Positions 1-64,000 of a DNA stretch of 64,000 nucleotides are shown here, piece after piece. The translations under genes were made by a program, and so were the position numbers. Source of the stretch: Candidatus Uhrbacteria bacterium. Its GTDB lineage: Bacteria; Patescibacteriota; Patescibacteriia; UBA9934; GWF2-40-263. The notes under the pieces are model-generated. The model did not search any database. It was not told where the DNA came from and saw only the letters and a list, made by a program, of their open reading frames with translations. Location of the stretch: contig JACRJU010000013.1 of assembly GCA_016219925.1 (NCBI GenBank), positions 102,566-166,565 on the forward strand, in the 5' to 3' direction. The number at the start of each line of letters is the position of its first letter. Positions within the stretch are counted from its first letter, which is position 1.

Positions 1-440
1 CCGCGCGATTTTATCGTGACGCGGTGGAGGAGTGCGGATTAAAAAAGCTATTGGGTGCATGGGTGCGCGTGCCGGAATTTCAATCCCGCTCAGCCTATTT
101 TTCCGGGTTCAACGATCTGCTCTCAACAACCGACTTGCTGTGGACCAAACCAAGTGAGTTGTCGTTTTACTGCGGGCTTGGGATTGCCATTATTATGGCG
201 CCTCCGATTGGTTCACAGGAAGAATTTAATCGCGTATGGTTGGATTATGTGGGTGGCGGAGTTCCACAAAATGATCCAAAATACACGAGCGAATGGTTAT
301 TCGATTGGATTGACTCCGGTGGAATGGCGCGAATGGCTTGGAACGGATATGTGGAGGCTCCCACACACGGCACCTATCGCATTGAAGACCTCGTTTTAGG
401 AAGAAAAAGCGAGATTCATCCACTCCCTCTTATCGTATGA
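1..440 (+). CDS. hypothetical protein, 5'-partial; frame is open to the window start and the first in-frame start at 24 is GTG
   Basis: ORF 24..440 sits in a frame that stays open back to position 1. Its stop overlaps the next start (ATGA at 437-440), suggesting translational coupling. No recognisable motifs. Confidence 0.35.
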   Translation, partial: ARFYRDAVEECGLKKLLGAWVRVPEFQSRSAYFSGFNDLLSTTDLLWTKPSELSFYCGLGIAIIMAPPIGSQEEFNRVWLDYVGGGVPQNDPKYTSEWLFDWIDSGGMARMAWNGYVEAPTHGTYRIEDLVLGRKSEIHPLPLIV

Positions 441-2017
441 ACACCACTCTTCAACATTTGATCGATACGATCGTGCAGATGCAATCGCCCGAGACCGATG
501 AAGCGCAGGAGGATGTCATCAAAGTTTCCGACACGATTGCCGTCGCCGCTTCGGTTTATGAAACGGTGCGCAATACGCTTGAATACGACGATGAACATTT
601 GTTGCGTCGCAACGCTATTCGGCGAATCCTCAAGCGCCGATTGGGAGAGATCGATTCAAGCAAGCTTGCCTTAAAGTTGTTGCGTGAGCTTATTTGGGCA
701 AAGTATCTGCCCAACAAAACCATCCCGAACCAACAAGCGGACGTCGTCGCAACAGTTTTGGAAAAGTACAAGCGAATGTTTGGAAGTTTGGAAGAAGATA
801 CCAAAGATGGACAAAACGGTTATGCGTGGTTGCTTGATGCGCTTTCAACCGAAATTGAATATCAAGTGGCTCCGCCGTGTGTGGATGAATCCATGGCGAG
901 TTTTGCGTATCAAGCGCTCAAAGAGCGGGTGCAATTTGAGACCGCACTGATCGATCCCAAAGATCAGGATCTGCAACTCTATATTGCGGTTCATCGAGCG
1001 GTTTTGAAGTCCAATCGGGCCACTCTACGATATCGTTTGTTGACGCTTTATTATCCCAAATGGCGAACCGCCAATGCGGGCGATCAGGCCGTGAGCGAAG
1101 TGGCGATGAGTTTGAACACGGTGATGCATTCGATCGACGAGCAGATTACCAACCCGGCAGCGGAGGCGGTTTTCCGTTTTGTCCGCCGGCACAGCATGGT
1201 TTTCCATGTCATTGGCGACATTGCCAAGGATCATCCCGAGGCGTTTGCGTCCGCCGTCGAATCCCGCGATCTCAACACGCTTGACGCGGCGCTCACGGCC
1301 GCGGCAAGCGAACGCTATAAAACCTTTCGTTCGCGCTTGAGCCGAACGGTGGTGCGCGCGGCATTTTTTCTGCTTCTAACCAAGTCCATCTTGGCGTTTT
1401 TAGTTGAGTATCCCTATGAGGTCTTCTTACTTCAGACGACGGATTATCTTCCGCTGGCCGTGAACATTTTGTTCCCACCACTTCTGCTGGCGTTTATTGG
1501 ACTGACCGTGCGCATTCCGAAAAAGAAGAATACCGAGATGGTGCTCGAAGAAGCCCACGCCTTTTTGGAAGTGGGAGAGGAGCAAACGTTTTTATTCAAA
1601 CAACGTCGCCCATGGGGAAGCGGGCCGTTGTTTGCGATTTTCAATTTGCTTTATCTTATCTTTTTCGCTCTGACGGTTGTGGTCATTGCGTGGGGGCTTT
1701 ACGCATTCGGGTTCAATAGTCTTTCCATTTTTTTCTTCCTCTTCTTTCTTTCTCTTGTGGCGTATTTTGGCTTGCGCATTCGCAACACGCGCCGCGAGTA
1801 TCTGGTGATGGATTCATCGGGCGGTTTTTTTGGCATTTTGGGAGATATGATTTTTTTGCCGATCGTTCGCGTTGGCCGATGGATCGCTCTGCGCGCACCA
1901 CGTGTCAACATCTTCCTTTTCTTCTTTGATTTCATTATTGAAGCTCCGTTTAAGGCAACCATTGATGTGATTGAAAGTTGGTTTGCTTTCTTGCGCGAAA
2001 AGCGCGAAGAAATTTAG
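437..2017 (+). CDS. hypothetical protein with a soluble N-terminal domain and a hydrophobic multi-TM C-terminal region
   Basis: 526-aa ORF with an ATG start. The C-terminal about 200 aa are rich in F/L/I stretches consistent with TM helices. No catalytic motif recognised. Confidence 0.5.
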   Translation: MNTTLQHLIDTIVQMQSPETDEAQEDVIKVSDTIAVAASVYETVRNTLEYDDEHLLRRNAIRRILKRRLGEIDSSKLALKLLRELIWAKYLPNKTIPNQQADVVATVLEKYKRMFGSLEEDTKDGQNGYAWLLDALSTEIEYQVAPPCVDESMASFAYQALKERVQFETALIDPKDQDLQLYIAVHRAVLKSNRATLRYRLLTLYYPKWRTANAGDQAVSEVAMSLNTVMHSIDEQITNPAAEAVFRFVRRHSMVFHVIGDIAKDHPEAFASAVESRDLNTLDAALTAAASERYKTFRSRLSRTVVRAAFFLLLTKSILAFLVEYPYEVFLLQTTDYLPLAVNILFPPLLLAFIGLTVRIPKKKNTEMVLEEAHAFLEVGEEQTFLFKQRRPWGSGPLFAIFNLLYLIFFALTVVVIAWGLYAFGFNSLSIFFFLFFLSLVAYFGLRIRNTRREYLVMDSSGGFFGILGDMIFLPIVRVGRWIALRAPRVNIFLFFFDFIIEAPFKATIDVIESWFAFLREKREEI

Positions 2018-2022
2018 AGCTC

Positions 2023-3030
2023 ATGGCCACCAAGCGTCGTTACTGGCTTTCCTTCGTATTGTTTGGGATTTTTTTCCTTGGAGTTTTTGTGCTGTATTGG
2101 CTTTATCACAACCGTTTGGACCATCCCCAGCTTGAACCAACCCGCTATGGCATCACTTTTTCAACGGAGTATGCCGGGCAACTTGGTTTAGATGCGGCCC
2201 AGACCTATCGCTCTTTGATCGAGGATTTAGGAGTTCGTTCCGTGCGCTTGCCCGTGTATTGGTCGTCGATTGAGCGGGAAAAAGGATCGTATGATTTTGC
2301 GCTTTTGGATCAGTTGGTTGCGTATTCTCAGGCTATGAACGTCAAACTCACCCTTGTCGTTGGGACGAAGGTGCCACGCTGGCCGGAGTGCTATGTGCCA
2401 GATTGGGCGGAAGTTTTGGGCGTCAATGAACAGCAGAGAGCGGCTATTGATATGATCACGACCGTTGTCACGCGGTATAAAGATTCGAGCGCCGTTGAGC
2501 GCTGGCAGGTGGAAAATGAACCATTCTTTCCGTTTGGCACATGTCCCACCATGACCGTGGCTCAGTTTAGAGAGCGTGTTGAGGCCGTGCGAAAGCTTGA
2601 TCCGGCTCGGCCCATCCAGGTCACCGTGAGCGGAGAGATTGGTCCATGGTCGACCGAGACCGATGAGGCGGATATTTTGGGGGTCTCGATGTATCGGCTC
2701 ACCTGGAATGATTTGTTCGGCTACTTCATGTATCCCCTTTCGCCGGAGTATTATTATGTGCGCGCGCAACTCGCTCAGCAAAGAGTTTCCAAAGTGATTA
2801 TTTCAGAACTGCAAGCTGAACCCTGGTTTCCCGAACCGCGCGAAAAGCGTACACTGGCTCAGTGGTATCAATCATTTGATGCTCAAATGTTTGATAATAA
2901 TCTCCAGTTTGTGAAAGACACGCACTTGCCGGAAGTTTATTTGTGGGGAGCGGAGTGGTGGGCGCTCCTTAAAACGCATGGCGATGATCGATTGTGGAAT
3001 GTGGCGAAAGAAGTATTTGGAGGAGCCTAA
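2023..3030 (+). CDS. membrane-anchored glycoside hydrolase, GH5/cellulase-superfamily-like
   Basis: ATG at 2023 (the 1978 start would overlap the upstream gene). N-terminal TM helix (YWLSFVLFGIFFLGVFVLYWL). VENEP motif, the GH clan A acid/base Asn-Glu-Pro signature, and a downstream candidate nucleophile in ISELQAEPW. Confidence 0.5.
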   Translation: MATKRRYWLSFVLFGIFFLGVFVLYWLYHNRLDHPQLEPTRYGITFSTEYAGQLGLDAAQTYRSLIEDLGVRSVRLPVYWSSIEREKGSYDFALLDQLVAYSQAMNVKLTLVVGTKVPRWPECYVPDWAEVLGVNEQQRAAIDMITTVVTRYKDSSAVERWQVENEPFFPFGTCPTMTVAQFRERVEAVRKLDPARPIQVTVSGEIGPWSTETDEADILGVSMYRLTWNDLFGYFMYPLSPEYYYVRAQLAQQRVSKVIISELQAEPWFPEPREKRTLAQWYQSFDAQMFDNNLQFVKDTHLPEVYLWGAEWWALLKTHGDDRLWNVAKEVFGGA

Positions 3031-3038
3031 TTTTTTCT

Positions 3039-4454
3039 ATGTCTAAAATTCCTTCCTACGATGTTTTGGTTATTGGTTCTGGCGCCGCTGGGTTTTCTGC
3101 GGTTGAAGCCGCTCGAGCGCAGGAAGCGAGTGTCTGTTTGGTCGAAGCTGGACGACTTGGTGGAGAATGTCCCAACGATGCCTGCGTTCCATCCAAGGCT
3201 TTGCTCAAAGCTGCACAAGTGTATCGCCAAGCCCAACATGCCCGCGAGTTTGGTGTGCAACTTGGCCAGGTTTCTTTTGATTTTTCCGAAATAATGCGCT
3301 ACCGCCAGTCCGTAGTGAACGCGATCACTGGGGATGGCGAGCGCGGCGCGCGTTATGAAAAAATTCTCAAATCCATGAAGGTGGAGGTGAAATTTGGAAA
3401 AGCATCTTTTGTGGATGACCACATCGTTGAGGTCGGAGCATCTCAGGTTCAGGCTCGATCGGTGGTGATTGCCACAGGTTCTGTGGATTTTATTCCGCCC
3501 ATCCCCGGACTCGACAGCGTAAAATTTTTGGGAAGCGCGGATGCGATGAAGCTCAAACGTCAGCCTAAAGCGATTGCGATTATCGGAGGCGGACCTGTGG
3601 GCTGTGAACTTGCAACCTTTTTTGCCTTGATCGGCACGCGCGTCGTCTTGTTGCAAAGCGCTCCCATGGTTTTACATCGCGAGGACGAAGAGATTTCAAA
3701 ACTCGCCCGCCAAGCTCTTGAAGGATTGAAAATTGAATTGTTCACGAATGCAAGCGTGGTCGAAGTTGTTAATGGCGGGGGAGGAGTGTATGGTCTCAAA
3801 GTTGATGTGGCGGGGAATCGATCTATGCACGCGGTTGAACAGGTGCTTGTGGCAACAGGCAAGCGCGCGTGTACAAAAGGCTTGGCCGTTGAGGAAGCAG
3901 GCATCCGTTTGGGAAAACGCGGGGAGATTGAAACCAACAAAGAACAAAAGACGAACGTGCCGAATATTTTTGCCGCGGGCGATGTCGCTGGCGGAATGAT
4001 GTTTACTCACACGGCACATCACGAAGGCTGGGTGGCTGGCACAAACGCCGCGCTTGTGGCCAAAAAGAAACGCTCTACGCGACTCAAGAGTGATGAACGG
4101 GTGGTGCCGCGTTGTACGTTTGTTGTGCCTGAAGTGGCCTCTGTTGGTCTCACCCAAGCCGAAGCACAACAGGCGTTCAAACGTGTTTTGGTTGGTCGCG
4201 CTGATGTTTCTTCCCTAGGTCGATCGGTAACAGACAACGCGCGTTTTGGATTATTGAAAATCGTGGCTCATCCCAAAACACGCAAAGTGTTGGGCGGTCA
4301 CATGATGGGGGAGCGCGCGGGCGAAGTGATTCATGAGATCGCGCTTGCGATTCATCTGGGGGCCACCATCGATAAGCTCGCAACGCTCATCCATGCGTAT
4401 CCAACGTACAGTGAAGCCGTCGTTTCTGCGGCGGCAACGGCACAATTCGAATAG
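3039..4454 (+). CDS. FAD-dependent pyridine nucleotide-disulfide oxidoreductase (dihydrolipoyl dehydrogenase / mercuric-reductase-like class I)
   Basis: ATG at 3039 begins with MSKIPSYDVLVIGSGAAG (FAD Rossmann fold). Redox-active disulfide GGECPNDACVPSK. Second Rossmann fold AIIGGGPVGCE. C-terminal dimerisation motif HAYPTYSEA. Confidence 0.7.
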   Translation: MSKIPSYDVLVIGSGAAGFSAVEAARAQEASVCLVEAGRLGGECPNDACVPSKALLKAAQVYRQAQHAREFGVQLGQVSFDFSEIMRYRQSVVNAITGDGERGARYEKILKSMKVEVKFGKASFVDDHIVEVGASQVQARSVVIATGSVDFIPPIPGLDSVKFLGSADAMKLKRQPKAIAIIGGGPVGCELATFFALIGTRVVLLQSAPMVLHREDEEISKLARQALEGLKIELFTNASVVEVVNGGGGVYGLKVDVAGNRSMHAVEQVLVATGKRACTKGLAVEEAGIRLGKRGEIETNKEQKTNVPNIFAAGDVAGGMMFTHTAHHEGWVAGTNAALVAKKKRSTRLKSDERVVPRCTFVVPEVASVGLTQAEAQQAFKRVLVGRADVSSLGRSVTDNARFGLLKIVAHPKTRKVLGGHMMGERAGEVIHEIALAIHLGATIDKLATLIHAYPTYSEAVVSAAATAQFE

Positions 4455-4496
4455 GTCGCGTGATCCCTCGGTCTTCTTACTTCTTGTTTCTCCCCT

Positions 4497-5066
4497 ATGT
4501 CTTCCGGCGAAATCGTTTTTGACATCGAAACCCAGTCAGCCGCCCTTAGTGATCTTCGGGCCCTGCGTATGAGCGTCATTGGATGCTATTTTTATGATAC
4601 TGATTCGTTTGAAGTCTTTGAAGAAAATGAATTGCCACAGCTTTGGCGACGATTCGAGCATGCCAGCCGATTGATTGGTTACAATAGCAAAGGGTTTGAT
4701 TTGCCTGTCATGAACAACTACTACAGCGGGGATTTTCTCAAGTTTAATAATCTCGATATTTTGGAAGAAATCCATAAAGCGCTCGGGTTTCGCTTGAAAC
4801 TGGATGATGTGGCCGGCGCGACCATCGGTGCGCATAAATCTGGCCATGGGTTGCAGGCCGTAGAGTGGTGGAAACAGGGAGAGATCAACAAAATTAAAGA
4901 GTATTGTTTGCAGGACGTGAAGATCACGCGGGACGTGTATGAATATGGCCTCAAATATGGTGCGCTGGCTTACGAAGATCGGTTGTCGGGTCGCAAGGCG
5001 ATCCCGGTCAATTTTCGTAAAACCGAGCCCGTTCCGATGAAAATCAACCTAACGATGGGGCTTTGA
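4497..5066 (+). CDS. predicted 3'-5' exonuclease, RNase H-like / DEDD superfamily
   Basis: N-terminal IVFDIETQS matches the Exo I acidic motif. Conserved Y..GFD..., C.QD and R.VYEY blocks typical of small DnaQ/PolB-exo-like proteins. Confidence 0.5.
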   Translation: MSSGEIVFDIETQSAALSDLRALRMSVIGCYFYDTDSFEVFEENELPQLWRRFEHASRLIGYNSKGFDLPVMNNYYSGDFLKFNNLDILEEIHKALGFRLKLDDVAGATIGAHKSGHGLQAVEWWKQGEINKIKEYCLQDVKITRDVYEYGLKYGALAYEDRLSGRKAIPVNFRKTEPVPMKINLTMGL

Positions 5067-5085
5067 GGTGTGGATAAACAGGTCT

Positions 5086-5139
5086 TTGACGCACAAGATA
5101 TAGTGGTCTATCATAAAAGGTGACCACAATATGTAGTGG
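5086..5139 (+). promoter_or_regulatory. sigma70-type promoter (TTGACG-17-TATCAT) overlapped by two tandem NrdR-box-like 16-bp palindromes
   Basis: TTGACG at 5086-5091, a 17-nt spacer, TATCAT at 5109-5114. Box 1 GCACAAGATATAGTGG (5091-5106) and box 2 CCACAATATGTAGTGG (5124-5139) each match the published NrdR consensus acaCwAtATaTwGtgt at 13/16 positions. They lie 33 bp apart, upstream of a ribonucleotide reductase gene. Confidence 0.5.
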
Positions 5140-5380
5140 GGAAAGGCGTCGTGGCCAGAGACCCTTCCAGGAGTGAATAGGAATGATCCCAACGGGATTG
5201 TTTTTAGTCTGCTTGTGTTGCTTACAAAATGGGCGAGCTATCGGCTGACGCTGCGGTCGTCACCTCACCGTACATCGGTGTACGGCTCGGTGCCGTCCTC
5301 GCGTTGTAGCGATATCTCATCCCATTTTGAAACCAACACGTCTGGTTTTGAGCTGATGTCTGCGTGCTGTCAATCTTCTT

Positions 5381-5449
5381 GCGGTTTGAGCTATGTCGGA
5401 GGGAACAGCGACGAGGAGTCCGCTGGCCCGGAGACATAGCATAAACCGC
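5381..5449 (+). repeat. structured hairpin element copy 1 (17-bp closing stem with 2 mismatches, 36-nt conserved core) inside the nrdJ 5' leader
   Basis: gcggtttgagctatgtc / gacatagcataaaccgc form the closing stem around core GGAGGGAACAGCGACGAGGAGTCCGCTGGCCCGGAG. The core matches copy 2 at 32/36 positions. Confidence 0.55.
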
Positions 5450-5495
5450 AAAACAATACCGCCAACAGTTACTTTACTCCTCTGTTACTTCCTTT

Positions 5496-8400
5496 ATGTC
5501 CGATCAACCGATCTCTAAAGTTCAAGTTTCCTCCTTGGACACGACCAATGTGGCCGACGCGGTTTGGCAATTTATGACCTCCGTAAAATCGTTACGGAAG
5601 CGCGATGGATCAGAACAAGATTTTGATGCTCGCAAACTCACACACTCCATTCGAGCCGCGCTTTTGGCCGCCGGCATGAAGCCTTCGCTTTGCGAGAAGA
5701 TCACCTCGCAAGTCATTTCTCGTCTTACACATCAGTTTGATGGCCACAGTGTGCCGACATTTGCCGATGTGCGCGAAGCCGTTGAGGTGACGCTCATCGA
5801 TAACAATCTGATTCATGTTGCAAAGAAGTACTTGTCTTTTCGCGGATCGGAATCTCGCGCGGCGCAAACCGAGCGTTATGGAAAGGGGATTACTGTTGAT
5901 CGTTTTTTCACCAAAGAAGGCGTTCATCCTTATGACGAGATCGAATGGGAAAAACGTGACGCGGTTATTTCAGGATCCAAAGGGGAGGTTGTATTTGAAC
6001 AGAAAGGAGTTGAAGTTCCAAAATCGTGGACGCAGACTGCGACGAATATCGTTGTTTCAAAATATTTTTTTGGGACGATTGGCAAAGATGATCGCGAATA
6101 TTCGGTAAAACAGTTGGTTCACCGCGTCGCATCCACCATCGCCAACTGGGGTCGCAAGGACGGCTATTTCCAAACCGGAGAAGATGCGCAACATTTCGAA
6201 GACGAGCTTCATCATATTTTGGTCAATCAAATGGCCGCTTTTAACTCACCGGTCTGGTTTAACGTCGGGACGACTCGTCCCCCACAGTGTAGCGCCTGCT
6301 TTATCAATTCTGTTGAAGATGACATGCGTTCTATTTTGAATCTGTGCGTGACGGAAGGTACGTTGTTTAAGGGAGGCTCTGGGACAGGATCCAATCTCTC
6401 TAAACTCCGCTCCAAGCACGAATACTTAAGCGGAAGCAATGGCAAAGCCTCCGGTCCGATTTCGTTTATGAAGGGTCTTGATGCTTTTGCAGGAGTGATT
6501 AAAAGCGGAGGCAAAACGCGTCGAGCGGCCAAAATGGTGATTTTGGATATTACGCATCCCGATATTGACGATTTCATCATGTGTAAGGTGGAGGAAGAAA
6601 AGAAAGCCTGGGCGCTGATGGACGCCGGATACGATGGTTCGATTGACGGTCCGGCTTATGCCTCCATCTATTTTCAAAACGCCAACAACTCGGTGCGCGT
6701 GACGGATGATTTTATGCGCGCGTACGAGACCGACGACTCGTGGGCGACTCGCGCCGTCACAACCGGCGAACCGGTGAAAACCTGGAAAGCGCGCGAGCTC
6801 ATGGATATGATGGCCGATGCGGCATGGCAGTGCGGCGATCCGGGCATTCAATATGATACGACGATCAACGACTGGCACACCTGTTCGAACACGGATCGCA
6901 TTTACGCGTCCAATCCGTGCAGTGAGTACATGTTCCTCAATGACAGCGCTTGCAACCTCGCTTCGCTTAACCTCATGAAGTTTCGCAAGCTCGTCGGGAG
7001 CGAAATGGTGTTTGATGTGGAGTCTTTCAAAAAAGCCAATGAGGTCATCATCACCGCCATGGAAATTATCGTCGGCAATTCGGTCTATCCAACCCCGGCG
7101 ATCGAACAGAACAGCTATGACTACCGCCCACTGGGCATCGGCTACGCCAACCTCGGTGCTTTGCTTATGAGCCGCGGGCTTCCGTATGATTCGGATGCCG
7201 GTCGCAATCTCGCGGCGGCCATCACGTCTTTGCAAAGTGGTCACTGTTATTATCAATCGGCTAAGATTGCGGAAAAAGTCGGACCGTTTGCTGGCTACAA
7301 AGCCAATGAAGATCCTTGTTTGCGTGTGATGCGCAAACATCGCGATGCCTCTTATGAAGTGGCCACCGATGGAGTGCCGGCGGATTTGCTTAGCGCGTCT
7401 CGCGTGGCTTGGGACAATGTCGTTGAGCAGGCGAGCCAGTATGGTTTGCGCAACGCACAAATTAGCGTGATCGCTCCGACAGGAACCATTTCTTTCCTCA
7501 TGGATTGTGATACGACTGGCGTCGAACCGGATATCGCACTTGTGAAATACAAATGGTTGGTTGGGGGTGGGATGTTCAAGATTATCAACAACACAGTTCC
7601 TGAAGTTCTGACGCGTTTGGGATACACCCAAACGGAGCGCGATGATATTTTGGCCTTCATTGAAAAAAACGACACGATTGAAGGAGCTCCGCATGTGAAG
7701 ATCGAACATTTGCCGGTGTTTGATTGTGCGTTCAAGGCGGCCAATGGCACGCGTACGATTCAGTACATGGGTCATGTACGCATGATGGCCGCGGTTCAAC
7801 CGTTTGTTTCCGGCGCCATTTCCAAAACCGTAAACATGCCCCATGAAGCGACCGCGCAAGATATTGCCGACGTTTATGTGCAAGGATGGAAGCTCGGGCT
7901 CAAAGCGATCGCCATTTATCGTGATGGCTCCAAGCGCCAGCAGGCGTTGACGACATCCAAAGAAAGCGACGCGAAGAAACAAAATGAATCTTCTATCGTT
8001 GCGAAAAGCGAACCGAAGGCGAGTGGCGAGGCCATCTCAACGGTTACGACCCAGACTGATCAACGTCTCCGCCGACACCGCCTTTCCGATGAACGACGCG
8101 CCATCACGCACAAGTTTAAGGTCGGGCCGCATGAAGGATATATCACCGTCGGTCTCTATGATGATGGAGCGCCGGGAGAAATTTTTGTCACCATGTCCAA
8201 AGAGGGATCCGTCATTAGCGGACTGATGGATAGTTTTGCAACAGCGATTTCTATCGGCTTGCAATACGGTGTTCCCCTGGAAGTCTTGGTCAATAAATTC
8301 GTTCACATGCGATTTGAACCTTCCGGATATACCAACAACCCCCAAATCCGCATTGCCAAATCCATCACGGATTACATTTTCCGTTGGCTTGCCATCAAGT

Positions 8401-8669
8401 TTTTGCCGCGGGAGTCGCAGATGACTTTGGGCATTAACACGGTGGACGAATCGCTCGACCAGCCTGTGAAAACCGCGGACGAAAAAGTGGAATTCGCGAC
8501 TCCGACCGTTCCACAACCGAAATTATTTGAACGGACACAGAGTGATCACATCCAAACTTTCGATAATCAGTCAGATGCGCCAGCCTGCGACACGTGCGGT
8601 TCGATCATGGTGCGCAATGCCGCCTGTTATAAATGTTTGAATTGTGGGGGAACGAGCGGGTGTAGCTAA
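5496..8669 (+). CDS. nrdJ: adenosylcobalamin-dependent ribonucleoside-diphosphate reductase (class II) with N-terminal ATP-cone and C-terminal Cys4 zinc ribbon
   Basis: 1057 aa. ATP-cone-like N-terminus. NSPVWFNVGT and SNPCSEYMF active-site blocks of class I/II RNR. C-terminal CDTCGS...CYKCLNCGG zinc ribbon. Confidence 0.85.
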   Translation: MSDQPISKVQVSSLDTTNVADAVWQFMTSVKSLRKRDGSEQDFDARKLTHSIRAALLAAGMKPSLCEKITSQVISRLTHQFDGHSVPTFADVREAVEVTLIDNNLIHVAKKYLSFRGSESRAAQTERYGKGITVDRFFTKEGVHPYDEIEWEKRDAVISGSKGEVVFEQKGVEVPKSWTQTATNIVVSKYFFGTIGKDDREYSVKQLVHRVASTIANWGRKDGYFQTGEDAQHFEDELHHILVNQMAAFNSPVWFNVGTTRPPQCSACFINSVEDDMRSILNLCVTEGTLFKGGSGTGSNLSKLRSKHEYLSGSNGKASGPISFMKGLDAFAGVIKSGGKTRRAAKMVILDITHPDIDDFIMCKVEEEKKAWALMDAGYDGSIDGPAYASIYFQNANNSVRVTDDFMRAYETDDSWATRAVTTGEPVKTWKARELMDMMADAAWQCGDPGIQYDTTINDWHTCSNTDRIYASNPCSEYMFLNDSACNLASLNLMKFRKLVGSEMVFDVESFKKANEVIITAMEIIVGNSVYPTPAIEQNSYDYRPLGIGYANLGALLMSRGLPYDSDAGRNLAAAITSLQSGHCYYQSAKIAEKVGPFAGYKANEDPCLRVMRKHRDASYEVATDGVPADLLSASRVAWDNVVEQASQYGLRNAQISVIAPTGTISFLMDCDTTGVEPDIALVKYKWLVGGGMFKIINNTVPEVLTRLGYTQTERDDILAFIEKNDTIEGAPHVKIEHLPVFDCAFKAANGTRTIQYMGHVRMMAAVQPFVSGAISKTVNMPHEATAQDIADVYVQGWKLGLKAIAIYRDGSKRQQALTTSKESDAKKQNESSIVAKSEPKASGEAISTVTTQTDQRLRRHRLSDERRAITHKFKVGPHEGYITVGLYDDGAPGEIFVTMSKEGSVISGLMDSFATAISIGLQYGVPLEVLVNKFVHMRFEPSGYTNNPQIRIAKSITDYIFRWLAIKFLPRESQMTLGINTVDESLDQPVKTADEKVEFATPTVPQPKLFERTQSDHIQTFDNQSDAPACDTCGSIMVRNAACYKCLNCGGTSGCS

Positions 8670-8756
8670 GGAATCACAAGGATCACGTTTCGTTCGAGCC
8701 CCTTCAGTTGATGTAACCTCCTTCAGGATGACAGGCAAAGATTTCTTCGTACGATC

Positions 8757-8833
8757 GCGATGACGATCTATCCTGCCGGAGGGAACAACGGCGACGAGTC
8801 CGTTGGCCCGGAGGCAGGATAGATCGTCATCGC
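8757..8833 (+). repeat. structured hairpin element copy 2 (perfect 21-bp closing stem, 35-nt conserved core) immediately 3' of nrdJ
   Basis: gcgatgacgatctatcctgcc ... ggcaggatagatcgtcatcgc are perfect reverse complements. The core GGAGGGAACAACGGCGACGAGTCCGTTGGCCCGGAG matches copy 1. Confidence 0.55.
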
Positions 8834-8869
8834 ACTGACAAAACACAACTTTCGTAATTCACAGCTATA

Positions 8870-8898
8870 AAGAGGGCTCATCATGTCCCTCTTTTTTG
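8870..8898 (+). terminator. rho-independent terminator after nrdJ
   Basis: aagaggg-ctcatcatgt-ccctct stem-loop followed by TTTTT. Confidence 0.55.
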
Positions 8899-8925
8899 TT
8901 TTTGTGATAAAATGAGCTCGAACCT

Positions 8926-9426
8926 ATGGTTAACTTTCCGTTTAAGCGTCAAGAGGAAGTTCCGGCACAACCTCCGGAGGTTTTGCATTCTCTCGCACCG
9001 GAGGTTTCTTTGGAGCAGTCCAATGAACAGCCTGGGCAATCCCCTGAACAATCTCTCGATAAAAAACCAGAAGCCACAGAACCAACACGCCCAGCGGATT
9101 TGCCAACCACCACGCCCTTCAGAGCATCTCCGTCCGTCTCTGCTGATCCGATGATAAAGCGCATCGAATCTATTTTGGAAGAAGATATGACGGATTTATA
9201 TTTAAACCTGTCACCGAAGGATCAAGTCGTTTTTAAACAGAAAGGCGAGGAGACCCTGACGAAAATACGTGTGCTCATGCAAAAGACGAAAGTAAATGCG
9301 AAGAAAATTTTTGAGCTCATTCGTGCATGGCTCCGGCTGATCCCGGGCGTCAATCGGTTTTTTTTGGAACAGGAAGCCAAAATTAAGACAGATAAAATTC
9401 TGCTTTCCAAAGATCGCGAATCATGA
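8926..9426 (+). CDS. hypothetical protein, Pro/Glu/Ser-rich low-complexity N-terminus; first gene of a three-gene operon
   Basis: ATG at 8926. Its stop overlaps the next start (ATGA at 9423). No motif recognised. Confidence 0.4.
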   Translation: MVNFPFKRQEEVPAQPPEVLHSLAPEVSLEQSNEQPGQSPEQSLDKKPEATEPTRPADLPTTTPFRASPSVSADPMIKRIESILEEDMTDLYLNLSPKDQVVFKQKGEETLTKIRVLMQKTKVNAKKIFELIRAWLRLIPGVNRFFLEQEAKIKTDKILLSKDRES

Positions 9427-11972
9427 TCACTTCTCTGTTGTACCAAACGGACGTGCAAGAACCACTGATCAATGCCATCAATCTGACGGACTTCTTTTGG
9501 TTGGCGTGGGTCATTTTGGCCGTGGCCGCACTCGTTGGGGGACTTTTTGTTTTGCGAGGGATCTTGCGACGCGTTTTTGAAGCGCGCAATGCGACGTTCA
9601 ATAGCAAGACGCTTTTAATCACCCTTCCGAAATTCCGTCGTGAAGAGGAGAGCGAGCGCGGACCTCAAAAAGAACAGGTGCAAGAAACCATTTCCGCGGC
9701 CGAAGCGATTTTCGCTTCCATTGGCGGACTCAAAGCTGAACGAGGAATTAAAGCGTGGCTGTTGGGACGATCCGATGAGCTGGCATTTGAAATTGTCTCC
9801 GAGCACAAGCTCATCAGATTTTATGTCACGATTCCCAAACACATGCAGAGCTTTGTCGAGCAACAAATTTCTGCGGCCTATCCTGATGCTTTTTTGGAAG
9901 AAGTCGAGGACTTTAATATTTTCACCCCGACAGGCACGATTCTTGGAAGTCACTTGGGTTTTTCACGTCCGAATGCGTTTCCGATCAAAACCTATCGCAA
10001 ACTCGATCAAGATCCGCTCAATTCCATCACGAATGTTCTTTCAAAAATTCCGGACGGCGATGCGGCAGCGTTTCAGTTTGTGGTGCGCTCGTCGTATAAG
10101 AAATGGCGATCGTATGGAGTGGATTTGGCCAAGCGCATGCAACAAGGCGTGAGTTTGGAAGATGCGTTACGCGGGAAGAAAAAGGGAGATAAAGGAACGC
10201 TTGAAAAGTGGGGGATTTCGAGCGGCTCGCAACAGAAAGAGCCAGAGCAGGAGTATCGCTTGTCGCCGCAAGAAGAAGAAATTGTGAAAGGGCTTCAAGA
10301 GAAGGCGAGCAAGGCCGGAATGGATGTCAGTCTTCGGCTGATTTCGTGTTCCCAAAACGCCGCGACCGCAGAGTCGATTTTGCAAAACATGCTCAACGCG
10401 TTTTCGCAGTACAATGTGTACGAATATGGCAACTCGTTTGTGAAGCAAATCCCGCGATCGAAAAAACGTTTGATCTCGCAGTTTATCTATCGAGTTGTTT
10501 CTGAAAAGAACAAAATTGTTATGAACGCTGAGGAGATGGCGAGTCTCTGGCACTTGCCGCTTCCATGGACAGAAACGCCAAACATCAAATGGCTCGGCGC
10601 GCGTTCCGCCGCCGCTCCGGCTTCGATTCCGGGTCCGGACGATGGCGATATTGAGTTGGGATACAACGTGTATCGGGGCATCAAAACACCGGTGTGGATG
10701 AAGGCCAAAGATCGCACCCGCCACATGTACATCATTGGGAAGTCCGGTTCGGGAAAATCTCAAATGATCGCAAACCTTGCCATTCAGGACATTCGCGCAG
10801 GCCATGGTGTTGCTGTGGTCGAGCCGCATGGAGATTTGATTGAGCATATTTTGGGAAACATTCCGCGCGAGCGTATTGATGATGTGGTCGTGTTTAACCC
10901 GTCGGATCTCGAGCGACCTATGGGACTCAATATGCTGGAGTCCAAAGACGAAACAATGAAAGATTTTGCGGTTCAAGAGATGATCGCCATTTTTTATAAA
11001 TTGTTTCCGCCGGAAATGATCGGCCCGATGTTTGAGCACAACATGCGAAACGTGATGCTCACGCTCATGGCGGATCCCAATCAACCCGGAACGATCGCCG
11101 AGATTCCACGCATGTTTTCAGACGAGGCGTTTCAAAAACAGTGGGTGGCCAAAGTGAAAGACCCGGTGGTGCGTTCGTTTTGGGAAAACGAAATGGCCAA
11201 GACGAGCGACTTCCATAAATCGGAGATGTTGGGGTATCTCATCTCAAAGGTTGGACGGTTTGTAGAAAATGAAATGATGAGAAACATCATCGGCCAACAG
11301 CACAATTCGTTTGACTTCCGGGAGATCATGGACAAGAAGAAAATTTTGCTTGTCAATCTGTCCAAAGGAAAAACCGGTGATGTCAACGCGGAGCTTTTGG
11401 GACTCATCATCGTGTCGAAACTTCAGATGGCGGCGCTCACTCGCGCGGACATTCCGGAAGATCAACGCCACGACTTCTATTTGTACATCGACGAGTTCCA
11501 AAACTTCATTACCGATTCGATCGCAACTATTTTGTCAGAGGCGCGCAAGTATCGCTTGAATCTCATCATCGCTCATCAGTATATCGGCCAGCTTGTAAAA
11601 AATAATGATACGAAGATTAAGGAAGCGGTGTTCGGAAACGTTGGAACAACTTTTGTGGCGCGTATCGGTCCCGAAGATGTCGAGACACTCGAGAAGATGT
11701 ATTCGCCAGATTTTTCGGGATATGACCTGATCAACTCGGATAAATTTACGTGGTACGTGAAGATGATCGTCGATAATGCTCAACAAAAGCCGTTTACTCT
11801 CAAGTTCAATACGCCACCTTCAGGAGATCGGGAACTCGCCGAAGGGATCAAAGAACTTTCTCGCCTGAAATTCGGACATGACCGACGATTGGTCGAAGCG
11901 GATATTCTTGAACGCACACAACTTGGAGGCCCAACGCGCATGCAACAACCGCCAGCCATTGGAGAAAAATAA
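9423..11972 (+). CDS. large P-loop ATPase of the VirB4/VirD4 (TraC/TraG-type) type IV secretion / DNA-translocation ATPase superfamily, with N-terminal TM helix
   Basis: 849 aa. TM helix at about residues 23-45. Walker A IIGKSGSGKSQ. Walker B-like YLYIDEFQNF followed by RKYRLNLIIAHQ, matching the RKxG...TQ arrangement of T4SS ATPases. Confidence 0.55.
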   Translation: MITSLLYQTDVQEPLINAINLTDFFWLAWVILAVAALVGGLFVLRGILRRVFEARNATFNSKTLLITLPKFRREEESERGPQKEQVQETISAAEAIFASIGGLKAERGIKAWLLGRSDELAFEIVSEHKLIRFYVTIPKHMQSFVEQQISAAYPDAFLEEVEDFNIFTPTGTILGSHLGFSRPNAFPIKTYRKLDQDPLNSITNVLSKIPDGDAAAFQFVVRSSYKKWRSYGVDLAKRMQQGVSLEDALRGKKKGDKGTLEKWGISSGSQQKEPEQEYRLSPQEEEIVKGLQEKASKAGMDVSLRLISCSQNAATAESILQNMLNAFSQYNVYEYGNSFVKQIPRSKKRLISQFIYRVVSEKNKIVMNAEEMASLWHLPLPWTETPNIKWLGARSAAAPASIPGPDDGDIELGYNVYRGIKTPVWMKAKDRTRHMYIIGKSGSGKSQMIANLAIQDIRAGHGVAVVEPHGDLIEHILGNIPRERIDDVVVFNPSDLERPMGLNMLESKDETMKDFAVQEMIAIFYKLFPPEMIGPMFEHNMRNVMLTLMADPNQPGTIAEIPRMFSDEAFQKQWVAKVKDPVVRSFWENEMAKTSDFHKSEMLGYLISKVGRFVENEMMRNIIGQQHNSFDFREIMDKKKILLVNLSKGKTGDVNAELLGLIIVSKLQMAALTRADIPEDQRHDFYLYIDEFQNFITDSIATILSEARKYRLNLIIAHQYIGQLVKNNDTKIKEAVFGNVGTTFVARIGPEDVETLEKMYSPDFSGYDLINSDKFTWYVKMIVDNAQQKPFTLKFNTPPSGDRELAEGIKELSRLKFGHDRRLVEADILERTQLGGPTRMQQPPAIGEK

Positions 11973-11974
11973 TT

Positions 11975-12601
11975 ATGCCAGACGATCTCGAATATTTTGA
12001 ACAGCCATTTGAATCCGAACCGGATGTCGACGCTCACGCGAATCAGCGGGAATATGCGGACGTCAAAAATCAGCTTGCGGTTCAGATGCTCAAAAAAATG
12101 CGCGACAGTCTCACACATGTGATTCAGTTGCTTGAGGACGGGGATGCGCCGCGTGCCACGCGTCGGCTTGTTGATTTGGTGACACATCAAAAATCGTTTG
12201 AATCGAAATTGCAATCGCAAACAGGCAGTCGGGTCGTTGAAGGGGTTTTTGATGGACTCGCCATGGTTGGAGCGGACGGGGCGCGTTATGACGTATCGGC
12301 GAACTATGCTTCAAAATCTCGGCTCGTCGAAGGGGATATGCTCAAGCTCACCATTCAGCCCGATGGGACGTATGTGTTCAAGCAAATCGGACCGGTCGAA
12401 CGCGAGCGCCTCGTCGGTAAATTGCATCTCGATCCATCCACACAAGAACACGTTGTTCACTGCGGGGATCAGGTGTATAACGTGCTCACCGCTAGTGTGA
12501 CGTATCATAAAGGCATGCCGGGCGATGAGATGGTGATTGTGGTTCCGCGAGGAGGGCAATGCCGATGGGCGGCGGTTGAAAATATCGTGAATACCTCCTA
12601 G
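11975..12601 (+). CDS. hypothetical protein (third gene of the ATPase operon)
   Basis: ATG at 11975, 3 nt after the ATPase stop. 208 aa with no recognisable motif. Confidence 0.45.
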   Translation: MPDDLEYFEQPFESEPDVDAHANQREYADVKNQLAVQMLKKMRDSLTHVIQLLEDGDAPRATRRLVDLVTHQKSFESKLQSQTGSRVVEGVFDGLAMVGADGARYDVSANYASKSRLVEGDMLKLTIQPDGTYVFKQIGPVERERLVGKLHLDPSTQEHVVHCGDQVYNVLTASVTYHKGMPGDEMVIVVPRGGQCRWAAVENIVNTS

Positions 12602-12605
12602 AGAT

Positions 12606-14090
12606 ATGGCCCAAGCGCTCTATCGCATCTATCGCCCCGCGACGTTTGCAGACGTGGTTGGGCAGGAACCTGTTGCGACAACCATTCAAAATCAATTTCG
12701 CACCGGTCATCTGGCGCACGCATATGTGTTTACGGGACCGCGCGGCATCGGGAAGACCACCATGGCGCGGCTGGTGGCCAAATTGGCCAACTGCGAACAG
12801 CCAAAAGACGCCGAACCGTGCAATGCTTGTGAGGCGTGCCGGGAAATCGCTTCGGGAACATCGTTGGACGTTTTTGAAATTGATGCCGCGTCCAACACGG
12901 ATGTGGAAAACGTGCGCGAGAATATCATCAAGAGCGTGCGTTTTGCTCCCAATCGGTTGAAGAAAAAAGTTTTCATCATCGACGAGGTGCACATGCTTTC
13001 CACTTCGGCATTCAATGCGCTTTTGAAGACCCTTGAAGAGCCGCCTGAACATGTGCTGTTTGTTTTGGCCACGACGGAAATTCACAAAGTTCCTGAAACG
13101 ATCATCAGTCGCTGTCAGCGGTTTGATTTTCGCCGCATCCTACCTGAAGTTTTGCTTAAACGTTTGCAATACATCGTCAAACAAGAGCACGTCGATGTCG
13201 AGACTGATGTGCTTGAGCAGATCGTCAAACATTCTGGCGGGTGCGCACGCGATGCGGAAAGTTTGCTCGGCCAGGTATTGGCTTTGGGAGACAAAAAAAT
13301 CACCATGCAGGAAGCTAGCCTTGTTCTCCCCGCCAGCAACGAGATGATGGTGAAGCAGTTTTTAGACCTGCTATATCAGAAAAATGCCGCTGGTGCTGTG
13401 AGTGATCTGAACACCTTTCTTGAACAAGGGGTGGACCTGAAAGTTTTTATGGACGATATGCTTGAGGCTTTGCGAGCTCGATTATTCGGTCCAGAATCGG
13501 TGTTTGTCCGAGAAGCGCTCGAGCGGTTTTTGGAAGCTCGAGCTCAAATAAAAACAGATCATCTTCCTCAACTACCGATTGAACTCGCGATTGTGGAGTT
13601 GTGCGACCCTGTTCTGTCATCCCGAGCGACCACGCCTTCGGCGGGAGAACCGAGGGATCTCCCCGAGGATTTTAAATATCAGGGGGTTGATTCTGATTAT
13701 GTCGCCCCTATCATTGAGAGGCCAGCTGAGCGGGCCGAAGCAATCTCCGCAGATTCTACTGTTTTCGACACAATCCCCATTATTTCTCTCGACGAGGTTC
13801 GTAAAAAGTGGCCCCAAGTGTTCGAACAAATTCGGGAATGTAACGCATCGCTTCCGCTGTTTATGCAGACGTGTGAGGTATGCGGAGTGAACGGTGAGCA
13901 TGTTGAGTTGGGTTTTGGTTATGATCTCTACGTCCAAACCGTCAACAAAGATAAGAATCGTCGCGTGATCGAAGAGGCGTTTGAGAGGGTATTGGGCAGG
14001 CCGATGAAAGTCAAAGCGGTTGTAAAAAAGATGGCCGAGGACGAAACCGTTATTCAATTGATCGAACAATTTGGAGGGAGTATAGGATAA
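12606..14090 (+). CDS. dnaX: DNA polymerase III subunit gamma/tau
   Basis: N-terminus YRPATFADVVGQEPV...FTGPRGIGKTTMARLVAK...C.C..C zinc module, then FEIDAAS and the sensor region. A classic DnaX. Confidence 0.85.
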   Translation: MAQALYRIYRPATFADVVGQEPVATTIQNQFRTGHLAHAYVFTGPRGIGKTTMARLVAKLANCEQPKDAEPCNACEACREIASGTSLDVFEIDAASNTDVENVRENIIKSVRFAPNRLKKKVFIIDEVHMLSTSAFNALLKTLEEPPEHVLFVLATTEIHKVPETIISRCQRFDFRRILPEVLLKRLQYIVKQEHVDVETDVLEQIVKHSGGCARDAESLLGQVLALGDKKITMQEASLVLPASNEMMVKQFLDLLYQKNAAGAVSDLNTFLEQGVDLKVFMDDMLEALRARLFGPESVFVREALERFLEARAQIKTDHLPQLPIELAIVELCDPVLSSRATTPSAGEPRDLPEDFKYQGVDSDYVAPIIERPAERAEAISADSTVFDTIPIISLDEVRKKWPQVFEQIRECNASLPLFMQTCEVCGVNGEHVELGFGYDLYVQTVNKDKNRRVIEEAFERVLGRPMKVKAVVKKMAEDETVIQLIEQFGGSIG

Positions 14091-14152
14091 AAGAATGCGG
14101 GCTCTCTGGCATTCGAATATCTGTCGTAAAAAGTAAGACGTTCACCAAAAAT

Positions 14153-14179
14153 AAATCACCCACCGTTGGTGAGTGATTT
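14153..14179. terminator. bidirectional terminator hairpin between dnaX (+) and tRNA-Gln (-)
   Basis: aaatcaccca-ccgttgg-tgagtgattt forms a 10-bp stem with one mismatch, flanked by A/T runs. Confidence 0.4.
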
Positions 14180-14183
14180 ACTT

Positions 14184-14257
14184 TGGTTCCCGGACAGGGA
14201 TTCGAACCCCGATTAAGTGGACCAGAACCACTCGTCCTGCCGTTAGACGATCCGGGA
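14184..14257 (-). tRNA. tRNA-Gln (anticodon CTG), CCA encoded
   Basis: Reverse complement is TCCCGGATCGTCTAACGGCAGGACGAGTGGTTCTGGTCCACTTAATCGGGGTTCGAATCCCTGTCCGGGAACCA. It has a 7-bp acceptor stem, a D arm with GG, the anticodon loop TTCTGGT and a T-loop TTCGAAT. Confidence 0.85.
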
Positions 14258-14353
14258 GCGAAATGAGAGGAAAGCTAGACCACGCGAGTGGTCGGGCTTT
14301 CCCGAGTGAGTGTACCGGTATATGATCGGAGATCATCTCTGGGAGCTCGGCTC

Positions 14354-15304
14354 TCATTTACTAGAAGAAGGCGCGGAAAATATACCATTCACTTTAGCGA
14401 CCGTCAACGATTCGCCGATGTGTTTTATTTGGTGTTGCTGAATGGTGTAGCGCATGATCGCTTCTGCTACGTCCACTCCCGTTGCTCTTTCAAGTTCGGC
14501 AAAACCGGGGTTTGCGTTCACCTCAAGAACGAGTGGGCCACGGACAGAACGGATCAAATCAACGCCTGCGATCTCAAGTTCAAATGTTTTGGCAACACGC
14601 AGAGCCAATATCCGCTCGTCTGGCGAGAGCTCGACAGGTGTTCCCACACCACCGTGTGTGGCATTAGCGCGTACATCGCGTTCAGGGGCGGTGCGTTCCA
14701 TCGCGGCAACAATCTCACTGCCGACAACAAACACCCGCAAATCTTTTCGCTGTGCTTCTGCCACGAACTGCTGAACGAGGATTGGATTTCGATCGCGGAT
14801 GTTCAGATAATCCGCAATGGGCCCAAACGTTTCCTCGGAGTCCGCATAAAATACGCCCGATCCGACGGTTCCGAATGCGACTTTGATGATCACTGGGAAT
14901 CCCAGGCGCCGCGCCCCGTCTATCGCAAGGTCTGGCCTTTTGCAAATCACACTGGATGGATACGGAATGCCGAGCTGTTCGAACTGTTGAATCTGCTCGA
15001 TCTTATTTTTGGCTGGACCATAGGACCGCAAGCCGTTGATCACGCGATACCCCTGTGTTAAAAGGGCGCGCACCACGTGCGCGTGCAGTCCGGGCTCCTC
15101 AATAAAATTGGGCCGCGCAATAATAACATCCACCTGCGGCATGGCCTTTCCTTCATACCAAATTTCAGAGCCGGATAAACTAAAATAGGGTTCATACAAA
15201 TGAACAATCTGATGACCCATTTGAGTCGCCGCTTGTGTGAGTCGTTCCACCCCTGCGTATTGCTCGTCTTTGGGGGTGGAGAAGATAAGGATTCCGATGA
15301 TCAT
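14354..15304 (-). CDS. RimK-family ATP-grasp ligase (alpha-L-glutamate ligase-like)
   Basis: ATP-grasp blocks (VIIKVAFGTVGSGVF, ELEIAGVDLI, LEVNANPGF). The ATG at 15304 is chosen over the upstream start because it follows the hydrophobic N-terminus. Confidence 0.65.
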   Translation of the reverse strand: MIIGILIFSTPKDEQYAGVERLTQAATQMGHQIVHLYEPYFSLSGSEIWYEGKAMPQVDVIIARPNFIEEPGLHAHVVRALLTQGYRVINGLRSYGPAKNKIEQIQQFEQLGIPYPSSVICKRPDLAIDGARRLGFPVIIKVAFGTVGSGVFYADSEETFGPIADYLNIRDRNPILVQQFVAEAQRKDLRVFVVGSEIVAAMERTAPERDVRANATHGGVGTPVELSPDERILALRVAKTFELEIAGVDLIRSVRGPLVLEVNANPGFAELERATGVDVAEAIMRYTIQQHQIKHIGESLTVAKVNGIFSAPSSSK

Positions 15305-15317
15305 AGAAGTGGTGAAA

Positions 15318-16424
15318 TTATTTCGCCATGAAGAGTCGTTGAGTCGCCATCGGATGCAAAGCATCACGAGAAGAGAGGGCGTTGTTGCGCAATCCGTCGG
15401 CAAACATTTCGTCTAAGATATCTTCCACCTCACCTGGTGTGGTTGTTGTATGCAAGCGTTCTTTGAATCGTTTGGCTCCCTCGATGCCGCGGAAGTACCA
15501 GCTCAAGTGCTTGCGAAACGTGACGACTCCAGAGGGTCCATACTGTTCCACATGAAAAGCGAGATGGCGCTTGATGGTCTCGATGCGCTCGCGCAGAGTG
15601 ATAGCCGCAGGCGTACGTGAAGCGAGCAAGTCGCCAATCTGATTGAAGATCCAAGGATTTCCCAAAGCGCCTCGCGCGATCAAAACGCCATCACATCCCG
15701 TTTGGTCAAGCGCATCCAAAGTCAACGGCGCCGTGTGGATATCTCCATTAGCCAAAACGGGGATCGAAACGGCCTGTTTGACTTGCGCGATCCGATCCCA
15801 ATCAGACGATCCGGCATAGCCTTGAACTTTTGTGCGGCCATGGATAGTGATGAGATCCGCTCCAGCCTCTTCGATCACGTGCGCGAAGTCGAGGCACTCA
15901 GTCGGGTTGCTCCATCCGGCGCGAATTTTAATCGAAAGAGGAACCGTGATCGCCGCCTTCATTTTTTTAATGATGGCTATGGCGAGCCCCGGTTCTTTCA
16001 TGAGTGCCGCGCCGTTAAAGTTGTGCACAATTTTATAGACGGGACATCCCATATTAACATCAAACCCTTCTGGATGGTGCTCGGCCTCTATGAGGCGCGC
16101 GGCCTCTGCCATCGTGTCGGGATCACTCCCAAACAATTGTTGGACGATTGGTCGCTCATTAGGATGGATCTGTGTCATGTTGAGCGTCTTTTCGTTGCCA
16201 CGCACGACGGCTTCCGCACTCACCATTTCTCGAAAGACGATGACAGAAGAAGTGTCTTGAGTAACACAACGCACCGTACGACAAAATGCCGAGTCGGTCA
16301 TGTCAGCCATCGGCGAAAGCGCAATGATAGGGCGGGAGAGTGTTTTCCAATTGAGCGCCACAGCTGAAGAATAGTAGGAGAAAAATGCAAAACAATCAAG
16401 ATGTGGGTATAATAAAGTTATCAA
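15318..16424 (-). CDS. dus: tRNA-dihydrouridine synthase
   Basis: LSPMADMTD (the APMAGVTD-like FMN site). IKIRAGW, HGRT and NGDI motifs conserved in the Dus family. Start uncertain because there is no ATG near the expected N-terminus. Confidence 0.8.
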   Translation of the reverse strand: MITLLYPHLDCFAFFSYYSSAVALNWKTLSRPIIALSPMADMTDSAFCRTVRCVTQDTSSVIVFREMVSAEAVVRGNEKTLNMTQIHPNERPIVQQLFGSDPDTMAEAARLIEAEHHPEGFDVNMGCPVYKIVHNFNGAALMKEPGLAIAIIKKMKAAITVPLSIKIRAGWSNPTECLDFAHVIEEAGADLITIHGRTKVQGYAGSSDWDRIAQVKQAVSIPVLANGDIHTAPLTLDALDQTGCDGVLIARGALGNPWIFNQIGDLLASRTPAAITLRERIETIKRHLAFHVEQYGPSGVVTFRKHLSWYFRGIEGAKRFKERLHTTTTPGEVEDILDEMFADGLRNNALSSRDALHPMATQRLFMAK

Positions 16425-16557
16425 TTAACATCCACCAACAGACGGGCGGGTGGCGGCGACCAGGTCCCCTCTTTGCGAGCGATGTGCGAGCCTAAGAGGG
16501 TGGCCGACGACAGGCCCCGCCCAGATGGGTAAAAATTTTGACCGTAAATATCATTTT

Positions 16558-16950
16558 ATGTCCCACTCCCACTCTTCAGCCAACTATCTTTATCTGCTCG
16601 CCGCTTTTATCATTATCGTCCTTCTTGTCGTCGTGGCGTCCCGTGGCGCGAAGCCGTCTCGCTACGACTCCTTCGCCCAGTGTCTGACAGATAATGGCGT
16701 GAAGATGTTTGGCGCGTGGTGGTGTCCGCATTGTGCGAATCAGAAAAAAGAATTTGAAGGCGCTTTTGATAAGATCAATTATACCGAATGTTCCGAACCG
16801 GGCTCGCAGGCGATGAATCAAACTTGTAAAGACGCTGGGATTGAAGGCTATCCGACATGGGAATTTAAAGACGCCTCCCGACTTTCTGGTGAACAGACTC
16901 TTGAGACGCTCGGACAAAAAGCGGACTGTTCTCTGCCGACCAACCCATAG
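16558..16950 (+). CDS. membrane-anchored thioredoxin-fold thiol-disulfide oxidoreductase (DsbA-like, CPHC active site)
   Basis: N-terminal TM anchor, then WCPHC. The ATG at 16558 is preferred over the ORF-track start at 16450, which would translate a GC-rich hairpin region. Confidence 0.6.
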   Translation: MSHSHSSANYLYLLAAFIIIVLLVVVASRGAKPSRYDSFAQCLTDNGVKMFGAWWCPHCANQKKEFEGAFDKINYTECSEPGSQAMNQTCKDAGIEGYPTWEFKDASRLSGEQTLETLGQKADCSLPTNP

Positions 16951-16952
16951 GT

Positions 16953-17405
16953 ATGTCGGCTCGAATTATCCCATGGATTCTTGCGGCGTCTTTGCTCGGA
17001 CTTGCGATTTCTTCGTATTCGTTTTTGCACAACCGCGGTTTCACTTCCGGCTCGTTTTGCACGATCAATGAAACCGTCAATTGCGACGTGGTAAACAAAG
17101 GCGCATACTCAACAGTTGTCGGCATCCCTGTTGCGCTCGTGGGAGTGTTGGGTTACGGCTTTCTGGTTTTAGCCTCCATTCTCAAAGTGCGCGCCCCGCA
17201 CGATCGCCAACTCACACGCGTTTTACTCATCGCGAGCGTTCTCGGACTTGCCTTCAGTCTATACCTCACCTCGCTGGAGGCCTTCGTTCTGCATGCGTGG
17301 TGTCTGCTGTGTGTAAGTTCACAGATTATGATTATTCTTATTGTCATTCTCACAAGCTATCTTACTTATCACGAATCGTATGACCACCGAATTTCTCAAT
17401 CTTGA
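16953..17405 (+). CDS. vitamin K epoxide reductase (VKOR) family protein
   Basis: Four or five TM helices. The loop cysteine pair C..NETVNC and the TM CLLC active site are arranged as in bacterial VKOR homologues. Starts 3 nt after the DsbA-like stop. Confidence 0.65.
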   Translation: MSARIIPWILAASLLGLAISSYSFLHNRGFTSGSFCTINETVNCDVVNKGAYSTVVGIPVALVGVLGYGFLVLASILKVRAPHDRQLTRVLLIASVLGLAFSLYLTSLEAFVLHAWCLLCVSSQIMIILIVILTSYLTYHESYDHRISQS

Positions 17406-17604
17406 TATTGATGCCTTTTTTGAAGAGACCGTCGCGCGAGGACGCGAACAGGGCGTCGTGGATCAACCCAGCTATGATGATTTGGTTGAGCAGGTGATCG
17501 AACAGCACCGTTCGCTTGGCGAGATTCATGACGACGAACCGACCGAGGATATGGAAGAGCAGTTGCGCGGGCGATGGGAGGAGTATCTTGAACGCGTTGC
17601 TTGA
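17380..17604 (+). CDS. small acidic hypothetical protein (74 aa)
   Basis: ATG at 17380. Highly acidic. Overlaps the VKOR 3' end in another frame; may be spurious. Confidence 0.25.
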   Translation: MTTEFLNLDIDAFFEETVARGREQGVVDQPSYDDLVEQVIEQHRSLGEIHDDEPTEDMEEQLRGRWEEYLERVA

Positions 17605-17608
17605 TCGT

Positions 17609-18979
17609 ATGAAATTGTCTTTTCATGGAGCCGTTCGCGAGGTGACAGGATCGTGCATGCACCTCAAGGTGAAAGATACCGCGGGCGTAGAACACCGGTA
17701 TCTTTTTGATTGCGGGATGTTTCAAGGTGAGCATTTGTGCGGCGATAAAAACATGCGGCCGTTTGCTTTTGATCCCAAACACGTTGAAGCGGTTTTTGTG
17801 ACACACCCGCACGCAGACCACAATGGTCGGTTGCCTAAATTGATTAAAGAAGGATTTGCCGGACCAATTTATATGACCCCGCCTTGCACAGCGCTCTCGA
17901 GGCTCGTGTTGGAAGACGCTCATCACATCATGGCCGAGGAAGCGGAGAAATGCGGAAGTTCCGTGCTATATGAATTGGCGGACCTTTTGGGAACGTTTGA
18001 TCGCGTCAAAACCGTCGGCTATCACGAAGAGGTTGCGCCGGCGCCCGGCATCAAGATTTATTTTCATGAAGCGGGCCATGTGCTCGGCTCGGCCTATATC
18101 TCCGTTGAAGCAGAAGGCAAGCGGGTGATTTTTTCGGGAGACATTGGTAACGATGATGTGCCGATTCTTCCGCAGACCGAGGCGATCTCGCGCGCGGATG
18201 TCGTCGTGTGTGAATCCACCTATGGACATCGCGTCCACGAACCGATCGCCGAGCGCGAAACCAAACTGCGCGGTGCGCTTGAAGAAGTCATGACGAACAA
18301 AGGGGTTCTGCTCATTCCGGCGTTTTCCATTGAGCGCACACAAGAACTTCTTTACGCCTTGGATCGCCTGCTTGAGCATGAACTCAAGACAACCATGCCC
18401 ATTTTTCTTGATAGCCCGATGGCCATCAAAGCGACACAAGTGTATCGCGATTTCAAAGAGTACTTGCGGTTTGACTCGCCTATTTTGCAGGAGGCGGATC
18501 GTGATTTTTTCAGCTTCAAAAATTTGCGCGAAACGCTTACGGTTGAAGAATCCAAAGCCATTAACAATGTGCCCGCGCCTAAAGTGATTATCGCCGGTTC
18601 TGGCATGATGTCAGGCGGGCGTATCATGCATCACCTCATTCGTTATCTTCCCGATCCTTCCACGCGTCTGCTCATCATCGGTTATCAAGCCACCGGAACC
18701 ATTGGGCGCAAAATTTACGAGGGGGAAAAGCGCGTGCGTATTTTTGGCCAATCGGTTGAAGTGAAGGCAAAGACCGCCGCGATCGGTGCGTTTTCCGCGC
18801 ACGGCGATATGAACAAGCTCACACGCTGGCTGCATCCGGAATCCGGCAAAATTCCCACTGAAATTTTCCTCACACACGGGGACAGTGACGCGAAAGAAGT
18901 GTTTGCCACGCATTTGCGTCACGAGCTCGGCACGCAAGTCGTCATTCCAGAGTTCGAAAGCGAACATGAGATCTCGTGA
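17609..18979 (+). CDS. MBL-fold beta-CASP ribonuclease (RNase J / CPSF73-like metallo-hydrolase)
   Basis: The HPHADH metallo-beta-lactamase motif, with downstream D and H motifs and an RNA-metabolising beta-CASP layout. ATG at 17609. Confidence 0.7.
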   Translation: MKLSFHGAVREVTGSCMHLKVKDTAGVEHRYLFDCGMFQGEHLCGDKNMRPFAFDPKHVEAVFVTHPHADHNGRLPKLIKEGFAGPIYMTPPCTALSRLVLEDAHHIMAEEAEKCGSSVLYELADLLGTFDRVKTVGYHEEVAPAPGIKIYFHEAGHVLGSAYISVEAEGKRVIFSGDIGNDDVPILPQTEAISRADVVVCESTYGHRVHEPIAERETKLRGALEEVMTNKGVLLIPAFSIERTQELLYALDRLLEHELKTTMPIFLDSPMAIKATQVYRDFKEYLRFDSPILQEADRDFFSFKNLRETLTVEESKAINNVPAPKVIIAGSGMMSGGRIMHHLIRYLPDPSTRLLIIGYQATGTIGRKIYEGEKRVRIFGQSVEVKAKTAAIGAFSAHGDMNKLTRWLHPESGKIPTEIFLTHGDSDAKEVFATHLRHELGTQVVIPEFESEHEIS

Positions 18980-19002
18980 CAATCTTTTTGAGAAAGGATA
19001 GG

Positions 19003-20808
19003 ATGCTTTCGGCTATGTCACCGTCCCGCATCAGAAACTTTTGTATTATTGCTCACATCGATCATGGCAAGTCCACATTGTCTGACCGCTTATTGGAGAT
19101 GACCGGGACGGTCGACGCGCGCCATATGAAGGCGCAGATTTTAGATTCGATGGAACTCGAGCGCGAGAAAGGCATCACGATCAAGCTGGCGCCGGCGCGC
19201 ATGATGTATCGCGACATGGTGCTCAATCTCATTGATACGCCCGGACATGTTGATTTTACTTATGAAGTCAGTCGATCTTTGGCGGCAGTCGAAGGGGCAA
19301 TTTTGCTTGTGGATGCGACGCAAGGCATTCAGGCGCAGACGATCGGAAATTTGTATTTGGCGCTTGAGGAGGAGCTCGAGGTTATTCCGGTTCTGAACAA
19401 AATTGATTTACCAGCGGCAGATGTAGAAAAACGCACCCAGGAACTTGTTCAGCTTTTGGGATGCAAACCGGAAGAAATTTTGCGTGTGAGCGGGAAGACG
19501 GGGCAGGGCGTGGAGGTTTTGCTTGAGGCGATCGTTGAGCGCATTCCGCCGCCCTCGGGCCAACCCGAAGCACCTACGCGCGCGCTCATCTTCGATTCCT
19601 TTTATGATGATTACCGCGGCGTGATGGCATATGTGCGCGTGGTGGATGGCGCGTTAAAAAAAGGCGCGCGTGTGCATATGATCGCCACGGATAAGACACT
19701 TGAAGTCCTTGAGGTGGGCGCCGTGACCCCGGGAGGATTTAAAGCCTCGCCGGAGTTGGCGTGCGGACAGATTGGCTATGTGGTGACTGGTCTCAAAGAT
19801 ATTTCCGGTTGTCGCGTGGGAGATACCATCACCGAAGAAAACAAGCAGGCGAAAGTTGAGCCGCTGGCGGGATATAAAGAAGTGCGACCGATGGTGTATG
19901 CCGGTATTTTTCCAGAGCAAGGTGATGATTTTCATCGTCTGCGCGATGCCATCGAACGGCTCAAGCTTAACGATTCTGCGCTCAGATACGAGTCGGAACA
20001 TTCCCCGGCGCTCGGCTACGGTTTTCGCGTCGGGCTGTTGGGCATGTTGCATTTGGAAATTTTAAAGGAACGCTTGGAGCGAGAATTTGATCTTGCTCTG
20101 GTGGTTACGGTGCCATCGGTTGCTTACCGAGTTATTCTGCGTGCGGGCGGAATCGAAACGATTAAAAGCTCGCTTGATCTTCCCGACCCATCGTTTATTG
20201 AACACATCGAAGAGCCGTGGGTGAAAATTGATGTGGTGTGTCCTTCGGAATACATCGGGGCGGTGATGCAATTGGTGCAGGAACGGCGCGGGGTGTATCG
20301 CAATACGGAGTATCTGCTTGGCGATCGTGCGATTTTGCATTACGAGATTCCGCTCGCGATGATCATCGTTGATTTTTATGACAAGTTGAAGGGGGTCACG
20401 GCGGGGTACGCTTCCATGAATTACGAGGTGTTGGATTATCGCAACGCGGATGTCGTGCGCATGGATATTATGGTTGCGGAAGAATCGGTGGATGCGTTTG
20501 CCACGCTCGTGTATCGCGACGAGGCCGAGCGATCTGGGCGCCGTGTGCTCACCGTGCTCAAGGATACCATCCCACGAGAAAATTTTGTAATCAAACTGCA
20601 AGCAAGCGTGGGAGGAAAGGTCGTTGCCGCCGAGCGCATTTCGGCTCTGCGCAAAGACGTGACCGCCAAGCTCTACGGCGGAGACGTGACGCGCAAGCGC
20701 AAGTTGCTGGAAAAGCAGAAGAAAGGAAAAGCCAAAATGGCCGAGATTGGCCGCGGCCGCGTGAATATCCCCACAGATGCGTATTTGAAAGTATTAAAAC
20801 GAGAGTAA
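19003..20808 (+). CDS. lepA: translation elongation factor 4 (LepA)
   Basis: IRNFCIIAHIDHGKSTLSDR G1 motif, DTPGHVDF, NKID and a LepA-specific C-terminal domain. The SD-like AAGGATAGG lies 5 nt upstream of the ATG at 19003; the start could instead be at 19015. Confidence 0.9.
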   Translation: MLSAMSPSRIRNFCIIAHIDHGKSTLSDRLLEMTGTVDARHMKAQILDSMELEREKGITIKLAPARMMYRDMVLNLIDTPGHVDFTYEVSRSLAAVEGAILLVDATQGIQAQTIGNLYLALEEELEVIPVLNKIDLPAADVEKRTQELVQLLGCKPEEILRVSGKTGQGVEVLLEAIVERIPPPSGQPEAPTRALIFDSFYDDYRGVMAYVRVVDGALKKGARVHMIATDKTLEVLEVGAVTPGGFKASPELACGQIGYVVTGLKDISGCRVGDTITEENKQAKVEPLAGYKEVRPMVYAGIFPEQGDDFHRLRDAIERLKLNDSALRYESEHSPALGYGFRVGLLGMLHLEILKERLEREFDLALVVTVPSVAYRVILRAGGIETIKSSLDLPDPSFIEHIEEPWVKIDVVCPSEYIGAVMQLVQERRGVYRNTEYLLGDRAILHYEIPLAMIIVDFYDKLKGVTAGYASMNYEVLDYRNADVVRMDIMVAEESVDAFATLVYRDEAERSGRRVLTVLKDTIPRENFVIKLQASVGGKVVAAERISALRKDVTAKLYGGDVTRKRKLLEKQKKGKAKMAEIGRGRVNIPTDAYLKVLKRE

Positions 20809-20818
20809 AACAAGCCCG

Positions 20819-20855
20819 CCGTCCGTCATCCTCCATTTGACAGACGGTATTTTTT
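20819..20855 (+). terminator. rho-independent terminator after lepA
   Basis: ccgtccgtca-tcctccatt-tgacagacgg stem with one mismatch, followed by TATTTTTT. Confidence 0.5.
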
Positions 20856-20898
20856 CCTGCAAAAAGGTTCTTGGGTAACCCCACTTCTGGAGGAGATC

Positions 20899-22833
<1,935 letters not shown>

Positions 22834-22851
<18 letters not shown>

Positions 22852-22870
22852 GCTGGGCTTTTTTATTTTA
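22834..22870 (+). terminator. rho-independent terminator overlapping the acs stop codon
   Basis: gcccagc-cttcttcgtga-gctgggc followed by TTTTTTATTTT. Confidence 0.6.
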
Positions 22871-22917
22871 AAAAGGCTCTGTGTGCAGAGGGTTCTCAAG
22901 TGCGCTATACTCTTTTT

Positions 22918-23010
22918 ATGAAAAAGAAAGCCTTTCGCACTTTTTGGATGGTGATTGCCATCCTCGTTATTCTTTCGATGGTGATGTTTATGTTTCAGTT
23001 GGGGTACTAA
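22918..23010 (+). CDS. putative 30-aa hydrophobic peptide (MKKKAFRTFWMVIAILVILSMVMFMFQLGY)
   Basis: An ATG 7 nt downstream of a TATACT -10-like hexamer, encoding a single predicted TM helix. It ends (TAA at 23008) immediately before an AAGGAG at 23012-23017 in the recJ upstream region. Below the ORF-track size cutoff; speculative. Confidence 0.2.
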   Translation: MKKKAFRTFWMVIAILVILSMVMFMFQLGY

Positions 23011-23098
23011 GAAGGAGCTTCTGTCCAAACACTGGCACTTCAACGCCCTCATCGACGATGCCATTCGTCAACAATTCCCGGAGATCCATCCGGTTCTT

Positions 23099-24799
23099 TT
23101 GCAGTTGCTTTATAATCGGGGCGTGCGCACGCAGGAAGACATAGATGTCTTTCTGTGTCCGGATTGGAGCCGGGATATTTTTCCGTCTGGAGCGTTCATA
23201 CACATGGACGAAGCGGTCGCTCGCGTGATGCGAGCTCTTGAGAGCGGGGAAGTCATCACGGTTCATGGCGATTATGATGCGGATGGCGTGTGTGGATCGA
23301 CGGTATTGATGACAACGCTTCGCGACATCTGTCGTGCGCTTCATTTTGATGAACACAAGACCACCTCCTACATCCCGCATCGAGAGAAGGAAGGGTATGG
23401 ATTGTCCATTGCGACCATGGAGCATTTGTCTGAACACGAAAAGTCGTCACTTGTGATCACAGTTGATTGTGGCATCAGCAACAAGCCAGCCATCGATCGT
23501 GGTCGCGAACTCGGTGTGGATACGATCGTGTGCGATCATCACACCATGCCAGAACAGCTTCCCGAGCAAGCGATTTTGATTCACCCGCTCGTGCCGGGCG
23601 AGACCTATCCGAATAAACAGTTGTGTGGCACGGGTGTTGCGTTCAAGCTTGCCTGTGCGTTATATGATGCGGCGCGCGCGCGAGGCGCGCAGATTGTTGA
23701 GGGGCATGAAAAATGGTTGCTTGATTTGGTGGCGATCGCAACCGTTACGGACATCATGCCTTTGCTTGGAGAAAATCGCGCGCTTGAGTTGTTCGGTCTT
23801 TGTGTGCTCAATAAGACGCGTCGCGTGGGTTTGCGAAAGTTAATTGAAGTCGCTGGAGCAAAGTGGGGAGAACTCGACACGGTGGCGATTGGCTTTGTGA
23901 TTGGTCCGCGTCTCAATGCCGCGGGGCGGATGAATCATGCCAGCGAAGCGCTTGAACTGTTGATCGAAGAGGATGAAATACATGCAACTGAGATGGCTTT
24001 GCGTCTGCATGAGACGAATAGTGAGCGCCAAAAAGTTTCAAAAAAGATGTATGAGGAAGCACGCGTCATCCTAAGCGAAGTGAAGGATCCCAAGTCCTCA
24101 AATCTATTGATCGTGGTCTCCGATTCCTGGTCTCCCGGCCTTGTGGGCCTTGTTGCCAGCCGGCTTGTGAATGAATACAACCGTCCGGTGTATGTGATCG
24201 GTAAATATGAGGATGTGTATATTGGATCCGGCCGTACGGTCGGAACGTTTGATGTGACCGCGGCTCTGCGTTCAGCTTCTGCTTATTTGGAAAAATTTGG
24301 TGGACATCCGCAGGCGTGTGGGTTTTCTATTCGAGGTGAGGAGAATTTGGCGCGCGCGATCGAGGCCTTTCAGGTTTTTGCTGACGCTTTGATCACGCCT
24401 GACGATTTGGTTTCAACTCTTTCTTGCGAAGCGGAGCTTGTTCTTGAAGAGGTGAATTGGGAATTGTTTGATGCGATTGAGCAGATGCGTCCATTTGGAC
24501 GAGGAAATGAGGAGCCACTCTTCTGTGCGCGTGGGCTCTCGGTTGTTTCGTTCACGACCGTTGGAAGTGATGGCAAACATTTGAAACTGATGGTTCGTTC
24601 GCCCGGCGGCCGCATACTCCCCGCGATTGCTTTTGGATTCGGTCATCTGGCCGAGTCGCTAAACTTATTGCCCGAGCCTGTCGAGGGCTGCACGAGCAAT
24701 AAGATTGATCTCGCCTTCTACATCCGCGTCAACGAGTGGAACGGCAACCGCGAGTTGCAGTTGTTTGTGGAGGATATTCGGCTCGTTGTGCTATCATAA
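23099..24799 (+). CDS. recJ: single-stranded-DNA-specific exonuclease RecJ (DHH/DHHA1)
   Basis: GDYDADGV, DCGIS and DHH family motifs, then DHHA1 (GGHPQACGF) and a C-terminal OB-like domain. The ORF-track start at 23099 is TTG. The reading frame is open back to 22985 and encodes a conserved RecJ N-terminal region (HPVLLQLLYNRGV) with no canonical start codon, so the true start is uncertain. Confidence 0.75.
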   Translation: MQLLYNRGVRTQEDIDVFLCPDWSRDIFPSGAFIHMDEAVARVMRALESGEVITVHGDYDADGVCGSTVLMTTLRDICRALHFDEHKTTSYIPHREKEGYGLSIATMEHLSEHEKSSLVITVDCGISNKPAIDRGRELGVDTIVCDHHTMPEQLPEQAILIHPLVPGETYPNKQLCGTGVAFKLACALYDAARARGAQIVEGHEKWLLDLVAIATVTDIMPLLGENRALELFGLCVLNKTRRVGLRKLIEVAGAKWGELDTVAIGFVIGPRLNAAGRMNHASEALELLIEEDEIHATEMALRLHETNSERQKVSKKMYEEARVILSEVKDPKSSNLLIVVSDSWSPGLVGLVASRLVNEYNRPVYVIGKYEDVYIGSGRTVGTFDVTAALRSASAYLEKFGGHPQACGFSIRGEENLARAIEAFQVFADALITPDDLVSTLSCEAELVLEEVNWELFDAIEQMRPFGRGNEEPLFCARGLSVVSFTTVGSDGKHLKLMVRSPGGRILPAIAFGFGHLAESLNLLPEPVEGCTSNKIDLAFYIRVNEWNGNRELQLFVEDIRLVVLS

Positions 24800-24807
24800 C
24801 GCCACGT

Positions 24808-25392
24808 ATGAAAAAATTAATTCTGGCTTCCACATCGCCGCGGCGCAAAGAATTAATGGAATTGATGCGATTGCCGTTTGAGGCGGTCGCGAGTGATTAT
24901 GAGGAGGATATGACGCTTGATCTTCCTGTACAGGAACTGGTTCAGCATCTGGCTTTAGGCAAGGCACAAGCTGTTGTCTCGCGCTATAAGGAAGCTTTGG
25001 TGATCGGGGGAGATACCATTGTCGTGTTGGATGAGCATCGGCTTGGCAAGCCGCACACATCGGAGCGCGCCCGCGAAATGTTGGCCCTTCTGCGCGGCCG
25101 CACCCATCAAGTCATGACCGGTCATGCCGTCATTGACACGGCGACCGGAAAAACCAAGACAGCCGTTTCTATTTCGGACGTGACGTTTTCGGCCTACACT
25201 GACGAACAGATCGATGCGTATGTCTGTACGGGAGAGCCGCTGGATCGTGCGGGTGCTTATGCCATTCAAGGTCTGGCTTCGTTGTTCACCCAGGAGATCA
25301 AAGGCGACTATTTCGGCGTTCTTGGCCTTTCGGTTGTGACCCTCGCGCGTTTGCTTGGCGAATTCGGCGTGGATGTATGGAACAATATATGA
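24808..25392 (+). CDS. maf: Maf-like nucleoside triphosphate pyrophosphatase (septum formation protein Maf)
   Basis: LILASTSPRRKELM N-terminus, GGDTIV, and AGAYAIQG near the C-terminus. Confidence 0.8.
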   Translation: MKKLILASTSPRRKELMELMRLPFEAVASDYEEDMTLDLPVQELVQHLALGKAQAVVSRYKEALVIGGDTIVVLDEHRLGKPHTSERAREMLALLRGRTHQVMTGHAVIDTATGKTKTAVSISDVTFSAYTDEQIDAYVCTGEPLDRAGAYAIQGLASLFTQEIKGDYFGVLGLSVVTLARLLGEFGVDVWNNI

Positions 25393-26588
25393 CGGGATTT
25401 TTCACCTTCAACATTTTTCTCTTGGTCGGCGGAACGCTTTTGTTCACGTTGATCTTTGGAAGATTCATGGAAAAAATCCGCGTGCCATGGGTATTCGCGG
25501 CCCTTCTGCTTGGTGCCATCTTTGCCGCCTTCGGCCCATCGTTTGTCTTGCTTACTTCCTCGAGCACATTCACATTTTTGGCCGAGATCGGCATGTATCT
25601 GTTGTTATTTTTGATCGGGCTTGAACTTAATGTGGATCAGATGCGCAAACGCCTTGGGTTCATCTTGCCGGCGACCTGCATCATCATCCTTTCTGAAGGG
25701 GCCATCGGGGCTTTGGTGGTGCACGCCGTGTTTGGGTATTCATGGATTCTTTCATTTCTAGTGGCGCTTTCGTTTGCCACGGTTGGGGAGGAGATTCTCA
25801 TCCCGATTTTGCAAGAATTCAACATGGTCAATAGCGCTTTGGGTCAGCTCATCATTGGTATTGGCACGGTCGATGACGGTTTTGAAATTATTCTACTGGC
25901 TTTCGTGAGCCTGCTCATCGGGACCTGGGCGCGAGCGGACATCTGGATTGTGCTTGGAAGTTTGGCGGCCATGTTTTTGTTGCTTGCGCTTTTATTGCGA
26001 TTACGCACGAGACCTCAGCAATTTCGATTTAAACGCATTGAGACACTCTTTCCGTTTGTCCTTGCTCTCTTTTTTGTTTTCATCGGAGTGGGTTCATTCG
26101 CACAAGCCGCGCCTCTGGGTGCCATCATGGCCGGGATCGGGGTGCGACTTTTTTTGCCAACCGCACGTCGCGAAATGATCGAGAGCGAAATCAAATCCAT
26201 GGCGTATGGGTTTTTCGCTCCGTTGTTTTTCGTCTGGGTCGGTGCTCAACTCGATATCCATTATCTCTTTTCTTCCCCACTCATCGTCGTGCTTATCATG
26301 ATTATTTCCAGCGGGACCAAAATGCTCGTCAGTCTATTGGTCGGTTCCCGCCAGCTTGGTCTGCGCGGAGCGACTCTGCTAGGTCTGGGTCTCTCTGTTC
26401 GGTTCAGCACCAGTATTATCATTATCAAAGTGCTGTTTGATCACCGCCTTATCGGCGCGGATGTGTATAGCGTGATCGTGGCTTCGAGTATCGTGTTTCA
26501 ATTTGTGATTCCGGTTGTGTTCGCCCGACTCATGGCGAAATGGGGAACTCATCCCCGATTCGCGCGCGTCATCACACCATTAACCTAG
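25377..26588 (+). CDS. cation:proton antiporter (Na+/H+ exchanger family, CPA-type)
   Basis: 403 aa with about 11 TM helices and the glycine-rich segments typical of the sodium/hydrogen exchanger family. Confidence 0.65.
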   Translation: MEQYMTGFFTFNIFLLVGGTLLFTLIFGRFMEKIRVPWVFAALLLGAIFAAFGPSFVLLTSSSTFTFLAEIGMYLLLFLIGLELNVDQMRKRLGFILPATCIIILSEGAIGALVVHAVFGYSWILSFLVALSFATVGEEILIPILQEFNMVNSALGQLIIGIGTVDDGFEIILLAFVSLLIGTWARADIWIVLGSLAAMFLLLALLLRLRTRPQQFRFKRIETLFPFVLALFFVFIGVGSFAQAAPLGAIMAGIGVRLFLPTARREMIESEIKSMAYGFFAPLFFVWVGAQLDIHYLFSSPLIVVLIMIISSGTKMLVSLLVGSRQLGLRGATLLGLGLSVRFSTSIIIIKVLFDHRLIGADVYSVIVASSIVFQFVIPVVFARLMAKWGTHPRFARVITPLT

Positions 26589-26591
26589 TCT

Positions 26592-27311
26592 ATGTCCACA
26601 TTGTGGTTCAAAAGAAAAACGTATGGTTTGGGATGGATGCCCGTAACGTGGCAAGGGTGGCTTGTTACCGCGGCTTTTGTCCTTCTTGTGGTTGGAGATT
26701 TTTTGCGCATTGACCGCGCTTCTCATTCCGTTTCGGATACGCTTATTTCCTTTGCCCCGCAGTTTATAGCTTTGTTGGCGTTACTGATCGGCATCTGTTT
26801 TCTTAAAGGTGAGACCCCCAAGTGGCAATGGGGGTCATCTAAACTTATCACGTTCGTTTGGTTTTTAGTCGTTTCTCATGCGGCCGGAGGGATCGGGGCT
26901 CTTTTTACCACCGCTGCCGTGAGTGGCTGGTATCGCACGCTTGTCAAGCCGACATTCAATCCACCCGCATCGGTGTTTGGTCCGGTCTGGTCATTGTTGT
27001 ATACCCTCATGGCGGTGAGCGCCTATATGGTTTGGCGCGCTCGTTCACCGGCATCCGACAAGAGTCGAGCCTTGCGAGTGTTTGGTCTTCAGCTCGTGCT
27101 TAATGCGTTGTGGTCTCCGATATTTTTCGGTCTTCATCGTCCGGATTTGGCTTTTGGGGTTTTGATGGCTCTCTGGTTTTCCATTATTTGGATGATCGTC
27201 GCGTTTGCGAAATGTTCCAAAGCCGCCGCTTGGCTGTTGGTTCCGTATGTCGCTTGGGTGACCTTTGCGCTTGTCTTAAATTTTTTTCTCTGGACGCTTA
27301 ATCCCTTATGA
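26592..27311 (+). CDS. TspO/MBR (tryptophan-rich sensory protein) family protein with an about 85-aa N-terminal membrane extension
   Basis: The C-terminal 150 aa carry the TspO hallmarks (GWYRTL.KP.FNPP, LNALWSPIFFGL, LLVPYVAWVTFA.LN). The N-terminus adds two hydrophobic helices. Confidence 0.65.
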   Translation: MSTLWFKRKTYGLGWMPVTWQGWLVTAAFVLLVVGDFLRIDRASHSVSDTLISFAPQFIALLALLIGICFLKGETPKWQWGSSKLITFVWFLVVSHAAGGIGALFTTAAVSGWYRTLVKPTFNPPASVFGPVWSLLYTLMAVSAYMVWRARSPASDKSRALRVFGLQLVLNALWSPIFFGLHRPDLAFGVLMALWFSIIWMIVAFAKCSKAAAWLLVPYVAWVTFALVLNFFLWTLNPL

Positions 27312-28393
27312 GGGATCAACTCAAACGTCTGCAACATTTTTTTGAAAAATACGAGCGAGTCCTTTTGCCGTTCATGTTGTTGTTTGGAGTTTCGACCGAT
27401 TACCTTGCGTTTAAGACTATTGATACTAACGTCGCTTTTTTGTGGCTGGGCTTGCATCTCATGCTCGCGCCGGTGGCTATTTTTTATATCAATCGATATG
27501 ACGCCGGGCTTGTCAGGATCCAAAATAAATTCACGTCCACCGCACGCATGTTCGCGCCGCTTCTTCTTCAGCTCTCCTTCGGCGCTCTGCTCAATGCGTC
27601 GTTTGTGTTTTATTGGTTCAGCGCATCGTTTTCCGTGAGTTGGCCGTTTTTTGTCGTGGTAGTCCTGCTTATGGTTTCAAATGATGTTTTTCGCCACTGG
27701 TTTGTCCGGCCGGCCGTGCAGATCGGAGTGTATTTCTTCGCCTGCTTTTCTGTGCTTGCTCTGATGATTCCGTATTTGGCGAATTCGATTGAAGCCCGCT
27801 GGTTTTATACGGCGGGGTTAGTCAGTGTTGTCGTGGTCGAGACTTTTGGATACGGGCTTTCTCGCTCCATAAAACCGGTGAAGCACTCCCATGTCTGGAT
27901 GCCACTCGCAGGGGTATTTATTGTTATGAACGGACTCTACTTTTTTAATCTCATCCCTCCCATTCCTCTTTCGTTGCGTGAAGCCGAGATCGCTCATCGG
28001 ATTGATCGCCTCGACGGCTCGTACCGCCTTGCGGTTGAACCGGAAAATTGGCTGGAACGATTTCTTCCCGGACAAACCATTCACGTGCGCCCGGGGGAAT
28101 CTGTTTATCTCTTTAGTTCTATATTCGCACCAGCCAAATTGAACACAAAGATTGTTCATCGTTGGCAGGTATTTGATAACGAGTCGCGTGCGTGGATTGA
28201 TAAGGATCAGTTGTCGTTTTACGTGAGTGGCGGGCGCGAAGAGGGGTATCGCGGCTATTCGCGTAAGTCGACGATTGTTCCGGGGAAATGGCGCGTGCGC
28301 ATCGAAACCGTGCGCGGCCAAGTGATTGGCATTGTTTCTGTGCGTATTATAAATGTTGATCAATCGCCTGTTTTTGTGGAAGAAGAGCATTAG
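27308..28393 (+). CDS. hypothetical polytopic membrane protein with a C-terminal soluble beta-rich domain
   Basis: 361 aa with about 6 TM helices, then a hydrophilic C-terminal 130 aa. ATG overlaps the TspO stop. Confidence 0.5.
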   Translation: MRDQLKRLQHFFEKYERVLLPFMLLFGVSTDYLAFKTIDTNVAFLWLGLHLMLAPVAIFYINRYDAGLVRIQNKFTSTARMFAPLLLQLSFGALLNASFVFYWFSASFSVSWPFFVVVVLLMVSNDVFRHWFVRPAVQIGVYFFACFSVLALMIPYLANSIEARWFYTAGLVSVVVVETFGYGLSRSIKPVKHSHVWMPLAGVFIVMNGLYFFNLIPPIPLSLREAEIAHRIDRLDGSYRLAVEPENWLERFLPGQTIHVRPGESVYLFSSIFAPAKLNTKIVHRWQVFDNESRAWIDKDQLSFYVSGGREEGYRGYSRKSTIVPGKWRVRIETVRGQVIGIVSVRIINVDQSPVFVEEEH

Positions 28394-28399
28394 CCATTC

Positions 28400-28452
28400 T
28401 TGACAAGATTGCTTGTCGATGGCAGAATCCAGCCGGGTTTGCAACAAGGAGG
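28400..28452 (+). promoter_or_regulatory. strong sigma70 promoter (TTGACA-17-CAGAAT) plus canonical SD AAGGAGG for the small GC-rich ORF
   Basis: TTGACA 28400-28405, CAGAAT 28423-28428, AAGGAGG 28446-28452, 7 nt before the ATG at 28460. Confidence 0.5.
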
Positions 28453-28459
28453 ATGACCC

Positions 28460-28699
28460 ATGCAGTTGCGTTACAACGATGCTTCGTTTACCAAGGCGCC
28501 GGAGGCGGCGCGCTTTCTTCTGCGACTTGAGAACCGTTGGACGAAATCCCGTTCCTTCGAAGGATGGATGACCGACGGCACGAGCGCGACCTTCACGCTC
28601 TTCCGCGACGCTGAACGTCCCGACCACGGGTACATCACCCTGGGTAGCTTCGAGCTCGAGAACACCAAGTTCGTCGTCACGATCGAAACCGACCCCTGA
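28460..28699 (+). CDS. hypothetical 79-aa protein (GC-rich, self-contained expression cassette)
   Basis: Perfect promoter and SD upstream, and a hairpin-plus-T-run terminator downstream (28700-28735). About 60% GC. No recognisable family. Confidence 0.45.
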   Translation: MQLRYNDASFTKAPEAARFLLRLENRWTKSRSFEGWMTDGTSATFTLFRDAERPDHGYITLGSFELENTKFVVTIETDP

Positions 28700-28743
28700 C
28701 CCGTCCTTCCAGCGGGTTCTTTTTTTTGCTAAAATTAAATTAT

Positions 28744-29691
28744 ATGATCACCTCTTCCAAATCTTCCGTCGCTAAAGACGTGTTCGCTTACCTTCTGACA
28801 TTCGTCATGCTCTATATCGGTGTGATCGATTTAATCTCACTGCTTTGGAACGTGATTGGCGTTCAGTTTCCCGATCCGGCTTCAGGCAACTGGATGAATC
28901 CTTACGATCCCATGCGCAATGCGCTCGCTTCGCTCATCATTGTCTGGCCGGTATTTCTGTTGATGACGCGTTATCTCGTGCGCGACCTGAAGCGCCATCC
29001 GGAAAAGGGTGATCTCTGGGTGCGCCGATGGCTGACCTATCTCACCGTATTTGTTGCCGCTATGACCATCATTGTTGATCTCATCACTCTGTTGAACTCT
29101 TTTTTGGGTGGGGAACTTACGACGCGGTTCGTGCTCAAGGTGTTGGTGGTCCTTGCGGTCGCGGCGTGCGTGCTTGGATATGAATTTTGGGAATTGAAAC
29201 GCAAACCGGAGGAGGGGAAGCGTCAATTTGGACTCATGGCGGGCGCAAGTATCGTATTGATCCTCGCTAGTATTGTTGCAGGATTTGTTTTTGTGGGCAC
29301 GCCGAAAACAGCCAGACAGGAAAAACTCGATGCCCAGCGTGTTTCTGATTTGCAAAGCATCCAAAGTCAGCTTGTGACTTATTGGAATCAAAAAAATATA
29401 CTGCCGGAATCGCTCGATGCCTTGCGTGATCCGATTTCCGGTTTTGTGGTGCCTGTTGATCCTGTGACGCGCGAAGTTTATGGCTACGAAAAAACAGGCG
29501 GCCTCGCTTTTAATCTCTGCGCGACTTTTGATCGCCCAACGGCCAAGTGGCAGAAAGGCCAGACGGCGGCGACCCCTGTTTTTGACCCGTATGGCAATCG
29601 GATGAGCGATGACTGGAATCACGAAAGCGGGCAGGCGTGTTTTTCCCGTACGATTGATCCGCTACTGAACAAGATTCCGGTAAAAAAATAG
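28744..29691 (+). CDS. hypothetical membrane protein (four TM helices in the N-terminal half, soluble C-terminal domain)
   Basis: ATG at 28744. The ORF-track start at 28726 is a TTG inside the upstream terminator T-run. Confidence 0.5.
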   Translation: MITSSKSSVAKDVFAYLLTFVMLYIGVIDLISLLWNVIGVQFPDPASGNWMNPYDPMRNALASLIIVWPVFLLMTRYLVRDLKRHPEKGDLWVRRWLTYLTVFVAAMTIIVDLITLLNSFLGGELTTRFVLKVLVVLAVAACVLGYEFWELKRKPEEGKRQFGLMAGASIVLILASIVAGFVFVGTPKTARQEKLDAQRVSDLQSIQSQLVTYWNQKNILPESLDALRDPISGFVVPVDPVTREVYGYEKTGGLAFNLCATFDRPTAKWQKGQTAATPVFDPYGNRMSDDWNHESGQACFSRTIDPLLNKIPVKK

Positions 29692-29734
29692 ACCCGAGGA
29701 GGGTCTGAGAAGTGAGGAGTGTGAAGCCTTGGTT

Positions 29735-31660
29735 CTACAGGTAAGGCTTGAGCAGTTCGACGAGGACGCCGAGGATGGGGATCAGGATGCCGCCGATGAT
29801 GGCCTCGCCAGCGATGAGACCGGCGGCCATTGGCCGAGCGAACAGGCTGAACGCGCCGTCCTTCCCCTTGGAGAACTGCTTCCACGCGGCGCTCGTGACA
29901 CTGCCCAGAGCGATTGCGATCGTCAGCGACGGAGACAGGATCAGAGCGAAGCCGACGGCCGAGGGGATCGGCATCCACCAGAAGCGCATGCGTTCGTTGC
30001 CATCCTCGTCGAGCATGATGACGCCGGACTTGTCGCGCTTGCGCACCGCGAGCAGCATCTCCATGATGATGCCCAGAAGCGCGGCCGCGATCGACGCGGA
30101 GAGGGCGCCATGCGGCAGAGCCGACAGACCCTTCTCCATCACCATCGCGAGCGAAGCGATCTTCAGCGCCGTTGGCGCCGTGAGCTGTCCCGGCTCGAGG
30201 CCGATGTGGTAGGCGTGTTCCAAGGACGTGAAGACCACTGGAAGCAGAAGGCACGCGATCGGGATCATCAGGAGTTGAGCGACGATGAGCGTGCGGAACT
30301 TGCCGCCCAGCCGCCGAGCGACCCAGAACGACGCGATGGTCGACTCCGACGAGGCTTGCGGGTCAGCCGCGATGTGCGCGGCGTTCAGGTTTTGCTGGAT
30401 GCGATCCGGCCAAATCAGGCCGAACAGGAACTGTGTGGCGTTCGCCATGAGCGACACCGGTCCTGTACCGGTGATGCCCAGAACGCGCAGGCCGGCGATG
30501 ATGAGCACCGGCTGAATCGATACGGCGACCAGCACTTCGTACCACGGCATCGAGAACCAGGCGTCCTGCAACCAGACGAGCGCGACGACGCACACGGCGA
30601 TGCCGGTCCAGATCCACCAGCGCGGGATCGTCTCGTCCGCGAGACTCGGCTTGGGCGTCTGTGCAAGGTCCGGGTTGCGCCGGCGCTTGATCCAGTTGCG
30701 GATGAGCGGGATGCCCACGCCCGTGAGCGCGGCGGTGACCATCATGGCCGTAGCGGGCCACATCGTCCATTGAACGACTTCCTTGAAGTGCGAGGGCGTA
30801 GCGAGGTACTTCGCCGCATTCGCGCAGTTGGTCGTGAGAAAGTCGTTCACCGTGGCCTTTCCAATCAGCTCACGGCACTGTTCCCAATGCTCCGGAGCGG
30901 TTCCACTGAGAGCGACGAGCTGTCCGACCGTCTCGCCGTACGTGGAAATCAGCCACACACCGATGAGCCCCGAAAGACCCACGGAGAGCGGGACGAGCAT
31001 GCCCGTACCGAAGCCCGCGAACTCGAGACCGAGAGCAAGGCCCAGGGCGGGCTTGCCGACGAATTCCACGGTGATGTTCAGGCCGGCGCGGATGAAGGTC
31101 ACAGCGGCCGCAACGGCCGTCGTCACCGTCAGGACAGTGCGTCGCTGGGTGGCTCTTTCGGTTGCCGCTGGATCGGTGAGGGTCTCGGCGACGCTCTGCA
31201 CGGCCTTGCCGGTCGGCCAGGGGAGCGAAGGATCGTCGAGAATCATCCGACGCGGCAGAGCGCCGACGAAGACGCCGAGGTTAGCGCTCACGAGCAGCCA
31301 CAGGGAGATCTGCCACCATTCGGGGTTGAACCCGATGGGATGATGGAAGACGTTCTGGATGTAGCAGAACGCCGCGAGGATGACCACCATGAACGACACG
31401 CCCGAGACCACGTTGATCATGGTCTGGACGAGGTTGAGCTGGATGGCCATTCGTCCGTTTGAACGCGCGGCCTGATGGCCGAGCACGGCGGCGGCCAGGA
31501 ACATGCCGCCATAGGTCAGATCGACCCCCAGCCCGAGCTTGAGCGTGAGGTAGGGACCTGCGGCTGTTGCCACGGCGCAGATGAGAGCGCCCATGACGAG
31601 CACCCTCCAGTTGAGGTCTCCGTCACGGAGCTCGGCCTTGAGCCGATCGAGCCAGTTCAT
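29735..31660 (-). CDS. OPT-family oligopeptide transporter
   Basis: 641 aa with about 16 TM helices and OPT-family conserved blocks. About 66% GC. SD GAGGTGA lies 4 nt before the ATG. Confidence 0.75.
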   Translation of the reverse strand: MNWLDRLKAELRDGDLNWRVLVMGALICAVATAAGPYLTLKLGLGVDLTYGGMFLAAAVLGHQAARSNGRMAIQLNLVQTMINVVSGVSFMVVILAAFCYIQNVFHHPIGFNPEWWQISLWLLVSANLGVFVGALPRRMILDDPSLPWPTGKAVQSVAETLTDPAATERATQRRTVLTVTTAVAAAVTFIRAGLNITVEFVGKPALGLALGLEFAGFGTGMLVPLSVGLSGLIGVWLISTYGETVGQLVALSGTAPEHWEQCRELIGKATVNDFLTTNCANAAKYLATPSHFKEVVQWTMWPATAMMVTAALTGVGIPLIRNWIKRRRNPDLAQTPKPSLADETIPRWWIWTGIAVCVVALVWLQDAWFSMPWYEVLVAVSIQPVLIIAGLRVLGITGTGPVSLMANATQFLFGLIWPDRIQQNLNAAHIAADPQASSESTIASFWVARRLGGKFRTLIVAQLLMIPIACLLLPVVFTSLEHAYHIGLEPGQLTAPTALKIASLAMVMEKGLSALPHGALSASIAAALLGIIMEMLLAVRKRDKSGVIMLDEDGNERMRFWWMPIPSAVGFALILSPSLTIAIALGSVTSAAWKQFSKGKDGAFSLFARPMAAGLIAGEAIIGGILIPILGVLVELLKPYL

Positions 31661-31770
31661 GATGTCACCTCGTGTTTGGACCCAAGAATGGGTGATGCGA
31701 CGTTAGCAGAGTGAGACCTGTGCGTCAAGACATTTCGCTTTGATGAGCGTTTTTGATACGATGAAACCAT

Positions 31771-32136
31771 ATGACAAATCTTCGCATTGCCAATACGGCC
31801 ATCTTTTTGTCCGTCGCGGTTCTTCACGCGATGCGCATCGCGTACAAATTGCCAGTGTTCGTCGGCTCCATCGAACTCTCGCTCTGGCTCTCGGTCGTTG
31901 CCGTGATCGGCGCCGGAGTATTGAGCTGGATGAACTGGCGCACGATTCATGCACCCGGCAAAACCGAATGGCTCAAGCTTTTGCTTGCCCTATTCGTTGT
32001 TGATGCCGCAATCGTGTTTTATTCCTGGGTTTCCGGTTTGTCCTTTTGGGGAATCGCTAACACTCAATTCGCTTGGATTTTGTTGTTTGATTTAGTGGTG
32101 ATCGTACTGTTGTCGTGGACGGCGCGGAAAAAATAA
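31771..32136 (+). CDS. small hypothetical membrane protein (121 aa, 4 TM)
   Basis: ATG start; a hydrophobic ORF with nothing further recognisable. Confidence 0.4.
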   Translation: MTNLRIANTAIFLSVAVLHAMRIAYKLPVFVGSIELSLWLSVVAVIGAGVLSWMNWRTIHAPGKTEWLKLLLALFVVDAAIVFYSWVSGLSFWGIANTQFAWILLFDLVVIVLLSWTARKK

Positions 32137-32138
32137 TT

Positions 32139-32552
32139 ATGCACGTGCGTATTTACACGGATGGAGGGTCGCGGGGAAATCCGGGACCGGCGGCTTCGGC
32201 CGCGGTGATCAAGACAGTACATGCCGGTAAAGAAGGCGAAACGATTGCAGAGGTTTCGAAGTTTTTGGGTCGGGAGACGAATAATCAAGCGGAGTACACC
32301 GCGATCATTATTGGTTTACAGAAAGCGCATCGGCTCGGGGCCAAGCAAGTCGAGGTGTACATGGATTCCGAACTTGCCACCCGTCAGCTCAACGGACAAT
32401 ATAAAGTGAAAGACGCCGGAATCGCCAAACGATTTTTAGAAGTGAAAAATTTAATACAGGCTTTTAATCGCGTGACGTTTACGCATGTGCGGCGCGAGCG
32501 CAACAAAGAAGCGGATGCGCTTGTCAACAAAGTCCTCGATGCGAACGCGTGA
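32139..32552 (+). CDS. rnhA: ribonuclease HI
   Basis: YTDGGSRGNPGPAA..., then E...AEY.A and a C-terminal DA..N. The RNase H catalytic D-E-D-D residues are in place. Confidence 0.85.
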   Translation: MHVRIYTDGGSRGNPGPAASAAVIKTVHAGKEGETIAEVSKFLGRETNNQAEYTAIIIGLQKAHRLGAKQVEVYMDSELATRQLNGQYKVKDAGIAKRFLEVKNLIQAFNRVTFTHVRRERNKEADALVNKVLDANA

Positions 32553-32601
32553 TCCAAGAGGCATGCTGCAGTTTGGAATTTTGTGATACACTATTTCCAC
32601 T

Positions 32602-33705
32602 ATGGCTTTGTTCGGTAAAGCAAAAAAAGGAGGAACGCTTGGCGTTGACATCGGCGCAAACAGCATCAAGCTCGTTGAACTTGGCAGCGAAAGGGGACGC
32701 GCCAAACTGCTCACCTATGGCTATGGAGAGCTGCCATTTGGCAATCAGGGCGGACTTCTCATGGACAATCCCAAAGCCGCGGGCGAATTGCTGGCGGAAA
32801 TTTGTAAAGCCTCGGGATGTCAATCCACCATTACGATGGCCGCGTTGCCGACGTCGAATGTGTTTACAACGATTTTATCGCTTCCCGCTACGAAAGATCC
32901 CAAGCAAGTCAAATCGCTCATTGATGCCGAGGTGGAAAAAATGTCGCCACTTCCGATTTCCGAGATGATTACCTACTCGACGTTTTTAGATGGGGAGGGC
33001 AAGAAGGCGGAGAAATCTCAAAAAGCTGAAAGGGCAGAGAAAGCGGATAAGTATGTGCGCGTGTTGGTCACCGGTGCTGCAAAGACGCTTGTGCAGAAGT
33101 ATATTGAGATATTCCGTACAGCCAAACTACAACTGCAAGCCTTGGATACAGAATCTTTTGCGTTGATTCGTTCTCTCATTGGCAAAGACCGCAGTGCGAT
33201 CATGCTTATTGACATGGGGGCCAAACGGACAAACATCACTGTTGTGGAAAAGGGGATTCCGTTTGTAACGCGCAGTGTGAATATTGGCGGGGATACGCTT
33301 ACGAGCCGCATTCAATCCAGCTTGCATCTCCCCGCGGACAAAGCCGAGCAGATGAAGCGTGATTTTTCCGATGCGGCCGCGGAGCCGTCTGATCTTCCCG
33401 GCGGTTTGTCGCCGGTGCTTGAGCCGGTTATTCAACCGCTGGTGAATGAAATCAAGTATTCCTTTGAACTGTATGCAAGCATGGAATTGACGCAAATCAA
33501 AAAGGTGGAAAAGATTATCTTGACTGGCGGTTCTGCTCACTTGCCTCGCGTGCCAGAATATCTTTCTGAAACCTTGAATTTGAACGTGTATCGCGGCAAT
33601 CCGTGGGCGCGCGTCGTCTATCCGCAGGATTTGTCGATCGTGTTGGAGGAGATCGGGCCGCGCATGAGCGTCGCGATCGGGCTTGCGATGCGAGATATGG
33701 AATAA
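32602..33705 (+). CDS. pilM: type IV pilus assembly protein PilM (actin-like ATPase fold)
   Basis: LGVDIGANSIKLVEL N-terminus, ILTGGSAHLP near the C-terminus, and typical PilM length. Confidence 0.8.
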   Translation: MALFGKAKKGGTLGVDIGANSIKLVELGSERGRAKLLTYGYGELPFGNQGGLLMDNPKAAGELLAEICKASGCQSTITMAALPTSNVFTTILSLPATKDPKQVKSLIDAEVEKMSPLPISEMITYSTFLDGEGKKAEKSQKAERAEKADKYVRVLVTGAAKTLVQKYIEIFRTAKLQLQALDTESFALIRSLIGKDRSAIMLIDMGAKRTNITVVEKGIPFVTRSVNIGGDTLTSRIQSSLHLPADKAEQMKRDFSDAAAEPSDLPGGLSPVLEPVIQPLVNEIKYSFELYASMELTQIKKVEKIILTGGSAHLPRVPEYLSETLNLNVYRGNPWARVVYPQDLSIVLEEIGPRMSVAIGLAMRDME

Positions 33706-33718
33706 CGAAATCCTAAGA

Positions 33719-33965
33719 TCATTTGAACCTGTCCTCTCAAAACACGCGGTCGGCCATCGTTGATTTTAGACTGTCGATTGTACCCGCCGCTCGTGTCTCG
33801 GGATCGCGAAGCCTTATTGCCTGAGCCTGTCGAAGGCAATGGCGATCCCGGAGCGGAGCGAGTGCAGTGAACAAAATTTTGTTTGTTCACTACCGAGCGA
33901 GCGAACGGGATATGACCTTTGGTCATATCCCTACGACACGGTTTTGATCGGACAGGTTCAAATGA
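33719..33965. repeat. 247-bp element bounded by perfect 16-bp inverted repeats (tcatttgaacctgtcc / ggacaggttcaaatga) containing three nested hairpins; MITE-like or structured leader RNA
   Basis: Left inverted repeat 33719-33734, right inverted repeat 33950-33965. Internal hairpins at 33799-33850, 33867-33890 (9-bp perfect stem) and 33907-33931 (11-bp perfect stem). Confidence 0.5.
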
Positions 33966-34011
33966 CTTGATCACTATCTTCTTATTTCCTACTCCTTCTC
34001 CTCTCCCCCCT

Positions 34012-34521
34012 ATGTCCAAATCTTCACGCGGTTTTACTCTTTTGGAAATTTTGGTCGTGATCGCGATCATCGCGCTCATTGGCGTTTTTGCGGCCGTTGC
34101 CGTGAACGCCGCCCGATCCAAACAACGCGATGCCACACGGCTTGCGAACATCCGTCAGTTGCAAAGCGCCCTTGAAGATCACTTCAATGAAGGGAACACG
34201 TATCCCGCGGGCGAACTTCTGCCGCTGGGCGATCCGACAACGAGTGCGTGTCTGGGTCTCAATGGATTCCTCGGAGATTGTTCTTCCGAGAGCGCGGTAT
34301 TTTTGCGCATCGTGCCGGGGACTTATGCTGACGGTCTTAAAGGCGATGTGACCTGCGGTGATCCCGCGCGTAAGGCCTTTTGCTACACCCAACGAGCTGG
34401 AGGAGACAAATACGTGATTCATTTCGAACTGGAAAACGCTCTGCCATCTATCGGTCTTCAAAAGGGGGTGAACTGTGCCATTGCCGATGGGATGCAGGCA
34501 GGGGTGTGTCCAGAAGAATAG
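34012..34521 (+). CDS. type IV pilin (prepilin with N-terminal methylation motif)
   Basis: MSKSSRGFTLLEILVVIAIIALIG has a G-F cleavage site with E at +5. C-terminal cysteine pairs are present. Confidence 0.8.
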   Translation: MSKSSRGFTLLEILVVIAIIALIGVFAAVAVNAARSKQRDATRLANIRQLQSALEDHFNEGNTYPAGELLPLGDPTTSACLGLNGFLGDCSSESAVFLRIVPGTYADGLKGDVTCGDPARKAFCYTQRAGGDKYVIHFELENALPSIGLQKGVNCAIADGMQAGVCPEE

Positions 34522-34526
34522 GGGAT

Positions 34527-34550
34527 AAAACAGGGTGCGAGCCCTGTTTT
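34527..34550 (+). terminator. hairpin terminator after the pilin gene
   Basis: aaaacaggg-tgcgag-ccctgtttt, a 9-bp perfect stem ending in a T-run. Confidence 0.5.
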
Positions 34551-34569
34551 ATGATAGAATAGGGGCGCT

Positions 34570-37328
<2,759 letters not shown>

Positions 37329-37336
37329 TATTTACT

Positions 37337-37627
37337 ATGGATATCACTCATCTTGCTAAACTCGCTCGTCTAGCGCTCACCCCTGAAGAAATTCAATCCT
37401 ATCAAGGACAGCTCGGTTCGATTTTGCAGTATGTCGATACCCTTCAGGAGCTGGATACCGAACAGGTGCCCGAGCTTCAACACGCGATTGAAGTGACAAA
37501 CGTTTTTCGTTTAGACGTTCCGGAGGGATGTGAGATGGACGTTCGTGAACGATCGCTCAAAAATTTTTCCAATCGTAGTGAGGATCTTCTTAAAGTGCAG
37601 GCGGTTTTTGATGGCCGGACCGAATAA
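37337..37627 (+). CDS. gatC: Asp-tRNA(Asn)/Glu-tRNA(Gln) amidotransferase subunit C
   Basis: 96 aa with LARLALTPEE...L..IL.YVD.L in the typical GatC pattern. Immediately upstream of gatA. Confidence 0.8.
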   Translation: MDITHLAKLARLALTPEEIQSYQGQLGSILQYVDTLQELDTEQVPELQHAIEVTNVFRLDVPEGCEMDVRERSLKNFSNRSEDLLKVQAVFDGRTE

Positions 37628-37629
37628 TT

Positions 37630-39078
37630 ATGGATATTTCTTCTTTGACACTCACTCAAGCCAAATCTTTGTTGGCCGATGGTGATATCACTAGTGAGGC
37701 GCTTGTGAGCGGACATCTCAAGCGTATCGATGAACAAAACGAGAATTTGCACGCCTTGCTTGGCGTTTCAGAACAGGCGCTTGATGAAGCTCGACAGGCA
37801 GACACTCGCAGAGCCAAGGGTGAAGATGGAGGAGTTTTGGCGGGGATTCCGATAGCGATTAAAGATAATATTCTCGTTCAAGGTTGGGAAAACACCAGTT
37901 GCTCGCAAGTGCTTGAGGGACATCGCAGCGCGTATAGCGCCACAGTTGTCGAACGCCTCAAAGCGGCGGGCGCTATTTTGATTGGTCGTACAAACATGGA
38001 CGAATTTGCCATGGGATCCTCTACAGAGTCCTCGCATTTCGGCCCGACGAAAAATCCTTGGGACGCAGAGCGCGTCCCAGGGGGCTCAAGCGGCGGATCC
38101 GCCGCGGCCGTTGCGGCTGGATTTGTTCCGGCCGCTCTGGGTTCTGATACGGGCGGATCGATCCGCCAGCCCGCTTCCCTCTGCGGCGTGGTTGGGCTCA
38201 AACCAACGTACGGACGAGTGTCGCGCTATGGGTTGATGGCCATGGCATCCTCGCTCGATCAAATCGGCCCGATCACACGCACCGTGGAAGATGCGGCGCT
38301 GGTTTTGCAGGTGATCGAAGGAAAGGATCCGCGCGACGCTACCAGTGTTGAACTTCAAGAAACCACCATCCCGGAGCTTATGACCGATTCCTTAGAAGGA
38401 ATGACTTTGGGGATTCCGGACGAATATTTTTTGGAAGGCATGGACGACACGATCAAATCGCTCGTGATGGATGCGGTCGCACAGCTCAAAGAACGCGGCG
38501 CAACGGTTGAAAAAATTTCCATGCCGCATGCGAAGTACGCGCTCGCCGCTTATTATGTGCTGATGCCTTGCGAGGCAAGTTCGAACCTCGGACGATTTGA
38601 TGGTCTGCGATTCGGCTACCATTCCAGCGGCAACACTCTTACCGAAACGTATGAGCGTTCCCGTGGAGAAGGGTTTGGATCAGAAGTGAAGCGGCGGATT
38701 TTGTTGGGATCGTATGCGCTCTCGGCTGGGTATTATGATGCGTATTATCGCAAAGCGCTCAAGGTGCGCACGCTGATCAAGCGCGATTTCGATGACGCGC
38801 TTAAACGGGTGGATGCCATCGTAACTCCGACCAGTCCATGCGTCGCCTGGAAGCTCGGAGAAAAATTCGGCGATCCACTCACGATGTATCTTTCTGACAT
38901 CTACACCATCACCGCGAATCTTGCGACGGTGCCGGCGATTTCTCTGCCATGTGGGTTCTCCGAAGGTCTTCCAGTCGGGTTGCAACTGATGGGTCGCCCA
39001 TTTGATGAGCAGACGCTCTATCGGATTGGCATGGCCTATCAGAAAGTTACAGACTGGCACACCCGAACGCCCGTATGA
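37630..39078 (+). CDS. gatA: Asp-tRNA(Asn)/Glu-tRNA(Gln) amidotransferase subunit A (amidase signature)
   Basis: GIPIAIKDNI, the GGSSGGSAAAVAAG amidase signature, and the Ser-cisSer-Lys triad context. Confidence 0.9.
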   Translation: MDISSLTLTQAKSLLADGDITSEALVSGHLKRIDEQNENLHALLGVSEQALDEARQADTRRAKGEDGGVLAGIPIAIKDNILVQGWENTSCSQVLEGHRSAYSATVVERLKAAGAILIGRTNMDEFAMGSSTESSHFGPTKNPWDAERVPGGSSGGSAAAVAAGFVPAALGSDTGGSIRQPASLCGVVGLKPTYGRVSRYGLMAMASSLDQIGPITRTVEDAALVLQVIEGKDPRDATSVELQETTIPELMTDSLEGMTLGIPDEYFLEGMDDTIKSLVMDAVAQLKERGATVEKISMPHAKYALAAYYVLMPCEASSNLGRFDGLRFGYHSSGNTLTETYERSRGEGFGSEVKRRILLGSYALSAGYYDAYYRKALKVRTLIKRDFDDALKRVDAIVTPTSPCVAWKLGEKFGDPLTMYLSDIYTITANLATVPAISLPCGFSEGLPVGLQLMGRPFDEQTLYRIGMAYQKVTDWHTRTPV

Positions 39079-39827
39079 TTCCTTATTTTCATTTCACGAC
39101 CATTCCTTTGGGCCCCATCACCATCCAGGTGTGGGGTCTTATGGTTGCACTCGGAATTTTGGCTGGCGCCTGGGCGGCAGGGAAGATGGCTAGAACGCGT
39201 GGTCAAGATCCGCAGTTAATTTGGGATCTCACGTTTTGGGTGATCATCGGCGCGTTTTTGTTCGCGCGTCTGTTCCATATTTTTTACGAACCGCAGATGT
39301 ATGCTCAATCTCCTGTTGAGATTTTTAAAATTTGGCACGGCGGTCTTTCCGTGATGGGGGGTTTTTTCGGTGCAGCGCTGTTCGGCATTTTTTTTCTAAA
39401 AAGAAAGCACGCAGATATTTTTGCGTACGCCGATACGGCGGTGTTTGGGCTACCTTTGGGTTTATTCATTGGTCGAATCGGATGTTTTTTGACGCATCTT
39501 CATCCGGGCACACGAACAAGTTTTTTTTTAGGGGTTCTGTATCCTGATGGTGTCAGGCACGATCTTGGCCTTTATCTCTCAATCAACGGACTCATTCTTT
39601 TTCTCGTCTTTCTTGTGTTCGCACGAAGACGTTCGGCTTCGGGGACTTATATGGTCACCTTCTTACTTTGGTACGGCACGGTTCGTTTTTTTCTGGATTT
39701 TCTTCGCGCAACCGATGGCCCGATTGTTGATGCTCGTTACGCTCATCTCACCCCCGCGCAATATGTCGCCATGGTGATGATTGCAGGCGGCCTGTGGTTG
39801 CGATGGTATCGAAAGGCACATCAGTAA
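39075..39827 (+). CDS. lgt: prolipoprotein diacylglyceryl transferase
   Basis: Lgt N-terminal pattern (I.IGPI.I..WGL), the GRIGCF signature region, and about 7 TM helices. Confidence 0.85.
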   Translation: MIPYFHFTTIPLGPITIQVWGLMVALGILAGAWAAGKMARTRGQDPQLIWDLTFWVIIGAFLFARLFHIFYEPQMYAQSPVEIFKIWHGGLSVMGGFFGAALFGIFFLKRKHADIFAYADTAVFGLPLGLFIGRIGCFLTHLHPGTRTSFFLGVLYPDGVRHDLGLYLSINGLILFLVFLVFARRRSASGTYMVTFLLWYGTVRFFLDFLRATDGPIVDARYAHLTPAQYVAMVMIAGGLWLRWYRKAHQ

Positions 39828-39843
39828 TCAGACGGAACGATCC

Positions 39844-39877
39844 CCTGCCGGAGGGAACAACGGCAACGAGTTCGTCG
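39844..39877 (+). repeat. structured hairpin element copy 3 (5' two-thirds only, no closing stem) downstream of lgt
   Basis: The 21-nt stretch cctgccggagggaacaacggc is identical to copy 2 (8771-8791). The element then diverges and lacks the 3' GGCCCGGAG segment. Confidence 0.45.
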
Positions 39878-39981
39878 GATATATCTGTCGAAAAAAAATT
39901 GACAAATTGTTCATTTAAAAATAGCCTGAAATCAGGTTCTTTTTTATCTATCCACATTTTTGTTGAAATTTATTGTTGACT

Positions 39982-40752
39982 ATGTCTAAACCTCCTAAAC
40001 TGACGGTGAAGACACTTGATGCCATTGGCCTTCGACAGAAGGACATGGACGTCTATGTCTCGCTGTTAAAACTTGGGACAGCTCCTTTGCGCAAGCTCGC
40101 AGATGAGTGCAGTCTCAATCGAGGAACGACCTATGATACGCTCAAGCGTCTTTTGGATCTGGGCCTCGTCAGTTTTGTGGATTCGAAAACGCATCGATTC
40201 TTTACGGCGGAAGATCCCAAGAAACTGACAGGGGTTGCCACACGGCGTGAAGTTGCTGTTCAGGAAGCTCGAGGGGATCTGCAAGAAGCGATCCCACACC
40301 TGCAGGAGCTTCTGGGATGGAGTAAGCACCGACCATCGGTGCGCTATTACGAGGGCGAGGTGGGCGTGCGGGATATTTTGGAAGACCTTCTGAAGACGTG
40401 CGCCCACGCGTCCGACAAAATGTATCGGGTGTATTCTTCTGCGGGCGTGCGCGATCTGATCTTGCACGCGTGGCCGGGATTCACCAAAACGCGCATTCAA
40501 AAAAAAATTCGCGTCAAAGCGATCGCGGTTGGAGAAGGGGGCCGCACGTTCGGACTTGATGAGCGCCGTTGGCTCTCGCACGAACAGCAATCCCCAACGT
40601 ACATTTTCATCTATCAACACAAAACGGCTTATATCTCCGTGGATGATCATCGCGAATTGTTTGGAGTGGTGATCGAAGACGATGCTATCACCTTGACCCA
40701 GACGATGATTTTTGATTCACTGTGGGGTCAGCTTTCCAAGGAGGATGAATGA
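39982..40752 (+). CDS. TrmB-family transcriptional regulator (N-terminal wHTH)
   Basis: N-terminal LDAIGL...VY..LLKLG.APLRKLA......R.TTYD.LKRL...GLV, with a TrmB-like C-terminal sugar-sensing-type domain. The ORF-track start at 39973 is TTG; ATG at 39982. Confidence 0.55.
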   Translation: MSKPPKLTVKTLDAIGLRQKDMDVYVSLLKLGTAPLRKLADECSLNRGTTYDTLKRLLDLGLVSFVDSKTHRFFTAEDPKKLTGVATRREVAVQEARGDLQEAIPHLQELLGWSKHRPSVRYYEGEVGVRDILEDLLKTCAHASDKMYRVYSSAGVRDLILHAWPGFTKTRIQKKIRVKAIAVGEGGRTFGLDERRWLSHEQQSPTYIFIYQHKTAYISVDDHRELFGVVIEDDAITLTQTMIFDSLWGQLSKEDE

Positions 40753-40881
40753 TTCTGGGCGACTGTGCTTATGCTTGCCATGAGCCAAGCCGGGCCGAAT
40801 CATCTATGCTTGTTGCGTATATGAAAAGGCAATAGCCCACCTCATTTGACCAAGGGCGTTGTACCTTCCGCGGAGCCTGCC

Positions 40882-41895
40882 ATGAGTGAAACTGACGATT
40901 TAGGGGGAGTTTACCACATCACGGATCGTGAGATTCGGGACAGGGAGTTGACCGGAACGATCCGTCCAACAGATCGAGTGGTGATCCCAGCCAAACATGA
41001 AGGAGCGACCATTCAGCGCACGCTGGAGTACCTCCTGCGTCTTGGCTTCCATCCTCGGCAGATTATCGTGCTCGTCAACGGTTCAACGGCCGTCGATGGA
41101 GAACCCGACGACACAGCCGACAAGGCGATGACTGTCGATTCTGATCTGCAGGTTCTCCATCAGAGTGACCTGCTCGACGCCGCGCTCGTCGCACGCCTGA
41201 CGTGCGACTACAAGATCAACGAGAACAGGCTGCACGGCAAGGGAACGGCGATGTTCGCCGCGCTCGTCGCCCTCCACCGGGCCGGAACGTCTCTGGACGC
41301 GCGGATCATCTTTCTGGATGCCGACATCCAGAACAGCTTCGAGGTCGATCCGGTCGGTCGCCTGTTGATCGGCGCCGACTTCTTCCCGCACGAGGTCAAG
41401 CTGGTCAAGCTGGCTTCGCTTGGACGTGACAACGCGGGCATCCACGCGTTCCTCTCCACGCTCGTCGGGGATTACATGAAGATCGGCGCCCTGCGCTGGC
41501 CGCTGTGCGGACAGGTCGTGGTGCGCTGGGAAGACTTGCGTCAGATGCGTCTGGCGGGCGGCTACGCGGTCGAGATGGCCATGATGATGGATCTCGTCGA
41601 GCGTGCGCATTCCCCGGTGGTGTTCGGGGAAGTCGAGATCGGCGCCGTGCTGATCGACAAGCACAACACGGACCGTGTCCACACGCGCATGTACGCGCAG
41701 ATCATGTGGTTCGCCGGTCAGGTGCAAATGATGGGGTACGGATTGGGCCGTCTCACGTCCAATCTGATGGCCCACATCAATGCCCAGGATCCCTTCCAAA
41801 TCTGGGTGCCGGTCAAGGAATCCGGTCTGGGTTCCAACGAGCTGGAGGATCGCTACCCCGATGCGATCTTTCCCTCGATCGCGGAACTCTTCTAG
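40882..41895 (+). CDS. GT-A fold glycosyltransferase, glucosyl-/mannosyl-3-phosphoglycerate synthase-like (GT81-like)
   Basis: RVVIPAKHE...TIQRTL NDP-sugar binding start, the DxD motif in FLDADIQ, and a conserved His-rich C-terminal region. About 64% GC. The ORF-track start at 40846 is TTG; ATG at 40882. Confidence 0.55.
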   Translation: MSETDDLGGVYHITDREIRDRELTGTIRPTDRVVIPAKHEGATIQRTLEYLLRLGFHPRQIIVLVNGSTAVDGEPDDTADKAMTVDSDLQVLHQSDLLDAALVARLTCDYKINENRLHGKGTAMFAALVALHRAGTSLDARIIFLDADIQNSFEVDPVGRLLIGADFFPHEVKLVKLASLGRDNAGIHAFLSTLVGDYMKIGALRWPLCGQVVVRWEDLRQMRLAGGYAVEMAMMMDLVERAHSPVVFGEVEIGAVLIDKHNTDRVHTRMYAQIMWFAGQVQMMGYGLGRLTSNLMAHINAQDPFQIWVPVKESGLGSNELEDRYPDAIFPSIAELF

Positions 41896-41972
41896 ACGGT
41901 TCGTCCCTCACGTCTCGGGCGCCTCAGCTGTGACTGGCGCCCGCTTTTTATTAGTGATACGATTTTTTTCGT

Positions 41973-43079
41973 ATGAATGTTTTACGTATTGGCCTCATTG
42001 GAGCCGGATATATTGGACGTGAACACGCGCGCTGTCTGCGACTCATCGCTCCGTTGTTTGACGGGAAGGTTCAAGTGCTCGCCATTGCGGATACGAACAA
42101 ACAGGCCGCGCAGTTTGCGGCTCGCCAGTTTGCTATTCCGGTTGCAACGGCGAATGTGGATGAGGTGATCGATCACCCAGAGATCAATGTGATCTTTAGC
42201 TGTGTCCCGACCAAATTTCATCTTGATGTCATGCAAAAAGCGGTGGCAAAAGGTAAAGCCGTTTTTTGTGAAAAGCCCTTTGCGGTTTCGCTTGAGGACG
42301 CTCATCGTCTGCATGATCTTTTAACCAAAAACCAAACCCCTCATCAAGTGGGGTTTGTGCTTCGTTACGCGCCGACGTACCACGCACTCAAAAAAATGCT
42401 CGTAACGCACGCTGACGTCTCACCGTTGCGCACGGTGATTTTGCGCGACGATCAAGTGTTTCCGATTCAAGGGATTTCGCATTTTACCGATTGGCGCAGT
42501 CGCGTGGAGCTTGCGGGCGCGGGAGTTTTGATCGAACACGGGATCCACGATATTGATTTATTTGAGTGGTTATTTGGGCCCATCAAACGAGTGAGCGCGC
42601 GCATGAGTAATTTCGCCGGCTATCCCGGTATCGAGGATTACATCGAGATTCGTATGGAGTTTGAAAGCGGGGTCAGCGCTAACATGATTCATGTATGGCA
42701 TGAGATCGGGGCGCATCAATCCATTCGTCATTTTGAAATTTTCTTCCAAAAGGCTCTCATCACGCTCGATACGTACGACATGCATCACATAAACGTGCGC
42801 GATCAAGAAGCGGAAAAAACCTACGAGCGTCCGGATTTATTCAAACTCGTAAAAGACGATCCGTTGTTTACCGATGTGGCTGACCGTGAAGATTTGTTAT
42901 TTGTCAGCGATTATTACGCTCTACAAGATTATTGGTTTGTAAGAAATCTGCTTGAGGACAAGCCGCTTTTCCCAACCATCCAAGATGGATTGCGCGCATT
43001 TACGCTTGCGTACGCTTGTTACGAGAGCGCAAAAAAAGACGGCGCATGGGTTGCGACGTCTTCAAAAAAACCGGCTTAA
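41973..43079 (+). CDS. Gfo/Idh/MocA-family NAD(P)-dependent oxidoreductase
   Basis: LRIGLIGAGYIGREH Rossmann fold, with the EKP motif (FCEKPFA) characteristic of the family. Confidence 0.8.
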   Translation: MNVLRIGLIGAGYIGREHARCLRLIAPLFDGKVQVLAIADTNKQAAQFAARQFAIPVATANVDEVIDHPEINVIFSCVPTKFHLDVMQKAVAKGKAVFCEKPFAVSLEDAHRLHDLLTKNQTPHQVGFVLRYAPTYHALKKMLVTHADVSPLRTVILRDDQVFPIQGISHFTDWRSRVELAGAGVLIEHGIHDIDLFEWLFGPIKRVSARMSNFAGYPGIEDYIEIRMEFESGVSANMIHVWHEIGAHQSIRHFEIFFQKALITLDTYDMHHINVRDQEAEKTYERPDLFKLVKDDPLFTDVADREDLLFVSDYYALQDYWFVRNLLEDKPLFPTIQDGLRAFTLAYACYESAKKDGAWVATSSKKPA

Positions 43080-43445
43080 GAAATTTTTCTTTTTGGGAAT
43101 CAGCGCTGACGGCGGAGTGACGGATGATTTGAGCGATTCAACGAACTGTACGAGACGCGCCATTTCGCGCTGGACAATCGGACCCTCATACTCGCCCGAG
43201 TGCGCATGAGCCCCTTCGTAGCTCGCTTCTTTTTGATCGACATGCAAGTTGATTTGCATGCCTTGGTTTTTATCTTCAGCGTAGGCGTGATAGCGGGGGA
43301 ATCGTTCTCCGGTCACGCGCCGAATAAAACTGATCTGTCCGCTTCGCGTGCGCTGTTCGCCATAGCCGGCGCGACGCATAAGGTTGCGCGTGTGATCGGA
43401 CAAGGGTCCGGCGATCCAATGTTGCATACATGCTGATCGTACCAT
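43062..43445 (-). CDS. hypothetical His-rich small protein, paralog B of a tandem pair
   Basis: Shares the blocks RR.., FPR[FY]HAY, QI[DN]LH[FV]D, YEG, EM.R[IL] and PPS with the adjacent upstream gene. Its ATG directly abuts the upstream stop (TAAATG). Confidence 0.5.
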   Translation of the reverse strand: MVRSACMQHWIAGPLSDHTRNLMRRAGYGEQRTRSGQISFIRRVTGERFPRYHAYAEDKNQGMQINLHVDQKEASYEGAHAHSGEYEGPIVQREMARLVQFVESLKSSVTPPSALIPKKKNFLSRFF

Positions 43446-43835
43446 TTATTTGAAGAGCATATCAAACCAGTTTTGTTCTTTTGATGGAGGGGAGGCGGGA
43501 CGTGTGAGACGTTCGGTTCCGGCAACGCGAGGGACGTGGTCTTCGAGAATTTCGGTGATGCGACGCATCTCATCAGACACTCGGCTTCCCTCATAAGCCC
43601 ATGTTTGATCGTGATTTCCTTTGTGTCCAATGGGATCAAGCGCGTCGAAATGAAGATCGATTTGTAGTTTGTTTGCTATCTCAATCGAGTAGGCGTGGAA
43701 CCGAGGGAACGCTGGATCATTCAGCCGTCGGTGATAACACGGTCGGCCATCTTTGGCGCAATGATAATCATATCCGATGCGTTTCATGGCGGCTTCGATC
43801 GAGACGTGGGGAGAAAGTGTAAAAGACTTTCTCAT
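43446..43835 (-). CDS. hypothetical His-rich small protein, paralog A of a tandem pair
   Basis: See paralog B. 129 aa. A TTGACA -35-like hexamer lies upstream. Confidence 0.5.
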   Translation of the reverse strand: MRKSFTLSPHVSIEAAMKRIGYDYHCAKDGRPCYHRRLNDPAFPRFHAYSIEIANKLQIDLHFDALDPIGHKGNHDQTWAYEGSRVSDEMRRITEILEDHVPRVAGTERLTRPASPPSKEQNWFDMLFK

Positions 43836-43917
43836 ATCCCCTTTACTGTCGCGCGTCTACAAACGTTTTGTCAAGCGTCTTTCAAAATAAAAAAACCGCT
43901 GCGATGAGGCAGACGGG

Positions 43918-44559
43918 CTAGGGAGACTCGCGGCGGTGGCAGGCCTTGTCGTAGGCGGAACTGCCGATCAGCACGCGGTTGAGCTTGTCGCTCGAGGTCA
44001 GGTAGAGCTGGAGCGTGTCGTCGTTGACGTGTGGGAGGGGGACGTATTTCCCCCTGTGCGCGGTTGCGAACGCTTGACGCTCTGCCTCGTCTTGAAAGAA
44101 GAAACCGTGACGGCCACGGATTGCGTTTTCGACCTGGACGAAGTCGTCGCACGAGAGCGCGTCGATGGCTTCCTTGGGGATGCGCTCGTTGTCGAATACG
44201 TGTTGGATGGCGACTTCCAGGGCAGTCGGCGTGGCCGAGGCCGGAAGCGGTTGCGCATCGCTTTGGCCAGGAGCGGTGTCCGCGAGCGATCCCGCGTCGG
44301 GTTCTCCGACTCCCAGCGCGTCCGCGGCCATCGCCGCATCTGCGCTGTCCGGCGCGCTGCCTGCATCCGGCTGGCCGATCGAGCTGGTGTCGGTCGCCGC
44401 GGAAGCCGTGGCATCATTGATGTCCGAACCGGCATCGACGATCGAGGCCGCATGGTCCGGTTCTGCGGCGGAGGCCCTCATGATGAGGTGCCAGGGCAGG
44501 ACGAGCACGGCGGCGAAAAGCACCGCCAATGCCGTGCGAGAGAACGTGGATGGGTTCAC
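43918..44559 (-). CDS. secreted Ala/Asp-rich protein with a C-terminal conserved domain (possibly YARHG-like)
   Basis: GTG start at 44559 with SD AGAGGTG 4 nt upstream. Signal peptide MNPSTFSRTALAVLFAAVLVLPWHLIMRASA. A low-complexity A/D/S linker, then a C-terminal FVQVENAIRGRHGFFFQ block. About 66% GC. Confidence 0.5.
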   Translation of the reverse strand: MNPSTFSRTALAVLFAAVLVLPWHLIMRASAAEPDHAASIVDAGSDINDATASAATDTSSIGQPDAGSAPDSADAAMAADALGVGEPDAGSLADTAPGQSDAQPLPASATPTALEVAIQHVFDNERIPKEAIDALSCDDFVQVENAIRGRHGFFFQDEAERQAFATAHRGKYVPLPHVNDDTLQLYLTSSDKLNRVLIGSSAYDKACHRRESP

Positions 44560-44625
44560 GGAGCACCTCTTGATATCTGGACGAGGAATTTCGCCAGGAA
44601 AATAACTTACAGATAGTATGGGGAA

Positions 44626-44654
44626 TTGTCAATCGTGTTGAGGTTTTGTATACT
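44626..44654 (+). promoter_or_regulatory. sigma70-type promoter TTGTCA-17-TATACT upstream of tRNA-Ser
   Basis: TTGTCA 44626-44631, TATACT 44649-44654. The tRNA starts 155 nt downstream. Confidence 0.4.
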
Positions 44655-44808
44655 TCCACTGCTCATTGAGCGCCCCCGTCAGAATCTTTCCCTGTCATCC
44701 CGGTTTTCCTCCCTCGAGATGACAGAATGCGAGATGGCACAGAGGCGCAGCGTTGAGAGAAAAATCAAGAATGACAAAGGGAGGGAAGCGTTCAAAAAAT
44801 TGATTCAC

Positions 44809-44896
44809 GGAGAGGTCGCATAGAGGTCGATTGCGCGCGCTTGGAAAGCGCGTATACCGCAAGGTATCGAGGGTTCGAATCCCTCCCTCTCCGCCA
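44809..44896 (+). tRNA. tRNA-Ser (anticodon GGA), class II with long variable arm, CCA encoded
   Basis: GGAGAGGTCGCATAGAGGTCGATTGCGCGCGCTTGGAAAGCGCGTATACCGCAAGGTATCGAGGGTTCGAATCCCTCCCTCTCCGCCA. The acceptor stem is 7 bp, the anticodon loop is TTGGAAA, the variable arm is 16 nt and the T-loop is TTCGAAT. Confidence 0.85.
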
Positions 44897-44935
44897 GCTA
44901 AAAAGGACTCATGTTTTGAGTCCTTTTTAGCTGGC
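44893..44935 (+). terminator. long perfect hairpin terminator overlapping the tRNA-Ser 3' end
   Basis: gccagctaaaaaggactca-tgtt-ttgagtcctttttagctggc, a 19-bp perfect inverted repeat. Confidence 0.6.
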
Positions 44936-44979
44936 TTCGTTTAATGTAAAAACCGGCCCGTGGGGTCGGTGGTGATGTG

Positions 44980-45783
44980 TCACGTCTGCATCGGCGCGAC
45001 GTGGATCTTTCCTCGTTGGTCGGACGTTTTGGCGTTTCGCAGCTGAGCGTCTGCGCTCTCGAACAGACGTTCGAAGATGCCTTCGACACTGCTACCGGGA
45101 ATGATGATCTGGCTTGCCACGCCGATCGTCACCCCTTGGTGAATGGCGGTGCCGCCGACCATGCATGGTCCGGCTTGCGTGTTGTGCACGATCCGGTTGG
45201 CAACGTATTCGCCGTTGTTCACGACCGCAGTCCATGTCGGATCGACACCTCCGCTTTGGTCAAAAGCGGAAGATGCCAGGTCGCGGTCACGATGTCCGGC
45301 GCGTTCGGCCGGCGGCTGGCTGGCGGAAGTGAAGACAACGAATTCCTCGCCGCCCCATCGAACCACAACGTCCGAACCACGCAGCCATCGCTTGAGAATG
45401 TTGGCGAACCAGATGAGTACGTGATCGCCCGTCGTGTGTCCGTACTGTTTGTTCACGCGACCGCAGTAGTCGAGATCGAGCACGAGCACGGAGACGGTCC
45501 CGTGAAAGGGCACGCCGCCGATGCGGCTCAGTCGTTCAGAGATCATCTGTCGCCCAGGCTCTCGTCGCAGGAGGCCTGTGAGCGGACAGTGAATCTCCCG
45601 AGTGTTCTGTTGCATGAGCAGGGTGCGGCCGGCTGTACTCCGGACGAACGTTTCGATGATGTTCCTGTCGCTGGCTGTGGGGAAGATTCCGGTTTGGTCT
45701 TCCAATCCGCCAGGGTACCGCAGAACGAGTTCTCCTTCCGGTGTGTACCGGATGGAAACCCCATTGCCGTTTTGACTTCCCAT
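44980..45783 (-). CDS. GGDEF-domain diguanylate cyclase (no recognisable sensor domain)
   Basis: The RWGGEEF active-site (GGEEF) motif with upstream D..D..N GGDEF blocks. A 267-aa protein, about 63% GC. Confidence 0.75.
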   Translation of the reverse strand: MGSQNGNGVSIRYTPEGELVLRYPGGLEDQTGIFPTASDRNIIETFVRSTAGRTLLMQQNTREIHCPLTGLLRREPGRQMISERLSRIGGVPFHGTVSVLVLDLDYCGRVNKQYGHTTGDHVLIWFANILKRWLRGSDVVVRWGGEEFVVFTSASQPPAERAGHRDRDLASSAFDQSGGVDPTWTAVVNNGEYVANRIVHNTQAGPCMVGGTAIHQGVTIGVASQIIIPGSSVEGIFERLFESADAQLRNAKTSDQRGKIHVAPMQT

Positions 45784-45904
45784 GTCCTACCTCATGACCT
45801 CTATTGAGAGGGTGACCGTCCACCCTAGCTCAAAAATAGGAAATTGTCAACTGATCGTGTTCAGTATTCTTTGCGCTTGGGGGTGAATAAGGTAGGCTGT
45901 GATC

Positions 45905-47701
45905 ATGTTAGATCCGAAAGATGAAATCAAACAAAAAATTGATATCGTCGAACTCATCGGCGAATATTTGACGCTCAAACCCGCCGGGACACACGCGTTT
46001 AAAGCCGTTTGTCCGTTTCATGCCGAGAAAACGCCGTCGCTTCATGTCTCATCCGATCGTCAGATTTGGCACTGCTTTGGATGCGGGGAAGGAGGTGATT
46101 GTTTAAGTTTCGTCATGAAGATGGAGGGAATGGATTTTGCCGAGGCGCTGATGCACCTCGGCCAGAAGGTGGGGGTGGAGGTGAAGCGTTTTGCGACGCC
46201 GCAGGGCAATCAGAATCTGCGGCTGTCCGAAATCAACGAACTGGCCGCTCGGTATTATCAAAAAGTTCTTGAGCAATCATCGGGGGCTCAAGAAGCACGT
46301 GCGTATGTGCAGAAGCGTGGGATCACCTCGGAACTCTCAACGCGTTTTGGACTCGGATATGCGATGGACCAATGGGACGGCCTCTGTATTTTTTTGCTCA
46401 AGCGCGGGTATGCCCAACAGGAAATTGTGGCCGCGGGTTTAGGCCAGACCAAACGATCGGGTTCTGGGTTGATTGATCGCTTTCGCGGACGACTGATGAT
46501 TCCTCTACGCGACCAGCATGGGAAGACCGTGGGCTTCACCGGTCGATTGATCGCGTCCGCTGTAGGTCCCGACGCTTCCGCTTCGCCAAAATATCTCAAC
46601 TCCCCTGAAACGCCGATCTATCACAAAGGTCGTCTGTTGTATGGATTAGATTTGGCCAAGCGAGCGAGTAAAGAGGCGAAGGCAATCATTATTGTCGAAG
46701 GTAATTTGGATGTGGTGGCTTCGCACAAGGCCGGCGTCGAGCATGTGGTTGCGAGTTCAGGCACCGCGCTCACGCGCGATCAATTTGAACTCCTCTCTCG
46801 TTACACGCAAACGGTCATTTTTTGTTTTGATCAAGACGCGGCGGGCCTCACCGCCGCCAAACGAGGCGTCTCGATCGCGCACGCGCTTCAGTTTGATATC
46901 CGAGCGATCTTGCTTCCAGACGGGGCTAAAGATCCAGACGATCTCGTGCAAAAGGATCCTATGGCTTGGCGACATCTCTGCGAGACATCCATTCCGTTTA
47001 TGGCGTATCTCGTCAGTCGAACCATCAAAGGAAAAAATCTTACGAGCATTGATGACAAGCGTGAGATTTCAAAAGAGTTACTCCCAGCGATTGCAGAGAT
47101 GAGTGACCCTGTGGAGCAAGAACACTGGCTTGGCGAAGTCAGCAGACTGTTGAGCACGGATGAAAGCGCGCTCCGGCGAGCGATCAGACCGTCTCCCATA
47201 GAAAAAAAATCTGCCCCGCTTTCACCCATCCATACCGGACGTCTCAATAAAGAGGGGCAGGCGTTTGCGCTTTTGTTTGGACTTGCCTTAAGCGATGAGG
47301 ATCACGCTCGAACATTTTTTGAAAATCCTCCGTCCTTGCCACGAGAGACGTCCGGTTTGTCCGAGCTTTACACCAAAGCGGAAATCCTTTATCATTCCGG
47401 CAGTAACGCACCCCATCACACATTTTTTTCGCGGCTTCGCTCTGCTCTTGAAGCGCAACAACGAGATGACCTGATTGGCTCTCTCGACACGATCGCCCTT
47501 CTGGCAGAGACAACCTTCGAGGCTATGGAGTCCAAAGAGGTGCCACAATTTATTGAGACCCTGCGCGACGTGCTTGCACGCCACTTTTCGCGAGAGCGAC
47601 GCCGGGCATTGGCCGAGCACATTCGCGATGCGGAACGCTCGGGCGACCAAGAAGCCGTTCGTCGGCTTCTGGAGGAATTAAATTTTGAAAAAGATCCATA
47701 A
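45905..47701 (+). CDS. dnaG: DNA primase
   Basis: CPFHAEKTPSLHV...WHCFGCGEGGD zinc-binding domain, the RNA polymerase core, and a TOPRIM with EG..D (IIVEGNLDV) and DQDAAG. AAGGTAGG lies 9 nt before the ATG at 45905; the ORF-track start at 45899 is GTG. Confidence 0.85.
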   Translation: MLDPKDEIKQKIDIVELIGEYLTLKPAGTHAFKAVCPFHAEKTPSLHVSSDRQIWHCFGCGEGGDCLSFVMKMEGMDFAEALMHLGQKVGVEVKRFATPQGNQNLRLSEINELAARYYQKVLEQSSGAQEARAYVQKRGITSELSTRFGLGYAMDQWDGLCIFLLKRGYAQQEIVAAGLGQTKRSGSGLIDRFRGRLMIPLRDQHGKTVGFTGRLIASAVGPDASASPKYLNSPETPIYHKGRLLYGLDLAKRASKEAKAIIIVEGNLDVVASHKAGVEHVVASSGTALTRDQFELLSRYTQTVIFCFDQDAAGLTAAKRGVSIAHALQFDIRAILLPDGAKDPDDLVQKDPMAWRHLCETSIPFMAYLVSRTIKGKNLTSIDDKREISKELLPAIAEMSDPVEQEHWLGEVSRLLSTDESALRRAIRPSPIEKKSAPLSPIHTGRLNKEGQAFALLFGLALSDEDHARTFFENPPSLPRETSGLSELYTKAEILYHSGSNAPHHTFFSRLRSALEAQQRDDLIGSLDTIALLAETTFEAMESKEVPQFIETLRDVLARHFSRERRRALAEHIRDAERSGDQEAVRRLLEELNFEKDP

Positions 47702-47740
47702 CTCTCTCACGCGCATGACGCTGAGACGGTGACGTTTCCT

Positions 47741-48970
47741 ATGCAGAAAAAAAAGGGTGTGAAGAAGCCGGTCAAGAAGCCGGCAAAAAAGATGGGGGTA
47801 AAAAAATTGACGATTCGTTCAAAGCCAAAAGTCGCTCCGGCTCCGGCTAAAACTCCTGCAGTGCGCTATAAGCGCGCCGAACCTCCCTCGCGGGAGGTGC
47901 TCGATCGGTTGATGGAAAAAGGCAAGCAACGCGGATACATCACGGAGAACGAGGTGTTGTTTACGTTTAGCGATGTAGAAGATTACGTGGAGATGTTTGA
48001 AGAATTTTTGGATCGCATGGAGCGGATGGGAGTGCATTTTGTTGAACTCAAGGAAGGCATTCTCGGACACGCGGCGGACCGTGACGAAGTGTATGACAAG
48101 ATCCGTCTCACGCACGAAAAACAAAAAGGGATTTCGGTTCCTGAACTTACGCAAGATTCCATCCAAATGTATCTGCGCGAGATTGGAAAGATCCCCTTGT
48201 TGAATGGCGAACAAGAAGTGGCGCTGGCCAAGCGTAAGGAGCGTAATGAAAAAGAAGCCGAGCGACGTCTCATCGAAGCCAACCTTCGATTGGTTGTATC
48301 CATTGCCAAGAAGTTTGTGGGTAAGCAGATGTCTCTTCTCGATCTGATTCAAGAAGGCAACATCGGGTTGTTTCGCGCGGTAAAAAAGTTTGAGTATCGC
48401 AAAGGATACAAGTTTTCAACGTATGCGACGTGGTGGATTCGCCAAGCCATTACCCGCGCGCTTGCCGACCAGTCGCGCACGATCCGCATTCCGGTTCACA
48501 TGGTTGAGACGATCAACCGTTTCCAACAGATCGAACGCCAACTGATTCAAGACCTCGGCCGCGAACCGCTTCCTGAAGAGATCGCGGCGGAAATGGGGGA
48601 GAGTGTAGCTAAAGTGCGGCACATTCGGAAGATTTCGCAAGAAACGGTTTCCCTTGAAACGTCCGTTGGAGATGATGACGAAGATTCTAAGCTTGAAGAT
48701 TTTCTTGAAGACGTCAAGACGATTTCGCCGGATCGTCAGGCCGCGCGTGAATTGCTCAAAGATTATGTCACCAAAGCGATGGAAGGACTTACCCCGCGCG
48801 AACAGAAGATTTTGGAAATGCGGTTTGGCTTAACCGACGGCGTGTCGCACACGCTCGAAGAAGTGGGCCGCGAGTTCGATGTGACGCGCGAGCGCATCCG
48901 TCAAATCGAAGCCAAGGCGCTTGAAAAAATCCAAGCAAATCCGCTCATCGAGAAATTAAGAGATTACTAG
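47741..48970 (+). CDS. rpoD: RNA polymerase primary sigma factor (sigma-70)
   Basis: [11 protein letters not shown] (region 1.2), [15 protein letters not shown]...[18 protein letters not shown] (region 2), [14 protein letters not shown], and regions 3 and 4. Sits in a dnaG-rpoD operon. ATG at 47741; the ORF-track start at 47729 is GTG. Confidence 0.85.
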
Positions 48971-49028
48971 CATTTTTTTGCAACGATTTTGTTAGACTGG
49001 CGATATAGTTCGTGTAAAGGTCGCCCCT

Positions 49029-49661
49029 ATGTCTATAACCCAAAAGGAGGTCGCCAATGCCCAACATGACCCAGAGGCATTCGGGCGGTTGTATGACGAG
49101 TACTACCAGCCCGTCTTTGGGTTTATGTATAGCCGCACTGGAAATTGTGAGCTCGCCAAAGATCTTACGAGCGAAACGTTCTTTCAGGCTTTAAAGAATC
49201 TCCATCGCTATCAGCCGCGCGAAGGCGCATCGTTTAAGTCGTGGCTGTTCGCGATCGCGGTTGCGCAAATCGGCAACTATTATCGTCACCGAGCTAAGAT
49301 GTTCGAGGTCACGGTTGAGGAAGCTCCGGAGATTATCGGACACGCAGATTTTCAACCAGACCTCGCGTATCAAATGGGGGAAGACGCCGACGAGTTGCAA
49401 GAGAAAATCGAATTGCTTCGCCGCATGATGAAAGAACTGAACGGGAAACAACACGATATTTTGACTCTGCGATTTTTTTCCAAGATGACCGTTCCGGAGA
49501 TTGCTGTAACGCTCAAAATGAAGGAAGGCACGATCAAGTCCCATATTCATCGAGCACTAAAAAAACTTCAGGATCTCATGACGCTAACCGATCGCTCATC
49601 CGTTCTCACACCCCAGACCTCTCGTTCCACAATGTATGAACCACAATCCGCTCAAAATTGA
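49029..49661 (+). CDS. ECF-subfamily sigma-70 factor
   Basis: Region 2 (FGRLYDEYYQPVFGFMYSRTGNCELAKDLTSETF) and region 4 HTH (LTLRFFSKMTVPEIAVTLKMKEGTIKSHIHRALKKL). Confidence 0.75.
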   Translation: MSITQKEVANAQHDPEAFGRLYDEYYQPVFGFMYSRTGNCELAKDLTSETFFQALKNLHRYQPREGASFKSWLFAIAVAQIGNYYRHRAKMFEVTVEEAPEIIGHADFQPDLAYQMGEDADELQEKIELLRRMMKELNGKQHDILTLRFFSKMTVPEIAVTLKMKEGTIKSHIHRALKKLQDLMTLTDRSSVLTPQTSRSTMYEPQSAQN

Positions 49662-50046
49662 AGACCTGCTTGAGCCCGCCGGTTCAATTGAATCGCGCGA
49701 AGATTTGTCGCACCGTTATGCATTGCGCCGCGAATTGTTGTGTTCACGGCATTTTGAAGATGCGCGTGCGGCATCGCGTATGCCGGTCGGACGATGGGCG
49801 GCTTTTGGCGCGCCTCTTTTGGCCGGCGGGATGTTGGTTTTGCTCGTCTCATTTACCGGTGCACCTTCTGGAGAAGCAAGCCCGATCGTTCGTCAGACAG
49901 GAGATACCAAAGTCGTTCAAGCAACGCCTGTGATTGATTTGCCTGTTGCGGTCAATGACTTCATTGATTTGCGCGAACCAACAACGATGCCTCAAACCGT
50001 GAAATTTGTTCCCGTGCAAACGGCCAGTCACGTCTTGTTGCGCTAA
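49636..50046 (+). CDS. putative membrane-spanning anti-sigma factor
   Basis: Overlaps the ECF sigma 3' end by 26 nt. 136 aa with one central TM helix (WAAFGAPLLAGGMLVLLV). Assignment is from genomic context only. Confidence 0.4.
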   Translation: MNHNPLKIEDLLEPAGSIESREDLSHRYALRRELLCSRHFEDARAASRMPVGRWAAFGAPLLAGGMLVLLVSFTGAPSGEASPIVRQTGDTKVVQATPVIDLPVAVNDFIDLREPTTMPQTVKFVPVQTASHVLLR

Positions 50047-50293
50047 CGTGGCGCATGGTAAAATTAAAGCACTCCACAGAAACTCATTTGGGCAAAACTT
50101 GGCTGTCGGGTTTAGAACCAGAGTCGCTTTGGCGGCTTTGTCAGAACCCTGCGATACGGCCTCATCAGCAGGCCAAACAAAACAGGACGGTCATTCGGCG
50201 AAAGCTGAAACGCAGGTCCTGTTGGAACGTCTCCGGCGCCGCCGGATATCCAATTGTCGCAAGCCAAATTGAGTGCTGTGGAGTTTTGTGTTT

Positions 50294-51190
50294 TCAATGA
50301 GGTGAAAGATAAAGTTTTTCACATCGCTTGCAGATGAATTTTTCTTGGATCAATTTATTGATGAGCGAAGTGATCCAAAGATGGTCTGCCGCACCATAAG
50401 TGGCGTCAACTAATGGACCGATGTTTTGATGAACGATACCTTTTGAATGTTCACGGATCACGCGCAGAATGCGTCCGCGGTAAATGCGATCGGGAAAGCG
50501 TTTTCCGGGATGGATATGTTCATGTGCGCGAGGCGTCAAGCGTTGAGGTTTGCCCACGCGTCCAGAGAGAAATTTCGCGGCGGCTTTGCACTGCGTGCGC
50601 AGGGGACAGCGCGCGCACGCGGGTTGTTTTGTGCACACCAGACTCGCTAAATCGAAAAGCGCTTGAGGGACGTCGTAGAATGCCTCGCGCTTGGGCAGAA
50701 CCTGATCGAAATATTTTTGTAGACGCGTGTCAACATTTTGAGAAGGGAAAGGTATGCCGAGAAATAGGCGAGCGAGAACACGACGGATGTTGGTGTCGAG
50801 GGGCATGAGGCGTTCGTGTGCGCTAAAGGTTCGAATAGCCGCCGCGGTATAAGGGCCGATGCCCTTGAGCGCGCGCCACGCTTGCAAAGAATCTGGAACG
50901 CCGCGAGCGACGATCTGTCGCGCGATCTCGCGCAACATCAGAGGTCGTCGATTATATCCAAGACCGGCCCATGCGTGCAGGAGAGCTGGGGTTTTCGCGC
51001 GCGCGAGTTTTTCAAAGGTTGGAAATGCACGCATCCATTTATCATAAAACAACAGGACGCGATCGACCTGCGTTTGTTGGAGCATGATTTCGCTGATGAG
51101 AATGCGGTAGGGATCGCACGTTTGGCGCCACGGAAGATTCCGTCCATGTTTCCGATACCAGCGTAAGAGGTTTTGAGAAACGGTCTGCAC
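50294..51190 (-). CDS. A/G-specific adenine DNA glycosylase-like (MutY/HhH-GPD family with 4Fe-4S loop); no NUDIX-like C-terminal domain recognised
   Basis: The N-terminus QTVSQNLLRWYRKHGRNLPWRQ aligns with MutY. The HhH-GPD motif (LKGIGPYTAAAI) and the C-x6-C-x2-C-x5-C cluster CTKQPACARCPLRTQC are present. GTG start at 51190. Confidence 0.7.
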   Translation of the reverse strand: MQTVSQNLLRWYRKHGRNLPWRQTCDPYRILISEIMLQQTQVDRVLLFYDKWMRAFPTFEKLARAKTPALLHAWAGLGYNRRPLMLREIARQIVARGVPDSLQAWRALKGIGPYTAAAIRTFSAHERLMPLDTNIRRVLARLFLGIPFPSQNVDTRLQKYFDQVLPKREAFYDVPQALFDLASLVCTKQPACARCPLRTQCKAAAKFLSGRVGKPQRLTPRAHEHIHPGKRFPDRIYRGRILRVIREHSKGIVHQNIGPLVDATYGAADHLWITSLINKLIQEKFICKRCEKLYLSPH

Positions 51191-51537
51191 AGGATCTTTA
51201 TTTTAACCTCTTGACAGCCTCTTGCAAGGCCGTTCTAGGGTAGGTATCATAGTTCCACTAAATCATAACGTATTTGCGTATACGTATGTTGCTTCCATAC
51301 AGTTTCGTCATGGACGATGAAGACTGGGGATCTGACGACGACGAGGACAAAGAGGGTATGGGTTCCGACGTCGAAGAGAGTGATGACGCTGATGACGATG
51401 GTGACGACGCCGATGGTGGGGAAGAGTGGTAGATATAAAACAGACCTTTCATAGGTCTGTTTTTCTATTGACGAAAGGAGGTATTTCATGTACGATAGCG
51501 ACGCCGCAACGGGATAAGGCTAAAGACTTTTGGAGGA

Positions 51538-52290
51538 ATGATGAAATTCGTGCGGATCAGGTGGTTCGTCAAGACGTGGCTCATGAACCGACGGTTCAAG
51601 TCACTCGATGGCCTTTCCAGGCGCGTCGCGCGCTGGCTCACCGACCACTGGACGGCCAACCAGATCACGCTTCTGGGTGTCGCGCTGTGTGTGCCCATGA
51701 CGGCGTTGTTCTGGGCAGACCTGTACTTTCCCGCTTCCGTTCTGCTGACGTTGAGCCTGCTCACCGACTTCGCCGACGGGGCCCTCGCGCATTACCAGCA
51801 AGGTCTGCGCCCGCCCATGTCGCTCGAAGAAGAGCGACGCCTTACGCTCAAACAGCGCATCGACTACCGCGGGGTCACGCATCTGGGCAAAGCCTTCGAC
51901 CCCGTTGTCGACAAGGTTCGGTTCTTCTGCGTCGTCTACGCGCTCGGCTGGGGCATCGTCAACACCGGCCTCGTTATCGCCCTTACGGTCGTGGCGGTGA
52001 CCCTCACGGTCATCCGGCCGATCAAGCGTTGGATGAAGATGGGCGATGCCAGGTCCAACCGCTTTGGCAAGTTCAAGATCTGGGCGGAGATCGCGGCGCT
52101 CGCGCTTCTGATCATCCATCCGACCAGTACAGTGCTTCTTCACCTCACCTTCGCTGTGGCTCTGGCGTTCGGATGCTTCTCGCTTCTGGGACACCTGCTT
52201 GCCGCCTACGTGGCCCTGCGCACGCGTCGCGCCTCGCGCCGCCGTTCGCGCGCTTCTCGCCGTGTACAGCCCGCGACGGTCGACTCCTGA
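51538..52290 (+). CDS. CDP-alcohol phosphatidyltransferase family protein
   Basis: D..DG..AR...G.....D...D pattern (DFADGALAHYQQG...GKAFDPVVDK) within 5-6 TM helices. GGAGG lies 4 nt before the ATG. About 64% GC. Confidence 0.65.
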   Translation: MMKFVRIRWFVKTWLMNRRFKSLDGLSRRVARWLTDHWTANQITLLGVALCVPMTALFWADLYFPASVLLTLSLLTDFADGALAHYQQGLRPPMSLEEERRLTLKQRIDYRGVTHLGKAFDPVVDKVRFFCVVYALGWGIVNTGLVIALTVVAVTLTVIRPIKRWMKMGDARSNRFGKFKIWAEIAALALLIIHPTSTVLLHLTFAVALAFGCFSLLGHLLAAYVALRTRRASRRRSRASRRVQPATVDS

Positions 52291-52317
52291 CTCCTCCCAG
52301 GGGTCTTTTTTTGACTC

Positions 52318-52346
52318 TTGTCAGAGGGGAGAAGGGTTGTTATAAT
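52318..52346 (+). promoter_or_regulatory. sigma70 promoter TTGTCA-17-TATAAT driving tRNA-Asn
   Basis: TTGTCA 52318-52323, TATAAT 52341-52346. The tRNA begins about 80 nt downstream, after two small leader hairpins. Confidence 0.5.
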
Positions 52347-52427
52347 CCTGGCGGTCCCCTGTCATTGCGAAGGAGGTTCAAGCGATTGAAGCCATTTCCG
52401 CACTGTGGAAATCGTCAGACAATTTAT

Positions 52428-52502
52428 TCCGGGGTAGCTCAGCGGCAGAGCGGCTCGCTGTTAACGAGATGGTCGTGGGTTCGATCCCCACCCCCGGAGC
52501 CA
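52428..52502 (+). tRNA. tRNA-Asn (anticodon GTT), CCA encoded
   Basis: TCCGGGGTAGCTCAGCGGCAGAGCGGCTCGCTGTTAACGAGATGGTCGTGGGTTCGATCCCCACCCCCGGAGCCA. The anticodon loop is CTGTTAA and the T-loop TTCGATC. Lies inside a spurious long ORF (51426..52715). Confidence 0.85.
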
Positions 52503-52582
52503 AGCAGGTCGGTCAGTCGAAAGACTGGTCGTTTTGTTTTGTATGGTAAACTTATTCTCAAAATGTCTATAGACAAACTGAT

Positions 52583-52978
52583 ATGCCTCCAGATCTTCAA
52601 CTCCATCATTGCGCCAAGCAGATTACACGAGGCCGTTTGGATTTCGTGCTTCGTCTGTTTGAGCACCTCGGCTGTCAAATTTTTTATCGCGAAGAGGGCG
52701 CGACCTGGGCGATGATCGGACAGGCCGGTTTACGCTTCAGCATTCAGTTTATTGAATGCGACCGAACGCCGATTCCCATTGAACTCAAACGAGAAAATCA
52801 TGTCGCCTTTATTTCATCAGATCCGCAACAAGAGATGGCGAGGATTGAGCAGTGGATTAAAGCTGAAGGCAAAACGATTGTTACGGGTTCATGGTCAACA
52901 AAGGAACACTATTTCGATTGCCCCGACGTATTCGTTGATTTTGTGGTTGAAATTATGCATCGATCCATTGTCGAATAG
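52583..52978 (+). CDS. hypothetical protein, possibly VOC (glyoxalase/bleomycin-resistance-like) fold
   Basis: 131 aa with an alternating beta/alpha pattern and conserved His/Glu positions (HHCAK, HVAF, E..H). Weak assignment. Confidence 0.35.
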   Translation: MPPDLQLHHCAKQITRGRLDFVLRLFEHLGCQIFYREEGATWAMIGQAGLRFSIQFIECDRTPIPIELKRENHVAFISSDPQQEMARIEQWIKAEGKTIVTGSWSTKEHYFDCPDVFVDFVVEIMHRSIVE

Positions 52979-52986
52979 CAGACTTT

Positions 52987-53859
52987 ATGAACCGAAAATT
53001 CCTTTCCCTTTTTGTCGTCATTGTCGTTTTGTTTATTTTTTGGGTTGTCTACGCTCTTTATTCAACCACAGAGAAATCCAACACATCTCTCAGCGGATGG
53101 TTTATAGGGAATCAGATTTGGAGTGGACATATTTTTGTGACTGGTGATGTTGAAATTTTGGGGCGCCTTACTGTTTTGCCTGGGACAAAGGTGACCTTTT
53201 CTGTCGGTGATGATCGTCAGCGAGGGGATGAGGTGCCGGCTGACGGTTTTAATGATAAAGATCCCACACGACTGAAGTCGTACTCGACAACTCACTCGAG
53301 TCTTTTTGTGTTGAGAGAATTTATGGCCATCGGTACTCAAAACCAACCGATTTTGTTTACTTCAGTTGCAGAACAACCTCAAGTGGCGGATTGGGAGGCT
53401 ATCATTTTTCAGGGTGATGGGAGCATTGTGGATCACACCATTGTTGAATATACTCGCAACGGACTGAATCCTATCGGTAAACAACCGCACAGTATTATTC
53501 AAAACACGATATCGCGACATGCATTTTGGGGAGCGATATCTTCGGCACATTCAAATATAAAGATAGTGAACAATATTTTGTCTGATGCTGGACATGAAGG
53601 GATTGATCTCAAGTTCGACGGCGACCAAGAAATTACTGGCAACAAGATTGATGATTGTCATACAGGTATCGCGTCTATCTCCGGCTTCCAGCTCATCAAA
53701 AATAACACCATTAAAAACTGCGGCGATGGTGTCTACATCAGTCCACAATCAAAAGCCATCTCCGTTGACAACACGTTTACGTCCGCCCCTGCAGAAAGTC
53801 GCCGCGTTTGGCGATACGGGGATTATGAAATTCCAATTTTTGGCGATCCTGAAATTTAA
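52987..53859 (+). CDS. membrane-anchored right-handed parallel beta-helix repeat protein
   Basis: N-terminal TM helix, then repeated G.D/N-containing turns (NNILSDAGHEGIDL, GNKIDDCHTGIA, NNTIKNCGDGVYI) typical of pectate-lyase-like beta-helices. Confidence 0.5.
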   Translation: MNRKFLSLFVVIVVLFIFWVVYALYSTTEKSNTSLSGWFIGNQIWSGHIFVTGDVEILGRLTVLPGTKVTFSVGDDRQRGDEVPADGFNDKDPTRLKSYSTTHSSLFVLREFMAIGTQNQPILFTSVAEQPQVADWEAIIFQGDGSIVDHTIVEYTRNGLNPIGKQPHSIIQNTISRHAFWGAISSAHSNIKIVNNILSDAGHEGIDLKFDGDQEITGNKIDDCHTGIASISGFQLIKNNTIKNCGDGVYISPQSKAISVDNTFTSAPAESRRVWRYGDYEIPIFGDPEI

Positions 53860-53894
53860 AAAAATCCAGAGCCGGAAGCTCTGGGGAAGAAGGC

Positions 53895-54781
53895 CTACCA
53901 CTCGGAGGCGACGACGTGATCGAGGAACGTGCCGAGTTGCGGGGCGCGTGCTTGGGCCGCCGCGGTGATCTCCGCATGGCTGGGCAGATCGTGGTCGTCG
54001 GTGACGATGAAGGCCGCGAAGACCTGCATGGCGCCTCTCGCGTTGTCCATGTTCTCGAGCGCGATGAGTCGAAGTTCGGGATCGAGCGACATCCCGACCG
54101 TGTCGACCCCCACGACTTCCAGAGGCGGCGTTCGAAAGCTCCTCCGAAGCCGGGACCGGGAATCATGATGTGTACACCTCTGTCCAGCGCATTCAATCCG
54201 GCGCGCGCGGCGGCCTCGGTAAAGGTGCTTCGGATCAGAGGGCGGTCGACCCCGGACTCTTTGTGAAAGAGCCAGAGGAGGTGTTCGGACATGACGAATT
54301 CTGCTTCGGCGCCGTTCAGATACGGCATGGGCAGATGCGCACTGACGAGCGTCGTCGGTTGAACGACCGTTCCCGTTTTTGCCGTGGCCGAGATGCCTCC
54401 GACGGAGCTGGTGATGACGATTCGTGTGCCAGCGCCCTTGAGCGCGAGCAGGACCGACATCCATCTGCGAATTAGCGATTCCATTCCAGCCCGTTCTTGG
54501 TACAGATGCACCCGCCCTTGGCTGATCACAACCTTGCGGTCGTGCCAAGTTCCGAGAAGGAACTTGTTGGGGTGGCCAGCGCCGTTTCCGGCGGCGATGC
54601 CGACTTGTTGGAAGGTCAGCTCTTGTTCTGGCACGAAACCTCTGTCGACCAAAACAGCTGGATCCGACCAGCCCGTTCCCAGAACGAGAGCGAGTCGATC
54701 TGGGGTCGATGCTGGGTCCAGACCCGCATCACGCAGAATGCGTTGTCCGGACTTCATGAGTCGTCCCACGAGAGCCTCCAT
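53895..54781 (-). pseudogene. purine nucleoside phosphorylase (PNP/MTAP family) disrupted by a frameshift near 54130
   Basis: The N-terminal two-thirds (MEALVGRLMKS...LVLGTGW...SQGRVHLYQE...GPGFGGAFE) sit in one frame (ORF 53777..54889). The conserved C-terminal third (TPPLEVVGVDTVGMSLDPELRLIA...FIVTDDHD) sits in another frame (ORF 53895..54548). The two frames meet at about 54125-54140. Could alternatively be a sequencing error. Confidence 0.55.
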
Positions 54782-54848
54782 ACACGGCAAGAGCGTGCTG
54801 GCTGATCTTATCAAGGAAAACAACAAAGTCAATTGAGGTCTAGTCACA

Positions 54849-54877
54849 TTGACAAAAAACCCTCTTTCGCGTATACT
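54849..54877 (+). promoter_or_regulatory. consensus sigma70 promoter TTGACA-17-TATACT for csp, followed by an about 85-nt 5' UTR
   Basis: TTGACA 54849-54854, TATACT 54872-54877. A long 5' UTR is typical of cold-shock genes. Confidence 0.55.
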
Positions 54878-54963
54878 CATGGCACGCAAAACGACTCAAC
54901 GTGGAGATCCAACAAATTTCCCACAAGAGGCGAAATTTGTGGATAATTCACCTAACGCAACCT

Positions 54964-55161
54964 ATGAACGGTACAATCAAGCGATTGACGGACAAGGGGT
55001 TCGGCTTCATCGCCCAGGACGGCGCAGAGAAAGACTTGTTTTTTCACTCGTCCGCTCTCGTCGGTGCAAGCTTCGACGAACTCCGTGAAGGCGATGCGGT
55101 GACGTTTGACACCGAAGACTCTGACAAGGGTCCTCGTGCCACCAACGTCAAGCGCGCCTAA
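54964..55161 (+). CDS. cold-shock protein (CspA family)
   Basis: MNGTIKRLTDKGFGFIAQDGAEKDLFFHSSAL carries the RNP1 (KGFGFI) and RNP2 (FFHSSAL) motifs. Confidence 0.85.
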   Translation: MNGTIKRLTDKGFGFIAQDGAEKDLFFHSSALVGASFDELREGDAVTFDTEDSDKGPRATNVKRA

Positions 55162-55175
55162 GAGTCATCAAAAAT

Positions 55176-55202
55176 CCCCTCGGGATAATCCGAGGGGTTT
55201 TT
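55176..55202 (+). terminator. rho-independent terminator after csp
   Basis: cccctcgg-gataat-ccgagggg, an 8-bp GC stem followed by TTTTT. Confidence 0.65.
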
Positions 55203-55244
55203 GTTTCCGTTGGCGTTGTTTTCTGCTAAAGTACGCTCATTGCT

Positions 55245-57734
55245 ATGATATCTCCATTTGCGGAAACGGCCGTGGCTTCTTCGTCGGAAGTCGCAAAAAA
55301 ATTTGAAACAGACATCCAAAACGGTTTGACCTCCGCGCAAGCAACAACGCGGTTGTTGACGTATGGAAGAAACACGCTAGCTGGATCAGAACCTTCCACG
55401 TGGGATCTGATCGTGCGACAGTTTCGATCAGTGTTTGTGTGGCTTTTGATTTTTGCGGCCGCGCTTTCTTTTATCCTTCATCAACGATTGGACGGCACGC
55501 TCATTGTCGTTTTTGTGCTTCTCAATGTTTTTCTCACTTTTTTTCAGGAATATAAATACCAGCACATTTTAGCAACGCTCAAAAAATATTTCGTCGCGCA
55601 TTCCCGTGTCATTCGCGATGGCAAACAGGAAGAGATCATGAGCCCACAACTCGTTCTCGGAGACGTTGTCGTATTGGAGCCCGGAGACCTCGTGCCCGCA
55701 GATGTGCGGTTGTTTGAAGCGGTTGATTTTACTTTGGACGAATCGGTGCTTACCGGAGAATCACAGGCCGTAGAAAAATCGGCCGATGATTTAAGCACGC
55801 CTCCACAAAATCTTTTCGCCGCGCAAAATATCGCCTTTGCGGCCACGCATGTGGTGAGCGGCACGGGGCGTGGGATTGTGATTGCAACAGCTTCTCATAC
55901 GCAGGCTGGATCGGCGGCCAAGCTCGCCACCCAAACCAAACGCGTCAGCAATTTTGAACAGGTGATGGATCAATTTAGTGTGTTCATGTTGCGCCTGGTG
56001 ATCGGAACGCTTCTGGTTTTGTTCGTTCTGCACTATGTGATCAAAGGGCCAACGGTTCAGATCGGTGAGCTTCTGATCTTTTTTATCGCGCTTGCGGTTT
56101 CGGTTGTCCCCGAGGCGCTTCCGGTTGTTTTCACCTTTGCCCTTTCAAACGGCGCCGCGCATCTTGCGCGCCACAAAGTCGTTGTCAAACGCCTCACCAG
56201 CATAGAGGATTTGGGCAACATAGATATTTTGTGTACGGATAAAACCGGCACGATCACGCAAGGCGAAATGGTGCTGGTGGAAGTGAGCGATGGAGATGGA
56301 CACACGCTTCAAATCGCGCGCGTGGGCATCCCGGAATCTGACGCGCGAGAAAATCCGTTTGATAAAGCGATTGCGAAAGCCGAAGGGTCGATGTCTGCGC
56401 AGATCGTTGAAGTTGTGGACCGTATCGGCTTTGATCCAACGCAACGATTTGATCTCACCCTTGTAAAAAACCCCAAGCCGATGTTGATCATGCGTGGGGC
56501 ACCGGAGTCCGTTGCGGAACATTGTGCGATGAGCGTGGAGCAAAAAGCGCAGATGACGAAATGGATTGAACAAGAAGGTCGAAAAGGTCGCCGCGTTTTG
56601 GCTGTGGCACAGCGTTTCTTTGAGACGATTCCCGATAACTGGTCACAGCCTGACGGGTTGTTGTTTCTTGGGATGCTTTCATTTGAGGATCCGCTTAAGC
56701 CAACCTCTCTGGCCGCGGTAAAAAAAGCTCAAGCTCTTGGCTTGAGTATTAAGGTATTAACGGGCGATCGACCGGAAGTGGCCGGAGCGATCGCTACGCA
56801 AGTCGGGCTGATTAAGGATCCGGATGAAGTGATGACGGGAGAACAACTTTTTGCTTTGCCGGCCGATCAACAGCTGAATGCGGCTCGTCGGTGTCACGTC
56901 TTTGCGCGCGTCACCCCCGAGGATAAGCTCGAGATTATTCGATTATTAAAGGAGCATGCGCGGGTTGGATTTTTGGGGGAGGGGATCAATGACGCTCCAG
57001 CTTTGAAAGAAGCCCATGTGGGCATTGTCGTCGAGTCTGCTTCTGATGTGGCGCGCGAATCCGCGGACATCGTTCTGCTTCAACAAAGTTTGATGGTGAT
57101 TTTGGAGGGCGTTGAGCGCGGGCGCATCGTTTCAGCGAACACCCTCAAATACATCAAGACGACGTTGGCATCCAATTTCGGTAACTTTTATTCTGTGGCC
57201 ATCGCTTCGCTTTTTATTCCGTATCTGCCCATGCTTCCGATTCAGATCCTGCTCGTCAATCTGCTCTCGGATTTCCCCATGATTGCCATTTCAACCGATA
57301 CCGTCGAGGCGTCTGCGCTTTCAAAACCCAGAGGCATGGATCTGCGCGAGATGGGATTTGTCACCACCTTTTTTGGGGTGATCAGTTCCGTGTTCGATTT
57401 CATTTTATTTGGGGCGTTCTTTCGCACGAGCGCGGCGCTTCTGCAAACGGCCTGGTTTATTGAAAGCATTTTGACCGAACTGTTTGCGATTCTTTCTCTG
57501 CGTACCCATAAATGGTTTTTTCTCACACGCCCGCCAGCTCGCTTACTCTCTTCCCTCATTATCGGTGCAACGATTGTGACTCTCGCACTTCCGTTGTGGA
57601 GCGTTACGCGCGGACTGTTTTCCTTCGCCGCGATTTCTCGTCCACAACTGTTGAGCGTCATTGGCATCATTGCGGCGTATTTTGTCGCGATGGAAATCTC
57701 AAAAAAATTATTCTACCGGTATGTCCATGATTGA
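55245..57734 (+). CDS. cation-transporting P-type ATPase (P-type IIA/IIIB-like, Ca2+/Mg2+ type)
   Basis: DKTGTIT phosphorylation site, TGES, PEALP in TM4, GEGINDAPALK hinge, and a 10-TM topology. Confidence 0.85.
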   Translation: MISPFAETAVASSSEVAKKFETDIQNGLTSAQATTRLLTYGRNTLAGSEPSTWDLIVRQFRSVFVWLLIFAAALSFILHQRLDGTLIVVFVLLNVFLTFFQEYKYQHILATLKKYFVAHSRVIRDGKQEEIMSPQLVLGDVVVLEPGDLVPADVRLFEAVDFTLDESVLTGESQAVEKSADDLSTPPQNLFAAQNIAFAATHVVSGTGRGIVIATASHTQAGSAAKLATQTKRVSNFEQVMDQFSVFMLRLVIGTLLVLFVLHYVIKGPTVQIGELLIFFIALAVSVVPEALPVVFTFALSNGAAHLARHKVVVKRLTSIEDLGNIDILCTDKTGTITQGEMVLVEVSDGDGHTLQIARVGIPESDARENPFDKAIAKAEGSMSAQIVEVVDRIGFDPTQRFDLTLVKNPKPMLIMRGAPESVAEHCAMSVEQKAQMTKWIEQEGRKGRRVLAVAQRFFETIPDNWSQPDGLLFLGMLSFEDPLKPTSLAAVKKAQALGLSIKVLTGDRPEVAGAIATQVGLIKDPDEVMTGEQLFALPADQQLNAARRCHVFARVTPEDKLEIIRLLKEHARVGFLGEGINDAPALKEAHVGIVVESASDVARESADIVLLQQSLMVILEGVERGRIVSANTLKYIKTTLASNFGNFYSVAIASLFIPYLPMLPIQILLVNLLSDFPMIAISTDTVEASALSKPRGMDLREMGFVTTFFGVISSVFDFILFGAFFRTSAALLQTAWFIESILTELFAILSLRTHKWFFLTRPPARLLSSLIIGATIVTLALPLWSVTRGLFSFAAISRPQLLSVIGIIAAYFVAMEISKKLFYRYVHD

Positions 57735-58695
57735 GGTGAAAAATCTTTCCAAACGATTTGGTGATCTCGAAGCGGTCAAAGGCATTTTTTTTGAAGTGGC
57801 ACAAGGAGAGATTTTCGGATTTCTTGGACCCAACGGAGCAGGAAAATCCACCAGTATCAGCATGCTTGCAACGATTCTCTCACCCACGAGCGGGGACGCC
57901 TTCGTGAATGGTCAAAGTGTTTTACACAACCGTAACGGAGTGCGTGCGTCTATCGGACTAGTTTTTCAAGATCCGTCGCTTGATGATCGCCTCACAGCCA
58001 TGGAAAATTTACGTTTTCATGCCCAGCTCTATGGCGTTCCCAAATCAGAATTCAAAAAACGCGCGCAAGAAGTTCTTGAACTTGTTGATCTTTCCGACCG
58101 CGCGCAAGACCTCATTCGTACCTTTTCGGGCGGCATGAAGCGACGCTTAGAAATCGCCCGTGGCCTCATTCATTACCCGCGCGTCTTGTTTCTTGATGAA
58201 CCGACCATTGGCCTTGATCCCCAAACACGGTCTCATCTTTGGGAGTATATTTTACGGCTTAAGCGAGAAAAAGGGATGACGATTTTTATGACGACGCATT
58301 ATATGAACGAAGCGGAATACTGCGACCGCATCGCCATCATCGATCAGGGAACAATTGTGGCGCTTGATACTCCGGCGGCTCTTAAGAAACGTCTCGGAGG
58401 AGATGTGGTGAGGATGCAGAGCTTGAATAAAGAGGCATTGGTTGCCGAATTGAAACGACGTTATGGCACAGAGGTGCATGTGGACGGGGAAAGCGTTCTC
58501 ATAGAAGTGGAAAACGGAGAATCGTTTTTACCAAAACTGTTTCAAGATTTGCAGACGACCATTCGTTCGATTGAACTGCGCAAACCAACGCTTGACGATG
58601 TTTTTTTGGCGTTGACCGGTCGTGCGATTCGTGCGGAAGAGGCGTCAAGCAAAGATCAATTTCGCCAGCACGCTCGCATGCGTGGCTTGCGCTAA
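57721..58695 (+). CDS. ABC transporter ATP-binding protein (ABC-2/DrrA-like exporter)
   Basis: Walker A GPNGAGKST, signature LSGGMKRRLEIAR, Walker B VLFLDEPT. Overlaps the P-type ATPase stop by 14 nt. Confidence 0.8.
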   Translation: MSMIEVKNLSKRFGDLEAVKGIFFEVAQGEIFGFLGPNGAGKSTSISMLATILSPTSGDAFVNGQSVLHNRNGVRASIGLVFQDPSLDDRLTAMENLRFHAQLYGVPKSEFKKRAQEVLELVDLSDRAQDLIRTFSGGMKRRLEIARGLIHYPRVLFLDEPTIGLDPQTRSHLWEYILRLKREKGMTIFMTTHYMNEAEYCDRIAIIDQGTIVALDTPAALKKRLGGDVVRMQSLNKEALVAELKRRYGTEVHVDGESVLIEVENGESFLPKLFQDLQTTIRSIELRKPTLDDVFLALTGRAIRAEEASSKDQFRQHARMRGLR

Positions 58696-58705
58696 AACTT
58701 TTGTT

Positions 58706-59491
58706 ATGTCCATCTTCCTTCAGACCATATTGACCATTTGGCATCGCGAGCTGATTCGCTATGTTCGCGATCGTACACGCATTTTAACGACATTCATTCA
58801 GCCGCTCATGTTTTTGGCGATTTTTGGGGTGGGACTTCAGTCGGCTTTTGCCACTCAGAACAGTGGGTTTGATTTTGTCCAGTTTATGTTTCCCGGCATC
58901 ATCGCCATGAATGTGATGGGCGTAGCCTTTTTTTCAACCGTCTCAACGGTTTGGGATCGTGAATTTGGATTTTTGAAAGAGATTCTCGTCGCGCCCGTGC
59001 CGCGCAGTGCGATCGCTCTCGGCAAAACGCTCGGGGCGACATCGATCGCTTCCATCCAAGCCTTGATCTTGCTCGCGCTCGCGCCGTTCCTTCATCTGAA
59101 AATTTTTTTTTTTCAACTTCCCGCGCTTCTCGGCGTCATGCTTTTGTTGGCGTTTGCTATTTCCGGATTGGGCTTACTTATTTCGTCGCGCATGAGAACG
59201 ACCGAAAGCTTTGGGTTGCTTATGCAGGTGTTGGTTTTTCCGATGTTCTTTCTGTCCGGTGCTTTTTTCCCTCTGACCTCCGTTCCGAGCTGGATGTCCG
59301 TGCTTGCTCACATCAATCCGCTCACCTATGGCGTGGATGGGATGAGGCAAATTTTGCTTCGTCCGACCTTAGACGCGGCCGTTCTTTCGCGCATTGAACT
59401 CTACACGCTTTCTACGGACGTTCTTTTCCTCGTTGGATTTTCTGTGGGGATGGTTTCCCTTGCCGTGTGGGCGTTTGATAAAAAATCTTAG
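58706..59491 (+). CDS. ABC-2 family transporter permease
   Basis: 6 TM helices with the typical ABC-2 permease layout, following the ATPase. Confidence 0.7.
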   Translation: MSIFLQTILTIWHRELIRYVRDRTRILTTFIQPLMFLAIFGVGLQSAFATQNSGFDFVQFMFPGIIAMNVMGVAFFSTVSTVWDREFGFLKEILVAPVPRSAIALGKTLGATSIASIQALILLALAPFLHLKIFFFQLPALLGVMLLLAFAISGLGLLISSRMRTTESFGLLMQVLVFPMFFLSGAFFPLTSVPSWMSVLAHINPLTYGVDGMRQILLRPTLDAAVLSRIELYTLSTDVLFLVGFSVGMVSLAVWAFDKKS

Positions 59492-59498
59492 TCGAAGT

Positions 59499-60263
59499 AT
59501 GTTATCGCGCGTTGCAAAAAAAAATTTGAAACGGGATAAAAATGTTTTAGGGAAAAAATGGCTGAAAACCTACGGTCAGTATTTTTCAGATCCAAAAAAT
59601 ATTCATGATTTTGTTCATGCCGTTACGCCGCGCTTGCCAAATCGCCCACTCAACATCTTGTATGTTGCTTCCGCTTCTGGATTGCTCGGCGAGGCTTTGC
59701 TCAAACACTTGGGTCGCGGCCGACTGACCCTTGTAGATATTTCTCAAGAACATCTTGAACAAAATATCAATCTTCAAACAAAAAAGATCCGGAACGATCT
59801 TCTCAAACTTCATTTGACTGAACGATTTGATCTGATCATCATGCGCAGTTCGCTTGATTATTTTCCCTCACGCAAGATGCAAGTCAAAGTGCTTGGGATT
59901 ATTAAGCGGCATCTCAAAAAAGGGGGACTCTTTATCAACCAACCCGCCTACATCACGGATCTCAATGAGCGTGATGCGATCAGTGCATTATATTGTCAGA
60001 TCAGAAAGATCGGAGATCGATTTTTTCAATCAAGCGACCTTGCGGATATTTATGCCCAGGCGGGTTTTAAGCAGTTAGAACGCATTGGGACAAGTCGGAA
60101 ATTGATCGTGACAGAGGCGGATCACAAAAAACGTTACGACCTTACCGCGGCCGACATTCATAAAGGTCAGGCGATTCTCAACGGAATTTCAGGTCTGTCG
60201 CACGCGACGCCGAACGGGTATCGTCTGGTGTTTGAGTTCCCAGTTTTTCTTTCAAGAGGGTGA
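59499..60263 (+). CDS. class I SAM-dependent methyltransferase
   Basis: Rossmann-like motif I region (ILYVASASGLLGEAL) and D/E acidic motif II (TLVDIS). Weak family assignment. Confidence 0.5.
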   Translation: MLSRVAKKNLKRDKNVLGKKWLKTYGQYFSDPKNIHDFVHAVTPRLPNRPLNILYVASASGLLGEALLKHLGRGRLTLVDISQEHLEQNINLQTKKIRNDLLKLHLTERFDLIIMRSSLDYFPSRKMQVKVLGIIKRHLKKGGLFINQPAYITDLNERDAISALYCQIRKIGDRFFQSSDLADIYAQAGFKQLERIGTSRKLIVTEADHKKRYDLTAADIHKGQAILNGISGLSHATPNGYRLVFEFPVFLSRG

Positions 60264-60933
60264 GTTCTTTTGTTGTTAATGGTCGCGTTGCACCCACCGG
60301 AAGATCACCGAGCAAAATGTTCATGACGCGAATACGTTTGAGTGAATTGACGTTGTAGCCGAGTTGTTCGCACATGCGACGGATTTGTCGATTTCGTCCT
60401 TCGGTCAAGACGATTTGAAAACGATTTAAAGCCATCCGTTTCGTCCGGGCTTTTTTGGTTCGTGATCCCAAGATCATCAGGCTGTCTTCCATTCGCTTTA
60501 AGGCTTCCGCGGTGATCTCCCGATCAACAACAACATCGTATTCTTTTTCGTGATCGCCACGCGGATGAGTGATCGCCTCTGATAGTTCTCCGTCGTTGGT
60601 CAGCAAAAGCAGGCCGCTTGAGGCCACATCAAGTCGGCCGATCGGGAATAGGCGATGTCGAAGATGCAAAAACGTGGCGACCGTATCGCGCCCATTGGGA
60701 TCAACAGAAGTCATAATGCCAACGGGTTTATGAAACGCCAGATATTGATGCGCCGGTCGCGTGCTTTGAACACGCTTGCCGTTTACGCGGATATCTTCTT
60801 CACCGGTTACCCCTAAACCCTTTTGCGCCACGACGCCGTTCACGAGAACTTTTCCGGCATCAATGAGAGCGTCCGCTGTTCGCCGTGAACAGATACCACG
60901 TTCTGCCAAGAATTTATTAATCCTCACGGGCAT
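60178..60933 (-). CDS. rRNA pseudouridine synthase (RsuA/RluB family) with N-terminal S4 domain
   Basis: S4 domain (RINKFLAERGICSRR), the catalytic GRLD motif (PIGRLDVASSGLLLLTNDG) and a K/R-rich C-tail. The 3' end overlaps the convergent methyltransferase gene by 86 nt. Confidence 0.8.
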   Translation of the reverse strand: MPVRINKFLAERGICSRRTADALIDAGKVLVNGVVAQKGLGVTGEEDIRVNGKRVQSTRPAHQYLAFHKPVGIMTSVDPNGRDTVATFLHLRHRLFPIGRLDVASSGLLLLTNDGELSEAITHPRGDHEKEYDVVVDREITAEALKRMEDSLMILGSRTKKARTKRMALNRFQIVLTEGRNRQIRRMCEQLGYNVNSLKRIRVMNILLGDLPVGATRPLTTKELTLLKEKLGTQTPDDTRSASRATDLKFR

Positions 60934-60938
60934 AGGCG

Positions 60939-61979
60939 CTATTTTTTTGTTGCGTAAAGCTGACCGCAGGCGGCGGCGATATCTTCTCCCATGGTTCGTC
61001 GTTTCGTCACGGTGAGACCATGCGTATCAAGATACGCGAAAAAGTCTTCAAGCCCTTTGGAAGTTGAGCATTGCAGTCCGCCGTCGGTAAAATTGTAAGG
61101 GATGAGGTTCACGCGGATATGGCCAATCTGACTCACAAAATCAACCAAGGCTTTGGCGTGTTGGAGGCTATCATTGACTCCGCGCAGCATCACATATTCA
61201 AAAGTGAGATGATGGCGGCGATTGCCGAATTTTTTCAAATAGCGCTTGGCCCAATCAGAAAGGGCTGGCAGAAAATCATCGTAGGAGGTTGGAACGATCC
61301 GTTTTCGTGTTTCAGGATCTGCGCTGTGAAGAGAAATCGCTAGGCGCACATGGGGCCAGTTTGGATCATTGAGTAATTTTTCCAGTCGCGGCAAGACCCC
61401 TACGGTCGAGACGGTGATACGCGTTTCTCCAATCGAGGTGTGCGTGATAATCGTTTGAATAGCGTCGCGCACGCAAGAATAATTTGCCATCGGTTCACCC
61501 ATGCCCATAAACACGATGTTGGAAATGCGGGTGGGGAGTTCGGGATGCTTTTTGAGAAATGCCATCCAAAAACGATATTGATCAATGATTTCATCAGAGG
61601 TCAGATTGCGTATGAGGCCCATTTTTCCCGTTGCGCAAAAAACACACCGCATGGCACATCCGACCTGGGAAGAAACACAAATCGTCCAGGCTCCGCGCGG
61701 ATTTTGCATCAGAACGGTTTCAATTTTGTTCCCATCCTCCACTTCCAACAAGGCTTTGAAGGTATCTTGTTTAGCGCTTTGTTGGACGATCGATTCGGTG
61801 ACGCACAGCCACGGAATCGTCGTTTGTATTTTTTCCCGCAAAATTTTTGGCAACACTGCAACATCGCTCCAACAAGAATACGCCGGGTCAAACAAAGCTG
61901 CGGTGAACTGTTTCCAGCGGTACGCAGGTTCATCCGGCGCCAGAGTGTCAAAACGTTCTTTTCGTGTTTGGATGGCCAT
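60939..61979 (-). CDS. rlmN: radical SAM 23S rRNA/tRNA (adenine-C2)-methyltransferase, RlmN/Cfr family
   Basis: CAMRCVFCATG radical-SAM cluster motif, MGMGEP, and the C-terminal catalytic Cys region. The ATG at 61979 is preferred over the GTG at 62066. Confidence 0.8.
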   Translation of the reverse strand: MAIQTRKERFDTLAPDEPAYRWKQFTAALFDPAYSCWSDVAVLPKILREKIQTTIPWLCVTESIVQQSAKQDTFKALLEVEDGNKIETVLMQNPRGAWTICVSSQVGCAMRCVFCATGKMGLIRNLTSDEIIDQYRFWMAFLKKHPELPTRISNIVFMGMGEPMANYSCVRDAIQTIITHTSIGETRITVSTVGVLPRLEKLLNDPNWPHVRLAISLHSADPETRKRIVPTSYDDFLPALSDWAKRYLKKFGNRRHHLTFEYVMLRGVNDSLQHAKALVDFVSQIGHIRVNLIPYNFTDGGLQCSTSKGLEDFFAYLDTHGLTVTKRRTMGEDIAAACGQLYATKK

Positions 61980-62042
61980 ATCAAGCGCACGGAGAATATC
62001 ACATTCAACGAAAATTGTCACCCGTGATAGGATAAGGTCGTT

Positions 62043-62501
62043 ATGTCTAAACACACGATGGAACACACCTTTACTATGATTGCCTCTGTCTATTTGGTTT
62101 TACAAAATGCGCGCGGGGAAGGGCTCTTGTTGAAACGGAAAAATACGGGATTCAAAGATGGAGAGTATGGGCTCCCCGCAGGACATGTGGATGGAGGAGA
62201 AACATTGAGCGAAGCGATGCGTCGCGAGGCGCGAGAGGAAATTGGGATTGAGATTGCCCCAAAGGATTTGACATTAGCTCATGTGATGCATCGAAATTGT
62301 GGCGATCATGAGCGGTTGGATTTTTTCTTTACGTGTCATCGGTATCGAGGAGAAGTGCGTAATTGTGAAGAAGGAAAGTGTGAAGAATTACGGTGGTGTT
62401 CCCTTGATGTCCTTCCTGAAAAGACGATCGACTATTACGTTCAAGCATTTTCCGCGATCAAGCACGGAGTGTTGTATGGCGAGTTTGGGTGGATTGATTG
62501 A
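62043..62501 (+). CDS. NUDIX hydrolase
   Basis: The Nudix box GLPAGHVDGGETLSEAMRREAREEIGI matches the GX5EX7REUXEEXGU signature. Confidence 0.75.
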   Translation: MSKHTMEHTFTMIASVYLVLQNARGEGLLLKRKNTGFKDGEYGLPAGHVDGGETLSEAMRREAREEIGIEIAPKDLTLAHVMHRNCGDHERLDFFFTCHRYRGEVRNCEEGKCEELRWCSLDVLPEKTIDYYVQAFSAIKHGVLYGEFGWID

Positions 62502-62526
62502 CACCGAGACGCGTGGCACGTATACT
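62498..62526 (+). promoter_or_regulatory. consensus sigma70 promoter TTGACA-17-TATACT for upp
   Basis: TTGACA 62498-62503, TATACT 62521-62526. SD GGAGG lies 5 nt before the ATG at 62560. Confidence 0.5.
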
Positions 62527-62559
62527 TTCGCCAGCCAACGGATGGCTCTGGAGGACTTC

Positions 62560-63219
62560 ATGTCCAACGTGACCGTGATCGATCATCCGCTCGCGCGCGC
62601 CGCTCTGACGGTATGCCGCGACGCCAACACCCCCAGCGGTGGACCATTCGCCCGCCAGATGGCGCGCGTCGGACGCGTCCTGGCCCCGTACGCTCTGGCT
62701 GGCATCGAGACCGACGCCAAGCGTGTCCAAACCCCGCTTGAGGTCGGCCACGATGGCGTGATCCAGCACGGCAAGGTCGCGCTGGTTCCCATCCTGCGGG
62801 CTGGCAAGGCGCTCGAACAACCGTTCGCCGACCTGCTCGAGCGATACTGCGTCTGGGACCTGGGTCTACGTCGCAACGAGCAGACGCTCAAGCCCGAGCA
62901 GTACCTCAACCGCATCCCCGAGCGTGTGCCCGCCGTTGTCCAGCACACGATCGTGCTGGAGATCATGCTCGCGACCGGCGGCTCGAGCGTCCACGCGGTG
63001 GACATTCTCAAGGAGCGCGGAGCGACGAAGATCACGTTCGTGTGCGTCGTTAGCGCGCCCGAAGGCATCCGCAAGCTGTCGGAAGCGCATCCGGATGTCG
63101 ACATCTTCACCGTCGCCGTTGACGAACGCCTCACCACCATGGAGGATGCGTTCCCTCCCGGCTACATCGTTCCGGGACTGGGCGATGCCGGCAGGCGCCT
63201 CAACGACTCGGCCGAGTGA
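62560..63219 (+). CDS. upp: uracil phosphoribosyltransferase
   Basis: VIDHPLARAALT N-terminus, ALVPILRAG, the PRPP-binding VLEIMLATGGS motif, and the C-terminal YIVPGLGDAG. About 65% GC. Confidence 0.85.
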   Translation: MSNVTVIDHPLARAALTVCRDANTPSGGPFARQMARVGRVLAPYALAGIETDAKRVQTPLEVGHDGVIQHGKVALVPILRAGKALEQPFADLLERYCVWDLGLRRNEQTLKPEQYLNRIPERVPAVVQHTIVLEIMLATGGSSVHAVDILKERGATKITFVCVVSAPEGIRKLSEAHPDVDIFTVAVDERLTTMEDAFPPGYIVPGLGDAGRRLNDSAE

Positions 63220-63242
63220 TCAACTCGTTCGGCCCCCTTCGA

Positions 63243-63268
63243 CCCCTCAACGTGAGGGATTTTTTGTT
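63243..63268 (+). terminator. terminator hairpin after upp, embedded in the 3' end of the convergent helicase gene
   Basis: ccctca-acg-tgaggg followed by ATTTTTTG. Confidence 0.4.
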
Positions 63269-64000
63269 GGCCGATGTCGGCTGTGGCCACTTTGGCCACT
63301 GCGTCCTTGGCGATGGAACGGCCGTCCGCCAGAGCGATAAGCCCGCGGGGGGCGTTCAGGAACAGAGGCGGGAGCTTCGACGAATCGTTCGAGCGTTTCA
63401 CCGGTGTGTGATTTTACCGAGAGCCGCATGTTGATAAGCCGTTCAATTTGTCTGATGTCGTTTTTTTGTTCTGGAACCGCAAAGGAAATCGCTTTCCCAG
63501 CGCGACCAGCTCGACCAGTGCGTCCAATGCGATGCACATAGTCTTCCGTGTGATCCGGCAGATCAAAGTTCAACACCAATTCGATCCCTGTCACATCAAT
63601 CCCGCGAGCGGCGATATCCGTTGCAACAAGCACGCGGTACGCGCCGGATTTGAATCCCTCAAGGGCCTGCTTTCGCTGGGCAAGCGATCGGTTGGAGTGC
63701 AGTTCAGCTGAAGTGTGTCCCATCTGGCGCACGGCGCGGGCGATTTTTTTTGCTCCATGCTTGGTGCGACTAAAAACCAAAATCGTTCCGCGATACTCGC
63801 CCAGCACTTTTTGCAATAGACTCAATTTATCCGCTTTGGACACGATAAAAACTTCTTGATCCACATGCTCGGCTGCGGTGCCAGATCGCGCGACCTCAAC
63901 ACGCAAAGGTTGTTTCATATATTTTCGCGCGATTTGGGCAATCTGTTCTGGCATGGTCGCGGAAAACAAAAGCGTCTGTCGTTCCGTTGGAACGCCAGTC
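63247..64000 (-). CDS. DEAD-box ATP-dependent RNA helicase, C-terminal part (N-terminus beyond the window end)
   Basis: LFSATMP (motif III), ARGID (motif V), HRIGRTGRAG (motif VI) and an R/G-rich C-terminal tail. The frame is open to position 64000. Confidence 0.8.
   Translation of the reverse strand, partial: TGVPTERQTLLFSATMPEQIAQIARKYMKQPLRVEVARSGTAAEHVDQEVFIVSKADKLSLLQKVLGEYRGTILVFSRTKHGAKKIARAVRQMGHTSAELHSNRSLAQRKQALEGFKSGAYRVLVATDIAARGIDVTGIELVLNFDLPDHTEDYVHRIGRTGRAGRAGKAISFAVPEQKNDIRQIERLINMRLSVKSHTGETLERFVEAPASVPERPPRAYRSGGRPFHRQGRSGQSGHSRHRPTKNPSR

What the first reader, a model, noticed from the sequence alone, without database searches (positions are those of the whole stretch)
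8926..12601. Translationally coupled three-gene operon built around an orphan VirB4/VirD4-superfamily ATPase with unusual architecture
A 166-aa P/E/S-rich protein, an 849-aa ATPase and a 208-aa unknown protein are linked by overlapping or abutting stop and start codons (ATGA at 9423; TAA then ATG at 11972/11975). The ATPase has a single N-terminal TM helix and a domain of about 400 aa with no recognisable motifs. Its C-terminal NTPase domain has Walker A GKSGSGKSQ, Walker B YIDEFQNF and an RKYRLNLIIAHQ block, as in type IV secretion and conjugative coupling ATPases. No other T4SS components (VirB6/8/9/10, relaxase) are nearby; the neighbours are nrdJ and dnaX. The operon could be a minimal DNA or protein translocation module. 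In a small genome with type IV pili it might be linked to DNA uptake or to cell-cell interaction. I could not assign the two partner proteins to any family.
Basis: partly seen in the sequence, partly recalled or inferred. Interest (0 to 1): 0.6.

Follow-up and report, generated by a model that had tools for sequence, protein, structure and literature searches.

The report
Chromosomal coupling-ATPase operon of Patescibacteria
A candidate-phyla-radiation bacterium keeps, among its housekeeping genes, a very highly conserved membrane motor borrowed from conjugation machinery, teamed with two lineage-specific partner proteins; what it moves is unknown, but host or environmental nucleic acid is the leading guess.

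The parts
8869..8904 (+). Terminator-like hairpin (8-bp stem 8869-8876/8887-8894) plus T-run closing the upstream nrdJ unit; marks the 5' boundary of the operon
   Evidence: Sequence, inverted repeat I5, RNA fold. Not listed by the consensus scan because the loop is 10 nt.
8926..9426 (+). P1, 166 aa: variable acidic, proline-rich N-terminal tail (res 1-75) plus a conserved, soluble, mildly basic C-terminal domain (res ~76-166; motif IPGVNRFFLEQEAKIKTDKIL). Translationally coupled to the ATPase.
   Evidence: 1,111 homologues, all unnamed; alignment; composition, no TM; 66/73 loci, median spacer 4 nt. No Pfam/NCBIfam/PHROG/PADLOC/PDB match. Helical character is read from the sequence pattern only; no structure model was made.
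9423..11972 (+). 849-aa membrane-anchored ATPase of the T4CP (VirD4) sequence family
9495..9566 (+). Single TM helix (res ~25-48). N-terminal 24 aa are acidic and the following segment is rich in Arg/Lys, so N-out/C-in is inferred.
   Evidence: KD19 2.5; sequence; positive-inside rule (inference)
9597..10700 (+). N-terminal domain (res 59-426) with the fold of the VirB4/TrwK N-terminal domain; precomputed Pfam PF26449.1
10701..11822 (+). C-terminal motor domain (res ~427-800): Walker A 10737-10760, Walker B 11478-11498. Matches TrwB_AAD_bind, T4SS-DNA_transf and TraG-D_C.
   Evidence: median 66% identity across 33 loci vs 49% for the DnaX AAA+ core
11975..12601 (+). P3, 208 aa: conserved N-terminal F-E-x-E-P-D motif, helical hairpin (res 18-83), two OB-like beta-barrels (86-139, 143-204) of cold-shock/S1 type
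12606..14090 (+). dnaX (DNA polymerase III tau/gamma), 4 nt after P3; the most constant downstream neighbour of the cluster
   Evidence: DNA_pol3_delta2, DNAX_ATPase_lid, DnaX_C; 50/56; 45/49

Best explanation
This is a vertically inherited chromosomal operon of Patescibacteria (Uhrbacteria and related lineages). Its core is a membrane-anchored ATPase of the type IV secretion coupling-protein (VirD4/T4CP) sequence family, presumably hexameric. Between a single TM helix and the motor it carries a VirB4-type N-terminal domain. Its ancestors, still seen on Gram-positive plasmids and in Bacillus phages, work beside a separate VirB4 and, on the plasmids, next to a relaxase-like protein. In Patescibacteria the relaxase partner is gone. 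Instead there are two lineage-specific soluble partners: P1, translationally coupled upstream, and P3, a coiled-coil hairpin with two cold-shock/S1-like OB folds. Proposed mechanism (inferred): the VirB4-like NTD and the TM helix dock the motor at the cytoplasmic face of the T4SS-like channel that most Patescibacteria encode elsewhere. P3 binds single-stranded nucleic acid and hands it to, or receives it from, the motor. P1 acts as an NTD-bound adaptor or regulator. ATP hydrolysis then threads the polymer through the membrane complex. Direction is undetermined; import of host or environmental DNA/RNA would fit the nucleotide auxotrophy of these bacteria. Shown here: gene structure, family assignment, folds, synteny and strength of conservation. 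Inferred: oligomeric state, substrate, partners' roles and the link to the T4SS.
For: T4CP Pfam families pass their gathering thresholds (41.5, 35.4 and 29.8 bits), and TrwB is the best PDB sequence hit. The NTD has the VirB4 NTD fold, which in R388 docks VirB4 to VirB3/VirB8 at the membrane (established knowledge; Mace et al. 2022 structures 7o3v-7o43). Full-length homologues lie next to a bona fide VirB4 in an Embleya plasmid and phage G, and in the ConQ/T4CP slot of an ICEBs1/Tcp-like operon on a B. subtilis plasmid that has its own VirB4-like ORF; on both plasmids a Replic_Relax protein follows directly. P3's OB barrels match RNA/ssDNA-binding CSD/S1 domains and carry invariant aromatic and basic residues. 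P1-ATPase coupling is conserved (median spacer 4 nt, 52/67 at <=20 nt). Synteny is 66/73, 52/68 and, seeded from P3, 46/54. The motor is more conserved than DnaX in 94% of loci. Walker motifs are invariant. VirB4-based T4SS is present in 2,417/3,035 Patescibacteria genomes and usually lacks a nearby T4CP and relaxase (PMC12102498). CedD, an archaeal ATPase with a TM helix, a VirB4-NTD-like domain and a HerA/VirB4-type motor, is required for DNA import (PMC11868833). Host RNA uptake by a cultured Patescibacterium has no known mechanism (preprint 10.64898/2026.06.21.733656).
Confidence: 0.4

Rival explanations
1. A T4SS-independent housekeeping DNA motor. The exapted T4CP-type translocase works with the replisome or chromosome (for example membrane-tethered DNA pumping, segregation or repair, by analogy with FtsK/SpoIIIE or HerA). 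P3 would be an OB-fold DNA-binding accessory co-expressed with the clamp-loader subunit DnaX.
For: dnaX is the most constant neighbour (50/56; 45/49 from P3 seeds). Where P3 is missing, dnaX follows the ATPase directly (10 loci; of the 12 P3-less pairs measured, median spacer 9.5 nt). In the window the four genes are packed with 4-nt spacers or less. Conservation is at housekeeping level, above DnaX. T4CP homologues are more widespread than VirB4, and the authors themselves raise exaptation (PMC12102498). T4CPs are structurally related to FtsK (established knowledge).
Against: The FtsK_SpoIIIE and HerA profiles score far below threshold. There is no gamma or KOPS-reading domain. cysS and corA are also recurrent neighbours, so the dnaX adjacency may be inherited gene order. 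Outside the close relatives the ATPase-P3 and P3-dnaX spacers are loose (medians ~129 and ~183 nt). A VirB4-type NTD is a T4SS-docking module in every known case.
Confidence: 0.2
2. A protein-substrate coupling complex. The ATPase would be the receptor of the patescibacterial T4SS for effector proteins injected into host bacteria, with P1 and P3 acting as adaptor or chaperone subunits, as IcmS/IcmW/DotM/DotN do on DotL.
For: The best profile-to-PDB sequence hit is DotL/IcmO (E 1.6e-4). P1 has an acidic disordered tail and P3 a conserved acidic N-terminal peptide, reminiscent of acidic signals read by type IVB coupling complexes (established knowledge). Relaxases are absent from most Patescibacteria (PMC12102498).
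Against: The DotL match covers only the P-loop region (res 422-482). OB folds of CSD/S1 type are typical nucleic-acid binders. No effector-like genes are linked.
Confidence: 0.12
3. A competence-type DNA uptake motor. The ATPase would pull DNA through ComEC downstream of type IV pili, with P3 as the incoming-strand binder.
For: Type IV pilus genes are in the window (PilM, prepilin, PilD at 32.6-35.3 kb). Patescibacteria commonly encode ComEC (PMC12102498). P3 has an OB fold.
Against: There is no genetic linkage to pilus or com genes in 80 loci. No known ComEC system uses a T4CP- or VirB4-type motor (own knowledge). comEC is dispensable in S. epibionticum.
Confidence: 0.1
4. A remnant or cargo of an integrated conjugative element, with no cellular role.
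For: The nearest non-Patescibacteria relatives are on plasmids and phages.
Against: It sits among housekeeping genes with normal composition. It is syntenic across lineages down to 45% identity. It is under stronger constraint than DnaX. No integrase, relaxase or other transfer gene is nearby.
Confidence: 0.02

Closest known systems
VirD4-type type IV coupling proteins (TrwB of R388, TraD, PcfC, ConQ)
   Same: The motor domain matches PF10412, PF02534 and PF12696 above threshold. It has an N-terminal membrane anchor, invariant Walker A/B motifs, and TrwB as best PDB sequence hit.
   Different: It has one TM helix rather than the usual two. A ~370-aa VirB4-like domain is inserted between the TM helix and the motor. 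There is no relaxase, Dtr or T4SS gene nearby. It is chromosomal, vertically inherited and sits next to dnaX. It scores far below every NCBIfam T4CP equivalog cutoff (best 50.6 bits vs 250).
Full-length homologues on Gram-positive mobile elements (B. subtilis plasmid NZ_CP154922 'DUF87 domain-containing protein', Embleya plasmid T4CP-family protein, Bacillus phage G gp156, SPO1-like phage proteins; PHROG 5156)
   Same: Same two-domain architecture over ~700 residues (21-29% identity; PHROG 5156 E 2.4e-84 over res 115-831; BLASTP 1e-71 to Embleya).
   Different: These sit inside transfer operons beside a separate VirB4 and, on the two plasmids, directly upstream of a Replic_Relax protein. They have no P1 or P3 neighbours and no dnaX link.
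VirB4 (TrwK of R388)
   Different: No VirB4-specific sequence profile matches above noise. There is no BLASTP link to bona fide VirB4s at E<=1e-3. It coexists with a separate VirB4 in mobile elements. It has its own TM helix. No VirB3, VirB6 or VirB8 gene is adjacent.
CedD/CedB DNA-import ATPases of the crenarchaeal Ced system
   Same: TM helix, VirB4-NTD-like domain and HerA/VirB4-type ATPase; chromosomal, not on a conjugative element; CedD is needed for DNA import (PMC11868833). There is a weak NCBIfam CedD match (E 2.4e-10).
   Different: The match is 39.7 bits against a cutoff of 600 and covers only the P-loop region. The Ced ATPases belong to the HerA/VirB4 side, whereas this motor scores as VirD4. 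The partners are different (CedA/A1/A2/E versus P1/P3).
FtsK/SpoIIIE DNA translocases
   Same: Same ATPase superfamily; a membrane-anchored motor in a chromosomal, replication-adjacent context.
   Different: FtsK_SpoIIIE scores 13.4 bits against a cutoff of 24. There is no gamma domain and no multi-TM N-terminal domain.

Membership tests
VirD4-type T4CP (PF02534 / PF10412 / PF12696) | Nucleotide-binding domain matching the family profiles above the curated thresholds, with Walker A and B motifs | tested here: met
   41.5, 35.4 and 29.8 bits against cutoffs of 20.5, 20.1 and 22; motifs invariant in 39 sequences
VirD4-type T4CP (PF02534 / PF10412 / PF12696) | N-terminal transmembrane anchor | tested here: met
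   One TM helix at res ~25-48; canonical T4CPs usually have two (own knowledge)
VirD4-type T4CP (PF02534 / PF10412 / PF12696) | All-alpha domain inserted in the nucleotide-binding domain | tested here: inconclusive
   The TrwB_AAD_bind match spans profile positions 10-313 of 387, and the TrwB alignment runs through the AAD region with low-confidence columns. No structure model of the motor was made.
VirD4-type T4CP (PF02534 / PF10412 / PF12696) | Encoded with a relaxase/Dtr module or T4SS genes, coupling a relaxosome to the channel | tested here: not met
   None in the 64-kb window and none recurrent in the flanks of 80 loci. It is met by the plasmid homologues.
VirD4-type T4CP (PF02534 / PF10412 / PF12696) | Hexameric, DNA-stimulated ATPase | not testable with these tools
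   Needs biochemistry or multimer modelling
VirB4 | VirB4-type N-terminal domain fold | tested here: met
VirB4 | Motor matching VirB4-specific sequence profiles (CagE_TrbE_VirB, AAA_10, TIGR00929, CD1110) | tested here: not met
   No such Pfam hit at E<=1. Only a partial NF045975 match (31 bits vs 590) and TraC-F at E 0.0097. No BLASTP link to Embleya or phage G VirB4.
VirB4 | Adjacent VirB3, VirB6 or VirB8-type genes | tested here: not met
CedD (NF053655) | Score at the curated equivalog cutoff | tested here: not met
   39.7 bits against 600, covering res 396-476 only
CedD (NF053655) | Architecture of a TM helix, a VirB4-NTD-like domain and an FtsK/HerA-superfamily ATPase | tested here: met
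   Searches compared with the description in PMC11868833
FtsK/SpoIIIE | PF01580 match above threshold | tested here: not met
   13.4 bits against 24
Pfam PF26449 (N-terminal domain family; name not available to me) | Profile match | tested here: met
   A precomputed PF26449.1 hit is listed for the identical NCBI protein and for all 120 listed homologues. The family is absent from the local Pfam copy.
Cold-shock/S1-like OB-fold nucleic-acid-binding domains (P3) | Five-stranded beta-barrel with b1-b2-b3-alpha-b4-b5 topology | tested here: met
Cold-shock/S1-like OB-fold nucleic-acid-binding domains (P3) | Sequence membership in S1/CSD profiles; binding of ss nucleic acid | tested here: not met
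   No Pfam, NCBIfam or PDB sequence hit. Binding itself is not testable here.

The most novel reading that the evidence does not exclude
The P1-ATPase-P3 module is the missing cytoplasmic motor and receptor by which Patescibacteria pull host nucleic acid (RNA or DNA) in through their T4SS-like apparatus. On this reading a conjugative coupling protein was turned round into an import engine, its relaxase was replaced by a tandem cold-shock/S1-type OB protein, and it became a core, replication-linked gene of the phylum.
Probability: 0.15. Interest if true: 0.85.

Novelty: new variant of a known kind. Interest (0 to 1): 0.58.

Why it matters
Patescibacteria make up a large share of bacterial diversity, cannot make nucleotides, and depend on hosts. 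Their T4SS is essential in the one system tested, yet its substrate and energising partners are unknown, and the route of the recently reported host RNA uptake is unresolved. This cluster is a concrete, testable candidate:

- The motor is under stronger constraint than DnaX.
- It carries a VirB4-type docking domain.
- It is paired with a protein of the single-stranded-nucleic-acid-binding fold class.

It also shows that one branch of coupling proteins, spanning Gram-positive plasmids, Bacillus phages and Patescibacteria, has a VirB4-like N-terminal domain. That bears on how VirB4 and VirD4 diverged. If the function instead proves to be replication-linked, it would be a new example of conjugation machinery domesticated for chromosome biology.

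Tried and rejected
- Pfam, NCBIfam, PHROGs, PADLOC and PDB sequence-profile searches on P1 and P3 gave nothing usable.
- Defence-system reading: only weak PADLOC hits to mad8/HerA P-loops. Rejected, given the housekeeping synteny.
- Domain-fusion (Rosetta-stone) clues from six 1,100-2,000-aa members of the N-domain family: the extra regions have no Pfam domains.
- P1/P3 HMMs against the phage and plasmid loci: no hits.
- The listing of cluster members on ten distant N-domain proteins gave almost no names or taxonomy.
- Rfam on the whole window found only three tRNAs, so the large hairpin upstream of P1 is not a known RNA family.
- The consensus promoter/terminator scan found no more sites than shuffled sequence.
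- The nrdJ link was rejected as functional: nrdJ is upstream in only 3 of 80 loci.
- The mobile-element remnant idea was rejected (see rivals).
Full report
**Observation.** The junctions are an ATGA overlap at 9423-9426 and TAA-TT-ATG at 11970-11977. One thing was missed: the P3 stop (12599-12601) is followed after 4 nt by the ATG of a 494-aa gene that is dnaX by Pfam (DNA_pol3_delta2, DNAX_ATPase_lid, DnaX_C). Locally, then, the unit has four genes. Upstream lies a class II ribonucleotide reductase, closed by an 8-bp stem plus T-run at 8869-8904. The identical proteins are in NCBI from a Candidatus Uhrbacteria bacterium MAG on a 282-kb contig (tags HZA85_02960 and HZA85_02970 for P1 and P3). 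There the ATPase is named [quoted passage not shown].

**The ATPase.** Residues ~427-758 pass the Pfam gathering thresholds of three coupling-protein families: TrwB_AAD_bind at 41.5 bits, T4SS-DNA_transf at 35.4 and TraG-D_C at 29.8. The best solved relative by sequence is TrwB. No NCBIfam equivalog cutoff is approached; the best is the CD1115 VirD4-like family at 50.6 bits against 250. FtsK_SpoIIIE and HerA profiles are far below threshold. There is one strong TM helix at residues ~25-48. The acidic N-terminus and the Arg/Lys-rich segment after the helix imply an N-out/C-in topology (inference). Walker A, Walker B and the RKYRL..AHQ block are invariant or nearly invariant in 39 homologues whose mean column identity is 71%.

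**Relatives outside Patescibacteria.** PHROG 5156 matches residues 115-831 (E 2.4e-84). tblastn finds full-length relatives at 20-29% identity in Bacillus phage G, SPO1-like phages and phage D6E. It also finds them on small Bacillus plasmids, on Streptomyces and Embleya replicons and in Herpetosiphon.
- On a 27-kb B. subtilis plasmid the homologue heads an ICEBs1/Tcp-like operon: homologue, Replic_Relax, TcpC, TcpE, an 855-aa VirB4-like ORF spanning the record origin, a CD3337/EF1877 membrane protein and a CwlT-like hydrolase.
- On the Embleya plasmid the order is PrgI family, XF1762 family protein, VirB4 (CD1110 family, E 5e-79), homologue, Replic_Relax, NlpC/P60.
- In phage G, gp155 is a VirB4 (E 3e-51) and gp156 is the homologue.

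In mobile elements, then, this family coexists with a separate VirB4 and occupies the coupling-protein slot. On the plasmids that slot lies directly upstream of the relaxase-like gene. BLASTP does not link it to the VirB4s. P1 and P3 HMMs find nothing in these loci.

**The partners.** P1 has 1,111 homologues and P3 has 3,193, all unnamed.
- P1 combines a variable acidic, proline-rich tail (residues 1-75) with a conserved, soluble, slightly basic domain of about 90 aa ending in IPGVNRFFLEQEAKIKTDKIL.
- P3 models well (pLDDT 84.6). It is a helical hairpin (residues 18-83) followed by two five-stranded barrels with b1-b2-b3-alpha-b4-b5 topology.
- P3 is net acidic, but its invariant positions include F92, Y111, K114, K124, K136, R143, R145 and W198, and it has a conserved N-terminal F-E-x-E-P-D motif.

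**Synteny.** A scan of one genome per species returned 80 loci at 45-83% ATPase identity from Uhr-, Falkow-, Magasanik-, Kerfeld-, Doudna- and Buchananbacteria.

| Test | Result |
|---|---|
| P1 directly upstream of the ATPase | 66/73 evaluable loci |
| P3 within 1.5 kb downstream | 52/68 |
| dnaX downstream, same strand | 50/56 |
| Loci lacking P3 where dnaX follows the ATPase at once | 10 of 14 |
| P3-seeded scan: ATPase upstream | 46/54 |
| P3-seeded scan: dnaX downstream | 45/49 |

In the P3-seeded scan, eight loci have P3 without a detectable ATPase upstream; in five of them dnaX is downstream. Unbiased clustering of all flanking ORFs recovers only P1 (60 loci), dnaX (57), P3 (54), cysS (46) and corA (23) as recurrent families, and no T4SS gene. 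P1-to-ATPase spacing is tight everywhere (median 4 nt; 52/67 at <=20 nt). ATPase-to-P3 and P3-to-dnaX spacers are looser outside the close relatives (medians ~129 and ~183 nt, with approximate start calls). Across 33 loci that hold all the genes, the motor domain is 66% identical to the window's, against 49% for the DnaX AAA+ core, and is higher in 94% of loci. The P3 OB region is 56% identical. The window itself is ordinary core chromosome: LepA, RecJ, LigA, DnaG, GatA, RpoD-like sigma factor, RNase J-like protein, P-type ATPase and type IV pilus genes. It has no T4SS or relaxase family.

**Literature.** Quinonero-Coronel et al. 2025 (PMC12102498) found 5,713 VirD4-type T4CP homologues in 2,918 of 3,035 Patescibacteria genomes, only 148 of them near virB4. 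VirB4 was present in 2,417 genomes and relaxases in 103. They noted that the T4CP homologue of S. epibionticum is non-essential, and that exaptation "cannot be ruled out". So the orphan T4CP is already a published observation. I found nothing on the VirB4-like NTD of this branch, on P1 or P3, or on the dnaX synteny. CedD of the crenarchaeal Ced system has the same TM, VirB4-NTD-like and ATPase layout and is required for DNA import (PMC11868833). A 2026 preprint reports uptake of host RNA by a cultivated Patescibacterium, possibly through T4SS-like tubes, with the mechanism unresolved.

**Interpretation.**
- Shown: a real, strongly constrained, vertically inherited operon; a T4CP-family motor with a VirB4-type NTD; a tandem OB-fold partner; and Patescibacteria-specific partners in the position the relaxase-like gene occupies next to the plasmid homologues.
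- Inferred (0.4): the motor docks, through its TM helix and NTD, at the T4SS-like channel encoded elsewhere. With P3 as the single-stranded nucleic-acid adaptor and P1 as an NTD-bound accessory, it threads nucleic acid across the membrane. Direction is unknown.
- Main rival (0.2): a T4SS-independent, replication-linked DNA motor, suggested by the dnaX link and by T4CP homologues being more widespread than VirB4.
- Further rivals: protein-effector coupling (0.12) and a ComEC-type uptake motor (0.1).
- A mobile-element remnant is effectively excluded.

**Verdict.** The feature is a new variant of a known kind: a domesticated coupling-protein module with new partners and an undescribed architecture. 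It is of moderate to high interest because it offers a testable candidate for how these bacteria move nucleic acids.

Noticed in passing
window 8757-8833: Perfect 21-bp inverted repeat (8757-8777 / 8813-8833) with an inner stem, in the nrdJ-P1 spacer. The RNA fold of 8735-8925 gives -78.9 kcal/mol, z = -7.2. It is unique in the window, absent from all 165 fetched loci, and has no Rfam match. Function unknown (transcript-stabilising hairpin, protein-binding site or regulatory element?).
   Followed up: partly
window 32602-35328: Type IV pilus gene cluster: PilM (32602-33705), a prepilin with an N-methylation motif (33919-34521) and prepilin peptidase A24 (34570-35328), immediately upstream of ligA.
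   Followed up: partly
window 29729-31660: An island of 62% G+C against a ~50% background, with long overlapping ORFs on both strands (577 aa on +, 641 aa on -). The + strand ORF has no Pfam hit. A second high-GC stretch at 20-24 kb covers the acetyl-CoA synthetase-like gene.
   Followed up: no
L001, L003, L006, L016-L020 and many other loci (CAY*/CAZ* accessions): Many species-representative MAG records titled 'uncultured Gammaproteobacteria bacterium' carry the Patescibacteria-type P1-ATPase-P3-dnaX cluster at 46-83% identity. The record titles look taxonomically wrong.
   Followed up: no
L124, L126, L127, L134, L145, L147, L152, L159: P3 with no detectable ATPase within 1.5-5 kb upstream; dnaX is downstream in five of these loci. 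In those lineages the P3-dnaX pair persists without the motor next to it.
   Followed up: partly
L001-L080 flanks (e.g. L021:6186-6734, L013:9257-9520, L003:3902-5281, L010:4240-5178): Recurrent insertions and neighbours in relatives: a small methyltransferase gene between the ATPase and P3 (10 loci), a SWIB-domain gene on the opposite strand downstream of the ATPase, before dnaX (9 loci), cysS upstream (46 loci) and corA (23 loci).
   Followed up: partly
L084 (Bacillus phage G 89194-93336) and L081 (phage SP8): Jumbo phage G encodes an adjacent VirB4 (gp155) and coupling-protein homologue (gp156). SPO1-like lytic phages also carry the homologue. The role of T4SS-type ATPases in lytic phages is unexplained.
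   Followed up: partly
window 16450-17405: A 166-aa membrane-anchored protein containing a CxxC motif (no Pfam hit) lies directly upstream of a VKOR-family protein, which suggests a disulfide-bond formation pair.
   Followed up: no
window 437-2017, 40846-41895, 43936-44616, 44977-45807, 51426-52715, 53777-54889: Six further sizeable ORFs with no Pfam family at E<=1e-5; not examined.
   Followed up: no

What the first reader, a model, noticed from the sequence alone, without database searches (positions are those of the whole stretch)
33719..33965. 247-bp inverted-repeat-bounded, multi-hairpin element between pilM and the pilin gene
Perfect 16-bp terminal inverted repeats, tcatttgaacctgtcc (33719-33734) and ggacaggttcaaatga (33950-33965), enclose three consecutive hairpins. 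These are an extended imperfect hairpin at 33799-33850, a 9-bp perfect stem at 33867-33890 and an 11-bp perfect stem at 33907-33931. No ORF is present. The architecture fits a MITE-like insertion, although no clear target-site duplication is seen. It equally fits a highly structured leader or processing RNA that could decouple pilin expression from pilM. The pilin gene downstream has no Shine-Dalgarno and a pyrimidine-rich leader, so the element may be part of its 5' UTR.
Basis: seen in the sequence. Interest (0 to 1): 0.65.

Follow-up and report, generated by a model that had tools for sequence, protein, structure and literature searches.

The report
Palindromic insertion between pilM and pilin
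The 247-bp hairpin-rich block is real, but it is a lineage-specific piece of repeat-derived "junk-like" DNA inserted between two pilus genes of a Candidatus Uhrbacteria genome, not a conserved regulatory RNA. Its one conserved part is a 27-base hairpin unit that is scattered through many environmental genomes and has also inserted in-frame into this genome's recJ gene.

Summary
A 25-nt inverted repeat (16 nt perfect) closes a domain of four hairpins. It folds far better than shuffles, z about -9.7 as RNA on either strand and -9.3 as DNA.

It is not a conserved leader. In 43 of 55 related Uhrbacteria loci pilM abuts the next gene (1-30 nt), and the closest complete relatives have 8-20 nt pilM-pilin spacers. 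The roughly 290 extra bases are therefore an insertion.

Only one piece has relatives: the tip of hairpin 2, TTATTGCCT-GAGCCTGTCGA-AGGCAAT (33814-33840). This 27-nt unit has an invariant loop and a covarying 4-bp stem. It occurs in more than 120 metagenome contigs, 72% of copies intergenic, with no strand bias, as solo copies, head-to-head doublets, tandem arrays and TIR-bounded composites. A second copy is a clean 27-nt in-frame insertion in this genome's recJ, absent from about 45 orthologues. Hairpins 3 and 4 are GTAG-tagged, REP-like palindromes, and sister genomes carry a REP-associated transposase at this locus.

As a whole the 247-bp block is single-copy in everything searched and has no target-site duplication.

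Best reading: an accreted REP/BIME/MITE-like palindromic cluster. The 27-nt unit has no Rfam match and no literature hit.

The parts
33719..33743 (.). Left arm of the long-range inverted repeat (16 nt perfect, 25 nt at 92%). In the fold the closing helix starts at 33714.
33941..33965 (.). Right arm of the long-range inverted repeat. In the fold the closing helix ends at 33969.
33746..33790 (.). Hairpin 1: imperfect, about 15 bp, no relatives found.
33798..33851 (.). Hairpin 2. Lower stem is CGGGATCGC/GCGATCCCG and the upper part is the conserved 27-nt unit. Removing the unit leaves a 9-bp hairpin with a 7-nt loop, as if the unit had been inserted into a hairpin loop (inference).
33814..33840 (+). 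27-nt hairpin unit TTATTGCCT-GAGCCTGTCGA-AGGCAAT, the only part of the element with relatives elsewhere. It has an invariant 11-nt loop, a covarying 4-bp stem and a conserved 5' TTATT.
33851..33861 (+). GAGCGGAGCGA. Together with 33895-33904 it forms a direct repeat flanking hairpin 3. It resembles the long-loop variants of the unit (GAGCGGAGCGAAGTCGA). This is a lead only.
33866..33893 (-). Hairpin 3 (10-bp perfect stem). Read on the minus strand it starts GTAG: GTAGTGAACAAACAAAATTTTGTTCACT, a GTAG-tagged REP-like palindrome.
33895..33904 (+). GAGCGAGCGA, the second copy of the direct repeat flanking hairpin 3.
33907..33934 (-). Hairpin 4 (11-bp perfect stem). Read on the minus strand: GTAGGGATATGACCAAAGGTCATATCCC, a GTAG-tagged REP-like palindrome.
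33966..34011 (+). Unpaired, pyrimidine-rich tract between the element and the pilin ATG (34012). It is also absent from relatives, so it is part of the extra roughly 290 nt.
24665..24691 (+). Second copy of the 27-nt unit (TTATTGCCC-GAGCCTGTCGA-GGGCTGC), inserted in-frame in recJ. It adds 9 residues (LPEPVEGCT) that about 45 RecJ orthologues lack. The closing pair differs from the pilM-pilin copy by a compensatory change (T-A to C-G).
32602..33705 (+). pilM (context gene upstream; Pfam PilM_2/FtsA).
34012..34521 (+). Type IV pilin-like gene (context gene downstream; N_methyl), followed by a terminator-like hairpin at 34525-34552.

Best explanation
The block is a lineage-specific, non-coding cluster of palindromic repeat units that accumulated at the pilM-pilin junction of this Candidatus Uhrbacteria genome. 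It is comparable to a REP cluster (BIME) or a composite MITE, and it is not a conserved RNA gene or leader.

Its modules are:
1. A copy of a widespread 27-nt hairpin unit (TTATT-NCCY-GAGCYTGTCGA-RGGN'), apparently sitting in the loop of an older 9-bp hairpin.
2. Two GTAG-tagged REP-like palindromes (hairpins 3 and 4).
3. An imperfect hairpin (hairpin 1).
4. A 25-nt long-range inverted repeat that closes the whole.

Shown:
- The sequence is an insertion relative to relatives.
- The 27-nt unit is a dispersed, structurally constrained repeat that has inserted as a discrete 27-nt piece elsewhere in the same genome.

Inferred:
- The units spread at the DNA level through recognition of the hairpin, with its invariant loop, on single-stranded DNA by a transposase that has not been identified. 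A REP-associated HUH tyrosine transposase is the model.
- The cluster grew by successive insertions rather than moving as a 247-bp whole.
- Because no separate promoter is detectable, the block is probably co-transcribed with pilM and pilin. It would then fold into a very stable four-hairpin domain that could incidentally act as a barrier or processing site separating pilM from pilin mRNA, as REP and Correia elements do in other bacteria.
For: **Insertion**
- The pilM 3' end and the pilin 5' end align across 7 loci, with about 290 extra nt only in the window.
- Spacers are 20, 16, 8 and 8 nt in L181, L182, L003 and L007.
- 43 of 55 loci have junctions of 1-30 nt.

**Only 33813-33838 has any relative in 1.1 Mb of related and other fetched loci**.

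**The unit family**
The pattern holds about 39 bits.
- Logo.
- Stem covariation: pair 7-25 is CG 59 / GC 48 / UA 22 with 6 unpaired; pair 10-22 is UA 120 / CG 15. 0 of 500 shuffles reach the observed score.
- 122 of 169 copies are intergenic although about 87% of the sequence is coding.
- No strand bias relative to genes: 14 same against 21 opposite for solo copies, p = 0.31.
- Head-to-head doublets outnumber the opposite arrangement 54 to 8. Composites with outer inverted repeats also occur.
- A 120-nt composite with a 16-bp TIR lies at 4 or more sites of one sample, with 5-6-bp duplicated flanks at 2-3 of them.
- Some copies carry a further hairpin nested inside the loop.

**Mobility in this genome**
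- recJ carries a clean 27-nt, 9-residue insertion that is the unit. It is absent from about 45 orthologues.

**REP context**
- Hairpins 3 and 4 are the only intergenic GTAG-tagged palindromes among 62 hairpins in the window, and both are on the same strand.
- Sister genomes L003 and L006 carry a REP-associated tyrosine transposase two genes downstream of pilM (between the prepilin peptidase gene and ligA). It scores 89.8 bits against NCBIfam NF047646 (cut-off 80) and also hits Pfam Y1_Tnp. It is flanked by GTAG-tagged REPs.

**Other lineages**
- Unrelated, highly structured insertions occupy the same junction in L006, L011, L024, L042, L048 and L004.
- Similar spacers occur at 18 of 408 other junctions, including two around nrdJ in this window.

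**Not a known RNA**
- No Rfam match at E up to 10 for the region.
- No Rfam family over the unit in 20 unit-rich loci.
Against: - The 247-bp block, its terminal repeat and hairpins 1, 3 and 4 have no second copy anywhere searched. A repeat origin is therefore demonstrated for one module only.
- No transposase of any kind was linked to the 27-nt unit. No protein family recurs next to it.
- The sister-genome RAYT is flanked by a different REP, and its closest relatives are in Ignavibacteriota and Bacteroidota rather than Patescibacteria.
- No RAYT is present in the window.
- Only about 15% of unit copies carry a TAC (GTA on the other strand) tag.
- The GTAG tags on hairpins 3 and 4 are modest evidence, roughly 5e-4 by chance.
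- The long closing helix, and the analogous closing helix in L004, would also fit selection for an RNA structure.
- Transcription was not measured.
Confidence: 0.62

Rival explanations
1. Unitary MITE. The whole 247-bp block, bounded by its 25-nt terminal inverted repeats, is one non-autonomous transposon. It is mobilised by a DDE transposase encoded elsewhere in the genome and is present in further copies outside the 64-kb window.
For: - Long terminal inverted repeats, a size of 247 bp and no coding capacity.
- Empty sites in relatives.
- Composites of the same family with outer TIRs, 5-6-bp duplicated flanks and multiple copies exist in another sample.
- The outer repeat of L101 (GAGATCATTTCAAAA) resembles the window's AAGATCATTTGAAC.
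- Logan contigs of the source sample break inside the block, at 33849 and 33871. A repeat could cause that.
Against: - No target-site duplication.
- No second copy in the window. A 16-mer search allowing 3 mismatches finds only the two arms plus one coding match consistent with chance.
- No copy in 1.1 Mb of related and other fetched loci.
- The 23-base terminal pattern has 0 matches in the metagenome collection.
- No transposase with matching ends was seen.
Confidence: 0.15
2. Functional structured RNA. The block is part of the pilM-pilin transcript and was retained because its compact multi-hairpin fold decouples pilin from pilM expression, as a processing site, exonuclease barrier or terminator/attenuator. 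Any palindromic sequence can fill this role, which would explain unrelated structured inserts at the same junction in other lineages.
For: - Extreme fold stability.
- No sigma-70-like promoter in the spacer, so co-transcription is likely.
- Structured inserts with z of -6 or lower sit at the pilM 3' junction in 6 of 55 loci, plus L004 and L008. That is 11-14%, against 18 of 408 (4%) of other junctions.
- L004 also has a long-range closing helix around nested hairpins.
- The pilin gene has its own terminator-like hairpin.
Against: - The majority state, and the state in the closest relatives, is a tight junction with no structure.
- There are no homologous sequences, so no covariation test of the whole fold is possible.
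- Both strands fold equally well, and so does DNA.
- The conserved module is strand-neutral and occurs in coding genes.
- No T-run terminator.
- The enrichment at this junction is only about three-fold.
Confidence: 0.15
3. Independent small RNA gene, or a member of a known RNA family such as 6S, SRP, a retron msr/msd or a ribozyme, that happens to lie between pilM and pilin.
For: - A closed multi-helix fold of about 250 nt.
- An RNase H-domain gene lies upstream of pilM.
Against: - No Rfam family at E up to 10.
- No promoter or terminator consensus.
- No conservation in any relative.
- No reverse transcriptase nearby. The RNase H gene is conserved in relatives that lack the block.
Confidence: 0.04
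4. Decayed remnant of the roughly 125-residue receiver-domain-like gene that lies between pilM and pilin in most Uhrbacteria.
For: - Most relatives have a gene of about 380 nt at exactly this position.
- The window spacer is of similar length, 306 nt.
Against: - tblastn of four such proteins against the spacer gives only noise, best E = 0.48 in a 340-nt database.
- The clade closest to the window lacks the gene and has tight junctions.
- A palindromic architecture is not expected from gene decay.
Confidence: 0.02

Closest known systems
REP / BIME / REPIN elements with their RAYT (REP-associated tyrosine transposase)
   Same: - Short (20-40 nt) imperfect palindromes.
- Mostly intergenic, in either orientation.
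- Occur solo, as inverted doublets that form one long hairpin, and in mosaic clusters.
- Hairpins 3 and 4 carry the GTAG tag that defines one REP superfamily (title and abstract of PMC3733652, seen).
- A bona fide RAYT with flanking GTAG-REPs sits in the sister genomes at this locus.
   Different: - The 27-nt unit has a short 4-bp covarying stem and a large invariant loop, rather than a conserved G+C-rich stem.
- Its constant flank is TTATT, not GTAG.
- It keeps the same sequence across contigs of 34-65% G+C, whereas REP families are usually species-specific (own knowledge).
- About a quarter of its copies lie inside ORFs.
- No cognate RAYT was found.
- Copy density in this genome is low, 2 in 64 kb.
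Correia elements (NEMIS) of Neisseria and similar composite MITEs (ERIC, BOX, RUP)
   Same: - 100-250-bp non-coding blocks with terminal inverted repeats of about 25 nt.
- Inserted next to genes and co-transcribed.
- Fold into long hairpins that can be cut by RNase III and change mRNA stability (own knowledge).
- BOX elements are modular mosaics, as this block is.
   Different: - Correia elements are present in hundreds of near-identical copies with a TA duplication.
- This block is single-copy in all data searched and has no duplication.
Rickettsia palindromic elements (RPE)
   Same: Palindromic repeats that insert in-frame into protein-coding genes and are tolerated as extra peptide segments (own knowledge). 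Here the 27-nt unit adds 9 residues to RecJ and occurs inside long ORFs, including aminoacyl-tRNA synthetase genes.
   Different: - RPEs are 100-150 bp and restricted to Rickettsia.
- This unit is 27 nt and is found in many environmental genomes.

Membership tests
MITE (miniature inverted-repeat transposable element), for the 247-bp block as a whole | Terminal inverted repeats | tested here: met
   25 nt at 92%, 16 nt perfect.
MITE (miniature inverted-repeat transposable element), for the 247-bp block as a whole | Short (about 50-500 bp) and non-coding | tested here: met
   247 bp. Only mechanical ORFs overlap it, and there is no similarity to the receiver-like gene of relatives.
MITE (miniature inverted-repeat transposable element), for the 247-bp block as a whole | Target-site duplication flanking the repeats | tested here: not met
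   The flanks ...CCTAAGA and CTTGATC... are not direct repeats. They extend the inverted repeat instead.
MITE (miniature inverted-repeat transposable element), for the 247-bp block as a whole | Multiple copies in the genome | tested here: not met
   Single copy in the 64-kb window. None in 1.1 Mb of related and other fetched loci. 0 matches to the terminal pattern in metagenome contigs. The rest of this genome was not available, so the test is incomplete.
MITE (miniature inverted-repeat transposable element), for the 247-bp block as a whole | Presence/absence polymorphism (empty sites) | tested here: met
   Orthologous junctions of 8-20 nt in L181, L182, L003 and L007. These are other species (PilM about 72-75% identical), not strains.
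REP (repetitive extragenic palindrome), for hairpins 3 and 4 | 20-40-nt imperfect palindrome with a conserved GTAG (or CGTC) tag at one end | tested here: met
   GTAGTGAACAAA...TTTGTTCACT and GTAGGGATATGACC...GGTCATATCCC on the minus strand. Among 62 hairpins in the window, one other, inside a CDS, has the tag.
REP (repetitive extragenic palindrome), for hairpins 3 and 4 | Many copies of the same sequence family in the genome | tested here: not met
   No second copy of either hairpin in the window or in any fetched locus. Genome-wide copy number is not testable here.
REP (repetitive extragenic palindrome), for hairpins 3 and 4 | Cognate RAYT gene in the genome, usually flanked by its REPs | tested here: inconclusive
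   None in the window. Present in sister genomes L003 and L006, but flanked by a different REP, GTAGCCCACGGCTTTAGCCGTG.
REP-like dispersed palindromic repeat, for the 27-nt GAGCYTGTCGA unit | Dispersed, mostly intergenic, in both orientations | tested here: met
   More than 120 contigs. 122 of 169 copies are intergenic. No strand bias.
REP-like dispersed palindromic repeat, for the 27-nt GAGCYTGTCGA unit | Palindrome maintained by selection (compensatory changes) | tested here: met
   Four stem pairs covary. 0 of 500 shuffles reach the observed covariation score, and slid controls are far lower. Caveat: two of the four pairs were fixed by the search pattern.
REP-like dispersed palindromic repeat, for the 27-nt GAGCYTGTCGA unit | Evidence of insertion as a discrete unit | tested here: met
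   A 27-nt in-frame insertion in recJ relative to about 45 orthologues.
REP-like dispersed palindromic repeat, for the 27-nt GAGCYTGTCGA unit | Linked transposase | tested here: not met
   No recurrent neighbouring protein family in 120 loci. Only 3 RAYT-like genes in all loci, none flanked by the unit.
Conserved cis-regulatory leader RNA of the pilin gene | Conserved at the orthologous position upstream of the regulated gene | tested here: not met
   Absent from the junction in the closest relatives and in most of 55 loci.
Conserved cis-regulatory leader RNA of the pilin gene | Strand-specific occurrence and covariation of the whole fold | tested here: inconclusive
   There are no homologues of the whole fold to test. 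The one conserved module is strand-neutral. Both strands fold equally well.
Any Rfam family | Covariance-model match | tested here: not met
   No match at E up to 10 over 33500-34200. None at gathering score in the window apart from 3 tRNAs. None over the unit in 20 unit-rich loci.

The most novel reading that the evidence does not exclude
The 27-nt hairpin TTATT-NCCY-GAGCYTGTCGA-RGGN' may be an undescribed, self-contained mobile micro-element, among the smallest known. It would be spread across Patescibacteria and possibly other phyla.

Its invariant loop can be drawn as tandem G.A/A.G pairs, a G-C pair and a bulged T. It tolerates whole hairpins inserted between GAGC and GTCGA. On this reading the loop is the recognition determinant for an unidentified single-strand DNA enzyme.

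The unit would insert preferentially into hairpin loops and, when the length is a multiple of three, in-frame into essential genes such as recJ and aminoacyl-tRNA synthetase genes. Larger TIR-bounded composites, such as the 247-bp block here, would be built from it.
Probability: 0.3. Interest if true: 0.7.

Novelty: new variant of a known kind. Interest (0 to 1): 0.5.

Why it matters
For the pil locus itself the result is deflationary. The block is not a conserved pilin regulator, and the missing Shine-Dalgarno is a clade-wide trait unrelated to it.

The useful by-product is a sharply defined repeat family:
- It is a 27-nt hairpin with an invariant loop and a covarying stem.
- It is abundant in groundwater-type metagenomes.
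- It has no Rfam match at any threshold tried, and no hit in the searchable literature.
- It has demonstrably inserted in-frame into a housekeeping gene.

Patescibacteria genomes are small and tightly packed, so a repeat that still spreads in them, even into coding sequence, bears on three things:
- How such genomes tolerate selfish DNA.
- Mis-assembly and contig breaks in MAGs. Three independent contigs end within 150 nt of pilM here.
- Gene-calling artefacts, since the unit translates to recurrent peptides such as PSTSSGN, LRQAQG, LPELVEG and SLSLSKG.

Tried and rejected
- **Known RNA family.** Rfam at gathering score over the whole window, and at E up to 10 over the region, gave nothing.
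- **Copies of the whole block.** Tried 16-mer searches with mismatches, blastn-short and nhmmer in the window and the loci, and an exact 23-base terminal pattern in metagenome contigs. None found.
- **Relic of the receiver-like gene.** This gene occupies the position in most relatives. tblastn gave only noise.
- **DNA-uptake sequence linked to the competence pilus.** Considered because the unit forms inverted pairs next to a pilin gene. Rejected on density (2 copies in 64 kb, against roughly 1 per kb for known uptake sequences, own knowledge) and because the unit is not pilus-associated elsewhere.
- **Hammerhead or other small ribozyme, or a K-turn.** Considered for CUGAGC...CGAAGG. The hammerhead core (CUGANGA...GAAA with helix II) and the 3-nt K-turn bulge are absent. 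Inspection only.
- **TIGR or CRISPR-like array.** Considered for the tandem copies in L064 and L158. The inter-unit segments are themselves repeated, so these are plain tandem duplications.
- **Intrinsic terminator role for the unit.** There is no excess between convergent genes and no orientation preference.
- **RAYT as the mobiliser of the unit.** RAYT genes exist in L003, L006 and L128, but they are flanked by another REP, and their relatives are mostly outside Patescibacteria.
- **Phage origin.** The unit pattern has 0 matches in IMG/VR.
- **In-frame insertion in a LeuRS gene, checked against solved structures.** Inconclusive, because the region is variable in homologues.
- **Literature.** Five searches covering the sequence, the encoded peptides, and REP/RAYT/MITE together with CPR terms found no description.
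Full report
**1. The observation**

- The window comes from a Candidatus Uhrbacteria (Patescibacteria) MAG. Its PilM is 100% identical to an NCBI protein of that name on a 282-kb contig.
- Between pilM (32602-33705) and a type IV pilin-like gene (34012-34521) lies a 306-nt spacer.
The inverted repeat extends to 25 nt at 92% (33719-33743 / 33941-33965).
- In the minimum-free-energy fold the arms form a 20-bp closing helix, 33714-33734 / 33950-33969. Two further long-range helices lie inside it. Together they enclose four hairpins:
  - H1: 33746-33790.
  - H2: 33798-33851.
  - H3: 33862-33894, with a 10-bp perfect core at 33866-33891.
  - H4: 33907-33931, 11 bp perfect.
- The fold energy is -123.2 kcal/mol, against -76.8 +/- 4.8 for dinucleotide shuffles. 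That gives z = -9.7 on the + strand and -9.9 on the - strand. With DNA parameters z = -9.3.
- About a dozen distinct hairpins (11) with perfect stems of 9 bp or more exist in the whole window, and two are here.

**2. Not a known RNA, and not repeated as a whole**

- Rfam finds only three tRNAs in the window and nothing at E up to 10 in 33500-34200.
- A simple scan finds no sigma-70-type promoter and no hairpin-plus-T-run terminator in 33400-34700.
- The terminal 16-mer, allowing 3 mismatches, matches only the two arms plus one coding site consistent with chance. blastn-short finds no other copy of any part.
- A 23-base pattern covering both arms has no match in the metagenome collection.

**3. 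Relatives show an insertion**

- A PilM profile retrieved 58 loci from GTDB species representatives, nearly all labelled Uhrbacteria or Patescibacteria. Three more came from the closest PilM proteins, 74-75% identical. No closer relative exists in the protein collection: the best non-self hits are 75% for PilM and 79% for the pilin.
- The usual gene order is pilM, a gene for a receiver-like protein of about 125 residues, then the pilin gene. In the clade nearest the window the order is pilM, pilin, prepilin peptidase, ligA.
- In 43 of 55 loci pilM abuts the next gene, at 1-30 nt.
- The closest complete relatives have pilM-pilin spacers of 20 nt (L181), 16 nt (L182) and 8 nt (L003, L007).
- In a 7-locus alignment the pilM 3' end and the pilin 5' end align, and only the window carries about 290 extra bases.
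- The spacer is not a relic of the receiver-like gene.
- None of these pilin genes has a Shine-Dalgarno sequence. That feature is therefore unrelated to the block.

**4. One module is a member of a large repeat family**

- The only part of the block with similarity anywhere is 33813-33838.
- It is the tip of H2: TTATTGCCT-GAGCCTGTCGA-AGGCAAT (33814-33840).
- The same hairpin occurs at these places:
  - Twice, in inverted orientation, in the 101-nt pilM-pilin spacer of L006.
  - Once after pilM in L008.
  - Twice, inverted, just after the recJ stop codon in L024.
  - Once in L049.
  - Once more in the window, at 24665-24691.
Only a handful of matches would be expected by chance. It matched nothing in IMG/VR.
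- Across 138 distinct copies:
  - The 11-nt loop is invariant apart from one Y position.
  - A 5' TTATT is conserved and mostly unpaired.
  - The 4-bp stem covaries. The outer pair is CG 59, GC 48, UA 22, with 6 unpaired. The closing pair is UA 120, CG 15, with 2 unpaired.
  - 0 of 500 shuffles reach the observed covariation score, and slid controls are far lower.
  - Caveat: the two middle pairs were fixed by the search pattern, and the loop was the search key.
- Loop variants keep GAGC and GTCGA and vary in between: YT, NNA, or an entire inserted hairpin.
- Host contigs span 34-65% G+C and carry ordinary housekeeping genes.
- Their taxonomy was not established. Five unit-bearing genomes are labelled Uhrbacteria or Patescibacteria.

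**5. The unit behaves as mobile or selfish DNA, not as a strand-specific RNA signal**

- 122 of 169 copies are intergenic, although about 87% of the sequence is coding by a crude gene call.
- Orientation relative to neighbouring genes is random: 14 same against 21 opposite for solo copies between co-directional genes, p = 0.31. There is no excess between convergent genes.
- Copies occur solo, as tandem arrays, and as head-to-head doublets (54, against 8 of the opposite arrangement). The doublets pair into one long hairpin and are often enclosed by a further outer inverted repeat.
- One 120-nt composite has a perfect 16-bp TIR. It lies at four or more sites on three contigs of one sample, with duplicated 5-6-bp flanks (ATTATT, TTGAC, ATATAA) at two or three of them.
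- About a fifth of copies cap a perfect helix of 6-8 bp or more with variable sequence, against 0.5-2% in controls.
- About a quarter of copies lie inside ORFs, many of them long, including aminoacyl-tRNA synthetase genes.
- The decisive case is in the window itself. RecJ carries nine extra residues (LPEPVEGCT), encoded by exactly the unit. All of about 45 RecJ orthologues in the fetched loci lack them, and the DNA alignment shows a clean 27-nt gap.
- The two window copies differ by a compensatory change in the closing pair (T-A against C-G).

**6. The other modules**

- Read on the minus strand, H3 and H4 begin with GTAG directly at the palindrome. This is the tag that defines one REP superfamily (title and abstract of PMC3733652).
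- Among 62 hairpins in the window only one other, inside a coding region, has this tag. The evidence is modest, roughly 5e-4 by chance.
- Sister genomes L003 and L006 encode a REP-associated tyrosine transposase between the prepilin peptidase gene and ligA. It scores 89.8 bits against NCBIfam NF047646 (cut-off 80) and also hits Pfam Y1_Tnp. It is flanked by GTAG-tagged REPs (GTAGCCCACGGCTTTAGCCGTG) in both orientations.
- REP/RAYT systems therefore do operate in this clade and at this locus.
- Against a direct link: the RAYT is not flanked by the 27-nt unit, its nearest relatives are mostly in Ignavibacteriota and Bacteroidota, and the window has none.
- Removing the 27-nt unit from H2 leaves a 9-bp hairpin with a 7-nt loop. 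This suggests insertion into a hairpin loop (inference).
- GAGCGGAGCGA and GAGCGAGCGA flank H3 as direct repeats and resemble long-loop variants of the unit. This is a lead only.

**7. Context in other lineages**

- Unrelated, highly structured inserts (z of -6 or lower) occupy the pilM 3' junction in L006, L011, L024, L042 and L048. L004 has one with z = -16.8, and L008 has structured sequence there too. Both of those contigs end inside the insert.
- That is 11-14% of loci. By comparison, 18 of 408 (4%) of other junctions carry such inserts.
- This is a mild hot spot, or mild selection for structure. The data cannot separate the two.
- The window holds two more spacers with the same architecture, an outer inverted repeat enclosing nested hairpins. 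They lie on either side of nrdJ.

**8. Verdict**

- The block is best read as an accreted cluster of palindromic repeat units, BIME-like or composite-MITE-like, inserted at the pilM-pilin junction in this lineage (confidence about 0.6).
- A unitary MITE with further copies elsewhere in the genome (0.15) cannot be excluded without the rest of the genome.
- A recruited RNA-level barrier or processing role (0.15) cannot be excluded without transcript data.
- The 27-nt unit has no Rfam match at any threshold tried and did not turn up in five literature searches. I have seen peptides like those it encodes in hypothetical proteins before, but that is recollection only and I could not tie them to a published name.
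- The unit is a new family of a known kind of element. It is the most interesting result of the follow-up.

Noticed in passing
window 24665-24691 (inside recJ, 23099-24799): A 27-nt in-frame insertion of the hairpin unit adds LPEPVEGCT to RecJ. About 45 orthologues lack it.
   Followed up: yes
window 5067-5495 and 8670-8925 (flanking the class II ribonucleotide reductase gene, 5496-8669): Two more highly structured spacers (z about -6.5 and -5.9) share the architecture of an outer inverted repeat enclosing nested hairpins. One includes a 21-bp perfect hairpin at 8757-8833. Neither matches Rfam, and neither is similar to the pilM-pilin block.
   Followed up: partly
window 44893-44935: A 19-bp perfect-stem hairpin begins at the last base of a tRNA gene (44809-44893). 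It is the longest perfect hairpin in the window. Its function was not examined.
   Followed up: no
L006 5598-6071 and L003 5767-6240: A REP-associated tyrosine transposase (RAYT) gene lies between the prepilin peptidase gene and ligA. It is flanked by GTAG-tagged REPs (GTAGCCCACGGCTTTAGCCGTG). Its closest relatives are in Ignavibacteriota and Bacteroidota, which suggests horizontal acquisition.
   Followed up: partly
L010-L034 and others, immediately downstream of pilM: Most Uhrbacteria carry a gene of about 125 residues, resembling a stand-alone response-regulator receiver domain (my reading of its sequence; no domain search was run), between pilM and the pilin gene. It is lost in the clade that contains the window, and shortened in L005.
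   Followed up: partly
L048 4123-4334: The pilM-pilin spacer consists of three tandem copies of a hairpin of about 55 nt (GGCTCCCGGTCTT-GTCTGAGAGTCCATA-AAGACCGGGAGCC). This is a different repeat family at the same junction.
   Followed up: no
L001 (ends at window 33849), L183 (starts at window 33871), L008, L180, L004: Independent assemblies break within 30-365 nt downstream of pilM. In the source sample's Logan assembly the two contigs stop on either side of 33850-33870. This suggests population heterogeneity or repeat-induced graph breaks at this junction.
   Followed up: partly
L128 about 2240-2290; also L083, L090, L075, L132: Other short palindromic repeat families co-occur with the unit (GTCATTGCGAGCGAAGCGAAGCAATC-type and GGATTCCCGCCTGCGCGGGAATGA-type). 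In L128 the 27-nt unit is nested inside the loop of one of them.
   Followed up: no
L148 170-393: A group I intron (Rfam RF00028, 84.8 bits) lies on a unit-bearing metagenome contig.
   Followed up: no
window 34525-34552: A terminator-like 11-bp hairpin (ATAAAACAGGG...CCCTGTTTTAT) lies directly after the pilin stop codon and before the prepilin peptidase gene. This is consistent with high, separately terminated pilin expression.
   Followed up: no

What the first reader, a model, noticed from the sequence alone, without database searches (positions are those of the whole stretch)
39844..39877. Third, truncated copy of the hairpin core downstream of lgt
A 21-nt stretch, cctgccggagggaacaacggc, is identical to copy 2 (8771-8791). 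It is followed by a diverged aacgagttcgtcgg, and the 3' GGCCCGGAG and closing stem are missing. This shows the element is dispersed, here at a gene 3' end before the TrmB-like regulator promoter. It can also decay, which would fit a mobile or recently duplicated element more than an essential cis-regulator at this site.
Basis: seen in the sequence. Interest (0 to 1): 0.5.

Follow-up and report, generated by a model that had tools for sequence, protein, structure and literature searches.

The report
Decayed copy of a palindromic repeat
The flagged stretch is a broken, internally deleted copy of a previously undescribed ~80-base hairpin repeat that is scattered through the small genomes of Uhrbacteria and related bacteria, even in frame inside essential genes, and whose intact copies keep a 35-base core almost unchanged.

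Summary

The copy is not truncated. It spans about 39831-39890, keeps both outer arms, and has lost about 12 nt (CCCGGAGGCAGG) from the 3' core. The covariance model does not detect it.

It belongs to a 63-86-nt hairpin family with three parts:
- arm pairs of 14-25 bp that differ between copies but stay complementary;
- a 3x3 GGA/GGA loop and a GGG/CCC helix;
- a covarying apical stem.

I found more than 50 copies in Uhrbacteria and Parcubacteria genomes and in metagenomes, roughly one per 30 kb. None were in Rfam, phages, plasmids or the searchable literature.

Copies lie in either orientation relative to neighbouring genes. Some sit in frame inside tgt, pheT, queA and an HD-domain gene. So this is not an nrdJ or lgt cis-regulator. 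It is a REPIN/RPE-like dispersed repeat.

Two results argue against plain junk:
- In five orthologous tgt genes the core is 94% identical at synonymous sites, against 50% for the rest of the gene.
- Arm mismatches are G·T 60 versus A·C 13 on the GGAGGG strand.

This suggests a single-stranded form recognised by an unknown partner.

The parts
39831..39890 (+). Copy 3: degenerate, internally deleted member of the hairpin-repeat family. 5' arm remnant 39831-39849, core remnant 39850-39878, 3' arm remnant about 39877-39890.
   Evidence: Alignment to copy 2. Weak fold. Not detected by model R1. It fills exactly the gap between the lgt stop codon (39825-39827) and a block conserved in relatives.
39844..39864 (+). 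The 21-nt stretch identical to copy 2.
   Evidence: two exact matches in the window, 0 expected.
8757..8833 (+). Copy 2: intact 77-nt hairpin with a 21-bp perfect arm pair and core at 8778-8813. It lies 88 nt after the nrdJ stop codon.
   Evidence: I13; -59.5 kcal/mol, z = -9.5; 87.3 bits. Absent at the same place in relative L001.
5379..5451 (+). Copy 1: intact 73-nt hairpin with core at 5398-5433, in the nrdJ 5' leader. It lies inside an insertion of about 230 nt relative to L001.
   Evidence: -44.5 kcal/mol, z = -7.4; 77.1 bits.
39075..39827 (+). lgt (prolipoprotein diacylglyceryl transferase), the gene upstream of copy 3.
   Evidence: Pfam LGT, 2.6e-48.
39891..39960 (+). Conserved lgt-trmB intergenic block: A-run, TTGACAAA, the palindrome AGCCTGAAATCAGG followed by a T-run, and TATCCAC. 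It is host sequence, not part of the repeat.
   Evidence: Conserved in L058 and L060. Terminator-like hit at 39923-39938.
39982..40752 (+). TrmB-family regulator gene downstream of copy 3.
   Evidence: Pfam TrmB, 2.5e-11.
5496..8669 (+). nrdJ (class II, B12-dependent ribonucleotide reductase), flanked by copies 1 and 2.
   Evidence: 100% identity to an NCBI Candidatus Uhrbacteria protein. Pfam domains PF02867, PF08471, PF03477 and PF12637.

Best explanation
Window 39831-39890 is a dead copy of a non-autonomous palindromic repeat family. The family is native to Candidatus Uhrbacteria and related Patescibacteria.

An intact member is a 63-86-nt hairpin. It has 14-25 bp of arms whose sequence differs between copies and subfamilies but stays complementary. 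These enclose a 35/36-nt asymmetric core: GGA | GGG | AA | 6-bp stem with a 7-8-nt loop | G | CCC | GGA.

Shown:
- The family spreads or persists at the DNA level, at about one copy per 30 kb.
- Copies lie in intergenic spacers in either orientation.
- Copies also lie in frame in permissive loops of conserved proteins (Tgt, PheT, QueA, an HD-domain protein), as Rickettsia palindromic elements do.
- Copies die by small deletions, as copy 3 did through a deletion of about 12 nt. L063 and L014:6807 show the same kind of decay.

Inferred:
- The strand carrying GGAGGGAAC must fold as a single strand (ssDNA, or an RNA intermediate).
- A sequence-specific trans-acting protein, not yet identified, recognises the purine-rich core. 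This could resemble the REPIN/RAYT relationship.
- That recognition would explain why the core is held constant in place while the arms drift with compensating changes.

At the lgt-trmB site the remnant most likely does nothing. Copies 1 and 2 are lineage-specific insertions into the nrdJ leader and trailer, not conserved nrdJ regulators.

The confidence of 0.7 is a blend: about 0.9 that copy 3 is a decayed member of a dispersed palindromic repeat family, and about 0.5 for the inferred mechanism (a folded single strand recognised by a trans-acting protein).
For: Family and structure:
- A pattern scan of genomes found about 22 true members in 6 MAGs, plus about 12 chance hits, as expected.
- Model R1 found 30, 20 and 8 hits in successive locus sets.
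- Covariation: 88% of cells paired versus 66% in shuffles, 22 pairs with double changes, and 0 of 500 shuffles reach the observed score.

Not a cis-regulator:
- No Rfam match.
- Orientation relative to genes is about 12 sense versus 13 antisense.
- Both orientations occur within single 8-kb loci.
- There is no link to GC skew, 12 versus 18.
- Relatives lack the copies next to nrdJ and lgt.

In-frame copies in genes:
- tgt, pheT, queA and an HD-domain gene.
- Among 120 Tgt homologues, 12 carry the element antisense and 6 carry it sense at the same loop. The DNA was confirmed for 7 of them.

Constraint in place:
- In 5 tgt orthologues with 70-94% amino-acid identity, core synonymous third positions are 94% identical versus 50% elsewhere (Fisher p = 1.6e-23).
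- Nucleotide identity is 94% in the core, 52% in the arms and 72% in the rest of the gene.

Strand-specific folding:
- Arm mismatches are G·T 60 versus A·C 13 (p = 2e-8).
- The GGAGGG strand folds better than its complement in all 7 tgt copies, whatever their orientation.

Decay:
- Copy 3.
- L014:6807 versus its intact orthologue in L055.
- L063 versus L061.
Against: - No mobilising enzyme was found. No protein family recurs near copies, and no transposase, reverse transcriptase or HUH domain appears in the window ORFs scanned against Pfam (about 50 of 55).
- No target-site duplication or conserved termini were seen, so transposition itself is not demonstrated.
- Strong conservation of the core in place is not what a purely selfish insert predicts.
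- Pairs of orthologues used are not independent, and two of the five were originally found with the core pattern.
- Gene maps are from simple ORF calls.
- The taxonomic labels of some MAGs ('Gammaproteobacteria', 'Bacteroidia') are unverified.
Confidence: 0.7

Rival explanations
1. Purely selfish, MITE-like junk. Copies are recent neutral insertions that simply decay. The core looks conserved only because copies are young or were found with a core pattern.
For: - Copies 2 and 3 are near-identical in the 5' arm and core, which suggests recent duplication.
- L006:6012 and L008:2010 are near-identical copies at different loci in one genome.
- Copies are absent next to nrdJ and lgt in relatives.
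- Decayed copies exist.
Against: - tgt orthologues found by protein similarity keep the element at the same loop across 70-94% amino-acid identity, with 94% synonymous identity in the core versus 50% in the gene.
- Remnants are rare.
- The core stays about 67% G+C in genomes with 37% G+C.
Confidence: 0.15
2. A structured RNA: a cis-regulatory hairpin at gene ends (terminator, stabiliser or riboswitch-like), or a family of small RNA genes.
For: - Strong covariation, tolerance of G·U pairs, and conserved purine-rich internal loops typical of protein-binding RNAs.
- Many copies abut stop codons.
- Copies 1-3 are co-oriented with their neighbouring genes.
Against: - About half of the copies are antisense to flanking genes, and most in-gene copies are antisense.
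- The same tgt loop and the same dnaJ-tgt spacer carry the element in opposite orientations in different lineages.
- No U-run follows the hairpin, and copy 2 has a separate terminator-like hairpin downstream.
- Upstream flanks show no shared promoter-like motif by eye.
- No Rfam family matches.
Confidence: 0.12
3. Concerted evolution. Gene conversion among the roughly 30 genomic copies, seeded in the identical core, keeps cores uniform without any function at individual sites.
For: - Conservation falls off outward from the core: the inner arm CATGTC is semi-conserved and the outer arms are free.
- Orthologous copies L055 and L014:6807 differ by subfamily-type core changes, as if one had been replaced.
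Against: - The core is only 35 nt, at the lower limit for homologous recombination (established knowledge of RecA minimal pairing).
- The same consensus is kept in lineages that do not exchange copies and that differ in G+C by 20 points. This still requires selection on the consensus.
Confidence: 0.13

Closest known systems
REP sequences and REPINs mobilised by RAYT transposases (Bertels & Rainey; PMC3116915, PMC3337134, PMC8049555, bioRxiv 10.1101/2021.07.10.451892)
   Same: - Short, non-autonomous, hairpin-forming repeats present in tens of copies.
- Long-term vertical persistence.
- Hairpin maintained by compensating changes.
- No coding capacity.
- Presumed recognition as a folded single strand.
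   Different: - In REPINs the inverted REP arms are the conserved part and the spacer varies. Here the arms vary and the central 35/36-nt spacer is conserved.
- REPs are extragenic, whereas these also sit in frame in genes.
- No RAYT gene was found or could be searched for genome-wide.
- The host is Patescibacteria.
Rickettsia palindromic elements (RPE; Ogata et al. 2000, 2002, as summarised in PMC10969869)
   Same: Palindromic repeats dispersed in a small genome, at about one per 30 kb. A large fraction is inserted in frame in unrelated housekeeping genes and translated as surface-loop peptides.
   Different: - RPEs are about 100-150 bp and occur in Rickettsia.
- No sequence relationship was tested.
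- This family has a compact asymmetric core with nucleotide-level constraint and occurs in both orientations at the same protein loop.
Bacterial MITEs (review PMC10969869)
   Same: Small, non-coding, repeated, able to fold into a hairpin, found in and between genes.
   Different: No conserved terminal inverted repeats, no target-site duplication, and no related autonomous IS element were seen.

Membership tests
REP/REPIN-RAYT | Conserved 20-40-nt REP arms (often with a 5' GTAG) in inverted orientation around a variable spacer | tested here: not met
   Arms are copy- or subfamily-specific (52% identity among tgt orthologues). The central 35/36 nt is the conserved part.
REP/REPIN-RAYT | A single-copy RAYT (Y1 transposase) gene in the same genome, flanked by the repeats | tested here: inconclusive
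   None among the window ORFs scanned with Pfam and no recurrent neighbouring protein. Only 64 kb of a contig of at least 282 kb, plus 8-kb loci, could be examined.
REP/REPIN-RAYT | Long-term vertical persistence of copies at orthologous sites | tested here: met
   The tgt-loop and pheT copies are shared by genomes with 70-94% protein identity.
Rickettsia palindromic elements | Palindromic repeat inserted in frame in unrelated protein genes and read through | tested here: met
   tgt, pheT, queA and an HD-domain gene. The ORFs continue in frame on both sides, and alignments to solved Tgt and QueA structures show the insert as a loop.
Rickettsia palindromic elements | Sequence homology to RPE-1 to RPE-10, and a length of about 100-150 bp | not tested
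   No RPE sequences were available for comparison. The length here is 63-86 nt.
MITE | Conserved terminal inverted repeats and target-site duplications | tested here: not met
   Hairpin ends and lengths vary, and the flanks show no direct repeats.
Riboswitch / cis-regulatory leader RNA | Fixed position and orientation upstream of functionally related genes, conserved across relatives | tested here: not met
   Neighbours are unrelated and both orientations occur. Absent from nrdJ leaders of relatives, which instead keep NrdR-box-like palindromes. No Rfam hit.
Intrinsic terminator | G+C-rich hairpin immediately followed by a U-run | tested here: not met
   No T-run follows copies 1-3. A separate terminator-like site lies downstream of copy 3, and the fold of 8757-8905 shows a separate hairpin plus T-run downstream of copy 2.
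Kink-turn RNA motif | 3-nt bulge followed by tandem G·A/A·G pairs in register with the flanking helix | tested here: not met
   The K-turn register needs an A at alignment column 61. It is G or C in 8 of 25 copies, and it conflicts with the covarying pair 23-61.

The most novel reading that the evidence does not exclude
The repeat is not junk. It is one half of a persistent two-part system new to the Candidate Phyla Radiation: a strand-specific folded DNA (or RNA) hairpin whose 35-nt purine-rich core is the recognition site of an unidentified host-encoded protein. Selection holds the core constant at each site, even inside essential genes and in either orientation, and the element can flip or re-enter at the same permissive sites.
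Probability: 0.3. Interest if true: 0.75.

Novelty: new variant of a known kind. Interest (0 to 1): 0.55.

Why it matters
- For this window, it prevents copies 1-3 from being annotated as an nrdJ or lgt riboswitch or regulator.
- It documents a REPIN/RPE-like repeat family in Patescibacteria. The full-text library searched here holds no report of MITE-, REP- or RPE-like repeats in that group.
- The family adds 20-28-residue loops to essential enzymes such as Tgt, PheT and QueA.
- Its core is conserved in place far beyond neutral expectation. That gives a concrete 35-nt bait for finding the protein that recognises it.
- It offers a test case for whether small bacterial repeats are parasites or maintained partners.

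Tried and rejected
- **Rfam:** at gathering and permissive thresholds it returned only tRNAs and spurious miRNA-like hairpin hits.
- **K-turn reading of the GGA/GGA loop:** rejected because it conflicts with covarying pairs.
- **Resemblance to SRP RNA helix 8, the RNase P CR-I region, the sarcin-ricin loop and twister:** considered from memory only and dropped. There was no model hit and the loop varies.
- **Own promoter for an sRNA:** AT-rich left flanks turned out to be stop codons of upstream genes.
- **Target-site duplication or consensus target:** none found.
- **Recurrent neighbouring gene or autonomous parent:** none found.
- **Transposase in the window:** none found.
- **Orientation versus replication (GC skew):** no relation.
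- **Phage, plasmid or viral carriers:** none found.
- **In-situ flip at the L005/L007 orthologous spacer:** the insertion points differ by about 50 nt, so independent insertion cannot be excluded.
- **Hairpin A (5224-5342) as a second repeat family:** no other copy in the held sequence.
- **Taxonomy of the 'Gammaproteobacteria' MAG:** could not be checked.

Full report
**Observation**

The 21-mer CCTGCCGGAGGGAACAACGGC occurs at 39844-39864 and at 8772-8792 and nowhere else in the window. This holds with up to 3 mismatches allowed, and 0 matches are expected in shuffles.

A repeat search groups three sites: 5392-5426, 8772-8806 and 39844-39878.

Copies 1 (5379-5451) and 2 (8757-8833) fold into the same shape. 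It consists of:
- a long closing helix of 18 or 21 bp;
- a 3x3 internal loop GGA/GGA;
- a GGG/CCC helix;
- an AA/G loop;
- a 6-bp apical stem with a 7-8-nt loop.

Their energies are -44.5 and -59.5 kcal/mol, with z-scores of -7.4 and -9.5. Copy 3 folds weakly (z = -2.0).

Copy 3 is not simply cut off. A gapped alignment to copy 2 scores 70.5, against a shuffle maximum of 37. It recovers the 5' arm, two-thirds of the core and the 3' arm, separated by an internal deletion of about 12 nt that removes CCCGGAGGCAGG.

**Setting in the window**

The window comes from a Candidatus Uhrbacteria contig of 281,942 nt, shown by a 100% identical NrdJ protein.

- Copy 1 lies in the leader of nrdJ (5496-8669).
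- Copy 2 lies 88 nt after the nrdJ stop codon, upstream of a separate terminator-like hairpin.
- Copy 3 lies between lgt (Pfam LGT) and a TrmB-family gene.

Relatives with 74-82% identical NrdJ keep the promoter, two NrdR-box-like palindromes and a conserved leader. They have no such hairpin before or after nrdJ.

The lgt-trmB spacer of relatives keeps a conserved block: TTGACAAA, a palindrome, and TATCCAC. In L058 this block starts at the lgt stop codon. In the window, copy 3 fills exactly the extra 60 nt.

All three copies are therefore lineage-specific insertions.

**The family**

A genome-collection scan for GGAGGGAACA-N12-22-TGGCCCGGAG returned 34 loci.
- About 22 have a 35/36-nt core flanked by long inverted repeats. 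They cluster in six MAGs: three labelled Uhrbacteria or 'bacterium', one Parcubacteria, and two labelled Gammaproteobacteria.
- The rest have other spacings and no stem, which matches the number expected by chance.

On 25 copies the proposed structure is 88% paired, against 66% in shuffles. It has 22 pairs with changes on both sides, and sliding the partners destroys the signal.

A covariance model built from them found:
- 30 copies in the first loci;
- 20 in 19 metagenome loci;
- 8 in six tgt loci.

It found only copies 1 and 2 in the window, even with filters off.

Extra copies inside loci fetched for another copy give a density of roughly one per 30 kb.

There were no matches in Rfam, IMG/VR, phage or plasmid records, or the searchable literature on repeats in Patescibacteria.

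**Not a cis-regulatory RNA**

- From ORF maps, about 12 copies are co-oriented with their neighbouring genes and about 13 are antisense, with 5 ambiguous.
- Single 8-kb loci hold both orientations.
- There is no relation to GC skew.
- No protein family recurs next to copies.

Several copies lie inside conserved genes and are read through in frame:
- pheT in two sister genomes;
- tgt;
- queA;
- an HD-domain gene, in the sense orientation.

These rest. Alignment to solved Tgt and QueA structures shows the insert as extra loop residues.

Among the 120 Tgt homologues listed, the loop between LRWAKRCK.. and LFGIVQG is 5-6 residues in the empty state.
- It carries the element antisense in 12 proteins (..SPGHRTVAAVPSD..).
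- It carries the element sense in 6 (..SEGTTATVRRPGD..).
- A few proteins show remnants.
- Others show unrelated palindromic inserts.

The DNA of seven of these genes confirms complete hairpins in both orientations. The dnaJ-tgt spacer also holds the element in opposite orientations in different lineages.

**Signs of constraint**

In five orthologous tgt genes (70-94% amino-acid identity outside the insert), third positions of synonymous codons are 94% identical in the 13 core codons and 50% in the rest of the gene. Overall nucleotide identity is 94% in the core, 52% in the arms and 72% in the rest of the gene.

The arms stay complementary in every orthologue.

Across 53 distinct copies, arm mismatches on the GGAGGG strand are G·T 60 versus A·C 13 (p = 2e-8). 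Twenty-eight copies lean to G·T and 4 to A·C. The GGAGGG strand folds better than its complement in all seven tgt copies, whichever strand is coding.

The core stays G+C-rich in genomes of 37% G+C.

So one particular strand must fold, independently of transcription and replication direction, and the core is held constant at individual sites.

Caveats:
- Orthologue pairs are not independent.
- Two of the five tgt copies were first found with the core pattern.
- Gene conversion among copies is an alternative to site-level selection.

**Decay**

Copies do die.
- L014:6807 has lost its 5' arm, while its orthologue in L055 (90% identical flanks) is intact.
- L063 has lost the core and one arm by deletion between CATGTC repeats, relative to L061.
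- Window copy 3 lost about 12 nt.

In 518 kb of held sequence, copy 3 was the only remnant that blastn-short detected apart from model hits.

**Interpretation**

The finding is a relic of a dispersed palindromic repeat. The family behaves like Rickettsia palindromic elements in its in-frame insertions (PMC10969869). It behaves like REPINs in its persistence and hairpin maintenance (PMC3116915, PMC8049555). It differs from both in having variable arms around a conserved asymmetric centre.

No transposase or other partner was found in the window ORFs scanned. No target duplication was seen. The mechanism of spread and the reason for core conservation are therefore inferred, not shown.

Noticed in passing
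window 5075-5215; L001 9815-9945; L003 3850-3990; L004 9640-9800: The nrdJ leader is conserved among Uhrbacteria. It has a promoter-like TTGACG, two NrdR-box-like palindromes (cacaagatatagtgg and ccacaatatgtagtgg), then GTGGGGAA..CCTTCCAGGAG..GATGATCC-loop-GGATTGTTTTT, a terminator-like hairpin. This may be an attenuator. There is no Rfam hit.
   Followed up: partly
window 5224-5342: A second, unrelated long hairpin (-57.7 kcal/mol for 5215-5350) lies just upstream of copy 1, inside the same insertion of about 230 nt relative to L001. No other copy exists in any held sequence.
   Followed up: partly
window 39891-39960; L058 3752-3815; L060 3815-3885: A conserved block lies between lgt and the TrmB-family gene: A-run, TTGACAAA, the palindrome AATAGCCTGAAATCAGGCTATT followed by a T-run, and TATCCAC. 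It is either a terminator or the regulator's own promoter and operator.
   Followed up: partly
Tgt homologues P0255, P0282, P0289, P0326, P0327 and others: The same Tgt loop carries other, unrelated inserts in other lineages. One family translates as RHCEEG..RRPTKQSS..EIASVA.LPRND, whose DNA ends resemble the GTCATTGCGAGG arms of one subfamily of this repeat. The loop appears to be a general permissive site or hot spot for palindromic inserts.
   Followed up: no
L009 1612-1824; L035 941-1151; L031 858-998: A non-coding segment of about 140-210 nt is repeated within and between two Uhrbacteria genomes (74-79% identity). In two cases it directly abuts a hairpin copy. It contains a tRNA T-arm-like GATCGTTCGAATCC. 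There is no Rfam hit at gathering threshold.
   Followed up: partly
L061 1715-1830 versus L063: L061 has a partial tandem duplication of the element's 3' arm (..CATGTCAGACATGGCGTCGCC..). L063 looks like its deletion derivative, with the core removed between CATGTC direct repeats.
   Followed up: partly
L003 3690-3845; L004 9800-9925: Other long inverted repeats, unrelated in sequence, sit next to the nrdJ leader in two relatives. This spacer seems to collect hairpin inserts.
   Followed up: no
NrdJ homologues P0004, P0011, P0031, P0068, P0072: Several close NrdJ relatives are about 1360-1430 aa long and carry intein or LAGLIDADG domains (PF14528, PF14890). The window's nrdJ has none.
   Followed up: no
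window 43065-43445 and 43449-43835 (- strand): Two adjacent paralogous ORFs of about 128 aa have no Pfam match. ORFs at 20911-23064 (-), 43936-44613, 44977-45804, 51426-52712 and 53780-54889 (-) also have no Pfam match.
   Followed up: no
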